From NCBI GenBank assembly GCA_964187785.1, contig OZ076409.1, positions 18,602,001-18,666,000 of the forward strand: a stretch of DNA of 64,000 nucleotides. Direction: 5' to 3'. How positions within the stretch are numbered: position 1 is the stretch's first letter; each line of letters begins with the position of its first letter. The translations under genes were made by a program, and so were the position numbers. Of this stretch, positions 1-64,000 are shown one piece after another. The DNA is from Amphiscolops sp. MND2022 (lineage: Eukaryota). The notes under the pieces were generated by a model. That model searched no databases. It worked only from the letters and a program-made list of their open reading frames with translations, and was not told where the DNA came from.

Positions 1-368
1 TTATGTGGCCCAGAACGATTCCACTGGAGTCTGTGATCCCAAGTGATTGAATGGGACATTAGAGGAGCAACATTTTCTGCGAGAAAAGTTGACGATTTCA
101 AAGAAAAAGTTGGAATTTGAAAAAAAGAGTCTGCGGACAGTTGAAGAGAAAGTTCTACAATTGGATTTCACAACTTTACGAAAACTTTTTGAACCCAGAA
201 GAACTTTTTAAAGTAATACGGAAAACTTTGAACTTTCTCATTAATTAGTGCTAGATCCCTTCCCATATAAGAAATTCCCCTTTGAATTTTAAAAAAAAGA
301 GATTTTTTTATAACAAAATGCATTTCAATTCAGGATGATGAAATCAAATAAAAATTAGAGTTTCAGAC

Positions 369-637
369 TGTACTGACCTACATTAATAACCAATAGTATT
401 TAGATGTTTATAGAATGTTCTAGAATGTACATTTATTTGTTATTGAATGATTGTAAATCTCTACTCCTTCAGAGAGAGAAAACTAATAATCAGTATTCAG
501 TTGACTTCCTTTTTGTTCTACTCCTAACACCTCGGAATAGTTGTAATAAAGTAAGCTAGCTAGCCTGTCTCTCAGCCGCTTTTAGTAGTTGCGTATAAGA
601 CCATCAAAAACAATAACCAACCATTAAAAGCAGCACA
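369..637 (+). repeat. 5' LTR (269 bp)
   Basis: TGTACTGACC...GCAGCACA. Matches 18560-18828 except for 2 substitutions. AATAAA at 545-550. Confidence 0.97.
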
Positions 638-640
638 ATT

Positions 641-655
641 TGGTGCGACTTGTAA
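641..655 (+). promoter_or_regulatory. Primer-binding site (tRNA identity not determined)
   Basis: TGGTGCGACTTGT begins 3 nt after the LTR end. TGG is complementary to the tRNA CCA end. Confidence 0.8.
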
Positions 656-879
656 AAGTTTTCTTTTGCCTTTTCTCCTGGATGATTTCTCTTCTCTCAA
701 CAATCATACAAATACCACTCTCCATGTTTGAAATTCTCTGGAATTGCAGTGAAATCTTTCTAGAATTTCTTGAACGTTTGGTCTGTGACTTTCTAAATTT
801 CATTAATAAATACATCATCGTTCGAAACACAATTTCTCCACTACAACAATCAACTTTAATATAACAAATTTTCTTCACT

Positions 880-1210
880 ACCGGTTTATCACGTTTTCTA
901 ACACGTTGACACGGTACTTCTTCCTGTTCTTCTAGCCAAACCGGTTTATCACGTTTTCCAATACGTTGAAACGGTTTCATTTCGGACTGATTTATCCATT
1001 GTGACACAGTTCTGTTTTTCTTCTTTTTCCAGACTGATTTATCCAAAGTGACACAGTTCTGTTCTCCATACTGATTTATCACAGCTAATCCGGAAGCTTG
1101 TTGAAACAGTTCTCTGATGTTTGTCTGGTTTATCAAGGTTTTCTAACACCTTTGACACAGCAACATTTGTCTGGTTTATCAAGGTTTTCTAACACCTTTG
1201 ACACAGCAAC
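880..1210 (+). repeat. Degenerate tandem repeats in the retroelement leader
   Basis: CCGGTTTATCACGTTTTC recurs at 60-bp spacing (881, 941). An exact 45-bp unit is duplicated with 46-bp period (1120-1164, 1166-1210). Shared GGTTTATCA..GACAC motif. Confidence 0.8.
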
Positions 1211-2235
1211 TTTCTTCAATCCTGCTATCTTGAACGTCAGGTGGACTCCTGGTGTAATAGTTGACTGAGTGCATGTCCAACTCCGCTCACCTATAAGCAC
1301 ATACGTCTCAAGATCAACTTCGTGTTGGCAGAAAACCTGGATTTTCCACTTTTACGTTTCGGATCCCCTTTCTACAAAATTTCCTACAAAAAATTTCAGA
1401 AATAGACTCTGAAAACAAAAAAAAGGCAACCAAGACTAACTACCAAAAACAACCACGCACTATTCCCTTTCTTTCCCTATTGTCGACAAACAATACAAAT
1501 AAATTCACAAAACTTCAATAATACAAATAACTTCAAAAATGTTTTCAATAACCAACAAAAATAACAATAACAAATAAACTCAAACTTACCTCAAGTACTT
1601 CCAATAATAATAATTTTAACATAATCCTACAAAACAATTATTTTAACAAAATACAACATACAATTTTCACAACTCTTTTGCTTTAAAACTTAAAATAAGC
1701 ATGTAAATAACACAAACAAAGTAAAGTTAGTTTTCTACTTTCAGGCACCCACAATTCCTATCCCCTCCCGTAAGACTTAGCCAATCAGACAGCCTCACCA
1801 GCGTACTGTGATTCTAAGACTGACTAAAAACCTTAGTTAAGTGTAAACGTTTTTAAGGAGAATCGAGAGGACACCGAACTACGTTCGAATCTTCAAAATT
1901 CTCAGGAAGTAAAAGTAAAAGTAAAAGAAACAAAGATCAAATTTTGATCTTGATCAGTATTGATCAGACTTTGGATAGTGGACGTTGATTGTTCAGAGTT
2001 CCACTCCTTTAGTCTTAAAACACACAACCCACTTAAAATTAAAACAACCTTAGTTTTTTCTGGACGTGTCAGTAACCTTATGTTAGACACCTTAAAGTGA
2101 TCCAGACTTAAAATAACATTTAGTTTCTGTTAGCAATCCTTTGAGGTTGAATACAGATCCTACTGCACCCGCTTATTTCTTCTCTATCCTAAAATATTAA
2201 CTTCTCAAATAACTTCAAATTACAATACAACTTAT

Positions 2236-2562
2236 ATGAACCCAAACCAAGAAATTTATCCTTTCAACTTTTACATTCCACCAATTAGCTCACTTCAAAA
2301 CCCTACACCAAACGATTTTGAAAGATTAATTGAACGATATCAACGATATTTCTTCTTTATCATAAATCAACAAAGAAATTACCCAAGAGCTCGAACTTAG
2401 AAAATCTTTATACAAGACATTTCAACGTTATAACCTTCACATTATAACATGTGGGAAAAGGTTACCACAGTAGTACTCATTACAACATACACGTTTTGTG
2501 TCTTATTTATAGTTTGTGTTCTTCTTGAAAAAATACTTACAGTGATAAGAGATGAACTTTAA
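2236..2562 (+). pseudogene. Putative small ORF0 of the retroelement with C-terminal hydrophobic segment (two in-frame stops)
   Basis: ATG 2236 MNPNQEIYPFNF...RART*KIFIQDISTL*PSHYNMWEKVTTVVLITTYTFCVLFIVCVLLEKILTVIRDEL*. Ends 2 nt before the ORF1 ATG. Confidence 0.4.
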
Positions 2563-2564
2563 AA

Positions 2565-3854
2565 ATGTCCTCAACGACAACCCCTCTACCTTTCCAAACT
2601 CCCGTCATTAAAAATGCAAAAGTTGTAAAATTAGAACTAAACCCATTTCTACAAAACATTTTTTCACAATATACACAACCACTCCCATTTGAAAATGAAC
2701 CACACACAATTGAAACAACCCCTCTTATTAGAGAACATTTGGACACATACCTTTTCTATATTAGATATAAAGTTTTAACAATCACCGAAGAATACCCAAC
2801 TTTTCAAATATCCTTTCCTCAACAAAAACTTAACTCATCTCATATATACAGAAGAACAATAAACCCAATAAACCTTCAAGTTCCTAAAGTTTTTCATGCT
2901 TTTCTAAATAATGTAAAAGACCACAATTTAGCACACGAAATTCCAAAATATAGTCCAAATGCACTCGACGATCTTCAACGATACATAGACAATTTCGACG
3001 TAGAAATTATTGAAACATTGGTTAATCCTGATGACAACCCTCATCATTGGTTACAAGCTGATATATTACGAATTCAAAATTTCATCTACCACTACTTCAA
3101 AGACCTAACATTAAATGACCAAACAATTCCTCAGATCAAAGTAATATCTTTATTTCTCAGAAAATACTTCAGATTTAATTATCAACTATTATGGTCTCAA
3201 CAAGATCAATCTGCTTTTACAGCATTTCCAGATCATTTTACATTAGAAGAATGTTTACCATTCATCATCAGTGAACAAAATGAACACCCTTACTTTCATA
3301 AACCACAATTAATTACAAAACAAACCTTAGATTACATACGTTTCGATCCTCTATTAATTACAGAAAATGATCTATTCCCAGATAATAGACCTTACCACTA
3401 TCAACAAAATTCTCAAGATCAACAAAACTTACATTTTAACACTAACAATTCTACTGAAGATGATAACACCGATCAGGAAAATACAACCCAACAACAAAAT
3501 CAACCTGAAAACTATAACGATAATGAGTTTACTACCCAAGAATCTACAATCTCAACATATAATCCATCACAAACAGGGACATCAACATCAGTACATACTC
3601 ACTCCTTTAGAGTTCCCACTAGAGTTGTAAATCAAAGACAAAATATACATAGTCCTCAATCTCATTTAGATACATCTCCAAACCGTAATATAACTTTTAA
3701 CCTTCCACATACAGACGACATAAACGATGAAACCCATGATACATTACAATATAATACTATGACTACATCTAGTGCTCAGAATACTTCTGCTAATGTTGCA
3801 TCTCCAACAAGAACTACCTCTGATTCTACAAGATACATTACTCGACCTAGATAA
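2565..3854 (+). CDS. N-terminal extension of the gag-pol polyprotein (unknown globular domain plus N/Q/T-rich linker)
   Basis: 429-aa ORF in the same frame as 4215-6515. A single TAA (3852-3854) separates them and the frame is open from 3855 to 4214. Confidence 0.7.
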   Translation: MSSTTTPLPFQTPVIKNAKVVKLELNPFLQNIFSQYTQPLPFENEPHTIETTPLIREHLDTYLFYIRYKVLTITEEYPTFQISFPQQKLNSSHIYRRTINPINLQVPKVFHAFLNNVKDHNLAHEIPKYSPNALDDLQRYIDNFDVEIIETLVNPDDNPHHWLQADILRIQNFIYHYFKDLTLNDQTIPQIKVISLFLRKYFRFNYQLLWSQQDQSAFTAFPDHFTLEECLPFIISEQNEHPYFHKPQLITKQTLDYIRFDPLLITENDLFPDNRPYHYQQNSQDQQNLHFNTNNSTEDDNTDQENTTQQQNQPENYNDNEFTTQESTISTYNPSQTGTSTSVHTHSFRVPTRVVNQRQNIHSPQSHLDTSPNRNITFNLPHTDDINDETHDTLQYNTMTTSSAQNTSANVASPTRTTSDSTRYITRPR

Positions 3855-4214
3855 GATCCTCCATCAATTCCCTCCGCCTTTCGCTCAAACAGATCAACCA
3901 CTTCTAGTAACAATTTTAATGATAATCCTCAAACTTCCAACCGATATTACGATCCATTTAATTATAACTTTTATCCTCCATCAAACACAACTACCAATAC
4001 AAATATAAACCAAAACCACTCTCAAATTAATACAATTTCAACAACACAAAACCCCTTCATACAATTATCAAATACCAATACATCCCAGAATATATATTCT
4101 CAAAATCGAGGAACCTCGTGTACTTCCATTTCTTATTCTAATATTACACAGGATTCTCAAAGAAGACTTCATAATCCTCCACTTACACATATCCCAACTG
4201 ATCCTCTGTATCGA

Positions 4215-6515
4215 ATGCATCCAAATCCAAATCTTAACCCTAATCCTAACCCATTCTCACCAAATACAATCCAACATATACCTCCACCACTCACACAACA
4301 ATTAGCTTCTTCACCCCAATATCTACCAATGCCACAAGATACCTTTATAAACATGTCCGCTTCAATACCAGAACCTATGAAACCTTTTGATGGTTTGGAC
4401 CATTCTTACACCCCCGAAGAATATCTACAACAAGTCGAAGCAAGATTAACCTTCGCCATAGGTGAAGAACCTCAAAATAATCCTATAAAATACAAATCTT
4501 GGCATAATAGACGCATGGCTTACATACAATGTTCATTAATAGGAACAGCTCTCGATTGGTACACTAACCTCCATATATCGTATAAACAACAATGGAATTC
4601 CTTTGTACAACTATTCAAAAAACAATTCTCATCTCAAAAAACTGCTTACTACGCTCAAGTAGAAGCTATGTCACTCATGAAAAAGGATAATGAAACAGTT
4701 CGCCACTTCGCCCTTAGAGTACAACAATTAGGTAAAAAGGGATGGTGTAATGAAAATGCAGCTACCATAAATCTCAAAAATAATGAAATCTTTACAAAAG
4801 GGTTACCAAAGAAGTTAAAAGATTTTGCCCATAAACGACAAGTTAAACATGTATCAACATTACTTGAACCTTCAATACCATTTCATACACTTGTTAGACA
4901 TGTCGATTCTGAAGATATTGCTAATGAAAAAATCAGAACTAACGACTTAGCCCTAGAAATAAACAAAGTATCGCTTGAAGAGAATACTAACAAAAAAGAA
5001 TTGGAATACGAAGATCAGATAATGGTTACTCAAACTGGAGACCCAAATAACAAAAGCAAACCAGCGTATAGAAAATATTGTTCCTATTGTCATAAAAATA
5101 ATCATAGTATTTCAAATTGTTATCAAAAACAACGTGATGACGAATACCAGAAATACAATAACCAAAGATCACGAACTCCTCAACAATCCTTTGTACAATA
5201 TTTTCGCAGTAAACCTAATAATCCTCAGGAAAATCGAAATGAAAATACAAACTCTTATTCCTCAGATAATGATCGTAATAAATATAATCAAAACTACTAT
5301 AATGATAGATACAGAAACAATGATAGATATCGTAGCAATAGTAGAGAATATTCGCAAAACACCTATAGATCAAACTCTCGACAAAGATATTATAATCGAT
5401 CCCGAAGTCCGTATAGATCTCGATTTGATAATTATTATCAAAGAAGAACACCACCTAGATCTCCATATAGATCTCCATACAGAAATAACTCAAATTACAG
5501 ATATAATTCTCGCTCAAGATACAGATCTCGTTCTCAATCACAAGGAAACTCCTTTAAACGATATAATTATCCATATAGATCTCCATCAAGACCTAGAGAT
5601 TTTAGATCAAGATCTAGAACACCCTCAAGAAACAGACAACAAAACAGAATAAATCAAGTAGACGTTAAACCCCCAAAAGAAAATGATAGTACAAAAATTG
5701 AAATCCACACCTGTCAAATGACTGAAATAGATAATACAATCACCCCTTATAGTTGGTTTTATCCACTATATATTCACGCCTCTGAAACAAATGACAACAT
5801 ATTACCTTCAAAATTAGAAATCTTATTCCTTTTAGATACTGGAGCTTCCATATCTGTTTTGAATTTACCAACATTTCATGTAATTTCCAAACAATTAAAC
5901 ATCAATATTCTAACTAACCTCCAAAACAAAAGAGCCAAAACTCTTACAGTTGCAAACCAAACTGAAGTACCAATAATACATTATATTTCGATGACCTGTT
6001 TCACTGAAGTAAATCACAAAACACGATCCTTCAATATCGATTTTGCCGTAGCAAATATCAAATACAACATTCTTGGAACACCCTTTTTCAAAAAGCACAT
6101 CCAAAATATTGATTTTCAACAAAACATTATGACGTACACAGAACAACATCCAAAGCTTTCAACAAAAACTACATTTTCTACATTTACAGAAAAAGATTAT
6201 CCATATATTTCTTACATTTATACTATTAAATGTAAGGAACCAATTCACTTTAAACCAAGGTCAGGAAAAACCATACATTTTCCAATTAAAAACTATTCAA
6301 ATCTACATTTTGAACTCGAAGATAATACGAAGTTCTACCCAACAAACCCATATACACATTTCTTACAAAAATTTAAAAATATCTTTCATTTCTTAGATAT
6401 GATAGTCAATGAAAAAAGCAAAGACTCATGTGCAACCATAATTCAAAACTTTACATCTTACCCAGCTACATTACCACGAGGAATTATTGGATATATAGAA
6501 ATACCTATTACATAA
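4215..6515 (+). CDS. gag: Gag (capsid-like, CCHC knuckle, RS-rich region) plus aspartic protease plus possible degenerate dUTPase-like segment
   Basis: PFDG...LIGTALDWY...WNSFVQLFKKQF...ETVRHFALRV (retrotransposon gag). CSYCHKNNHSISNC knuckle. RSRSP repeats. LLDTGASISV and ILGTPF protease motifs. Confidence 0.9.
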   Translation: MHPNPNLNPNPNPFSPNTIQHIPPPLTQQLASSPQYLPMPQDTFINMSASIPEPMKPFDGLDHSYTPEEYLQQVEARLTFAIGEEPQNNPIKYKSWHNRRMAYIQCSLIGTALDWYTNLHISYKQQWNSFVQLFKKQFSSQKTAYYAQVEAMSLMKKDNETVRHFALRVQQLGKKGWCNENAATINLKNNEIFTKGLPKKLKDFAHKRQVKHVSTLLEPSIPFHTLVRHVDSEDIANEKIRTNDLALEINKVSLEENTNKKELEYEDQIMVTQTGDPNNKSKPAYRKYCSYCHKNNHSISNCYQKQRDDEYQKYNNQRSRTPQQSFVQYFRSKPNNPQENRNENTNSYSSDNDRNKYNQNYYNDRYRNNDRYRSNSREYSQNTYRSNSRQRYYNRSRSPYRSRFDNYYQRRTPPRSPYRSPYRNNSNYRYNSRSRYRSRSQSQGNSFKRYNYPYRSPSRPRDFRSRSRTPSRNRQQNRINQVDVKPPKENDSTKIEIHTCQMTEIDNTITPYSWFYPLYIHASETNDNILPSKLEILFLLDTGASISVLNLPTFHVISKQLNINILTNLQNKRAKTLTVANQTEVPIIHYISMTCFTEVNHKTRSFNIDFAVANIKYNILGTPFFKKHIQNIDFQQNIMTYTEQHPKLSTKTTFSTFTEKDYPYISYIYTIKCKEPIHFKPRSGKTIHFPIKNYSNLHFELEDNTKFYPTNPYTHFLQKFKNIFHFLDMIVNEKSKDSCATIIQNFTSYPATLPRGIIGYIEIPIT

Positions 6516-6683
6516 ACAACTCCTCCTCACTACAGAGTTAACGATGTAAATTCACTCATTCACTCTGTAATACATGCATATCACCCTGATACCACAACCC
6601 CGATTAAACAAATTCCATATACAGATATGAACTTATGTACTAGGGTAATACCACAATCCCTATTAGAAATAAACAAGAATATA

Positions 6684-8375
6684 ACGACAAAACACTTCAA
6701 CTTCCTATACCTTCTGTTACTGGAAACCTTCGACCTTCAGATAAAATTCGAAAAGATTTCCCTCCATTACCCTATTCTACAGAAAACCAACAATTCATAA
6801 AGAAGTTCAATTTCGAATACTCAGATTTAACCGATACAGAATATGTAAATCTCTGCAATATTCTAATTAACAACCAAAATTGTTACGCCAAACATAAAAA
6901 CGACGTAGGAAAGATTTCTACTCCTTTTCGAATTAGAATAAAAGATAATTGTAAACTTCACACACAAAGACCTTCCAAAGTACCTATCCACTATAGAGAT
7001 AGACTAAATAAACTTTTACTAGAACTCGAAAAATACAACATCATAAAACAAATTGGTTCGACAACAGATGAAAAACATACTATTGGAACAACATTTTTAA
7101 ACCCTTTAATTATTATCCCAAAAGGAGACGCAATAAAAGTTGTTTTAGACGCAAGACATCTAAACTCAAACACTAACCAAGAACTTGAATCTTGGCCTAT
7201 TGAACCTTTAGCTCCTCAATTAGCTAGAGCAAATAAAAAATACAAATCAACTATTGATCTAATGTATGCATATGCTCATACACCATTAGATGAAGAAACA
7301 ATTAAACTTACAGGATTTTCATCCGGTGACAAATTATACGCCTTTATCCGTGGATTTTACGGATTAAAAGGACTTCCAAACATCTTCACAAAACAAATGT
7401 CAACTTTCTTTAGATCACTTATAGACAAACGTTCTGCGTTAGTTTATATAGATGATATTCTATTACCCGCAAATGAAAAACAAGAAATGTTTGAACTTAT
7501 AAAAGAATTACATACAATAGCATCTCGAGAAAATCTCAAACTTGCACATGAAAAATCGTTCTACATGTTACTCAAAGTAAAATTCCTTGGACATGGAATT
7601 GGTAACAACACAATTAAACCAATTCCATCCAAAATTGAAGCTATTAAAAGAATCCCATCACCAAAAGAAAAGAAAGATGTTATGCAATTTCTTGGCAGTG
7701 TTAACTTTTATTCAAAATTCATTGAAAAACTTCATATATACCTTAAACCATTGTATACATTACTACATGATGATGTTAAATTTCAATGGACACCTGAATT
7801 AGAAAAACTATTTCATAATGTTAAAAACGCAATGACAGCAGACACTGAATTAACAATACCCAACACCACGCATCCATTTTTTATAACAGTAGATGCTTCG
7901 TTAGTAGGTTTAGGCGCAGTCTTATTCCAAATGAACGAAGAAAATAAGATGAAAGTAATCTCTTATAACTCCAGAATTCTCAATACACAAGAACAAAAAC
8001 TTTCAACTTTAGACAGAGAACTTCTTGCAATAGTTTACGCATTACAAATATATGGATTTTTTTATCATTGGATCTCCTCATCCTATATATCTCTTCACAG
8101 ATCACAAGCCTTTACTACATTGTTTCGCAAAGAAAGGAAATCTTAGTCCTAGATTCTATAGAGCACAAATGCAATTAACCAAATTCTCCAAATTAAAAAT
8201 CATTCATACCCCTGGAAAAAATTTAACTGTAGCAGATATGCTTTCAAGAACCTCTACAAAAGAACAGCTACAAGTACACCAATTACGACACAAACAATTA
8301 CCACCTCAAATAGATTTCTCTTTCATGAAAGATATTCAACTCAAACCAGTACATTATTTAGTAATGAAGAAATAA
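6684..8375 (+). pseudogene. pol: Reverse transcriptase and RNase H (frameshifted)
   Basis: LNPLIIIPK..VVLDARHLN..IDLMYAY..FYGLKGLP..VYIDDILL..FLGH. RNase H motifs TVDASLVGLGAVL, DRELLAI, FTDHKPL, ADMLSR. Frameshifts near 6680, 8060 and 8365. Confidence 0.93.
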
Positions 8376-10587
8376 AATATAATCAAAAGAATGATTGTCA
8401 TCCTATCCTTGCTGACTACGGAGACGACCAATTCTACATCCGTATGAATAACAAAGGAGAAGATATACATATAAAGCCTTTAGATTCCTTCTCTTTTCAA
8501 TCTATTGTTCCATTTTAATCAAAATATAAGCAGCATACAAAAAAACAAGCAAAATCTCTTTTACAACAATCGACAATTCTTAATGATACTGACATTCTTA
8601 GTGATGAAGATGAAATAACACCATCAAATACTATCCAACAACAAAACTCGAACATAGTAAAAGAATACACCCTTGCTATACAATATCCTACCAAATCTGA
8701 CTATTGTAGACAACAAGTTCCATTTTTTGATCCATCCTTTTTCAAATACAAAAAATATTTTAATTACTTCTTCCTACCAGAAGATACACAAATAACCATT
8801 GAAACAATAAAAGCTCAACAAAATCAAGATACTGTTTTACAAAAGGTTTACCAATGGATACTTAATAATGAAAGACCCTTTCAAATAGACCCAACAATTG
8901 CAGCTAACTCTTTCTTATTAGTATATTACAAACTCTTCAACCAATTATATATTAATCATGATACAAAAATTATTCACATAGATTATCCTAATCTTCACGA
9001 TTCAAACCCGAATCAAAGAGACAAAATATGTCTACCATTTAAACTTTTCCACACAGCTTTTAACAAACTTCATGCTCATGGACATTCAGGAATAAAAATA
9101 TCCATCAAAGCTTTCAACCAATTTTACTTCATACCGTACCTGAATAAATGGATGTCAATATTCATCCATGATTGCATTGAATGCCAACAAAATAAACATA
9201 TTAACCAAAAATTACAAACTGCATCTATACAAACCTTCTCAGAAAATGCTTCATATTTTAATTACCGAATATCAATGGATACAAAAGGACCTATAAACCC
9301 ACCATCAAATCAAAATTCATACATTCACGTTATAGTAGACGCTTTTAGTCACTTTGTAGTAACAGTACCCATAAAACAAAATAATGCTCAAAACGCTGTT
9401 AACTCATTACTACATCATTGGATAACAAAATTTGGACCTCCTGTATACCTAGTTACCGACCGTGGAACAGAATATATTAATTCAGAATTTGCAAATCTTT
9501 GTACCACAATGGGAATTAGACATTCACCAAGAACTCCTTATGCACCATGGACAAATGGTTTAGTTGAAAATCAAAACAGAAATCTTGGAACTCATCTCAG
9601 ACTTTTCTTACATAACACTCCAGAAAATTGGTCAACTCAAGTCCATATGTATGCTTATGCACATAATTCCGACCACTTTCTGAATTAAACTTATCTCCAT
9701 ATGAAATAGTATTCCATACTATACCCAGAATTCCAATCAACTTTGAACTCAATCTCCAAAGAGATACATATAGAAATTGTACTTCTCAATATTGTCAAGA
9801 ATTACCACTTCATACACACTATGACAAATCAAATCTAAACCCTTTCTTTCATAAAATTTTATCTAAACCAATTCCACAATGGATCTTAGCTACTGAAACT
9901 GCTATGATACAGATATACCATACGGTATATGAAAACACAAAAAGAAAGATTAATTCCTATGCTTATTTTAACAAAACATATCACAATACAAGACCCTTAG
10001 ATATTGGTACATTTGTACTAAAAAGAAATTTTCTCCATGTTCATTTTTCCGATAAATTAAAACGTCTCAGAATTGGCCCATTCAAAATTATTAACAAACT
10101 CTCCGATATAACATATGAAATTGTTAATCAAGATGGTTATACATCGCACATACATAGAAATCTTTTAATTCCTTATTATCCAAAAGAACCAGTTATTTTC
10201 CCTTTCATACAACAATATAACCCTCATTTATTTAATGAATGTCATTCAAATACAAACGATCAAATAATTAACTCTGATGAAGACAAATTTACAGACGAAG
10301 AACAATTTCCTTCCACAACATTTAATAAAGAAACGGATATACCATCCACGATTGACTTACAACCAGAACGATTTAACCAAAATTCTTCATTTCCATATAA
10401 ACAAAAAGAACAAATTCCTCAAAATACCTCCCTGAATAACCAATCAGATATTCATGATTATGATAATTTTATTAATCCCCGAAGACACTCCTATAATAGA
10501 TACAATTTCCGCCCACAAACAAGAAAAGACTACCGACTCTTCCTTGGTGAAAAGGATATATTTTCAATTTCTCAAAAATCCTGCTGA
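8376..10587 (+). pseudogene. pol: Integrase (HHCC, DDE, GPY/F) with linker, disrupted
   Basis: LHAHGHSG...CIECQ zinc finger. SMDTKGP, TDRGTEY and NGLVE catalytic motifs. IGPFKII GPY/F module. In-frame TAA at 8516-8518 and frameshift near 9668. Confidence 0.92.
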
Positions 10588-10756
10588 AATACGGAATACA
10601 GAAAGAAATACACACAAAGAAAGTTTGAAAGAAAGAAAAAGTTTGAAGCTTAATGCGAAAATAAATGAAATTTATTTGACGAATGAGAATAAAAGAAAGA
10701 AATCCTAATTGATATAAAACTATAACTATTTTACAAGCTGAAACTAACTATCATAA

Positions 10757-12225
10757 CACAACGATTTCAAAATTGATAGACATATTCACTCACCATCATC
10801 AACTACAACTAACTCTTCTTCTAGTTCAACACATTCACTCCAAAGATTACCTGAATATACAGCATATTTAAAGTCAGATACAGACATACTGGATTCCTCA
10901 TCCTCAAATCCCAGTCCATCCGCTCCATATACTCCTGATAGAGTACCAACAACACCCACTAATACACCTATATCCCAAACTCAACCACAAATATTAACAA
11001 CTCAATCACAACCGATTTCACGAAATCTAACATTTTTAGAAACAAATTCACCACTTTCTGACTCTAATGATGAAACATCTACAATACCAAATACACAAGA
11101 TACTTCAGATATTTTGAATATACCTCCTCTTCCACCGATTACTACCACTCGTTCTATTCATATCCCTGATCCTAGCTCAGTCCTACAATACATAAATTCT
11201 TGTCCACACAAAGTACCAACTGCAACGAAAACAAAAAGAAAAACTCCTTTACCTACATTACCACAAAATCTTGATTTACCATCATCAAGTAATATCCCAA
11301 TAACATTTTTACCAGAACCTTCATTAAAATCACCAACGAAAAAATCACAAAAATACCCAACTCCTTCACCATCGGAACTAAGTTCCTTCACATTTTCTCA
11401 AATATATCCCAAGCTTGAATTACAACGTGTACATTCAACAACTACCTCTTATTAACAGATTTATATCATAAAGATAAAGACTCTGACTCAACTGCTAGTA
11501 CTAGAGTACCAAGACATAATTATAACCTTCGATCTCAACAACAAAGAGATTCTCAAGAATTACAATCCTTAACTAGTTCAAGTACAAACTCAAGACTACT
11601 TCGACAACACGCCCAACCCAGATTGGACACTTCTTCTCTTTCCTCATCTCAGCCCACTATACCATCTTCTCTATCACTACCATTTCAAATCACATCAGGA
11701 TTTGAAACAGTCTCTCTTCTTTCTGAAGAGCCAGCAACTATATCAGATAGCGCAGCTAATTTTTCACGAGTTTACTCACCTAGTTCAATAGCATCAAACT
11801 CCTCTATACAATTACCTGAATATTTTTTAGAAGAATTCTCAAGACCTCCATCGCCAAATCCTCACGAATATCCTATTCGTGTTAACTCAAAACTTGTTCG
11901 CACGCTTAACGAAGATCCTCGATACACGGTATTACCTGCAAGATTTATAAACAATAGTTCACTCTCAACTCAAAGAAAACAAAGAGAACTACGAAGATTA
12001 CAAGAACAACAACTCACATTAAAATTTGAAGTAGAAGTCACATTCAACTCGTTAGGACCTCATCCATTCTCTCTTTCAACAAGAGTAGCACATAAAACAA
12101 CCCCATCACCATTCATTGTTACCTCCATTTCCTACCTTTGTGACGCAGATATACCTGAGATTAGAACAGGACATATAAACTTTTTAAATCCCTACTCAGG
12201 ACTCAATTATAGATCAATATTTTAA
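10757..12225 (+). pseudogene. Accessory ORF between pol and env: S/T/P-rich with small globular C-terminus (frameshift near 11450)
   Basis: Frame open 10757-11455 (contains PSAPY), then continues in another frame (RHNYNLRS...) into ORF 11623-12225. No clear start codon. Confidence 0.6.
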
Positions 12226-12227
12226 CC

Positions 12228-14804
12228 ATGAACCAAATCACCTTTACCTTTCATTTAATATATATAATACAAGTTGTTAAATACACGTATATAATAAATA
12301 TAGTTCACTCTTTAGTTCACCCTTCAACTGTTCCCAAAGTTGACACCACCAATTCCGAAAATCATATTTCAGACCAAGATCCTAACATTTTAAACTTAAT
12401 GGTATCTCATTATGATTGTGCAAAACAAAATAACTTACGACAATTCAGTTTATTAAATGTAGAACCAGGTAAACAAGCACCCTCAGATATACAACACACA
12501 AAAACCCAAGCAACAGTTTACGTTAGAGCAAAAGCCAAAAGAATAAAAGCCTTTAAATGTGAAGCATATATAAAGACTGAGAAAGTCTGGTGTTCACAAA
12601 CATTCACATCTAGTAGACGATATGATCGTTTACAATGGGGACAACACACATTAGAACTTCCAAAAATATTGGACCCTATTGAATGCAAAAATATGATCAG
12701 ATATTTAAACGCGACTGATAGCGAAGAATTAAACAACTACAATATACGAAGCTCTTTCTCATTGTTCGACGATAGTAATTATCAAAACACAATTGAACGA
12801 ATTCAGACACCATTTAGAGTAAAAAAACTAAATACATGGCATATTGGAACCTTCGTATTTGACGAAAATTATCCTGATTGGATAGTTAATGTTACACAAA
12901 ATACATACTCTAGATGTCGATCAGACCGCGAACATTTAATTACCCGACAAAGTTGGAAACTTAGAATTGTTAACACCGCAATAGATTATGACGATAAAAA
13001 CAATCAATTAATACATGACGGACACATATTACCATGTTATCATTCAGACGGATTTTGTAAACCAACGACCAAAACTCCATATACATTAACATGGTTTGAT
13101 GAAAAATTTTGCCTCATATTTCAACTTCAAGAATTCATTGGTAGAATGACACGAATCAAAGATAGATATTGGATAGAAACCGATACCTTCATTGAAACTT
13201 CAAACATCACACAAAAACTTCAAACCGAAGGAATACAAGGAACAAAATACCCTAATATAAAAACACCACAATCAAAAGTAAGCAATCCAAGCCTTTCTCG
13301 ATTTGAAATATACCCAATTGCACAAACCTTCTGTGGAAAACCTGAACCATCATTTTCAACACAATATGATGACATCTTTGTTACATACTTAGATGGTTTT
13401 GATATGAACACAGGATTACCAAAACCACACTCAATAATTGACCAAACAATTAGTGGAAATATAAAATATGATGATTCAAACAAAAGGTATATATTCCCTG
13501 CATTGAATATATCAAACAATTTCGCCACTTTAGACTATGATGCCCACATTAATACAAAGATTGATTTCACAATAAATCATGTATTTAAATCCATGACAGT
13601 ACAAGAAATAAACACTCTTCATACAATATGTGAACTAGAAAGAACTCAACTGTTAACAATACTAGCAATGTCAGTTAAAAATCCCCAATTAGCCGGTTTT
13701 CTTTTAACTGGAAATCGTAGTAACTTTCTCTACGTTGAAGGATCTACAGCATGGCTGTATGATTGCCCTCATTTTATATCACCACTATACAAGGCAGATA
13801 AATGCTTTGATAGAATTCCTATACACTACAGAGAAACGATAATGTATGTTGACCCAATAACAAGACAAACTTTTGACTACGCAACACCAATTGAATGTGG
13901 AAATAACCCACAAAATATAATAGAATTAGATCCAGATTCCAACGACGGAGATTTTTATGTGTTAACACCAGAACCACTCAAACGAGAAGCACCACAAATG
14001 TTTAAACCTACCCAAATTAAAACAACAATCACTCCTAATACATTTACCGCCCAAGATGCCGGTATATACTCAAATGCAGAATTAGATCAATTCTGGAATA
14101 GAGTATTATTTGCTAAACATTCAGACACAACTCTTCAATAACTTGGAAAATCATTAAGCTATGATTTCATTTCAATGCATAATGAAAAACACTCATACTC
14201 AGGACATAATCCCTATAATCATTTAAGGATTGGAGTACATGACCACTTGTTAAATCTTTTACCACTTTTTAACCCTGACTGGTTCAGTCAAGCATTCATT
14301 AATTTCTTTGGATACCCATGTTATGTTTTAACCCAATGTGGAATTTATTTTTCAACATTCCTTTTCATTAGAGAAGTTTTAACATTTATACTCAAATTCT
14401 ACAGAACAATTAGCATAAAATATAATCTCCAAAGCAACATTTCCATTTTGAGTTCAATAGCCCATGGATTTTTTAATATAGTTACATCGGAAATGGTAAC
14501 CGATTTAAATAATACAGGAAAACGAAAACGGATATACACTAAACACAAAATTACAACAAGTGAAAATGATAATATCCTATTGCCGGAAAAAGAATTAAAC
14601 AATAAACGAAGACACTCTGATACTGACTCCCCTTATTTACCTCCTAAATATTCCAGTAAGAACTCAACATTTCAATCACCGCAAAAGACACACCCAACTA
14701 ATGTAAACGATATTAATTCTCAGGACTATGACCCAAAAATGTCAAATGTAATAGCTGTACCGGAAAGTCCTGCTAAAGTCTTTATAAAATTCAATCCCTC
14801 CTAG
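12228..14804 (+). CDS. env: Envelope glycoprotein, class III fusogen-like (herpes gB / chuvirus G type); one internal TAA at 14139-14141
   Basis: Hydrophobic N-terminus. YDC..FSLLNVE..FKC..WC..EC cysteine pattern. ICELERTQLLTILAMSVKNPQLAGFLLTGNRSNFLYVEGSTAWLYDC resembles the gB central helix region. CFDRIPIHY..YVDPITRQ..IEC. Several NxS/T sites. C-terminal TM segment in the in-frame ORF 14175-14804. Confidence 0.85.
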
Positions 14805-15220
14805 CTGAAAAGCAATAACTTAAAAAACAAATTAACCTCAAGAAAAGTTCACAAAATTATCAACCAAATTCTTCTCAGTTTCAACTTTCATTCACACCCA
14901 AATTCTCACTCGGACCGGTCTCTCCTTTTCAACTGAACTCAACTCTCAACCAGAAGACTTCAACTGGATTTTCAGTCCATCTAAACGACCGAAATCACAG
15001 AAGTTTCTATTCGTGGAATAGATGCCACTGTGATTGTTGATGTTTTCAACCCATCATTGACCCAGTATTCCCATATTGTAAGTACAATTTAAACTTTAAT
15101 TTTAACAAACAACTTAATGGATAGAAAAGACATAACAAAATTTTTCCTTAGTTTTAGAAATAATGTAATCAAATGTTATAATCATTATTTTAGCTCTACA
15201 AAAACACGCAAGTTCAAATA

Positions 15221-16512
15221 ATGGAATCCTTGTCCGAAATTGATGTAGTTAACTCTAATCCCTCTGAATTGCTTGCAACCCCTTTGAATATAACTATTCA
15301 ACAAGATGTTACCGAAGATAATAACTCTTCCTCCAACTCTCAAGACCCTATAGAAAATATCCCTATTGAACAAGTAGATCATGTTAACACAAGATCTCAA
15401 AAAGAAAGTACCCAGATATAACCGCAGATAAACCTTTTATGGAATCTGGCGCTTGCCCTCCTTTCATAAAACCAATTAAACAAGATGAAGATAGAGATTG
15501 TGAATTAGTTCCTATTCTCTCGTCGAAACGATTCACATTTCAATCTCAGTTAACTTCGTTATACATGATTCCAACAAAATACAAATTCATCATCAGAGAA
15601 TTTAAAAATGATTATCATACATCAATTGCTTCAAAACTGATTACCCCATATGATTGGTGGTTAAACAATAAAGTGAAAATTTTCTCACTTCAATACAACT
15701 TCCTCAGACCATCTCCATATGATCTTCGAACAGAAGAAAATGATGCAAATTTTTTGCCATATCAAATCAAAAAGGCCCACCATATGACTTATCAAAAGTT
15801 CCTTCAATATAAAGAGCCCGATAATTATATATTCTTCAACTCCAAATATACATCGCCATTCAGTTGCAACTCAGAATATTTAATAGATCATACCACAACA
15901 AAAGGAAAACTTAGAAATTATGACCCGCTGAAACAAAGTTTTCTCTTCCTTCCAAATGATAACCCAAAAAGACCAATCATTGTTCCACAAGAATACCTCA
16001 TTCTAAACGACGATTCGTTACTACAAGAAGATATACCTCAACATATATCTGATCCTCTTCCTCCACTTCAACAAATAGCCTCTCAACCATTGGGAGACTG
16101 TGAAAAGTCTTATTTCCACGCAATGATCAAAAAGGGATATTCAAATAATGAATTAATTTTCATTATTTCCCACCTACTTTCACTTATTACAAATGGAAAT
16201 CACAAAGAAAATAAAAAGGCAAAACAAGAATCGCCTATGAAAACCAAAAATGATATTCCTCAACCACAAAGTTTTCGCCCAACAGGTGAATTACAGAAAT
16301 ATACAGAAATTCTGAATATCATAAAACCGTATCATCATCCAAACCGAGATATTCTTATAACAATCGCTGAAATCGTAAATACCCTTGAACAAGCTCGAAG
16401 CATAATACAAAATATCGTATTTGATACGACAAGAATTAGCCAATCAGCTTTGTGCATTCGCACATCCTTAGACGAATTCAACTACACTATTGAAAAAATG
16501 CATCGATCTTAA
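15221..16512 (+). CDS. Accessory ORF 3' of env, unknown function (~430 aa if the frameshift near 15415 is repaired; intact part 15439-16512)
   Basis: 66-aa and 357-aa ORFs are adjacent in different frames, have element-like composition and lie inside the LTRs. No recognisable motif. Confidence 0.65.
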
Positions 16513-16848
16513 CTGGTAATTATGGGATAATAGCTTTAAAGTTGTTAACACTTATCACTTAATCTCTTAACAACCTGTCAAAATTAATTGAATCTACACG
16601 CATATGCCTGCTATGCATGATTCTAATACATGCTTGGTGTTAAAATACACTTTTAAAATGAAATAACATAAAAATTTCAATCACGACATAAAAATTTTCA
16701 ACGAAATTCTTCAATTGCTCCTCCTTTTAATGGACCGATTTCAACAAATAAGTACTTATATGAAAGATATTTAAATACCCTTCAAAAGACTTTCAAAATA
16801 CAACAACTTAATTCTTATCTTAAAATTAAAAAGTTATAACATCACAAA

Positions 16849-17505
16849 ATGCAATAAAAAAATGTCAACTACGAAATTCTATTTTCAAAGGAACTTTATT
16901 GTAAACAAACTAATCTATTTTAGGTGAATATCGTCACAACTGCTTCTTCAGCATTCCTTCCTACTCTCAGGTCACCCATTCAAGAAGAATTCCGAAGTAT
17001 CTTCTACAGCTTTCAACGAAATTTTCTCATTCTTCAATATGACACCTATCCACTCTGGCGACATTGACTGCCCGATAGCTCCTTTTCTTTCAATCTCTTC
17101 AGCTCGATTGCGATCCTTGATCCTGAAAAAGCATTTAACGACATTAAATGCGCAGCTTCGAACAGAAAAAAAGGCAGACCCAGATCTTACAAGATGATAT
17201 TGCCTAATATGTTCCAAATAACAAGAATAAATTTCGACCAATATCTCCATATTCATAAACATCCTGACACTTATTCAACTCGAAAGGATGCCACTACCCA
17301 AACAGAACCTACTACCATCAAACCCAAGCGTTTAATACGAACTCTATCCAATAGAATGCATTCCGAAATGGAAAAACAACGTCTAAATTCATATTGGCCC
17401 TCAGATGACAATGATGACACTGACGAAGACCTTCAAAAAGATCCCCCAGAAGCACTTATAGATGATAATTACCCACACAAAACATATACTTACGTTTCCT
17501 TCTAA
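16849..17505 (+). pseudogene. Second degenerate accessory ORF 3' of env
   Basis: ATG 16849 is in frame with ORF 17194-17505, with three in-frame stops. Contains RKDATTQTE and an acidic tail. Confidence 0.45.
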
Positions 17506-18051
17506 TATCAACAGACGCCACCAACAGCACCCGTCTACTCCCATCTTCGAATTCCACATCTTCAACGAGCAACAGATCAGCACCCATCTTCAACTTCACC
17601 GCCGCCCAACAGTTGCCCACCTTCATTCATCTGCTGACCCTTCTTCTTCCATCTTCCAATCGTCCATCGTCACCCACATGCTCAGCCAAAGATGATCGAT
17701 AAGTAATAATAAAGAAAACTCAAAGAAAAACATTGTGCATGATAACATTTCGAAAAAGTTTCGAACTCATCTAATATTTCATAGAATTCAAACTCTCATC
17801 TAAATTATTCATTATGTAGTTATTATTTCAAATTTCATCCCCACCCACATTTATTTGCCCAAAAATTTTTATTCACACCTGTACCGATATTTATTTGCTT
17901 TATTTTTAAAGAATAGTTAGTAATGTGTATTATTTTTCGGTGCTATCCTACCCAACAAAAAATTCACAAATATTGTCAACAAATCTTTTCAAATTTCAAC
18001 AAAACCAGCTCCAAATCAGATCAAGCACATTGTTCAGATCAAATTCGAATA

Positions 18052-18461
18052 ATGACAGACCCAAGTTCTCAAAGTTTTTAACATTTGTTACATAACAAAC
18101 CCGCCAAAATTAATTACAACCTGAAATCTTTTCAAACGTATTTCACGTTCGATAAAAATTTTTTTCTCAACAATATTACTTCTTTGACTCTTTGACCTCT
18201 AACTCGTATGATGTTTGCTCACGTTTGTTCAATGCGAAGTTCATTCAAAACTTCAACAGAAGCATAAAATTGAGCATCTACCAGTTCAAAAAACAAGCCG
18301 ACGAAAGCATAGTGAAAAAGAACACTTTGACGCTTTTGAACTGTAGTCGCACCTACGAGGTGTCAATCAAAATTTTGACAATTCGAGGTACACCAATGAG
18401 TCGAATTTACACCACTCTTAACGAGACTTATGCCAATCATCCATCAAATGAAAAATGTTAA
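18052..18461 (+). pseudogene. Possible third degenerate accessory ORF before the PPT
   Basis: ATG 18052, one stop and a frameshift in a T-run near 18160 lead into ORF 18192-18461. Confidence 0.3.
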
Positions 18462-18544
18462 CTAGCTGAAACGCTAAGAACATTTAAACAAAAAATTTTT
18501 CTTCATTTCAATTAATGATGCTACTTTAAAATTTTATTTTATTT

Positions 18545-18559
18545 AAAAACCGGGATGGA
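18545..18559 (+). promoter_or_regulatory. Polypurine tract
   Basis: AAAAACCGGGATGGA immediately before the TG of the 3' LTR. Confidence 0.75.
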
Positions 18560-18828
18560 TGTACTGACCTACATTAATAACCAATAGTATTTATATGTTT
18601 ATAGAATGTTCTAGAATGTACATTTATTTGTTATTGAATGATTGTAAATCTCTACTCCTTCAGAGAGAGAAAACTAATAATCAGTATTCAGTTGACTTCC
18701 TTTTTGTTCTACTCCTAACACCTCGGAATAGTTGTAATAAAGTAAGCTAGCTAGCCTGTCTCTCAGCTGCTTTTAGTAGTTGCGTATAAGACCATCAAAA
18801 ACAATAACCAACCATTAAAAGCAGCACA
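18560..18828 (+). repeat. 3' LTR (269 bp)
   Basis: Copy of 369-637. AATAAA at 18736-18741. Followed by AGAC TSD. Confidence 0.97.
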
Positions 18829-18859
18829 AGACTCTGATTAACTAAATAGTAAAAAAAGT

Positions 18860-19705
18860 TCACTTTTGTTTTGTTAGCAGATCTGCCGGCATTCTATCTG
18901 TAGGTAAAAATTCCAGTAAAATTTCGCCTTTTTCCGTTTTTTCCTGAAGGAAGCAAGTTTTTATGGCAAAATGTTTTGTCTTATTATGATGGATTGAGTG
19001 TTTGCTGAGAGCTATGCATGCTTGATTGTCAACAAACACGCTCACAGGTTTCACCACAACAACTCCAAGCTCACTCAATACACCACAGACATACGACAAC
19101 TCTTGTACAGCGACAGTGCAAGCATTGACTTCAGCTTCGGCTGTTGACAGAGCAACACTAGCTTGCAATTTATTGGTCCAACACACACAACCACTCACAC
19201 TGTTCAATTTCACACACACGCCACTTGTACTCTTTCTCGATGTCAACTCACCGGCCCAATCTGCGTCAGAGAAAGCACAAACAGACACGCCACCTTCACA
19301 CATTCTAAACACGAGTTCATGTTGCTTGGTTCCTTTCAAATACCTCAAAATTCGTTTTCCGGCCATCCAATGTTCTTTTGATGGATGCTCTAGGAAACTA
19401 CTTAAGACGTGAGAGGCATGAGCAATGTCAGGACGACTGCTAAGTGCTAAGTAGTTCAAACTACCAACTAATCCTCTATAGTCTCGTCGTTCCATTATGC
19501 TTTGTTCGTCATAATCTTGTTCTTTGTTACTTTCTCGTTCGAACTTGGTATTTTCTGGTAACGGATTTTGTACTGGTTTACACTCTTCCATGTTGTAGCG
19601 TCTCAAAAGATCGTCAATATACTTCTCCTGACTCACTGCGATTTCGCTCTCTCTAACGTCTATCTTCATCCCAAGGAACCAATGTAGTGAACTACAGTCA
19701 CTCAC
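18860..19705 (-). CDS. pol: Copia RT C-terminus and RNase H (3'-truncated)
   Basis: YRGLVGSLNYL..RPDI; SDADWAG; STAEAE; DNQACI; ADLLTK. Confidence 0.92.
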   Translation of the reverse strand: MSDCSSLHWFLGMKIDVRESEIAVSQEKYIDDLLRRYNMEECKPVQNPLPENTKFERESNKEQDYDEQSIMERRDYRGLVGSLNYLALSSRPDIAHASHVLSSFLEHPSKEHWMAGKRILRYLKGTKQHELVFRMCEGGVSVCAFSDADWAGELTSRKSTSGVCVKLNSVSGCVCWTNKLQASVALSTAEAEVNACTVAVQELSYVCGVLSELGVVVVKPVSVFVDNQACIALSKHSIHHNKTKHFAIKTCFLQEKTEKGEILLEFLPTDRMPADLLTKQK

Positions 19706-20760
19706 TTCAAACTGTTCTTTTTTTTCTTCTCAAACCATCCAACAAAAGCATCCTGTCGTCCCCAATAAAGCATATCATCCACCCACACACACACAACACA
19801 CACCTCATCACCAGTACCTCTCACAAACAAGCATTTGTCGTTTATACATGCTCGGAATCCGATTCTTTCTAGGAACATCTTTAGTGTTAAATACCAGTTG
19901 CGCCCAGACTGTTTAAGTCCGTATAAACTCTTTCGCAACTTACAGTACAATTGGTTACCTTCGTTATTTTTGACTTCAAAGCCTTCCGGTTGTTCCATGT
20001 AGATGTTCTCTTCTATGTCTGCATTCAAATATGCTGTTTTGATGTCCATCTGTCTTGGTTTTACTTGATACTGCGCTGCTAGCTTCAACAGAATCCGTAT
20101 TGTAGACATTCTCACAGTTGGTGAATAGGTTTCGAAGAAATCGCGACCCTCAACTTGTGCAAAACCTTTCGCAACAAATCTGGCTTTGCACTTCTTGAAA
20201 CTTCCGTCTTCGTTGTGTTTCATCGCAAAATGCCATTTTCCTCTCAATGGCTTAGTTCCTTTCGGTAGTTCCTCCAATGTCCAAACTTGGTTACTACACA
20301 AAGAATCGAATTCAGTTTTCATTGCTTCCTTCCACTGAGGATCACTCAAGGCTTCTTGAACGGAACATGGTAGCTTAATCTGACTTGGTTCCTTCTTTGC
20401 ATTGAATGACACTTCATCGCCCGCAACATCTGTGCCATGAAGTTGATTGGATGGGATGTTGTTCACACTTGGTTGACCTTCCTTGGTTCCAAAGTAAAAC
20501 TCATCCTCATTAAACCTCACACTTCTTGTTTTGATCTTCTTGGTTGCGCCGTTTTCCTCTAATCCAACTATGTACGTTTTGCTGTTCTCTGCAAAACCTA
20601 GAAAGACTCCCACTTTTGCTCTCTCGTCGAAATTTCCTCTGAATTGCTTCTCCATAAAACTGTAAACTTTGCAGCCAAACACTTTTATAAAGCTTAAATT
20701 TGGCCTTTCACCGTATATCCTCGCATATGGAGTTTGCTTGGTTGCTGAGTGTAGGAGCAA
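19702..20760 (-). CDS. pol: Copia integrase C-terminal SH3-like region and reverse transcriptase
   Basis: KVFGCKVY..GVFLGF; EALSDPQWKEAMKTE, KARFVAKGF, MDIKTAYLNA, LYGLKQSGRNW, VWVDDML. Frameshifted relative to both neighbours. Confidence 0.93.
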   Translation of the reverse strand: MLLHSATKQTPYARIYGERPNLSFIKVFGCKVYSFMEKQFRGNFDERAKVGVFLGFAENSKTYIVGLEENGATKKIKTRSVRFNEDEFYFGTKEGQPSVNNIPSNQLHGTDVAGDEVSFNAKKEPSQIKLPCSVQEALSDPQWKEAMKTEFDSLCSNQVWTLEELPKGTKPLRGKWHFAMKHNEDGSFKKCKARFVAKGFAQVEGRDFFETYSPTVRMSTIRILLKLAAQYQVKPRQMDIKTAYLNADIEENIYMEQPEGFEVKNNEGNQLYCKLRKSLYGLKQSGRNWYLTLKMFLERIGFRACINDKCLFVRGTGDEVCVVCVWVDDMLYWGRQDAFVGWFEKKKKNSLK

Positions 20761-21875
20761 GTTTTGATGTAAAATGCATAGTTCAGTGCGTATGTCCAAT
20801 ATTCTTTGTCCATGTTGGCCCGATGGATCATACACCTGGCCATTCCGCAAATTGTTCCCCACACTCTCTCAATTTTCCCATTTTCCTCCGGTGTATACGG
20901 TGCAGGTGTTTCCTGTCTGATGCCTTTGTTCCTACAAAATGTCTTCATGTCACCGCCAACAAACTCCTTTGCACAGTCGGTTACAAGAACTCTTGGTTTC
21001 CCTATATCTGCACAGTACTGCTCAACTTTCGCTGCTACTTCGTCACGGCTTTTCATGAAATAAACCTTACCATAGCGACTGTAATTATCTTGGAATCCTA
21101 TGGCGTACTTATGACCATCCACCGAAACTGGTGACACTGGGCCTAGGACGTCACAATGTACGTAGTCCAATGGCTCTTTGGCCCGTGTAATGCAGTCTTT
21201 GGGTACAGGTCTTCTTTTGGCTGTGTTAACCTCACACACTTCACACACGAACACGTCATTTTCACACACATCCATTCCAACAACATGTTCCTTTAACTTT
21301 TTCAAATCCTCCCAGTTATGACCCAGTCGGTCATGCCACTTACTTAGTTTATTGGAGAGGCATGTCTCATGCTTGGTTACTCTCAAATCAGGGACTATTC
21401 TCCAAACGAACAAATTATTTTCTTGCTTTATGTGAAACTTGGATCCATCAGACGTCGTTAAGGAGTTTTCCTCTCCGAAACGAATCTCCACCCCGACTTT
21501 CTTCAGTCGCGCTACGGACACTAGGTTTCTGTCGTACGCCGGCACGTACAACGCATCCCGCAACTCCACTCTTCTCGCGTTACCTTCGCTATCCTTTACA
21601 CAGAAGACAGCACAGCCTTTTCCGCACAGTTTCGACTCCGTCTTGTTGGCACATCCAACTACTCCTTCTATCTCCTCATTCAGTTCGGCAAACAGTTTCC
21701 TGTCTTTTATCATGTGGTTCGTGCAACCACTATCTACCACCAGGTCATTATTACTCACTGCAATATCTTCATTTGCAAAGAATGAAAATTGGACCTCCTC
21801 ATTTTTGCCTGAGTCATCCTGTTGCACGGCTAATCTTGCCTCATCGGTTCCTTGGTTGCTTTGGTTTCCTCTCAA
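20694..21875 (-). CDS. pol: Copia protease, GAG-pre-integrase and integrase core
   Basis: VVDSGCTNHM; WHDRLGH..CEVC; VHCDVLGP, TDCAKEF, PEENGKIER. Confidence 0.93.
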   Translation of the reverse strand: MRGNQSNQGTDEARLAVQQDDSGKNEEVQFSFFANEDIAVSNNDLVVDSGCTNHMIKDRKLFAELNEEIEGVVGCANKTESKLCGKGCAVFCVKDSEGNARRVELRDALYVPAYDRNLVSVARLKKVGVEIRFGEENSLTTSDGSKFHIKQENNLFVWRIVPDLRVTKHETCLSNKLSKWHDRLGHNWEDLKKLKEHVVGMDVCENDVFVCEVCEVNTAKRRPVPKDCITRAKEPLDYVHCDVLGPVSPVSVDGHKYAIGFQDNYSRYGKVYFMKSRDEVAAKVEQYCADIGKPRVLVTDCAKEFVGGDMKTFCRNKGIRQETPAPYTPEENGKIERVWGTICGMARCMIHRANMDKEYWTYALNYAFYIKTCSYTQQPSKLHMRGYTVKGQI

Positions 21876-22524
21876 TTTGAAACAGGTACTTAAGGTGTGT
21901 CCTTTTTTTCTTGCAGTGGTTACAAAATCTTTCCGGCATTCGATGATTACTATCGCGGGAAGTCACTTGGGACGGGCAAAACTTCGCTATATGTCCTGGT
22001 TTACTGCATTTGAAACAGACGCGAGGTTGTCCAAAACTCTTAGTTTGCTTGGTCTCTGTACGTGCTTTTTGTGTACAATCAAATGATTTGTGACCTGGTC
22101 CTCCACAGAGATGACATTTAACTTCGTTACGACTGAGGAACGTGGTTTCTTCTGCTCTTGGTTTCCTTCGGTCGGTGTCGAAATTTATCAGATCCCTCTT
22201 TACCTCGTCCAAACTTTTTGTTTCCTTGGTAAACTTTACGAGGGCACAAAATGTCTCGAAATCCTTGGGAAGACCTTTTAACAATATTGATATAAACATT
22301 TGCTCGCTTAGCGCTTCGTCCACCTGACGTAGGTTGTATTGTAGGTCTTCAGCTCTGGTAATGTAATCAACAATTGTTTCATTTTGATCTTTTCTAAGTG
22401 AGGTCAGTTTCTCAATCAGCTGCTGCAACCGATGACGCTCAAAACTCTTAAAACGGTCGCACAAGGCATTCCACGCAGCTGGACCATCACCTTTGTAACT
22501 TCTTACGAACAACAGAGACTTTTT
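21841..22524 (-). pseudogene. gag: Copia gag (5'-truncated) with three CCHC knuckles
   Basis: AWNALCDRF..ETIVDYITRA..LLKGLPKDF. Knuckles CHLCGGPGHKSFDC and CFKCSKPGHIAKFC. The third knuckle is broken by a frameshift in an A-run near 21905. Confidence 0.9.
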
Positions 22525-23261
22525 ATACCAAGTTCGAACGAGAAAGTAACAAAGAACAAGATTATTACGAACAAAGCATAATGGAACGACGAGACTATAG
22601 AGGATTAGTTGGTAGTTTGAACTACTTAGCACTTAGCAGTCGTCCTGACATTGCTCATGCCTCTCACGTCTTAAGTAGTTTCCTAGAGCATTCATCAAAA
22701 GAACATTGGATGGCCGGAAAACGAATTTTGAGGTATTTGAAAGGAACCAAGCAACATGAACTCGTGTTTAGAATGTGTGAAGGTGGCGTGTCTGTTTGTG
22801 CTTTCTCTGACGCAGATTGGGCCGGTGAGTTGACATCGAGAAAGAGTACAAGTGGCGTGTGTGTGAAATTGAACAGTGTGAGTGGTTGTGTGTGTTGGAC
22901 CAGTAAATTGCAAGCTAGTGTTGCTCTGTCAACAGCCGAAGCTGAAGTCAATGCTTGCACTGTTGCTGTACAAGAGTTGTCGTATGTCTGTGGTGTATTG
23001 AGTGAGCTTGGAGTTGTTGTGGTGAAACCTGTGAGCGTGTTTGTTGACAATCAAGCATGCATAGCTCTAAGCAAACACTCAATCCATCATAACAAGACAA
23101 AACATTTTGCCATAAAAACTTGCTTCCTTCAGGAAAAAACGGAAAAAGGCGAAATTTTACTGGAATTTTTACCTACAGATAGAATGCCGGCAGATCTGCT
23201 AACAAAACTTTTAGGGGAAATAAAAACAGAACTTTTCACTAAAATTTTGCTGTGCCCTTGA
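22525..23261 (+). CDS. pol: Inverted duplicate of Copia RT-end/RNase H with the natural C-terminus
   Basis: 22525-23208 is the reverse complement of 18868-19551 (684 bp, about 6 mismatches). Continues to ...LLGEIKTELFTKILLCP* and the PPT. Confidence 0.92.
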
Positions 23262-24094
23262 TATAGCACCGAAAAAGGGGGAGTTTCAACATATGATTCA
23301 TCCATTCATTTCTTACATTAGATTATTCGTTTCTTTGACTTCCCAATGTTTCCATTAATTATTTTTTCGGTGCGATCAAGGTGTGATACAAACTTAAAGT
23401 TGATTTACCTCCATATTGTTGATTTCCATTACTAGCATTCAGTTGCCCAAATTTCTTTAAAGTTCTCTACATTAATTAACAAGAATGATGATTACAAATA
23501 TCTTTTCGGTACATAACCTATAAGTTGTCAAATATCAAAAACGTTGAAGCGGGGACCCTTTGGGTAACACAAATTTTCGAAAAAAAATCTCACTATGCCA
23601 AAAAAACTTAAAGGGGGACCCTTTCGGATTTTTCAACATCTATGATGTCGCAAAACATCAAAAAATTGAAGACTCTTTGGCAGAAAAAACATTTTGGAAA
23701 AAAGTCTCACAATACCGAAAAAAAACTGAAAGGACCCTTTAGTCTCCCCCGGTATTGTATATTACGCGGAAAAAGAAGAAAAACCTTTTTGGTTCAGTTC
23801 GCTAGGCCAAATGATTCAATTTGGGACTATAAAGTTTCGTAGAACTTTTCAGAACTATTTTGGTCAGTTCATGTGGAAGGAAGAAAAATAGTCACTATAG
23901 CGCCGACTAAAAATTTTTTGATGATTTCTTTATCAAGTTATTCAAATTTCGTGACTTCAAGAAATGTCAGTGAAACGAGGGCAGTGAAAAAACGCCAAAA
24001 TTTGTTCAAACGCAAACAAATTCACAGGTAGCACGTTTGTACTGCCAAAACGTACAACCTTTTCTGAAAATTAGCAGTTGATTTGATTTAACAG

Positions 24095-27000
24095 TCGTTG
24101 GCTTCCCTCGAATCAATTGTGAAAGCTAACATTCTGACCACGAGGAGGTCACGACTGGGCAAAACGTTCATCATTCCACAAGAAGACTGCGACGAGCCGG
24201 GGCTGTATTGGTGCACTGATGGGTCTAACTGCCTTGCAATGCCTGACAAGTGCGATGGTTGGTTCGTTTATTTTTATAAGTGTCTTCCGTTGTTGAAATA
24301 GCTTGAAGTTTTTGCATGCACTTTAATGTTGTCAGTCAGCAACTTTTATAACGATTTTCTAAGACCCTTGCGAAAACTTTGATGCGGAAATATTTTGTCT
24401 GTTGTGTCCAGGGGTGTTCAATATTTGATACGAATCTTAGTTTTGCCACGAAACGAATTGTTTTATTTTCAAAGTGGAACAAAGAAATCGAATAAAAAAA
24501 CTTGCGATTCGAAGTTCACAGGGTTGAGTTTTTGGTGATGATCTCCCATGACACGTTTTGATTTACTAAAAAGTTGTTCCGCAATGTTAGAATTTGTTGG
24601 TATCCATGATATATTGATAATATCGGTTTTTCGTCGTTTTTTGACGAAATGATGGTATATGCGTAACTTGAAGAAGTAGTGCTATCTTCTACAATTTCCT
24701 TATCACGAAATTTTGTCGAAGTCTGATTTTGAGCTTCCGTTAGTTGTTTATTGAGAATTGTAGCAACAACTGCTTTTTCGGAATCGACAAAATTGCAAAT
24801 CGACTCACCTTCTTCATTTTTAAGCTCGTAGTTGAACTCAAGGTGAAATCTAGAATTATCAACAAACAATGCCCTTGCATCAGCAAGGTCAACTCCAGAT
24901 TTTTCTTGTCGTTTTTTGATGATTTCTCAATTTTTTCAAGCTCTTCGAGTAACGATTTCAGTCGATAATAGTCACCCATACTCGTTAGATACGGACTTAT
25001 GTCAATATCATTAATGTCAGTAAGAAGCTTCGACTCTAATTACCGTTTGAGCATCACAAAAGTCGATGACTACGTCGTATCGTTTCTCGTTCTGGGTCTG
25101 AGGGGAGTGGCCTTCCACGGAATTGCAGAATTCCTCATTAACCCCAATGTTTTCATTAGGTCGTTCAAAAAGGCTCAAACTCATGCAGATGCTGAATTAC
25201 TTAAAGATTGAGACTGTGACTGGAGCATCCAATGAACTTTGTGTCTAGTTTTTGGGCCAAATAAATTGGTAGGTGCATTATCTATAAGGAGAAACAAAAT
25301 ACCTCCTGAAGGTCTTCCGAATAATCCCATGAAATAATCGATAAGTTCCGCATGAGTATCTGCTGACAATTTTTCCTAAAATGCAGGGGAAAGAAAGGTA
25401 ATAGATCAATATTGGTATTCGATTGTCCCAAAAAACACCATGAAATGCAACGTAGTGGGTAGAGCTCGATGTTTTAGACCAGCCATCCATAATCAGGCCA
25501 AAACACGGCGACAAGCCTTTTTTAATTGAGTCTTTGAGTCAGTAGCCGTGACATTTTTCTGGAAGTTACATCTTTATTTGCGTATTTTCGGTTGAGGTTA
25601 CCGAACGAATCTTTCATAAACGAGTGAGGTTGGACCACGCAAAAAACCCACCCAGACAGGATTGAATGTTCTTGGTTTTTGATGATGCGCAAAAATCGTC
25701 AAGACTCTTATTCTGATCATAATTTCTTTTGATCTGTATGGGCGATCAAAACGTGTGCAAAAACAATATTGTTTATGAAATTCTTTTTGCATAATTGCAG
25801 TTTAAATAATCCGATGTTTCAACTCTTGTGTAAAAGAATTCTGCAATATCTTTCTTTTTAGTCGTGTTCATGGTTAGAATCAATATGAAATGAGGCTAAA
25901 ACTTATAAATGGGGGCACGACAATTCGTACACACGACATTTCGTACACACGACATTTCGTACACACGACATCTCGTACAAAAACCAAAACCAGACATTTC
26001 GTACAAAAGCGAAACCAGACATTTCGTACAAAAATAAAACCCGACATTTCGTGCAATTTATATTATACAACTTAATATTATGATGTAGTCAGCTATGTTC
26101 ACATACCCCTAGTGCCCTAAATGAGGAGCGAAGCGAAGCGGAGCGACGTGCCGTTTCGCTATGCCTCAATGTTGCTGCTTGGTGAAGGGAGCGAAGCGAC
26201 CGAGCCAAACAACGTATATGCTAATCTCTTTAAGTGAATCAAGTTTCATACAAATTGGCTGTAACAGCACTGAAAGCTAGTAATTCTGTTGTTTGAGACC
26301 TTTTTTGCAAATCTGTTCAATTTTTTTGTACGAAATGTCTTTTGTAAGAAATGTCCGGTTTCATTTTTGTACCAATTGTCCGTGTACGAATTGTCGGGTT
26401 TTTGGCTATTTTTTGAAATGTCGTTTGTACGAATTGTCGCGGTGCCCTTATAAATATGTTAGTTACGACAGCTTTGTTACAACTTAAATAAAAAATGAAT
26501 GGAATGTAGGCTGGTATTTGTTCAAGCACTGTCCGATATCCATTTACATGTACAAGGAACAGGCAACGCAACGGCTCGATTCCGCGTATCAAAATGGTCA
26601 ACTGTTCTCGAATTTAATTGGCTGACGATATGAGTCCTAATTCTGCATGCTTTCACTTCTAGTCATCTCAATCATAAATATTCTTACACATAATTATTCA
26701 CTGAACACGCCTGGTTGTGTCCAACTTCTATCAAGCTGCTTGAACGATTCGTCAAGGTTTTGACGGCAATTTTAGGCCTTGAAGTTTTGCAGGTTGCTGA
26801 AAAGTTGCTATCAGTTTTACCACTATTTTAATGCAAAATAACAGACGCGTGATAAACTGGAAATTTGCGTCTGGTTTAGCCTCCCAATTGAGAAGCGGTG
26901 ATCACATCAGATGAGTGGTTGAAAAAACAAAGTGTGAGTACAAAGTACTTGCAGTTGTGGAAAATGCAGAATAATTCTGCAAAGAGTTATCACCTGAAAC

Positions 27001-30000
27001 TTACTGAATTTTCTAGGTTTAATGAATACTTAACCTACATGCCGGCCTGCAGCATGTAAAAAGTTCCAGCAGACTCAACTAGGGTTACTATCAATCGTAG
27101 CTTTACCCCCAATATCAGCCACACACCCTCTGAATGCCCTCGATTGTGTAACCCGTTAATTGTAAAACGCCGTTATTTGACTTCACTTTTTGTTTCCATT
27201 CACGTAAGTCCCTACTCAGTTCTTTACTGAAGTTCCCTACTCGACGTGCCGTTTCGCTATGCCTCAATGTTGCTGCTTGGTGAAGGGAGCGAAGCGACCG
27301 AGCCAAACAACGTATATGCTAATCTCTTTAAGTGAATCAAGTTTCATACAAATTGGCTGTAACAGCACTGAAAGCTAGTAATTCTGTTGTTTGAGACCTT
27401 TTTTGCAAATCTGTTCAATTTTTTTGTACGAAATGTCTTTTGTAAGAAATGTCCGGTTTCATTTTTGTACCAATTGTCCGTGTACGAATTGTCGGGTTTT
27501 TGGCTATTTTTTGAAATGTCGTTTGTACGAATTGTCGCGGTGCCCTTATAAATATGTTAGTTACGACAGCTTTGTTACAACTTAAATAAAAAATGAATGG
27601 AATGTAGGCTGGTATTTGTTCAAGCACTGTCCGATATCCATTTACATGTACAAGGAACAGGCAACGCAACGGCTCGATTCCGCGTATCAAAATGGTCAAC
27701 TGTTCTCGAATTTAATTGGCTGACGATATGAGTCCTAATTCTGCATGCTTTCACTTCTAGTCATCTCAATCATAAATATTCTTACACATAATTATTCACT
27801 GAACACGCCTGGTTGTGTCCAACTTCTATCAAGCTGCTTGAACGATTCGTCAAGCTTTTGACGGCAATTTTAGGCCTTGAAGTTTTGCAGGTTGCTGAAA
27901 AGTTGCTATCAGTTTTACCACTATTTTAATGCAAAATAACAGACGCGTGATAAACTGGAAATTTGCGTCTGGTTTAGCCTCCCAATTGAGAAGCGGTGAT
28001 CACATCAGATGAGTGGTTGAAAAAACAAAGTGTGAGTACAAAGTACTTGCAGTTGTGGAAAATGCAGAATAATTCTGCAAAGAGTTATCACCTGAAACTT
28101 ACTGAATTTTCTAGGTTTAATGAATACTTAACCTACATGCCGGCCTGCAGCATGTAAAAAGTTCCAGCAGACTCAACTAGGGTTACTATCAATCGTAGCT
28201 TTACCCCCAATATCAGCCACACACCCTCTGAATGCCCTCGATTGTGTAACCCGTTAATTGTAAAACGCCGTTATTTGACTTCACTTTTTGTTTCCATTCA
28301 TGTAAGTCCCTACTCAGTTCTTGTAGTAAATAGTACGCCCTCAGGAACATCAAGTATAATTCAATTATCATCATCACAGTGACGAGGATTTTTTGCAGGC
28401 CAGACTTCAAACTGAATTGTTCACTTTCACAGATTTTTGAAACTTTTCAAAGAACACCCTGTTTGATCAGCGCACAGAGTTACGTTGGTGATTATGATCA
28501 TAAGATGAGTCACCATGATCGAAATTTTTCAAAAATTCGAAGTCCCCTCAGCGGAAAAATTTGAAATTTGAAACACATCAAAAAGTGTACAAGGAACAGG
28601 CAACGCAACGGCTCGATTCCGCGTATCAATATGGTCAACTGTTCTCGAATTTAATTGGCTGACGATATGAGTCCTAATTCTGCATGCTTTCACTTCTAGT
28701 CATCTCAATCATAAATATTCTTACACATAATTATTCACTGAACACGCCTGGTTGTGTCCAACTTCTATCAAGCTGCTTGAACGATTCGTCAAGGTTTTGA
28801 CGGCAATTTTAGGCCTTGAAGTTTTGCAGGTTGCTGAAAAGTTGCTATCAGTTTTACCACTATTTTAATGCAAAATAACAGACGCGTGATAAACTGGAAA
28901 TTTGCGTCTGGTTTAGCCTCCCAATTGAGAAGCGGTGATCACATCAGATGAGTGGTTGAAAAAACAAAGTGTGAGTACAAAGTACTTGCAGTTGTGGAAA
29001 ATGCAGAATAATTCTGCAAAGAGTTATCACCTGAAACTTACTGAATTTTCTAGGTTTAATGAATACTTAACCTACATGCCGGCCTGCAGCATGTAAAAAG
29101 TTCCAGCAGACTCAACTAGGGTTACTATCAATCGTAGCTTTACCCCCAATATCAGCCACACACCCTCTGAATGCCCTCGATTGTGTAACCCGTTAATTGT
29201 AAAACGCCGTTATTTGACTTCACTTTTTGTTTCCATTCATGTAAGTCCCTACTCAGTTCTTGTAGTAAATAGTACGCCCTCAGGAACATCAAGTATAATT
29301 CAATTATCATCATCACAGTGACGAGGATTTTTTGCAGGCCAGACTTCAAACTGAATTGTTCACTTTCACAGATTTTTGAAACTTTTCAAAGAACACCCTG
29401 TTTGATCAGCGCACAGAGTTACGTGGGTGATTATGATCATAAGATGAGTCACCATGATCGAAATTTTTCAAAAATTCGAAGTCCCCTCAGCGGAAAAATT
29501 TGAAATTTGAAACACATCAAAAAGTGTACAAGGAACAGGCAACGCAACGGCTCGATTCCGCGTATCAATATGGTCAACTGTTCTCGAATTTAATTGGCTG
29601 ACGATATGAGTCCTAATTCTGCATGCTTTCACTTCTAGTCATCTCAATCATAAATATTCTTACACATAATTATTCACTGAACACGCCTGGTTGTGTCCAA
29701 CTTCTATCAAGCTGCTTGAACGATTCGTCAAGGTTTTGACGGCAATTTTAGGCCTTGAAGTTTTGCAGGTTGCTGAAAAGTTGCTATCAGTTTTACCACT
29801 ATTTTAATGCAAAATAACAGACGCGTGATAAACTGGAAATTTGCGTCTGGTTTAGCCTCCCAATTGAGAAGCGGTGATCACATCAGATGAGTGGTTGAAA
29901 AAACAAAGTGTGAGTACAAAGTACTTGCAGTTGTGGAAAATGCAGAATAATTCTGCAAAGAGTTATCACCTGAAACTTACTGAATTTTCTAGGTTTAATA

Positions 30001-33000
30001 AATACTTAACCTACATGCCGGCCTGCAGCATGTAAAAAGTTCCAGCAGACTCAACTAGGGTTACTATCAATCGTAGCTTTACCCCCAATATCAGCCACAC
30101 ACCCTCTGAATACCCTCGATTGTGTAACCCGTTAATTGTAAAACGCCGTTATTTGACTTCACTTTTTGTTTCCATTCATGTAAGTCCCTACTCAGTTCTT
30201 GTAGTAAATAGTACGCCCTCAGGAACATCAAGTATAATTCAATTATCATCATCACAGTGACGAGGATTTTTTGCAGGCCAGACTTCAAACTGAATTGTTC
30301 ACTTTCACAGATTTTTGAAACTTTTCAAAGAACACCCTGTTTGATCAGCGCACAGAGTTACGTGGGTTGAAAAAGTTGTTCAAACCAAAAATCTTCAGTT
30401 TTTGCAAAACGTTGCGACCTGCATTATATTTAAACCATTCGGTTGAGAGTAACATTTAAACATACTTTAATGTTTCGTGTAAGAAAAGCCCTTTTATGAA
30501 TCGGAAAGGGTTTCTTGTCGTGAACTGCTCTAAAGTGTTTACAGGAGTGCAAGATTGTGATAACAATGAAGATGAAATTATTGATTGTCCCGTATCGGAA
30601 ATCCCCACCCCTGAGAAGCACGATCACCTGACTGGTAATGAAATGGGCATCCTAAACTACAGGTTGTACAATGAAATCAACTGGACTCTCCCTGATTGGT
30701 ATGATGCCTACACGCTCAGTGAATACGAAGATCTTCACGACTTATTCGACTTCACTCTGATGAGTCGTGAACTGGTAGATAAAATTGGTAAGTCAATGGA
30801 GTTTGAAAAGGAGAAAACGGAATAGGGTAACTAATTTGCACTTTCAAATCTGATTATTTTGGAATAGAATCGACGTTCTGTTGCTTTGTTATGTTGAACG
30901 TTCTTGGTTGACCCTAAAATGATGCTAAAATTTGAAAAAGATTTCGAACTTTCACATTTTTCATACAATTTTTCTGCAATTTTTGGGAGACTTCGCGGCT
31001 CAGAAGGTTCGAAAATTTAAACGACGAGGGAATTAGCTACCAGGTTGACCCCTATACTCAGAAATGGTGAATCATACAATGTCATTGTATGATCATGGTG
31101 GAAAATGATCATCATATTATGGTCATAGTATGGTCATATTATGACTAGCATGGCAACGATTATGATCATAGGATGAGTCACCATGATCGAAATTTTTCAA
31201 AAATTCGAAGTCCCCTCAGCGGAAAAATTTGAAATTTGAAACACATCAAAAAGTGACTCATTGGCTTGTTTTTTAGTTTTGGAAGTTCTAGGGTTACCTT
31301 AATGACCCGGGTAGCATTAAGGACGCTTTTCGGCACCGCGTTTTCTGAAGCCGCTGGGATAGGTAGCATTTTTTGGGATATCAGAAAAGGAATTTCAGGA
31401 TTTCAAGATGGAAAAGTGCTTATTTTAGATGATAAGAGTGTTATTTTGCCCAAGTTTTAGATATTATTCACATTTTAGAGACAAAACTATGCATAATTTT
31501 GATACTCTTCTGAATGAAATAGTGATTTTAAATTTTATTCCCGTCCTGAATTTTAGATCTTATTCCCGTCCTGAAATTTAGATCTTATTCTCGTCCTGGA
31601 AGTTTAGATTTTATTCCCATTAGAATATTTCACTTCTAAATTTTTGTTTTTATATAGAATTGACCCAGGTTTTACATCTGATTCCTATTTCAATAGCTGA
31701 TTTCCATAATTTAGCAGTTATTTTGCCCAAGTTTAAGATATTATTCTCAATTTAGAGACGAAATTATGCACAATTTAGATACTCTTCGCTGTGTTCCCAG
31801 AGTTTTCGATGATTTTAGATCAAATTGACCCAGGTTTTATATCTAATTTCTATTTCAATAGCTGATTTCCATAATTTAGTTGCTATTTTGCCCTAGTTAT
31901 AGATTTTTGAGACCCAACGGAGGCCATGGTCTCGTCGTGGGTCTCGTCAAGTGGAATACTATGTATCTCACGAGCTGAGTGCCTCCTTAAAAATACAGCA
32001 TAAGGACTCGGTAACTAATTTGTGAACTTTGTTTACAGGAGGTTGCCATGCCCGACGTCTCGACTTTCAATCTAGAATTCATTGTTCCTCGTACTATGAT
32101 CATGCTATGTTCATACTATGAAACATGATGCATCATACTATGAAACATGATGACCAAAGTGTGATCATACAATGAAACATGGTCGCCGTGGTACGGTCTT
32201 GGCATGATCATGATCATGGAATGACCATGATCATAGTATGATCATACTATGATCATAGCATGATAAGTATGTTTGGTCAGTATGTTTGGGTATGCAGTAC
32301 AAATTTTGGAAGAGAAAGTTGCAGGTTTTTGCACAAAAAAACTTCAGTGACATCAAAATTGTAAAAAAATTCCAAAATTCTAATATTTGACAACTTTATG
32401 CAATTTTTGTAAAATGTTCATAAAATTTCGTGGAGTTTAACGTTGAAAACGTTCGATAACGATTGAAACAAATGTCCAATCGACATTTTGTAAGAGATAT
32501 ATGAAGTTTTCTCTCAGAAGAGTGCCTCAAAATGATTCCAAAAAGCAAGTTTCGAAATTTGTTTTCCATTTATGCAAACTCTTTGCCAAATGGTTTGGGT
32601 AAAAATGCTCAAGAATCTCGACACGGAAAAGGTAGCTTTGGAGCAAACTTAGCCATTTTTGCCAAAAAATTCCTCAGACACAAAAACAGGTTAATGCCCC
32701 AAAGTTTGTCTGAAATTTATCAAACATTTCGAGAAATTTCGTGGATTTGATCGTTGAACTTGTTCAACGACGCAGAAATGGTTTTTCAGTACGCTTTTTC
32801 GAAAGGACTAATAATAAAAAAATCCAAAAATTCCTATCGTGGATTTTTTCAATGCAATTCGAGATTGTGTAGAATTTTGTTAGTTACAATGTTCAAGTAG
32901 TTCAAAGACAAGAAAACTAGCTATCAATACGCTTTTTTTGAAGAGATAACTGCAGTTTCGTGTTTGGAAAAGTGTCTCGAAAACAACACCAAAAAAGACA

Positions 33001-36000
33001 AAAAATCCATGAAAACTCGTATTTTTTGGCAATAAAGACTCTTAATTACGTTATTTAGGATACGTTATTTAGCAAAAAAAGAAGTGGCTTTTTTGACAGA
33101 AAAGTTCCTTAAAATGATAACAAAAAGGTCAAAATGTTCTAAAAGTACTCCCCTTCAATTTTTTGACGTTTTGCAACAATGGATGTTAAAAAATTCGAAA
33201 GGGTCCCCCCGGCGCGCCAATTCGATTCAACTAACGTCTTTAAATTTTCAAGATCGACTCATATTTCGAAAGTTTCTCATTTTAAGTTCCCAACAAATTC
33301 GGGGCTTTCCGGAGCTGTGAAGATCCAAAAGACTGAAAAGCAAAACTATGAGCTATTTTTTTTTTACTTTTCCTTTCTGAAAGATTGTGTAAAAGGAACC
33401 AAAATTTCCTGTTTCTGAGAACAATAGCGTAGTGGTTAAGGCTTTAGGTTTCTGGTAACACGGATTCAGGCTCAAATTTCTCTCAATTCATTACAGTTGC
33501 GTTTCTAACAAGCTCGTAATCTCTATCTCAGTAGATGGCCTTCGAAAAAAAGCAATTGGTGGATAAAACAAAAGTGAATCATCAACAACGGGCGGTCAGT
33601 CCTTCGTGACCTATGGTACTGTAGCTTGGTTTGGGGAGATGGCTTCGAGAAATGTACCGTATTCGACATCCCAGACCCTGCATATTTCGGGAAATGATTA
33701 TCTCCTTCTCTAATCTCAACTTTAGACTGTTTTTGTTGTCTGGATACTTCTTAATGTTTCAAGTGGGTACCGGTTTCCGTACAGTTTGGAAGCAAAACAC
33801 TGTGGCACTTCAATTAAGTGTTGCCTTTGAAAATGGGATGAGATCAATTGAACCCCGTTGTATATTTTGCATGGGTCTGTTCTATGATTCTTCACATTCC
33901 CATCGTGCCCTTCAGTAGGCAAGTTTTGGACTTCTGGAGCCTGACTCGGTCATTTTAGGAGTTGTCAAAGATGAATTCATTCATTCCTGCACATTTGATG
34001 GACGGCCATGTTCAAACTTATTCACGTTTGCTCATGAGAAGGTTGGTTATCTTTTATGCTTAGCTGTTCAATTATTTTGCTGTTGGTTGCGAAGAAAAAG
34101 TTTCAATTTTAATATGCAATGATTGCTTTTTCTCAACTCAGGAACTAATTTTATATGATGTCATCAATTCTGAACATTTATTCCGGAACTTTCGATTGTT
34201 ACACTCAGATTTTTGACTGAACATGGAACTCAGGGGAAAAATAATTCAAGTTTGTTATAAACTGGGCTATTTTAGTATGGAAATTGCTTCACTTTCAACT
34301 CTCCAATAAACTCTTCAACGTCGGAGTTCGACTTATCGCTCCTCAGGAGAACAGGTCAAACAAACCCTTCCTGGGGACTGAAGTTGACCTTGTTTGTGGA
34401 CGCCAGTGAGTACGTCGGGCTTTTAGGTCAGACTTTGGGAGTACCAGTGGCACTGCATTCTCCTCTGATTGAACCCGATCTCGTGTCTAACACATTCGTT
34501 GCGAGCGTAGGTAAACACGACACCACATTTCCACAAGTTTTTAGAACTTATGCCCTTGTTGAATCTGCTGTGTAGTTTTCCATGCTGTTTCCATGCGTAC
34601 AAGGGTCATTTTTTTACAAAACCTTGAAAATTCCGGGACCCTGCTGGGAAAAACTTTGTAGGATTACAAAGCAGCGTCCACTATTTCAATCAAAACTGAA
34701 AAAAATTTTACCTCTTCACTGTATCGATTATTTTGTTTTATATATTTTCCTTAATGTATTTAACCTATTTAATCACCGTAGGTCGAATTGCACGCTAAAG
34801 ATGACGCTACTTTGATGAACCTTAAAAAGTGACTGACATTGATTTACTCTAAAATGGCGGTAAAATTGATAAGGTTTCAGCTGCATTTAAAAATAGAACT
34901 GTTGCATTAAACAACTTGTAAAATTCCTTGACTCCGAGTTGCCAACAAATTTAGGTTGCATCTTTTAGGCAACTGAATCAGTGAAATTATGATGCATGGA
35001 AGATTCTTCGAGAGCTCTATCAAAAACAATAAATTGGCTTGGCAACTGACAAAAATTTCTAAAATGTTTCAACTTCACTTCGAAATTGCTTAATAGGGGT
35101 CTCAGTTTAACAAGTGAACATCGCAGAAAGTATTATGATGCTATTCTTTTTAAAAGCAAATATTGAAGCTCTGGTAATTTTATAAAACTTTCCAATTGTT
35201 TCGGAGTCAGTTGAAAGATCTTCGTAAAATCTATTCTCCATTTTCAATGATAGTATTCGAAGAAGGGTGCCGAACTGCTTATCTGGCGTCCATGGCACTG
35301 TATCGGGGAAACAAACTTCCTTCTTCTTGTATGACTAAAATACGTCATAGTATTTTTTGTTTTTTAGGAAAAAAGTTCTTTTCTGTTCCCTCACTTCTTC
35401 GAAAAAATTTTTTAAAAAGTTTTTCAAACTAGCCTAATTGAAACTGAAATCTTTTTCCATGACACAAAAACAGAAAGACAACTTCTATTAGAATAGTTTT
35501 TTGTTTGGGCAAAACACTTTTCACTCATTTTGATTGATTATGTTCGAAATGACTGTTTTTTGTCACTCCCAGAATGAAGCTGTTGATACCCTTCTTAGAA
35601 TTCAAGCATGCGTGACCTCATATGGAGAAATAGTGTGAATAAAGTTTATATCTGAATCATACACTGTCACATTGAAGTTCAATTTAAAATTCAAGGTTCC
35701 AGGTTTGGTTTTCAGTCTCTTTGACTTTGATATTTTTTAAAACTAAATTACAGGTTATGAGACGGAAATTGCAATTACCAGAACCACAATAACGCGAATG
35801 TCTGAGCCCTACTCCAATTGCATGGCAAACTACCCATCTTACCTGCCCGTTGATGAAAAAAAGGCCAATTACAGTTATCTCAAAGAACTGTGCGACAAAT
35901 ACTGCTATCAGTACCATCTGAACAAAGAGTGTGGATGCTACGACAGTTACTTGGTAGACACTGAAGAACTGTGTAAGTACTACAACTCAACGACTGCTAT

Positions 36001-36847
36001 CTGCAAGGCTGCCACCGACCGAAGGTACATGAGAGGCGAGTTAGACTGTGGCTGTCAGCAGGAATGTGAGTCTGAACTATTCTTGAGGTCACTTTCCACC
36101 ATCGCCTGGCCCTCTTCAAGCTACCTGCCGTTTTTCATGGCCTATTCTTGGAGGAAATCAGCTAATGAAAAGTAAGGAAAGCATTTTTTTGAGCTTGACC
36201 ATTTAACTTCATTTTTTGAGCTTTTACTTCATTTTAATGGACAAGATCAAAATCAAGACAATGCTCCAAGATTTTTTTCCAGTACAAAAAGAAAGGTTTG
36301 TTCGTTTATGGAAAAGTCACATTCATATTTGATTTTGAAATAAAATCAGATACGGTTCCCAAAAATGAATATCAAAATGAGTAAGACCAAATCGAAGGAA
36401 AAGCTCAATCAATTTTTTGAAGTTTCGTTTTCGAAAAAAATAACTTTGCAAAACTTGCTAGTACAATTGTCATAAACATCGAGCCGACTGTCAACCTAGA
36501 AAGGAAAAAAGCGGTCTTTAGAATTCAAATGAAACATTCTTCCCAATGATTTTAGTCTGGAACCTTTGTCAGAATTTTGGGACGATCTGCTTCAAAACGA
36601 CCCTCTGGACTACGACTACATATTGAGCGAAGTTAGGAAGAACTTCGTGAGGCTGTCCATTCACTACGAAACTCTAAATTATTACACAATCGAGTTCCAG
36701 TCTAAGTACCCGTACTACCAGTTCATAGCAGACATTGGGGGGTATTCGGGTCTCTTCACCGGAGTCTGCCTAATGACCCTGTTTGAGTTTATGGACACTT
36801 TCGCAAAAATCGGTGTTGTCTTCTGCTCCAAAAGAAAGACGAAATGA
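24095..36847 (+). CDS. DEG/ENaC (amiloride-sensitive channel) family gene A with LDLa module; 5' exons not in window
   Basis: Phase-compatible GT-AG exons: 24095-24257, 30545-30787, 33959-34041, 34276-34510, 35754-36171, 36556-36847. Motifs FIHSCTFDG, YGNCFTFN, GLKLTLFVD, PYSNC, Cys-rich thumb, WPS, TM2 IADIGGYSGLFTGVCLMTLFEF. Confidence 0.92.
24516..25850 (-). pseudogene. Degenerate hAT-like DDE transposase
   Basis: GLIMDGWS..THYVAF, LLIDNAPTN, FIGCSSHSLNL (CxxH, about 25204-25236), RNDTT*SST (former TRWSS-type motif). Many frameshifts. Confidence 0.7.
25911..26446. mobile_element. Non-autonomous MULE-like foldback MITE
   Basis: 9-bp TSD CTTATAAAT (25902-25910 / 26447-26455). GG...CC ends. 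Inverted arms built of GACATTTCGTACA repeats. Confidence 0.8.
26144..30367 (+). repeat. Complex near-identical tandem amplification (1098-bp period, then 939-bp period) in a gene A intron
   Basis: 26144-27224 equals 27242-28322. The unit start TGTACAAGGAACAGG recurs at 26549, 27647, 28586 and 29525. Identical spurious ORFs recur in the ORF track at these offsets. Confidence 0.93.
31060..32290. repeat. Foldback-like repeat with CATGATCAT-rich arms and internal 25-bp tandem repeats
   Basis: ATGATCAT-type arrays at 31070-31185 and 32090-32265. TTATTCCCGTCCTGAAWTTTAGATC about 4 times at 31530-31620. Termini not defined. Confidence 0.5.
34620..34975 (+). repeat. Interspersed repeat also present at ~56740-57065
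   Basis: Shared GTAGGATTACARAGCAGCGTCC..AAACTGAAAA and following diverged sequence. The two copies lie in non-equivalent introns of genes A and B. Confidence 0.65.
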
Positions 36848-36867
36848 CATACATCTTAGGAAAAAAA

Positions 36868-37351
36868 TAGGGCTGTGCAATTAACCGACCGAACTCGATT
36901 AACCGACAGAAGTTGTCAATAACCGAAACCTACCAACTTATCATAAAACTGACTTCGGTTAATTCTTTCAACCAATTAGGATGAAATTTTTTTTCAAATT
37001 GCATAAAGAAAATTTATTGCAAAAATTATAAAGAGTAAAACCGACTCAGTGCTTGAATTGCGTGATTGATTAATGACCACTTGGAATACCAACTACAGCA
37101 GCTCCTAGCAAACGACATTTGGCCGATTCAGGCAACATTATCACTACGCGAAGAGGATCTCTGAGCCCAGAAACTTTCTGCAAACTTGTTTTTTAAAGAA
37201 AATGCTTTGAGTAAATTGTTCAAAAATGAAGTTAAAATTTACTGATTCACACGTTTTTTTAAAATAAATAACCGACCGATAACTGACTGATTTTTAAAAT
37301 AACCGACCGATAACCGACCGAACACAATAAGATGATAATTGCACAGCCCTA
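36868..37351 (+). mobile_element. hAT-derived MITE/deletion derivative 20 bp after the gene A stop codon
   Basis: 16-bp TIR TAGGGCTGTGCAATTA / TAATTGCACAGCCCTA. 8-bp TSD GAAAAAAA. Subterminal AACCGA repeats. Internal remnant IPTTAAPSKRH..SGNIITTRRGSLSPETFCKLVF of the hAT dimerisation domain. Confidence 0.9.
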
Positions 37352-37549
37352 GAAAAAAACAGTCAAGAAAACTGGACTCCAGTTTTTTTCTCACCAAAAA
37401 TCTGTTTATCTGACATTTTGAAACTCTGAAAGCTTGACAAATATTTTTTAAAAGTGCAGAATGTATATTTGATTGGAAACTGCAAATGTAAATACTGTAA
37501 TTCTTCTGATGATTGACTTAGATACCCTTCGTTTGCTTGCACTATATTG

Positions 37550-38180
37550 CTTGCACTTTTGCATGCACTTTAATGTGCAACTTTTTACATTGCCAACAAC
37601 TTTTATTATGACTTTTTAAACCTCATACGGAAACTTTTATGCACAAACATTTCTTTGTTGTACTAGATTTTTATCAAGCTGCTTGAAAGATTTATCGAAG
37701 TTTTAGCGGCAATTTTAAGCCTTGAAGATTTGCAGGTTTCATTAAGCAGCAGCTTTGATTTTAAAAGCAAAAAGATTGCTATCTACTTTTACCGCTAATT
37801 TAATGCAAAATAACTTCAGTTGCGTAATGAACTGCAAATTAGTTTAATGTTTAGCGTGCTATTTGAGAACCGATAATCACATCAGATGAGTAGTTGAGAA
37901 AACAAGGTGTGATACAAAATGATTGCGTCGGTGATGTAGCGGAATTTATTTTCAAATTTAATTGCAGGAAAGAAAAATGCAGTGTAATTGTACATGATTT
38001 GCCACCCGAAGTTCACTGAATTTTTTAAGTTTTATAAACAGATGAAAAAGATCTAATTTTAATTGCAACTAAGTTTTTATCAGTTTAACTGCCGTTTTCA
38101 ATAAATTCAGTCAAGTATTAAACAACAAATTCGCGTCATGTTTAGCGTGCTATTTGAGAAGCGGTGATCACATCATATGA
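37550..38180 (+). repeat. Unclassified interspersed repeat
   Basis: Diverged copies at 24310-24400 plus 26730-27070 (+, amplified in the tandem array) and at 52715-53235 (-). Shared strings TATCAAGCTGCTTGAA and GATCACATCAGATGAGT. Confidence 0.75.
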
Positions 38181-38904
38181 GTACAGTAGCGTTCTAAAAT
38201 ATCGGTTCGGGAGATTATAGGAAGTTTCCCAATGAAAAAAATCCAAATAAATTATTCTAAGTTACTCAAGTTTTGGCTCAAGTTGGAGTCGACTTTCCAG
38301 TGCCAACATATTCAAAATCATAAATTTGAATAAAATCTAGAACCTTGTTCGGGTATATATGACTCATTCTTCTCATACCTGGGTGTTTTCCCCGTTCCCC
38401 AGGTCGGCTTTTGTCAGAACTTTCCGCCTGGCGTCACTCCTGCATTTAGAAAACTACAGTAGTGATAGACTTAGACTCTCCTAAGGTTCCAGAATGGTTG
38501 CGGAATCAGAACCTATTAGGGCCTTTGATAGAATCAATGGGGTCGAATGAACATGAAATAATAACTTATTTGTAATCTATGTAAAAATTCTGTGATATTT
38601 TTATGTTTACCATTTTCTTGAAGTTTGCTGTCTTGTCGTTTTTTTTTAATATTTGATTTTCCAGGTTTGCCTGATGTCTGATGTAGCTTTTTCTAAAAAC
38701 TGTTCGGGAATTATATATCAGCAATAAAATTTTAACCTCTTTCGATCCTACTATTCCGGTGAAGTCAAGTTACTATTAGATTCCGGATAGTTTTGCAAAT
38801 CTTGCTATACTTATTAATTCGACTCTGCAGAGCAACCCGCTTGCTCATGGAGTATCGACGATAATTGTGGATTCCTCTACGTTTAACATTTGGTTCCGTG
38901 GAGA

Positions 38905-39341
38905 ATATGAAAAAATGATTGATCTCAATCATTTCTTATATTGTAACCTATTTTACCATCCTTGTTGATGATGTACCATGTATAAATCTAGACATGGTAA
39001 ATCATCACTGATGGTAAAATAGGTTACAATGAATGAAATGGTTGAGATCAGTCATATTTTCATATCGTTTTTCAAAAACATGCAGCCATCTGAGATCAAA
39101 TCGAGGTAAGCTTGTTTTTCAACATACGGAGGAATGTTATAAGGATTTAAGGGAAAACATCAACAGAAGATTTAAAATGCTGTTTAAGCATAATTATCTC
39201 GACAATTATGCTTAAACAGCGTTTCTTAATCTGCAGTTGATGTTTTCCATTGAATACTTACAAAATTCCTCCGCATGTTGAAAAACGAGCTTACCTCGAT
39301 TTGATCTTAGATGGATGGTCTGCATATTTTTTGAAAAACGA
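38905..39341. repeat. Two abutting imperfect palindromes (~160 bp and ~275 bp)
   Basis: 38905-39065 is centred on ACCATGT..ACATGGT. 39065-39341 is centred on GCTGTTTAAGCATAATT-ATCTCGAC-AATTATGCTTAAACAGC. Confidence 0.85.
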
Positions 39342-42300
39342 CTTCATCTGTAATTTACATGAAAATATTTTGCAAAATTTGACAGGCTTGATTTTGTAAA
39401 ATAATGATAAGGTGAAAGAGAATAAGAACATCTGAATGCAGTTGTTTTCGGATAAGAACAATAAAGTTCTTTTTTCTTTTTAGCTGGAATTTCGATTCAT
39501 CGGTGATGCCCTTGTGATCTCTGAGATCAAAATACTTTGATGAAAATATCTTCACATCTTCTGCTCCCGTGTATTGAAAAGATGTGACTCCATGGATTAT
39601 CTGCAATTGATGTACAAAAATACGCTCTAGAATTGGAGAATCATTACAATGGTACCGTTCATTCCTCTGATTGTACCACACTGCAGTGAAGAAAGTGTAA
39701 CAGGAAATTTTGATTTTAATCGTTTCTTTGGAAGTGGGTCATAAAACAATATTGACATCTGTTTGCAATGCTCTAAACTAAACGAAAATAAATCAGAAAT
39801 TAAGCTCAATTAGGGGGTCAAGCATTCCGAGCATGCTTCATGAAAAGGCAAACACTGTACTTACAAAGATAACTTTCTGCGCGAAAATGAAATTTTAGTG
39901 ATTCAAAGGGCTTGATTTTCCCCCAATTTACCCTGTTTCGAGTTTCTTGAATTACATCGAATTATCATTTTATGCCTAGCTTCATTCATTGTGATGAAGG
40001 TACCTACAGACCTCCACTTATACATGACGACTCGGAACAGAATACATGAAGCTTTCTGGCAATTCGATTGTGCCTCGAAGTTTCGATCCCAAGCATTTTG
40101 GTATGGCATTTCAGTCTGAAAAACGTAAGTTTTGCGAAGAGCATGTCAGTCTCTGGTATTTTAAACCAAAATTGAAATTCGTGAAACCATTTGAAATTCG
40201 TTGATTAACCGTAATACACAAAAAGATAAGTACCGTTTACTTGGCCCACAGGTTAGCGCTGGTTTCTCTGCGTGATGACTTTGTTTCAGAAGCAGGTGGA
40301 CGTATGTTTGAATCCCGCGCTGTGCTATAGTTTTCCAAAAGTAGATGAGAATTTTTCAGCAAAGAAAAAGCGTTGTGCAAGTAAAGAAAGTCCCCGTTTG
40401 GGTTCTATGACACTGTGTATTTGTCGGTTTTTTGATGTTTCATTACGAGCCATATCCCGGTAAAATGGATTTCAGTCACGCAGCGTAATCGGTGTAATCC
40501 GTAAAATGGTCATTCAGCGTAAGTTAGTCGTCAAGACGGTATATGCCTGGACGGCGTATCTGTGTCAACGCGCGTAATGGAAAATAGTGTAAACTAGTCA
40601 AGGCACGTAGTTAGTGAAAAGTGGAAGTTAGTCCAAAAATACACTTTTTCGTAATTCAGTCAAAACTTTGACTTACTTCCACTTATTGCAATGACTTACT
40701 TCCACTTATTGCAAGTATAGCGATCTGCATTTTGCAAAAAGTGGAATGTGGTCAAAGTTTGATCAACTTACACCATGTTTATATGCATTCAAAACTCAGT
40801 GTTCATTTTAATTCCAATTCATACCACCACATCGTAAAAGTCAGGCTGAGACATCAAAAAGACGGAAACATCAAAAAACCGACAAATTTGAGTAATTATG
40901 AAGCATGTTTGTCTTTGTTTTTGTATCTTTGTATCTTGTTTTTGAGCATATCTAGAAGACCTTTGAGTTTTTTTTCGTTACTGTGCTACTTCTCTCCCAG
41001 AAAAATGTTTGTCTGATTTTCGAACAGATCTGAAGTGCATTCAGCAATGCCAAAGGGTCATCACTTTGGTTCATTTATCTTTTACTGTAGTAAACAACCG
41101 AAATGAGACGAAAGGTACCCCTTTGGTATTGTGCGTTTTTTTCTAAGTGTTTTCATTAGGGTGTCTTCTTTTCAGATTTTTGTTCTTTTTAGCTATGAAG
41201 ACGCATTTTTTGAGCTTAAACGGTAAAACTTTTGATTGATGTTTGGCACTGAGCGACTGATCGAAGAAATGATTTCACGTTTCACTGTGAAATGTTTCCC
41301 TTTAGAACTTTTTGTCATTTTACGAATTTTTAAAGTTTGTTTCTTTCAAAAAGTCCTACCAAACATAGAAATTGCACAAAACTAGGTTCGAGTTTCTATT
41401 TTTTTTCAAATTCAGCTTTACTATCAATTTTGGATGATCTCTTTTCAATGAAAAAAGATTTATTCCGGTTTTTGAGTTTTTTCACAAAATATTTTATCTT
41501 AACTGATATAAATACATCAATATAAATTATCAATATTGTTCATTTTCACTCAACTGTTTCTTTCCAAGTTGAACTTTTTGGCACTGTTTTTTCTGACAAC
41601 GCATACAAGGTAATGACTTCGTTCCGAATGAGGTGTGCAAAGAACAAGCGTTGAAATTTCTCATTTTAAAATAGCCCTTTTGGGACTTTAAAAGCATATA
41701 CACATATGCATGAAAATATATCAGATCTGTAGACCCATTTTGCTTTGAGACGATTCCGTTGTTAAACAAATGAGGTCTGGAACTATTCAAAGTTTGGCTG
41801 AAGCTAACAAAAACTATCGCAGCGCCACTCTGTGAAATTTAGGTGGTGTCAAAAACTAGGGTTCCCGTGAATGAAGGAAAAACAACGAGTAAGGAAAACA
41901 ATTCGAAAAACTCCCACCGCCGCTTGGTCTTTTTAAGTCAGTGCAATTTTGTTACAGACGGTGCTTGTTTTAAGCAAAAAATGCCCAACTCTGGCAGTGA
42001 CCCTTTTTTTCTCCAGACCTCACACTGAAAGGTCCACTTTTTAGAGAAACTACTAAAACTACTGAAACCAAGTCCGGCCAGCGGAAACTTAGTGCAAAGG
42101 GTACTCCCTTTCATTTTTTATTCTTTCAAAGTAAACTTCAAAATCGGACGAGACTAAAGGGTCCCCTCTTTCGCTTTTTTCCGCACTGCGACTTTTTTCA
42201 AAAATATGTGAATGTCTTCAAAGGGTCCTACTTTATTGACATTTTGCAACAGAATGTATGTTAATAAATTCCAAAGGGTCTCCTTTTCACATTTTTGGCA

Positions 42301-42937
42301 CTATGCGAAATTTACCGAAAAAAATCTGATTTTTTTCAAAAGAAAAATTTTTGTTCCCAGTCGGGAAAAAGTGGTTTCCGAATACCATCGAGCATGAAAG
42401 GCACCCTTTGGGTGTCTTGAACTTGTTTTCTGAGCTTTTCATAAATACGTCCTGGGCATAGTTTAAAAACTTTGCACATTTTGAGCCTTAGATATAGCGC
42501 CGACTTTAGACGTTCCCGTCTTGTTTTTGTCAGACCATGGAATGTATGTATGCGTAGCGTCCATGTTTTGACCAGAGTTTGGTCACACCGCAAGTCGTTT
42601 GGATGCGCGTTTCGCCCAGGCAGACGGTCATCAGTTCTATATTCTGCCGGCAACTTTGTATTCAAACCCTTGACCCCAAAAAAATTTCATCAGTTGAGGT
42701 CTGGTTTGATGTTTTCAATGAGATAAAAACGTTTTGTCGAGGACGAAGGTCATCTTTTCGGATTTTTTAAAACCTTTTGAAGAGGTTTGATCATTTCTTT
42801 GTAACTTGACGCTTTTTGGGGTTTAAGCGAAGTGCCGACTTCAAACGGTCTTTTCTTGTTTAATCTCGTGATGATATGATTTATCGTGATACTATTAAGA
42901 AACTATTTATTAGAGTTTTTTATTTATTTTTATGGTT

Positions 42938-43441
42938 TTTAGTCGGTGCTTTTTTTTGTTTTTTAAGACCAACGAACTGACAGATTTTATAAATTTTATA
43001 AGTTGGCACTAAACCGGCACTAACACTAAACTGTGTCACACTACTTCACTGCCACTTGGACACTACGGCTTTTTCGAGGTCTGACAAGCAGAATGACATG
43101 GGTTCGAGTCCCTGACATGACCAAAATTTTTTGTGCAAATTTTTTTCGGCTTTGTGAGACTTTTTTTGCAAATATCTCCAAAGGGTCCACCCTTCATTTT
43201 TTTGTCTATTTTGCAAAAGAATGGATGTTAAAAAACTTCCAAAGGGCCAAATTTTACATGTTTCGGCACTATGCGACTTACGGGAGACCAAAAAAATTTA
43301 AAAAATTTCAAAAAAAATCGGATTTTTTTTTCAATTTTTCCTCAAACGGGTACTGTAGAAGAGAATACTTGACACTTTGAAGTCCTTTTGTTATTTTTGA
43401 GCCTTAGATATGGCGCCGACTTGGGCCGTTCCCGGCTTGTT
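42938..43441 (+). mobile_element. Copy of a dispersed non-autonomous repeat with asymmetric subterminal inverted repeats (Helentron/DINE-1-like)
   Basis: 5' TTAGTCGGYGC ... 3' GCGCCGACTTGGGCCGTTCCCGGCTTGTT, flanked by T-runs. Related copies at about 43538-44123(-), 45686-46088(+), 54498-54806(-) and 57914-58224(+). Single ends at about 23900, 42500 and 63480. Confidence 0.6.
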
Positions 43442-45330
43442 TATTAAAGTAGTGTAAAGCACGCAAATAGTTAAAAAATTCTCGGCGTTCGCAAATTTAT
43501 CACACAGAATTCTTTGAAAAAGAGGCAACAAGTATTTAACAAGACGGGAACGCCTAAAGTCAGCGCTATATGCGTTGTGAGACAAATGCGAGCGCTTTCT
43601 TTGGTATTACGCCTCCTCTTCACTAAAACGCAAATTACTTAAGATATAACGTGAAAAAATCGGATGTAGCGTTCGGACAAATGGGAGCGCTTGTTTTTGA
43701 ACCTCCCCTCCTCCTTAGTAAAACGCAATATAGTTCGGATATAACGTCCAAAATTCGGAGAGGATTGAAAAAAGATTGGTGGCTATATATTGAGAAAACT
43801 TATTATCAGACAAGAAAATGAGAATAAATATGAGACAAAATAGGAACCCTTTGAGATTTTCTAACATTCATTCTGTTGCAAAATATCAAAAAATAAGTTT
43901 TTGAAAAAAGTCCTATAGTGCGGAAAAATCGAAAGTGGAACGTTAAAAAACGTATGCATGTTACGTTAAAAAATGAATGATGCGTTTCCGCAAGACGGTC
44001 CAGTAGTTTAAGAGTTTTATTAGTTTCTATAAAAAGTGTCCACTACGAATACATTTTGTTATCTGACGAAAAAAACCATAATAGTTGGGCTTTTTTCTTT
44101 AAAGGCAAATGCGCCAACTAAAAATGATTTCAGTCAGATTGGGTTCATTTTTACCGCAAGAGTTTGTTGACCAAATTAGCTCAAAGTGGGGGTCTCTTGT
44201 TCTATCGAAAGCAAGTTTGGCACCTCTCGGAATTGTCCTACGGCTATTTATGTCTTGTTAAATTCAAACAGCTAAATTAAACGTCTCACCATGTTAGTAC
44301 TCAAATTTCATTCATGCCTATAATATTATTGGTTCGCGTCCTTTGAGGAAAAGCGCTTCATGTTTAAATGAATATGTCAAAACAATTTTCATTTAATGAA
44401 AACTCCCGACTTTTAAAAAACTGCCGACAAGGCTTTTCATTCACAAAAAAATGCTGCCCTTGACGGAAAAAGTACTCAAAATAAACAAATATGCAGAAGT
44501 TGTTTCAAACTTGACGACTGAAGAACAAGTTGCTGACAAAACTTAGCTCACAAGATGAAAAAAATGAGGGCAAAATGAAAAAAAAACTCCAAAACTTCCA
44601 AAACAGTGCGATGACCTTCTCGGATGCTTTTCAATGGTTTCATATCCATAATTTCAAATGGTACCATTTTAAGTTTCCAGAAATAAAAATTGAGCCGCTC
44701 TATTCAATGACTTTTTTAAGTCTGTTTTTATCATCGTTTTCTTTGAAACGTACCAAGAGAATTGAAATCTTGCCACAATGTGATATGAAAAGAAGCTTGG
44801 TGAACAGCGATTGAGTTCAAATGATCAATATTGTCATTTTAGAACATTTTATTACCATATTTTTTTCTTGATGATTATATATTTTAAGAAACATTTCTGA
44901 CATTTGTCAAACAAGTTTGTGGACTAAATTACAGTCGGTAAATAAAAAGTCAATGCGTATATGAAAAAAAACATGAAGTTGAGAGAAAATTTTAATTATA
45001 TTTTCATCATATAATTTTCTGATTGTCGTTTGGTTTGAATAAGTTTTTGCTTCGATAAAAAACAAGCAAGCAAAGTGTGGTATTTCGGATGACGTATTTC
45101 CAGCCAAAAATGGAAATTGTTTGAACATATCACGATAAAAAGTACATCACAAAACGCTTTTGGCCACTTATGAAGCAAAAATATGATACGTTTGTTACGC
45201 GTTGTCGCGTTTGCGATTGAAGTATTCTACCAAAAAGTAGTTCTTTTTTCTTTTCGAATGTAAAACTGTCATTTTCGGATTTGAGGAATTATTGTTGCGT
45301 GATAGATAACTAATTCACTCTGAATCAGGA

Positions 45331-60906
<15,576 letters not shown>

Positions 60907-63900
60907 ATTATCAAAATCATAATTCTTAGAAATGCCTTTCAGTTATTTCGGATAGAGAAATTCAGACTTCACTGAGAAATTTGAGTCAGTATTCAAATAT
61001 TCAGATGCGATATCATTCTTTCGGCGCTTTTTGTCAGTAGGAATGTATCGTAATGTAGCACAATCTACAAGGTCTCCAAAACGTAAGTTTTGCTTTATTT
61101 TAGGCGTTTAAGTTCGTTACGAAATTAAGTGGTCCCCCATTTGAAAAAGGCAATATGCAACATTCCCACATTTTTTCTTTTTGGTTTTCTAGGTAATTTC
61201 AGTTAGAACAAACGCGTTTTCTGAGCCATAATAGTCCAAAATGCGTTTACAATTTCGCTTGACAATTTGCAATGGTTCTGACCTTTTCTTCACCAAAGGT
61301 TCCGGTTTTTGCTAAGTTTGAAACTTTCAGTAACAAGACGCCCGCTGATCAGCAGGATAATTTCAGTCCAAACTGTTCTAGCCATGACATTTTTTTGAGA
61401 CTCACGGGTAGCCATTGCACTACGAAAACGCATAGAAGTTTGATGAAAAAATTGACACTTTGTGACTAATGTCATCCCATTTCAGAAAGAAACACTTCAA
61501 GGACAGACCAAACACCTATTTGTTTTTTTTGTCAGCTTGTGTGTTCACCAAAACCTAACCAAACAATTTGTTTTAATTTTGCACGAAATCGCCAAAAACG
61601 TCAATATTTTCTTTTCCGACAACTTTTGAAGAAATTTTCTACAAAACTGTAGATGTCTTTTTAAAAACGCCTATCGGATAACGGGTCTAGTCGTTCTTGA
61701 ATTACAAAATTGCTCAAAAGGTTTGTGAGAAAGTATATAAGATTTATCACTTACTTCAAGCTTTCTGACGAACTTTTTACATACAAAATTGTATATTTCT
61801 TTTTTGAACAGCCTATGTAAAACAATTAGACTTTGTGCATATTACAAAATTTTGATAACTTTTAATAAAAACTAACTAACTTGACAAACAACAAACCTTT
61901 TGCACAAAAACGTTTGAAGTTTGAATTTTACTTTCCCACTCACTTGTGTCGTTTTGAAGTATTTCTGATGTAAGACACTGTAACTTTCTCATCGAAAGAG
62001 GAAACTACAAACCTGATTCTTTCGCTTTTGATTGTTCACTTTCTAACTCAAAAAAAGTTTCAAAAAACGTACTCAAATAACATGAAGAAGCTAATAAACT
62101 TGAAATTTTTGGGTTTTCAAAAATTTTTGTGTCATATTATAATCATTTTTGTCATAAACCGTCATTTATCACATTTGAAAAGCCTACTGGACAACGCATT
62201 CAGTTGTTGTGGAACTGTTCCAGAGTTCTGATATATGAGAACGTTGAAATTGTGTTGGAAATTCAAAAATTGTAAAAAAAGGTTTTTGACTGTTTTCGAG
62301 TCATTGTGGCAATTTTTTTTCAAAATTGCACTCTTCTCCCCAAACAACCCTTTTCGACAACGCAACTTTTCATTGTTGAACGTTTTCAACGTTCTGATTT
62401 ATGAAATCTCCTGAAAATGTGACAAAAGTTGCAAAAATGAAGGTGAAAAATCTGTACATTTTAGAGTTTTTGTCACTTTTGGTCGCACTTTTAGACTTTT
62501 TTAATTAGAAAACTGCGTTCATTTCTTAACAAAAGCCTCCCGGACAACGGATTCGTTCTTTGGTGAATGTCTTCAATATTCTAAGCCACCAGGTGTTTCG
62601 GAGAAAAAATGCATGAAAAATTTGAGGCATTTTTTTCAAAACAAACGGCTTTTATCTCTTCAAAAAAGCCTCTTTGACAACGAATTGTTTCCTTGTCGAA
62701 CCGTTTCAACTTACTAAGCCTGCCAGTCTTTACAAAAATGGACAAAGAACGCTTGAATATTTTAAATATCTGTTTTTTGGGCTTTATGGCAATTTCGGTC
62801 CGAATTTGAGGAATTTTTTTCAGAACAAATTGCATTTGTCTTCGAAGCAGCCAAGCCTCTTGGGGAACGAATTCTCAACTACTTGAACCTTTTTAACTTT
62901 TTAAGCTAACAAGTGTATCAAACAGTTCACAAAAACTGCATAAAAACCTAAAAAATCTACACTATTTGGAATTTTTTCAAAATTTCGTTCTCAATTTGAA
63001 GCTTTTTTCAAAAATTACCTTTATTTCTTTGAAAAGCGTTTCGGAAATCAAAATTTTTCACCTTTGAACGTTTTCAACAATATAAGCCACAATATCTATC
63101 GAAAATTTGACTAAATTTTTTGAAGTTTTTATTATTTTTGGGTCATTCTGGGGTCTTTGAGGTCAACCAAAAAAGTCCAAAAATCTCTACAAATACATAC
63201 CGCATGATACTAATTTTATGTCAGTTGAATTTTCTGGGTGAAACCCTTTAGCTTGGATATAACTTTTGTGCTTGGCAAATTTTGTAAAAAAAACCGTTTG
63301 ATTTTATTATTTTCGTTTTCCATATAAAATATGGACGGAAAATAATAAAAAACCCTTTCCAGTCAGAATTGGTCCCTTTTTCGGATACTGTTTGACACTG
63401 CAAGGAATTTCAAAAATGCAGCACTTTCCTTTCCAAGTTTAACAGATTTTGCACCTTTTGATCTTGAAGTGGGGCGCCGACTTGGGCCGTTCCGGACTGT
63501 TGATTGTTGCATTGAAGATCCATTTATGTAATATACAACTGGGCGCGGGCGGGAAACTCTTCAAGTAATGCCCAAGCGTTTCATTAGCATACAATAGGCC
63601 CAGAACAGCTCAAAGTTGGTGCAAACCAATGGACAAAATTTTCGTACGTTTCTTCGCTTTCGTGTCCGTCTTAAAATTGAAAAAAAAATAACTGTATCAG
63701 GGTTTCGATCTTGGTTTTAACTTTAGGCGTCAACAAAAACAAGCTTATCAAAGTCTGCCATTTTAAACACGGGAATCACTGTTTTAAATCACAACTTCAC
63801 AAGATGAATATAGTTTCCATACAGTCACCATTTGTCAATCATATTAAAACTAAATATGATCCATGACAAAGATTGTGAAGACCATTTTTTAAATGATGAA

Positions 63901-64000
63901 ACGTGATGACGTGAGACGTGAAACATGAGACGTAAAAATGATGAAAAATGAAACAAACAAATCTCAGTTTTCCCACTCTACTTTCTCGTAGAAACTTTAG

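Follow-up and report, generated by a model that had tools for sequence, protein, structure and literature searches.

Structure of the element and its copies

The window, i.e. the whole 64,000-nucleotide stretch of Amphiscolops sp. MND2022 DNA that was analysed, contains an element of 18,460 bp (369-18828) with the gene order LTR, 1.9-kb leader, giant ORF, ORF2, env, ORF4, ORF5, LTR (Table 1). Direct repeats at 369-638 and 18560-18829 correspond, taken as TG..CA LTRs, to 369-637 and 18560-18828, each 269 nt long, with 2 mismatches between them. The matched LTRs, target-site duplication (TSD) and PBS described in an earlier note on this DNA were all recovered, with AGAC at both ends and a PBS-like TGGTGCGACTTG, and, as also noted there, every sizeable ORF in the element lies on the + strand. 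The PPT listed in that note did not hold up, as AAAAACCGGGATGGA at 18545-18559 includes no clean polypurine run. The PBS-like site is of the TGG type, shares the core TGGTGCGAC with the element of a second family (see below) and is putative. The + strand of the element is rich in A and C (GC skew of -0.18 to -0.44 versus ~0 in the flanks), and the leader includes 10 ATG where 25.8 are expected. A Ty1/copia element adjoins the 3' end and shows RVT_2, whereas the window element has RVT_1.

Table 1. Features of the element, by position in the window
Feature	Position	Strand	Remarks
Target-site duplication, left (AGAC)	365..368	.	Same 4 bases directly 3' of the 3' LTR
5' LTR, TG..CA, 269 nt	369..637	+	AATAAA at 545, TATAA at 594
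Leader, 1.93 kb	638..2564	+	ATG-poor; 46-bp tandem duplication at 1120-1211
PBS-like TGGTGCGACTTG	641..652	+	3 nt past the 5' LTR
ORF1, about 2,670 codons: N-terminal domain, linker, Gag, PR, RT, RNase H, IN	2565..10587	+	ORF calls, Pfam, sister copies
ORF1 N-terminal domain, about 277 aa	2565..3395	+	Conserved in family 2
N/Q/S/T/P-rich low-complexity linker	3396..4154	+	Unalignable between families
Gag core	4524..5120	+	Retrotrans_gag 4524-4733 (PF03732, E 1.3e-6); CCHC zinc knuckle 5079-5120
Aspartic protease motif LLDTGA	5829..5846	+	Motif scan
RT (RVT_1) and RNase H (RT_RNaseH_2)	7226..8050	+	Pfam; YIDD 7445-7459
Integrase: H2C2 zinc domain, rve core, C-terminal SH3-like domain	9041..10167	+	Pfam, motifs
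ORF2, accessory gene 1	10757..12225	+	S/T/P-rich start, conserved C-terminal half; frameshift near 11451 in window copy
Candidate CUG start of ORF2, AUA-CUG-GAU	10889..10891	+	Purine at -3, G at +4
env, 858 codons from ATG	12228..14804	+	Stop at 14139 in window copy
ORF4, accessory gene 2, about 430 aa	15221..16512	+	Orphan family; frameshift near 15399 in window copy
ORF5, accessory gene 3, about 155 aa from first Met	17039..17505	+	Frame opens at 16928; frameshift near 17193 in window copy
ORF6 candidate	18156..18461	+	Rejected as gene
PPT position, AAAAACCGGGATGGA	18545..18559	+	Adjoins 3' LTR; purine only in part
3' LTR, 269 nt	18560..18828	+	Direct repeat of 5' LTR
Target-site duplication, right (AGAC)	18829..18832	.	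Adjoins 3' LTR

The element is neither a chance arrangement nor a one-off. When the genome was searched with the LTR, all 40 scored matches (the scored subset of 1358 first-look candidates) were 100% identical, and LTR pairs were 98.1-100% identical in the eight measurable copies out of 11. Perfect 4-bp TSDs, all of them different, flank each of the eight sister copies with both ends readable, and the copies are hence independent integrations with 4-bp duplications. A size about twice that of a typical Gypsy element, together with the abutting Ty1/copia element, might suggest that the 18.5 kb is a composite made by nested insertions into one copy of an ordinary Gypsy element. This explanation is already refuted and its probability is negligible: ten sister copies are collinear with the window element, the whole 7,960-bp 3' half is matched at 12 other places (97-98%), and the family 2 element, at 18,134 bp, has the same gene order.

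The extra ORFs recur in the sister copies, contrary to what a one-off insertion would give. ORF2 is full length in seven of the ten, env in six and ORF4, including its start, in four, and ORF5 is open in all ten. The window copy itself has ~12 stops or frameshifts, which strike every gene, and assembly errors could account for some of the frameshifts. ORF1 has three stops (~3852, 6513 and 8516) and about five frameshifting indels, including those near 6680, 8054, 8364 and 9670, and ORF2, env, ORF4 and ORF5 have one disabling lesion apiece. No copy with all genes intact was found among the 11 examined, and present-day activity is therefore not demonstrated. The window element is thus one dead representative of a Ty3/Gypsy endogenous retrovirus that is young, recently active and present in many copies.

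Genes of the element

The giant gag-pol of the earlier note is indeed a single ORF, though broken in the window copy, and in one sister copy its frame is unbroken across the 2,553 codons retrieved. A separate ORF0 ahead of gag was rejected, as the stop at 3852 that would end it is private to the window copy and the sister copies read on into gag; what had been called ORF0 is instead an N-terminal domain in frame with gag-pol. This domain shares 45% identity over 256 aa with that of family 2 (E 2e-67). It had no match in Pfam, PHROGs or PDB sequences, and the Atlas gave a weak lead (0.86).

Matches were obtained in six of 17 ORF pieces in a Pfam scan and follow the Gypsy order of gag, RVT_1 (7226-7597), RT_RNaseH_2 (7787-8050), Integrase_H2C2 and rve (9041-9547) and the IN C-terminal domain, with PF24664 in env. 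TG..CA LTRs with a short TSD, the order PR-RT-RNase H-IN, and a capsid-like Gag with a CCHC knuckle are all as in Ty3/Gypsy elements. Hence, as judged by Pfam architecture, pol is of the Ty3/Gypsy type (Metaviridae-like) and not that of Retroviridae. The nearest named relatives are generic Gypsy polyproteins, at no more than 37% identity.

The env product begins with a signal-like N-terminus and contains 16 Cys; a TM-like segment at ~14337-14393 is followed by about 135 aa of tail. Though it had been described as of gB type, a Pfam scan of an uninterrupted 863-aa env gave no herpes gB profile at E<=1, and the sole match was PF24664, the Monjiviricetes fusion glycoprotein (E 2e-23; 13521-14126, env residues 437-646). 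Chuviridae-like glycoproteins are counted as gB-like in PMC13524379. The PF24664 match is the one ground for the gB-type description of the window env, and a relationship to gB at the level of the fold would be putative. No match was found among PDB sequences, and the AlphaFold model of env (pLDDT 31) was unusable.

About five accessory ORFs had been proposed, two or three of them after env. Three are supported, namely ORF2 between pol and env, and ORF4 and ORF5 past env. The third candidate past env, ORF6, was rejected: it includes no Met, its own frame gives a dN/dS of 2.3, and family 3 has no ORF of at least 90 aa at the same place. With ORF0 joined to gag and ORF6 rejected, the element has three accessory genes and an N-terminal Gag domain. 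ORF2, ORF4 and ORF5 had no match in Pfam, PHROGs, PDB sequences or the Atlas. A long C-terminal helix is predicted in ORF4. The second AlphaFold model, made in addition to that of env, was also of low quality (pLDDT 47.7).

Four diverged families with a shared layout

Sequence comparison shows the layout to be shared by four diverged families in the same genome, with env identities to the family of the window element (F1) of 93% (F3), 60% (F2) and 53% (F4); as F1 and F3 are close relatives, the four amount to about three independent tests. Between F1 and F2, identity is 64% for pol, 60% for env, 52% for gag-PR, 41% for ORF2 (E 4e-62) and 42% for ORF4 (E 3e-92), and between F1 and F4 it falls to 35% for ORF2 (E 1e-34) and 34% for ORF4 (E 1e-59). 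The values for F1 and F3 are 93% for env, 91% for ORF4, 87% for ORF2 and 75% for ORF5. For ORF5, the likeness to family 2 is confined to a short motif (E 0.005-0.03 in single comparisons), and nothing in common with family 4 was found. The proposal of a complex Ty3/Gypsy lineage that bears env and a conserved accessory gene set of its own is borne out, ORF2 and ORF4 being recognisable in all four families at pol/env identities of 53-64%.

The dN/dS values for F1 against F3 were 0.13-0.14 (ORF2), 0.10 (env), 0.09 (ORF4) and 0.16-0.18 (ORF5), with 0.21 for the pol C-terminus, while the other two frames gave 0.7-2.1 and the non-coding spacers are 11-15% different. These values were calculated by the NG86 method on strongly A/C-skewed sequence, and the off-frame control lessens the resulting bias but does not remove it fully. 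They indicate purifying selection on ORF2, ORF4 and ORF5, in their own frames only, that is comparable with the selection on env; ORF6 gave no such signal.

It is improbable that the extra ORFs were captured or are carried as passengers and do nothing for the element's own life cycle, or that ORF2 is a long 5' UTR of env left open by chance. They have no homology to known families, ORFs are now and then captured by LTR retrotransposons (PMC6431247), and comparisons among F1 copies gave no signal of selection, though a neutral signal within a family is expected because copies decay after insertion. However, position, order and protein similarity are retained in four families with env down to 53%, the low dN/dS (0.09-0.18) is limited to the annotated frame, and ORF2 is stop-free for 418-490 codons, whereas a stop about once in 15 codons would be expected from composition.

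Related elements and the proposed expression of ORF2 and env

Neither an env nor extra ORFs are new to Gypsy elements (PMC13524379, PMC6431247), and the earlier note's claim of an undescribed system was too strong, since metazoan Gypsy elements with a gB-like env and Gypsy elements with extra ORFs or >30 kb in size have been published. The ancient errantiviruses are Ty3/gypsy elements that carry an HSV/gB-type ENV and are found in metazoans other than insects (Chary & Hayashi, eLife 2026, PMC13524379). Their traits include an ENV of five-domain class III fold with fusion loops and a pol bridge region made up of RNase H and a 'mini' domain (PMC13524379). Like these elements, the window element has GAG, POL and ENV ORFs in that order in one element, a Ty3/gypsy pol, many near-identical copies, and a large glycoprotein env that opens with a signal-like stretch, is rich in cysteines and has a C-terminal TM. 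It differs in its size of about 18.5 kb, in having 1.6 kb and one gene between pol and env and two further genes past env, in the conserved extra N-terminal Gag domain, and in a PBS ending ...GTCGCACCA, which is used by no element in the table of that paper. No accessory genes are reported in the available text of PMC13524379, in which the pipeline is described as limited to a POL-ENV gap of <=1000 nt and a region of <=10 kb; with these limits the survey would probably miss an 18.5-kb layout.

PMC6431247 reviews Gypsy elements of >30 kb, as well as cases in which extra ORFs lie past env or between it and pol. The bdelloid Vesta/Juno-type elements (PMC5408684), planarian Burro and plant Ogre (PMC6431247) resemble the window element in such extra ORFs, in sizes well above 10 kb and in numbering thousands of copies. 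However, the bdelloid elements each have one ORF3, which often encodes an enzyme (GDSL, DEDDy; PMC5408684), and Burro has recognisable host-like domains and env in one polyprotein (PMC6431247), whereas the window element has three separate orphan genes. Ogre owes its size mostly to its LTRs (PMC6431247), and those found here are short (269-421 nt). The CERV protein of C. elegans Cer1, an accessory non-structural protein of a Gypsy-family element, is needed for a retrovirus-like step, genomic RNA export (PMC10309623). CERV is encoded by five exons overlapping the polyprotein frame, unlike the separate ORFs downstream of pol seen here, and the comparison makes no claim of sequence similarity.

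ORF2 includes no Met codon in any of the four families (0 in 489, 490, 418 and 477 codons). In the region from ORF2 to the env ATG, there are 2, 1, 2 and 1 ATG in all frames versus 13.2, 13.3, 10.3 and 9.4 expected (codon-shuffle null, p = 0.0065, 0.0005, 0.096 and 0.0035), the depletion being weak in family 2 (p = 0.096). The leftover ATGs open only 1-16 codons, and in each of the other genes of the element the ATG count is at least that expected. A CTG occupies the homologous I-L-D site in 4/4 families and is kept in 11/11 F1 copies, though CTG makes up only 1/45, 1/44, 1/42 and 2/62 of the ORF2 Leu codons, and this CTG, in optimal context, coincides with the onset of cross-family protein conservation. 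The env ATG lies 1-30 nt past the ORF2 stop in three families (2 nt in the window) and 55 nt before it in family 2.

Because ORF2 begins only 105-255 nt past pol with no start codon of its own, it might be a C-terminal extension of Pol (integrase) produced by frameshifting, readthrough or splicing. This is very improbable, as the pol-ORF2 gap has stops in all three frames, the frame offset varies (+1 in F1 and F3, +2 in F2 and F4), and the AUG desert and conserved CTG would be left unexplained.

A non-AUG upstream ORF, 1-2 ATG versus 9-13 expected and a conserved CTG, each in four families, are the pattern looked for in leaky scanning. By analogy with plant pararetroviruses, ORF2 may be initiated at the CUG and env reached by leaky scanning. 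One subgenomic message would carry both; ORF2 translation would start at the conserved CUG, in optimal context and with no AUG, most scanning ribosomes would bypass it, and these would then traverse 1.2-1.5 kb nearly free of AUG in all frames to the env AUG. In rice tungro bacilliform virus (RTBV) and badnaviruses a non-AUG upstream ORF is likewise followed by ~1 kb that is AUG-free in all frames, with the downstream gene at the next AUG; RTBV ORF I starts at AUU, and ribosomes scan leakily through ORFs that have no internal AUGs (PMC5902531). Short internal uORFs are tolerated there (PMC5902531), and such uORFs are also found in the ORF2 region. Those viruses are plant pararetroviruses (Caulimoviridae) with a polyprotein as the downstream gene. 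The window element, by contrast, is an LTR retroelement of what is apparently an animal host, with env as the downstream gene and a mechanism that we infer.

Splicing offers a different route to ORF2, in which a short 5' AUG exon (e.g. with the ORF1 AUG) is joined in frame, as in Cer1 CERV, and env is made by termination-reinitiation at the AUG next to the ORF2 stop or from a separate spliced RNA. ORF2 has no AUG, its stop is 1-30 nt ahead of the env AUG in 3/4 families, the CERV mRNA is spliced from five exons and shares the polyprotein frame (PMC10309623), and a crude scan found weak acceptor candidates upstream of the CUG. The same scan found no strong donor consensus in either leader, the env AUG of family 2 is upstream of the ORF2 stop, and reinitiation after about 450 codons normally requires special factors (PMC5902531). 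Neither the purge of ATG from all three ORF2 frames nor the retention of a rare optimal-context CTG exactly where protein conservation begins would be explained, and we regard the splicing route as unlikely. We favour, with rather better than even confidence, the explanation that the window element is a dead copy of a complex Gypsy endogenous retrovirus with a CUG-initiated ORF2 and leaky scanning to env.

In possessing accessory genes the element functions in the manner of a complex retrovirus, though membership of the Retroviridae, whose complex members express such genes from spliced subgenomic RNAs, is not claimed, as pol is Ty3/Gypsy (Metaviridae-like) and the accessory proteins are unrelated in sequence. 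Complex retroviruses have accessory genes flanking env, env as a second cistron and CUG-initiated accessory products (PMC5902531, PMC3042739); the first of these is seen here, and the other two would apply under leaky scanning. Examples are the vpu-env and rev-env dicistronic mRNAs of SIV and HIV (PMC5902531) and the CUG start of MLV glyco-Gag (PMC3042739); foamy-like fish ERVs reach up to 17 kb (PMC6431247). More speculatively, ORF4, with its long C-terminal helix, and the small, fast-evolving ORF5 may be regulatory or host-directed factors, each translated from an AUG of its own on additional subgenomic RNAs.

An LYPxL block in ORF2 is invariant across the families and a PSAP motif is present in three of four. 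Neither motif was found in Gag, and ORF2 may thus supply a late-domain function, recruiting ESCRT in budding. As PSAP was not found in family 4 ORF2 and YPxL arises by chance in 13-16% of composition-matched shuffles, this more speculative idea is only a lead. In retroviruses, late-domain recruitment of ESCRT is normally built into Gag. It is a tentative and rather doubtful possibility that an animal Gypsy-type endogenous retrovirus has independently become complex, with three lineage-specific accessory genes, a pararetrovirus-style polycistron and ORF2 as a trans-acting LYPxL/PSAP ESCRT adaptor. If this were so, ORF2 would do in trans a budding job that retroviruses place in Gag.

Element boundaries and genomic copies

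A repeat search of the window returned a single long direct repeat (369–638 and 18560–18829, 99 % identity), and base-by-base reading gave a pair of LTRs that differ at 2 positions. Together with the target-site duplication and the PBS-like site listed in the feature table, this LTR pair bears out the boundaries proposed in the earlier note for the Ty3/Gypsy element. The PPT proposed there is weak, as AAAAACCGGGATGGA does abut the 3′ LTR on its upstream side but is only partly purine and not a clean polypurine run. No tRNA was found in the window using ARAGORN, and a mis-specified pattern search for the primer tRNA gave 24 matches versus 21 in the control.

Features of the window and lesions in the window copy
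Feature	Position	Description	Lesions
Target-site duplication	365–368 and 18829–18832	AGAC, at both element ends
5′ LTR	369–637	269 nt, starts TG, ends CA (base-by-base reading)
PBS-like site	641–652	TGGTGCGACTTG, 3 bases downstream of the 5′ LTR
Tandem duplicate	1120–1211	46-bp unit, 98 % identical, within the 1.9-kb leader
ORF1 (gag-pol)	2565–10587	about 2,670 codons	stops at about 3852, 6513 and 8516; frameshifts near 6680, 8054, 8364 and 9670
ORF2 (accessory)			frameshift near 11451
env			stop at 14139
ORF4 (accessory)			frameshift near 15399
ORF5 (accessory)			frameshift near 17193
ORF6 (rejected)	18156–18461
3′ LTR	18560–18828	269 nt, starts TG, ends CA (base-by-base reading)
Ty1/copia-type element	18860–22632 (− strand)	directly adjoins the Gypsy 3′ end
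Open stretch	55374–55996	about 600 bp open in at least 5 frames on both strands; probably simple or tandem repeat

The interior of the element has a GC content of 0.31–0.34 and a GC skew of −0.18 to −0.44, whereas farther along the window the skew is near 0. A spike in the 54–56 kb bin (GC skew +0.29, AT skew +0.25) coincides with the open stretch. The neighbouring copia-type element includes gag_copia, zinc knuckle, rve, RVT_2 and retroviral SH3-like domains in a broken frame.

Copy searches covered the 1.07-Gb assembly. Using the LTR as query, all 40 matches scored (of 1358 first-look candidates) were 100 % identical over 269–270 nt, and the 7,960-bp 3′ half, from the pol end to the 3′ LTR, detected at least 12 other full-length matches at 97–98 % (19 of 4112 candidates scored). 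With so many near-identical LTRs and 3′ halves across the assembly, the element represents a mobile family, here F1, rather than a one-off. Ten sister copies were retrieved, each as overlapping half-element stretches. Perfect 4-bp duplications, all distinct, flank the eight sister copies with both ends readable, and LTR pairs within copies are 98.1–100 % identical (8 of 11 copies with both LTRs delimitable). Hence, the integrations are independent and fairly recent.

The 5′ halves of two sister copies are unusual. One (L015) has approximately 0.9 kb of extra leader sequence with a 268-codon open frame, probably a nested insertion, and in the other (L019) the gag-to-protease ORF pieces (434 and 403 aa) are doubled and the 5′ LTR is not at the expected place. 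An unrelated family of near-identical 87-nt repeats was found in at least 12 places in the assembly (e.g. C2:70791016-70791102).

Reading frames and their products

Lesions lie at different places in each copy, and comparison of the copies separates recurrent frames from private lesions. The window copy is dead, and all genes are intact together in none of the 11 copies examined, though assembly errors might be the source of some frameshifts. What had been described as a separate ORF0 (2565–3854) shares its frame with gag. The stop at 3852 occurs in the window copy alone, and in other copies the frame continues for 662 to >2,553 codons. ORF1 is thus a single polyprotein. One sister copy keeps this frame open across all 2,553 codons retrieved, with ACG in place of the initiator ATG of other copies. 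Downstream, full-length frames were found in seven of the ten sister copies for ORF2 (489 codons), in six for env (863 codons stop to stop) and, including the start, in four for ORF4 (431–439 codons), and the 195-codon frame of ORF5 is open in all ten.

The ORF1 product includes Retrotrans_gag, a CCHC knuckle, LLDTGA, RVT_1 with YIDD, RT_RNaseH_2, Integrase_H2C2, rve and an SH3-like integrase C-terminus, and the nearest named relatives of pol are generic Gypsy polyproteins sharing no greater than 37 % identity. The N-terminal domain of ORF1 has no match in Pfam or PHROGs, and an Atlas search with it gave only a weak BTB lead (0.86).

The sole Pfam match to env is PF24664 ('Monjiviricetes_fusion, viral fusion glycoprotein', E 2e-23), and no further family was found even at E≤1. 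Searched against PDB sequences, env gave 0 matches as a single sequence and two insignificant ones (E 0.28 and 0.6) as a profile. The N-terminus of env is hydrophobic, and the protein carries 16 cysteines, a single TM-like segment at residues 709–727 and a tail of approximately 135 aa. Since Chary & Hayashi class Chuviridae-like glycoproteins as structurally gB-like (PMC13524379), the description of env as gB-type is plausible at the level of the fold. The AlphaFold2 model of env was of low confidence (12-sequence alignment, pLDDT 31), and no herpes gB match was seen in Pfam at E≤1.

ORF2 and ORF5 have no match in Pfam or PHROGs (PHROGs 0 of 4 proteins queried). ORF4 has 277 unnamed relatives, all without Pfam domains, and its profile matches 504 clusters at 50 % identity, mostly fragments; an Atlas search with ORF4 gave nothing usable. 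The AlphaFold2 model of ORF4 (50-sequence alignment, pLDDT 47.7) is confident only for a long helix at the C-terminus and for a small sheet. A wide VIA-align search with it found generic long helices only (residues 373–430, Z ~6) and thus assigns ORF4 to no fold.

Diverged families and selection on the accessory genes

A search with env gave 66 matches, all unnamed, with diverged relatives among them, and three further families, F2 to F4, were located in the same genome.

Comparison of the four families (identities are amino acid identities to F1; dN/dS is for F1 versus F3)
Property	F1	F2	F3	F4
Loci		L021–L026	L027	L028
Extent		18,134 bp, 421-nt LTRs, collinear with F1	only 3′ half retrieved	pol end through ORF5 retrieved
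gag-PR identity		52 %
pol identity		64 %	83 % (166-aa C-terminal piece only)
ORF2 identity		41 % (E 4e-62)	87 %	35 % (E 1e-34)
env identity		60 %	93 %	53 %
ORF4 identity		42 % (E 3e-92)	91 %	34 % (E 1e-59)
ORF5 identity		short motif I.F[DE]QY...H only	75 %	nothing
pol C-terminus dN/dS			0.21
ORF2 dN/dS			0.13–0.14
env dN/dS			0.10
ORF4 dN/dS			0.09
ORF5 dN/dS			0.16–0.18
ORF2 codons	489	418	490	477
ORF2 ATGs, seen/expected	2/13.2	2/10.3	1/13.3	1/9.4
Codon-shuffle p	0.0065	0.096	0.0005	0.0035
env ATG relative to ORF2 stop	2 nt after	55 nt before	30 nt after	1 nt after

The N-terminal 277 aa or so of ORF1 also share 45 % identity between F1 and F2 (E 2e-67) and are followed by a linker that does not align. 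Within families, pairwise dN/dS lies at 0.6–1 for most segments whichever frame is read, and the ORF5 values are erratic; these figures are uninformative, since copies differ mainly through decay after insertion. The values between F1 and F3 were obtained by the Nei-Gojobori method. In the two off-frames of the same alignments dN/dS is 0.7–2.1, and the non-coding spacers differ by 11–15 %. Between F1 and F3, dN/dS for ORF2, ORF4 and ORF5 (0.09–0.18) is thus far from 1, and conservation and dN/dS together uphold these three extra ORFs. The last of the proposed frames, ORF6, is not a gene, as it includes no Met, has no counterpart of at least 90 aa in F3 and gives a dN/dS of 2.3.

Retroelement-like ORFs of up to 1,130 codons lie upstream of two F2 copies (L021 1–8900 and L024 1–8970), and in L024/L026 one and the same sequence lies on both sides of the F2 copy, which points to densely nested repeats in this genome.

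Proposed translation of ORF2 and env, and relationship to known elements

Met is absent from ORF2 in all four families. ATGs were counted in three frames from the opening of ORF2 through to the env ATG, and significance was assessed using a shuffle that preserves codon content (see the family table). The residual ATGs open frames of just 1–16 codons, and in env, ORF4, ORF5 and pol the number of ATGs equals or exceeds expectation. The leader is also ATG-poor (10 seen versus 25.8 expected in F1, 4 versus 11.6 in F2). CTG is the rarest Leu codon of ORF2 (1/45, 1/44, 1/42 and 2/62 Leu codons across the four families), and one CTG per family, at 10889–10891 in the window copy, falls at a homologous I-L-D site at the onset of cross-family conservation, flanked by a purine at −3 and by G at +4. 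This CTG is kept in 11 of 11 F1 copies.

An AUG desert combined with a candidate non-AUG start is the signature reported for rice tungro bacilliform virus/badnaviruses, where ORF I starts at AUU and ribosomes leak through approximately 900 AUG-free nt to the next ORF (PMC5902531). The same source describes dicistronic rev-env and vpu-env mRNAs, and the glyco-Gag of MLV starts at CUG (PMC3042739). From these precedents and the sequence features, we infer that ORF2 and env would share one dicistronic message, with ORF2 translated from the CUG and env, whose ATG is at 12228 in the window copy, reached by leaky scanning. Readthrough or frameshifting from pol into ORF2 was rejected, as the intervening gap has stops in all three frames. 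A crude scan for splice signals found no donor of at least 8/9 in either leader, and only weak acceptor candidates. A literature search combining errantivirus with non-AUG, leaky scanning or bicistronic found no errantivirus paper among the matches listed.

An LYPxL block in ORF2 is invariant at a homologous position in all four families, and PSAP lies approximately 9 residues past the CTG in F1, F3 and F2 but is absent from F4. Neither motif was found in Gag of F1 or F2. They resemble the late domains through which retroviral Gag binds ALIX and TSG101. However, P[ST]AP is expected by chance in 4–5 % and YPxL in 13–16 % of such proteins, and a late-domain role for ORF2 is thus only a hypothesis.

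Gypsy elements with an F-type or gB-type env have been reported across metazoa in a survey of 1,512 elements limited to POL-ENV gaps of up to 1000 nt and regions of up to 10 kb (PMC13524379). Accessory genes are not mentioned in the parts of its text covered, and no PBS ending GTCGCACCA was found in the part of its element table searched. With these limits, lineages like the 18-kb element were probably missed. A review also covers extra ORFs in the pol-env gap or 3′ of env, Burro elements of >30 kb and foamy-like ERVs of 17 kb (PMC6431247), and Cer1 encodes a spliced accessory protein, CERV (PMC10309623). Hence, though the complex retrovirus-like lineage proposed in the earlier note does carry conserved accessory genes, to call it an undescribed system is too strong, as env-bearing Gypsy elements and extra ORFs were already published. 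Elements of this kind are known, and the novelty, as far as these sources go, lies in the gene set, with its three orphan genes and N-terminal Gag domain retained across four families of approximately 18 kb, and in an ORF2 that precedes env, lacks AUG and is marked by a CUG.

Selection maintains the orphan genes and the extra Gag domain in four families that coexist in this genome, each in many near-identical copies, and retrovirus-like complexity, in the form of accessory genes and probably non-canonical translation, has thus also arisen outside Retroviridae. The lack of AUG in ORF2 and the conservation of its CUG yield a sharp, testable prediction on env translation. The accessory proteins form new families, and their targets could show how such elements bud, are regulated or evade host silencing.

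Follow-up and report, generated by a model that had tools for sequence, protein, structure and literature searches.

Drosophila gypsy and ZAM are errantiviruses with three ORFs, whose class I, F-type env carries a furin site and a fusion peptide, and they serve as the model for transfer from soma to germ line. An HSV/gB-type env has been found in Ty3/Gypsy elements across animals, as the available text of Chary and Hayashi reports (eLife 2026, PMC13524379). According to that portion of the paper, the main pipeline set upper limits of 1 kb on the pol-env gap and of 10 kb on the total, with some groups annotated by hand from wider flanks; splicing, non-AUG starts and accessory ORFs are absent from this part of the account, and the assembly, exit and entry of gB-type retroelements are stated there to be unknown. 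A gB-type env in Ty3/Gypsy is already known, and a class III env alone makes the element described here one more member. What is new, judging from sequence, is a conserved AUG-less reading frame ahead of env (ORFx), set in a five-ORF layout that four families have in common; our search of the open-access literature found no paper describing this ORFx/env arrangement. This family context matters more than the class III env alone.

The window, by which we mean the whole 64,000-nucleotide stretch of the Amphiscolops sp. MND2022 genome that was analysed, holds a broken copy of an 18,460-bp Ty3/Gypsy LTR element with the following parts:

365..368, + strand: left target-site duplication, 4 bp, the same 4 bases as at 18829-18832
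369..637, + strand: 5' LTR, 269 bp, TG...CA, direct repeat of 18560-18828 with 2 differences
641..649, + strand: primer-binding-site-like TGGTGCGAC, common to all six families
2565..10587, + strand: gag-pol, from Pfam; the closest RT is Ty3 RT
10889..12225, + strand: ORFx, from dN/dS, CTG conservation and AUG depletion
12228..14804, + strand: env, a class III (chuvirus-G/gB-type) fusion glycoprotein gene with one stop, from Pfam and predicted fold
15221..16512, + strand: ORF4, an orphan protein of ~435 aa, with a frameshift near 15400 in the window copy
17039..17505, + strand: ORF5, ~160 aa, with a frameshift near 17170-17190 in the window copy
18560..18828, + strand: 3' LTR, direct repeat of the 5' LTR
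18829..18832, + strand: right target-site duplication, the same 4 bases as the left one

The TG...CA LTRs, the 4-bp target duplication (4-6 bp being expected) and the primer-binding-site-like sequence are those of a Ty3/Gypsy element, as is the PR-RT-RH-IN order of Pol (Pfam domains, with the protease seen as a DTG motif only), and the best PDB match of the RT is Ty3 RT 4OL8 (E 9e-37; foamy virus Pol, 2e-18). A pattern search for the tRNA of the primer-binding site returned four matches, none with a tRNA at the match. In some sister copies gag-pol is one frame of ~2,650 codons, comprising a 430-aa N-terminal extension, Gag, the protease motif DTG, RT, RNase H and integrase. All five ORFs are disrupted in the window copy (env, gag-pol, ORFx, ORF4 and ORF5), gag-pol by stops at 3852, 6513 and 8516 and by frameshifts near 6670, 8140-8160 and 9670. 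Elsewhere in the genome the scored env matches are all 98-100% identical (150/150), and about 60 of them, counted by eye, lie in open frames of 863-873 codons. Four related families (A-D) have the layout gag-pol / ORFx / env / ORF4 / ORF5, and six families bear the same env type at the same position; the remaining two, E and F, do so without ORFx, and an ORFx profile found no match among their ORFs, so ORFx is dispensable for env-bearing elements in general. Between family A and families B, C and D, ORF4 is 35-43% identical; it has no Pfam or Atlas match, and the 120 of its 339 homologues that were listed are all close records without names. For ORF5, no similarity was detected among families A, B and D.

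An earlier note, made from the letters of this copy, had described env as an 858-codon frame with a signal-like N-terminus, sequons, a TM segment and a tail, broken by one stop, and had remarked that one expected cysteine reads GGT. It overlooked the breaks in the other four ORFs and the conserved ORFx directly ahead of env. Re-translation and hydropathy agree with its description of env:

12228..12317, + strand: signal-like N-terminus (approximate), from hydropathy only
12468..12470, + strand: residue 81, a conserved cysteine lost (GGT = Gly); cysteine in 14/14 relatives
13536..13670, + strand: long central helix, residues 437-481, with C468 and the CELER string, from AlphaFold2 secondary structure
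14139..14141, + strand: premature env stop, codon 638, which removes the TM anchor and tail in the window copy
14337..14393, + strand: TM segment, residues 704-722, KD19 1.63
14640..14651, + strand: PPxY, a Nedd4-type late-domain-like motif of the Env cytoplasmic tail, from a motif scan

Positions 12228-14804 translate to 858 codons with codon 638 as the single internal stop, a sense codon in 8 of 11 sister loci (the other three were unreadable with the pattern used). The N-terminal hydrophobic stretch is signal-like but modest (KD19 1.45 in the window copy; KD15 1.5-2.0 across seven families and subfamilies, one copy each), a tail of ~136 residues follows the TM segment, and five of the eight NxS/T sequons precede it. 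Hydropathy peaks at both ends, as in a type I protein, occur in 7/7 sequences, though they are modest in A-D. Fourteen ectodomain cysteine columns are each kept in 13-14 of 14 relatives (21-98% identity), which marks a conserved disulfide scaffold with putative pairings. The window copy holds 13 of the 14; the cysteine it lacks, at residue 81, proved intact in every one of 20 look-ups, which covered 18 distinct sister copies.

Several lines of evidence place Env almost certainly among the class III fusogens by predicted fold, as the earlier note had proposed in preference to an F-type env. The protein matches Pfam PF24664 Monjiviricetes_fusion at E 7.5e-24, and its 84 bits against a cut-off of 27 mean that the match is not chance; the env of families B, D, E and F match as well (E 2e-23 to 1e-39). 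Neither the window copy nor any of seven family representatives has a furin site (RxK/RR) with a hydrophobic fusion peptide behind it. We modelled the natural env stretch ahead of the stop with AlphaFold2 (pLDDT 77.8, pTM 0.63), and the structural comparison that the note had called for matched herpes gB, rhabdovirus G and chuvirus-like G. With Foldseek, all 34 PDB matches listed are herpes gB (best E 2.1e-12), while in BFVD chu-like, xinmo- and qin-like G come out on top (E 9e-28, TM 0.42-0.52), the best gB there reaching 3.5e-12 as against 9e-28 for chu-like G. On these models, Env appears nearer to chuvirus/xinmovirus-like G than to herpes gB. VIA-align gave Z 11.3 to gB (418 aligned, rmsd 15.2) and Z 7.7 to Mokola and rabies G; with rmsd to gB of 15-19 Å and TM ~0.3, the models show likeness at domain level only. 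The CELER string, which the note had likened to the gB central helix, does sit within a predicted helix of 45 residues (block pLDDT 67-97), and the model also has two long strand pairs ending in loops near C122 and C230. Neither the env protein itself nor a profile of 101 rows found a sequence match in PDB, so the class III assignment rests on Pfam and fold.

The reading frame between pol and env, ORFx, encodes ~445 aa, is S/T/P-rich and has no AUG start; the window copy carries a frameshift near 11450. Its features are these:

10772..10888, + strand: 117 nt upstream of CUG, nearly invariant between the family's two subfamilies
10916..10927, + strand: PSAP at ORFx residue 10 (TSG101-type late-domain-like), from a motif scan
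11402..11416, + strand: [LI]YPxL (ALIX-type late-domain-like), aligned in 8/8 sequences
11521..11532, + strand: YNLR, a motif of the foamy virus Gag nucleosome-binding peptide, aligned in 8/8 sequences
11803..12222, + strand: folded C-terminal domain of ORFx, predicted as two helices and then beta strands

We think that ORFx probably initiates at CUG, on the strength of sequence conservation. The putative start, a CTG at 10889, has a strong context (A at -3, G at +4), and an in-frame A-n-n-CTG-GAT stands at the head of ORFx in all four families. CTG makes up only 1.1-2.5% of Leu codons, and the ORFx-opening CTG is retained in the window and 9/9 A copies and at 10/10 B, C and D loci. It is also retained in 9/9 copies of a D subfamily fetched later as a test, which is 80-82% identical and whose similarity begins just upstream of the CTG. 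Between CUG and env there are 2, 1, 2, 3 and 1 AUGs, where 7.6-11.4 are expected; stretches of the same length in the gag extension contain 18, 23, 9, 14 and 9. By 300 dinucleotide shuffles this depletion has P <= 0.003, but under a stricter synonymous-codon shuffle it is weaker (P 0.024, 0.011, 0.060, 0.100 and 0.37-0.40), and since the four families have common ancestry their P values are not independent. The 1-3 AUGs left in the tract are out of frame, their uORFs spanning 1-17 aa, and an in-frame Met does occur in one copy of family B. As an argument for non-AUG initiation, the missing in-frame Met was set aside as weak by itself, for the gag extension is likewise poor in Met, with 1-3 among its 430 codons. 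Readthrough or frameshifting from pol into ORFx is ruled out by 60-330 intervening bases with in-frame stops. The 117-nt tract differs at 4 bases (1 synonymous), against a dS of 0.40 in ORFx, and is likely a cis-element or an AUU-started extension. The C-terminal domain is 36-49% identical between families; it reached the cut-off of no Pfam family among 55 members, and its model found a best Z of 3.4 among 48,161 chains and no BFVD match at E <= 0.001, although the model itself is middling (pLDDT 70.5), so these absent matches do not show a new fold.

Between subfamilies, dN/dS is 0.08 for env (0.045 for the ectodomain), 0.11 for ORFx, 0.07 for ORF4 and 0.02 for RT, values that come from one copy per subfamily, chosen as best matches and hence biased toward unbroken ones. 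By this measure env, ORFx and ORF4 are under purifying selection, and Env is very probably functional within the family. RT and env trees are concordant across the six families, which argues against a recent env capture, though the env tree (7 rows, none omitted) has long D, E and F branches and less sure support than the RT tree. The idea that this Gypsy lineage captured a class III fusogen therefore stands as regards the type of env, but the acquisition is old and shared by six families, and not special to one lineage. Past infectivity, also raised at the time, is plausible in view of purifying selection and the late-domain motifs.

Those motifs lie in the disordered region of ORFx, LYPxL in 8/8 sequences (shuffle P 0.02-0.03 each) and PSAP in 4/8, at residue 9-10 in three of four families and missing in family D (P 0.05-0.07 each). 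The env-tail PPxY occurs in 5/5 A-D sequences and in 0/2 from E and F (P 0.03-0.19), and PPxY/LYPxL are present in gag-pol as well. Short late-domain motifs readily arise by chance in proline-rich sequence. Whether ORFx acts as an ESCRT-recruiting budding adaptor is a question on which we come down slightly on the negative side of even.

Taken as a whole, the explanation we favour, with some reserve, joins a class III env, a bicistronic CUG-ORFx/env message and budding. The message would be a subgenomic RNA beginning upstream of the CUG, made by splicing or at an internal promoter; a minority of ribosomes would begin ORFx there, and the others would scan ~1.2-1.3 kb to the env AUG. Such leaky scanning from ORFx to env, as in ORF I-III of rice tungro bacilliform virus, seems reasonably likely. 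Env would form a trimer that stays uncleaved, is stabilised by disulfides and has internal fusion loops. Through ALIX, TSG101 and Nedd4-type ligases, which ORFx and the Env tail could recruit, capsids would bud together with Env. In working copies, the env product would likely fuse enveloped particles into other cells, and particles might move from soma to germ line in the manner of Drosophila gypsy; cell-to-cell infection by working copies is a little better supported than its opposite. The window copy itself is capable of none of these steps.

Other accounts of the translation have to be weighed. Env might come from ribosomes that terminate on ORFx and then reinitiate, or from a separate spliced RNA, which we consider improbable: the env AUG lies 1-2 bases past the ORFx stop in A863 and D and 29 in A870, AG dinucleotides stand shortly upstream of some env AUGs, and caliciviruses and non-LTR retrotransposons offer precedents for stop-start coupling (PMC5902531), yet the spacing varies, the env AUG falling 58 bases inside ORFx in B and C, and neither route needs AUG depletion over 1.2-1.3 kb. 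Still less probable is that ORFx takes its AUG from a spliced upstream exon, the CTG being an ordinary conserved leucine. ORFx does have acceptor-like sites ahead of it, TTTTCAG in D and, in C, a CAG behind a run of pyrimidines, and in family A the frame is open, and conserved, for 44-53 codons above the CTG; against this, the open frame varies from 6 to 53 codons, similarity between D subfamilies begins just above the CTG, a consensus donor is found in the A leader only (0 of B, C and D), and a rare codon is fixed although synonymous sites have diverged.

The roles of the two proteins admit alternatives as well. ORFx could be a nuclear accessory protein, a chromatin tether or RNA-export factor, in which the late-domain-like motifs are incidental; this we regard as unlikely, if the strongest of the competing views. 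In its favour, YNLR, retained in 8/8 ORFx sequences, is the core of the foamy virus (PFV) Gag peptide used in nucleosome-binding assays (PMC12125541), and Cer1 is reported to encode a nuclear export protein, CERV. LYPxL is conserved equally, however, the interval between the CUG and PSAP is constant in three families, and cotranslation of ORFx with env fits an assembly role. MLV p12 has nuclear and budding roles in one protein, and by analogy ORFx may hold both. Env, for its part, may be functional yet serve to fuse neighbouring cells or to drive budding inside the cell, no infectious particle being set free. Its TM segment is only moderately hydrophobic, and the transmission route is not known for any gB-type element according to the accessible text of PMC13524379, but late-domain-like motifs in ORFx, in the env tail and in 7/14 distant env relatives suggest budding away from the cytosol, and we hold this possibility to be rather unlikely. 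That env is a mere passenger, a chuvirus glycoprotein gene of recent insertion, could explain why chuvirus-like G are the best structural matches, and captures by BEL/Pao elements are reported in mosquitoes (PMC7642597); this reading is effectively refuted by an identity to viral G proteins of only 10-15%, by dN/dS of 0.045-0.08 for env, and by the six families, in which env sits at one position and its tree agrees with that of RT.

What would the arrangement mean? We speculate, quite tentatively, that this is a still-spreading clade of giant invertebrate endogenous retroviruses with five genes, in which budding signals have shifted from Gag to a CUG-initiated ORFx protein that shares its message with a class III Env, the ratio of the two being set by leaky scanning. 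If true, the element would count as a 'complex' Ty3/Gypsy virus, having an accessory protein of matrix/p6-like kind that is not wholly visible to AUG-based gene callers. Confirmation would demonstrate, for an animal Ty3/Gypsy element, polycistronic translation from a non-AUG start together with complexity in accessory genes. This very abundant, recently spreading clade offers conserved handles (the CUG start, the AUG-poor track, the ESCRT-type motifs and two orphan proteins), and it would further suggest that size-limited, AUG-based searches undercount such elements. Among metagenome contigs, 151 pattern matches yielded 0 confirmed, and ORFx is known here from this genome alone.

How, then, does the element stand beside known systems? 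It is an env-bearing Ty3/Gypsy element as gypsy and ZAM are, but unlike them has no RxK/RR site (7/7 sequences). The spacing of Env cysteines near the N-terminus and the helix resembles that of the bridges of HSV-1 gB. With herpesvirus gB and rhabdovirus G, the predicted Env shares a long central helix and a domain-level fold (Z 11.3 and 7.7); it differs from both in its ~10% identity, an rmsd of 15 Å and the lack of a sequence-level PDB match, and gH/gL-like partners were not seen in the element. Its Ty3/Gypsy gag-pol and gB-type ENV inside LTRs are those of the HSV/gB-type errantiviruses, with which, going by the available text, it also shares a Ty3/Gypsy pol, gag-pol-env order, multiple copies and an env diverging with pol, as well as a gB-type ectodomain between signal and TM, a cysteine scaffold and an optional furin site (PMC13524379). 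Unlike them, it is 18-19 kb long with five ORFs, and its pol-env gap of 1.3-1.6 kb holds a conserved AUG-less ORF; its primer-binding site appears in none of the 1,512 table rows of that paper, 361 of which have no LTR/PBS call. Chuvirus and xinmovirus G and the BEL/Pao element Anakin (Dezordi 2020, PMC7642597) belong to the same Pfam family, PF24664, and such G are the best structural matches, but the carrier here is Ty3/Gypsy by its RT and integrase domains, and the env is not a recent capture. For translation, the closest parallel is ORF I-III of rice tungro bacilliform virus, with a non-AUG (AUU) start, ~1 kb nearly free of AUG and a downstream AUG ORF (PMC5902531); that virus is a plant pararetrovirus that uses pregenomic RNA after shunting, so the likeness is an analogy of working and not homology. 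Finally, retroviruses have late domains such as PTAP/LYPXnL in HIV p6 and PPxY in RSV p2b (PMC12789967), and ORFx and the env tail show the same three motif types at the level of sequence. The retroviral ones are part of Gag, whereas these belong to a separate ORF and to the tail of Env.

The env frame at 12228–14804 is predicted, from its Pfam match and modelled fold, to encode a class III fusogen. A Pfam search with the protein returned one family only, Monjiviricetes_fusion (PF24664, E 7.5e-24), and the Atlas assignment is consistent with that result (0.93, subject to Atlas's own caveats); sequence searches of the PDB gave no match. A model of natural residues 51 to the stop, built on an alignment of 100 relatives, reached pLDDT 77.8 and pTM 0.63 and places the CELER string inside a 45-residue helix. 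When this model was compared with the PDB by Foldseek, all 34 listed rows were herpes gB (best E 2.1e-12, TM about 0.3), and VIA-align gave Z 11.3 for gB (418 residues, rmsd 15.2) and Z 7.7 for lyssavirus G. In BFVD the top matches were G proteins of chu-like, xinmo- and qin-like viruses (E 9e-28 to 2e-23, TM 0.42–0.52), with gB far below them, and by its predicted fold the protein appears closer to chuvirus G than to gB. No furin site was present in the env sequences. The earlier note had proposed a class III rather than F-type envelope, to be checked by Foldseek against gB and chuvirus G; both were matched, and together with PF24664 and the absent furin site they bear the proposal out.

The frame itself is as that note described it in every sequence-level respect: 858 codons with a single stop in the translation, at codon 638, a modest hydrophobic stretch at the N-terminus, a TM segment at residues 704–722 with a tail of about 136 residues behind it, and eight NxS/T sequons. 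Each of the 14 ectodomain cysteine columns is kept in 13–14 of 14 relatives (21–98% identity), and the one at residue 81 is lost in the window copy.

This env belongs to an element of 18,460 bp with Ty3/Gypsy-type pol, bounded by LTRs, a 4-bp target duplication and a PBS.

LTRs of the window element
369–637: LTR, 269 bp
18560–18828: LTR, 269 bp, two differences from the first

The window copy is young and, because all five of its ORFs are broken, dead. A 160-aa env probe found at least 150 scored matches in the genome at 98–100% identity, about 60 of them in open full-length frames as counted by eye. Nine fetched copies form two subfamilies, 97% and 85–89% identical to the window, and dN/dS between these (our own Nei-Gojobori script, one copy per subfamily) was lowest for RT (0.02), followed by the env ectodomain (0.045), ORF4 (0.07), to which no fold was assigned, env as a whole (0.08) and ORFx, the AUG-less frame between pol and env (0.11). 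These values argue that env is a working gene at the level of the family. Members of the family are probably expressed and translated, and may be infectious.

Env relatives at 51–60% identity are also multicopy in this genome (50 of 50 scored matches per search). Families B, C and D (two copies each, 17.7–18.8 kb, LTRs near-identical) share the PBS core and the order gag-pol, ORFx, env, ORF4 with the window family, A; B and D have an ORF5 of at least 170 codons. Families E (12.2 kb) and F (17.9–18.2 kb) carry the same env type without ORFx. The RT tree and the env tree agree in topology, (A, (B,C), D) versus (E,F), with long branches in the latter. The proposed capture of a class III fusogen by this lineage is not a recent one: concordant trees across six families point to a long-standing resident.

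Several features lie beside this argument. The gag N-terminal extension (2565–3850, about 430 aa, without known family) is conserved in A–D at 37–52% identity between families (dN/dS 0.22). An overlapping frame at 5023–5652 (about 200–246 codons), over an Arg/Ser/Tyr-rich Gag region, is open in most A copies and also in B, C and D, though repetitive composition could account for it. The PBS core TGGTGCGAC (641–652) is common to all six families; a tRNA gene matching it was sought and none found, and the PBS in B and C resembles, plus two bases, the tRNA-Arg(UCG) site in the eLife table (PMC13524379). Family F (L073, L070) has LTRs of 1.6–1.7 kb and about 3 kb from pol to env. At L073:7428–8944, in a layout repeated in L070, a Met-less S/P/T-rich frame of 193 codons downstream of env contains two CTG-GA codons in frame, both in A-3/G+4 context. 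The ORF that it overlaps has 331 codons and encodes a MATH/TRAF domain (E 2.7e-9) together with a weak PAM2 motif; the two frames may form another CUG/leaky-scanning pair, and the longer one may be a captured TRAF-like gene. The family E element has a single 507-codon ORF behind env, without Pfam match (L064:7796–9316). Adjoining the 3' LTR on the minus strand is a broken Ty1/Copia element (18860–23261) in which a second copy of the RT/RNase H end forms a 684-nt inverted repeat (99%). Farther on are four near-identical tandem units (26144–29913; spacings 1098, 939 and 939 bp); around 37.6–38.2 kb and 52.7–53.2 kb there are diverged relatives. The window also holds two inverted 15-nt tandem arrays about 770 nt apart (48296–49233) and a long (AG)n microsatellite (55399–55996).

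ORFx, a frame of 418–490 codons in the pol-env gap, lacks Met in representatives of all four families A–D, shows purifying selection and has at its C-terminus a conserved domain of about 130 aa, to which no fold was assigned. An in-frame CTG-GAT with an A in position -3 occurs near its 5' end in every one of these families, in elements where CTG makes up only 1.1–2.5% of Leu codons; counted from it, the products are 410–446 aa. Besides the window, all 9 A copies and all 10 loci of B, C and D keep this CTG. A forward test on a divergent D subfamily, whose similarity to D starts just upstream of it, showed it in nine of nine copies. From CUG to env AUG there are 1–3 AUGs in any frame against 7.6–11.4 expected from dinucleotide shuffles, in tests drawn from related families and hence not five independent ones; equal lengths of the gag extension hold 9–23, no depletion was found in env or ORF4, and a synonymous-codon shuffle gave weaker support (P 0.01–0.40). 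ORFx is likely CUG-initiated, as judged from these patterns, and ribosomes would scan past its CUG to the env AUG on a subgenomic RNA carrying both. Upstream of the CUG, C and D have acceptor-like splice sites; a consensus donor is found only in A. The 117 nt above the CUG (10772–10888) begin at an ATT in strong context and show four base differences between subfamilies, at a synonymous-site divergence of about 0.4; they may be a cis-element or belong to a longer isoform.

What might ORFx do? In its disordered, poorly conserved part, [LI]YPxL lines up across 8 of 8 sequences (shuffle P 0.02–0.03 each), and three of the four families have PSAP at residue 9–10. PPxY occurs in the tail of env in 5 of 5 A–D sequences; one of these motifs lies near the C-terminus in 7 of 14 distant env relatives. 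PPxY is linked to Nedd4. As far as the consulted parts of PMC12789967 and PMC3705263 describe them, PSAP, YPXnL and PPxY are retroviral late domains, PSAP recruiting TSG101 and YPXnL ALIX. Because of these motifs we favour, at slightly under an even chance, a budding adaptor co-expressed with Env, a reading weakened by the shortness of the motifs, the absence of PSAP from D and like motifs in gag-pol. Its main rival, a chromatin role, draws on YNLR, which is kept in 8 of 8 sequences within the disordered part of ORFx and forms the core of a foamy Gag peptide (PMC12125541, in the portion consulted); we consider it rather unlikely, and both roles may hold. The integrase C-terminus of A–D (10500–10587 in the window) ends in a Y-N/K-L/F-R motif resembling YNLR.

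Class III env in Ty3/Gypsy is already known, since Chary and Hayashi, in the text consulted, report HSV/gB-type env in such elements across animals (PMC13524379), and by their operational definition the window element fits that group; Dezordi et al. cover BEL/Pao elements (PMC7642597), and the sections consulted of Kojima (PMC12440569) and Rodriguez et al. (PMC5408684) supply context on the capture of env and on additional ORFs. Relative to the parts consulted of the text and Supplement 1 of PMC13524379, the 18-kb five-ORF layout is new, as is the likely CUG-initiated, late-domain-bearing ORF upstream of env. The ORFx-env pattern of families A–D matches that of rice tungro bacilliform virus in the consulted part of PMC5902531, where ribosomes pass a non-AUG start by leaky scanning.
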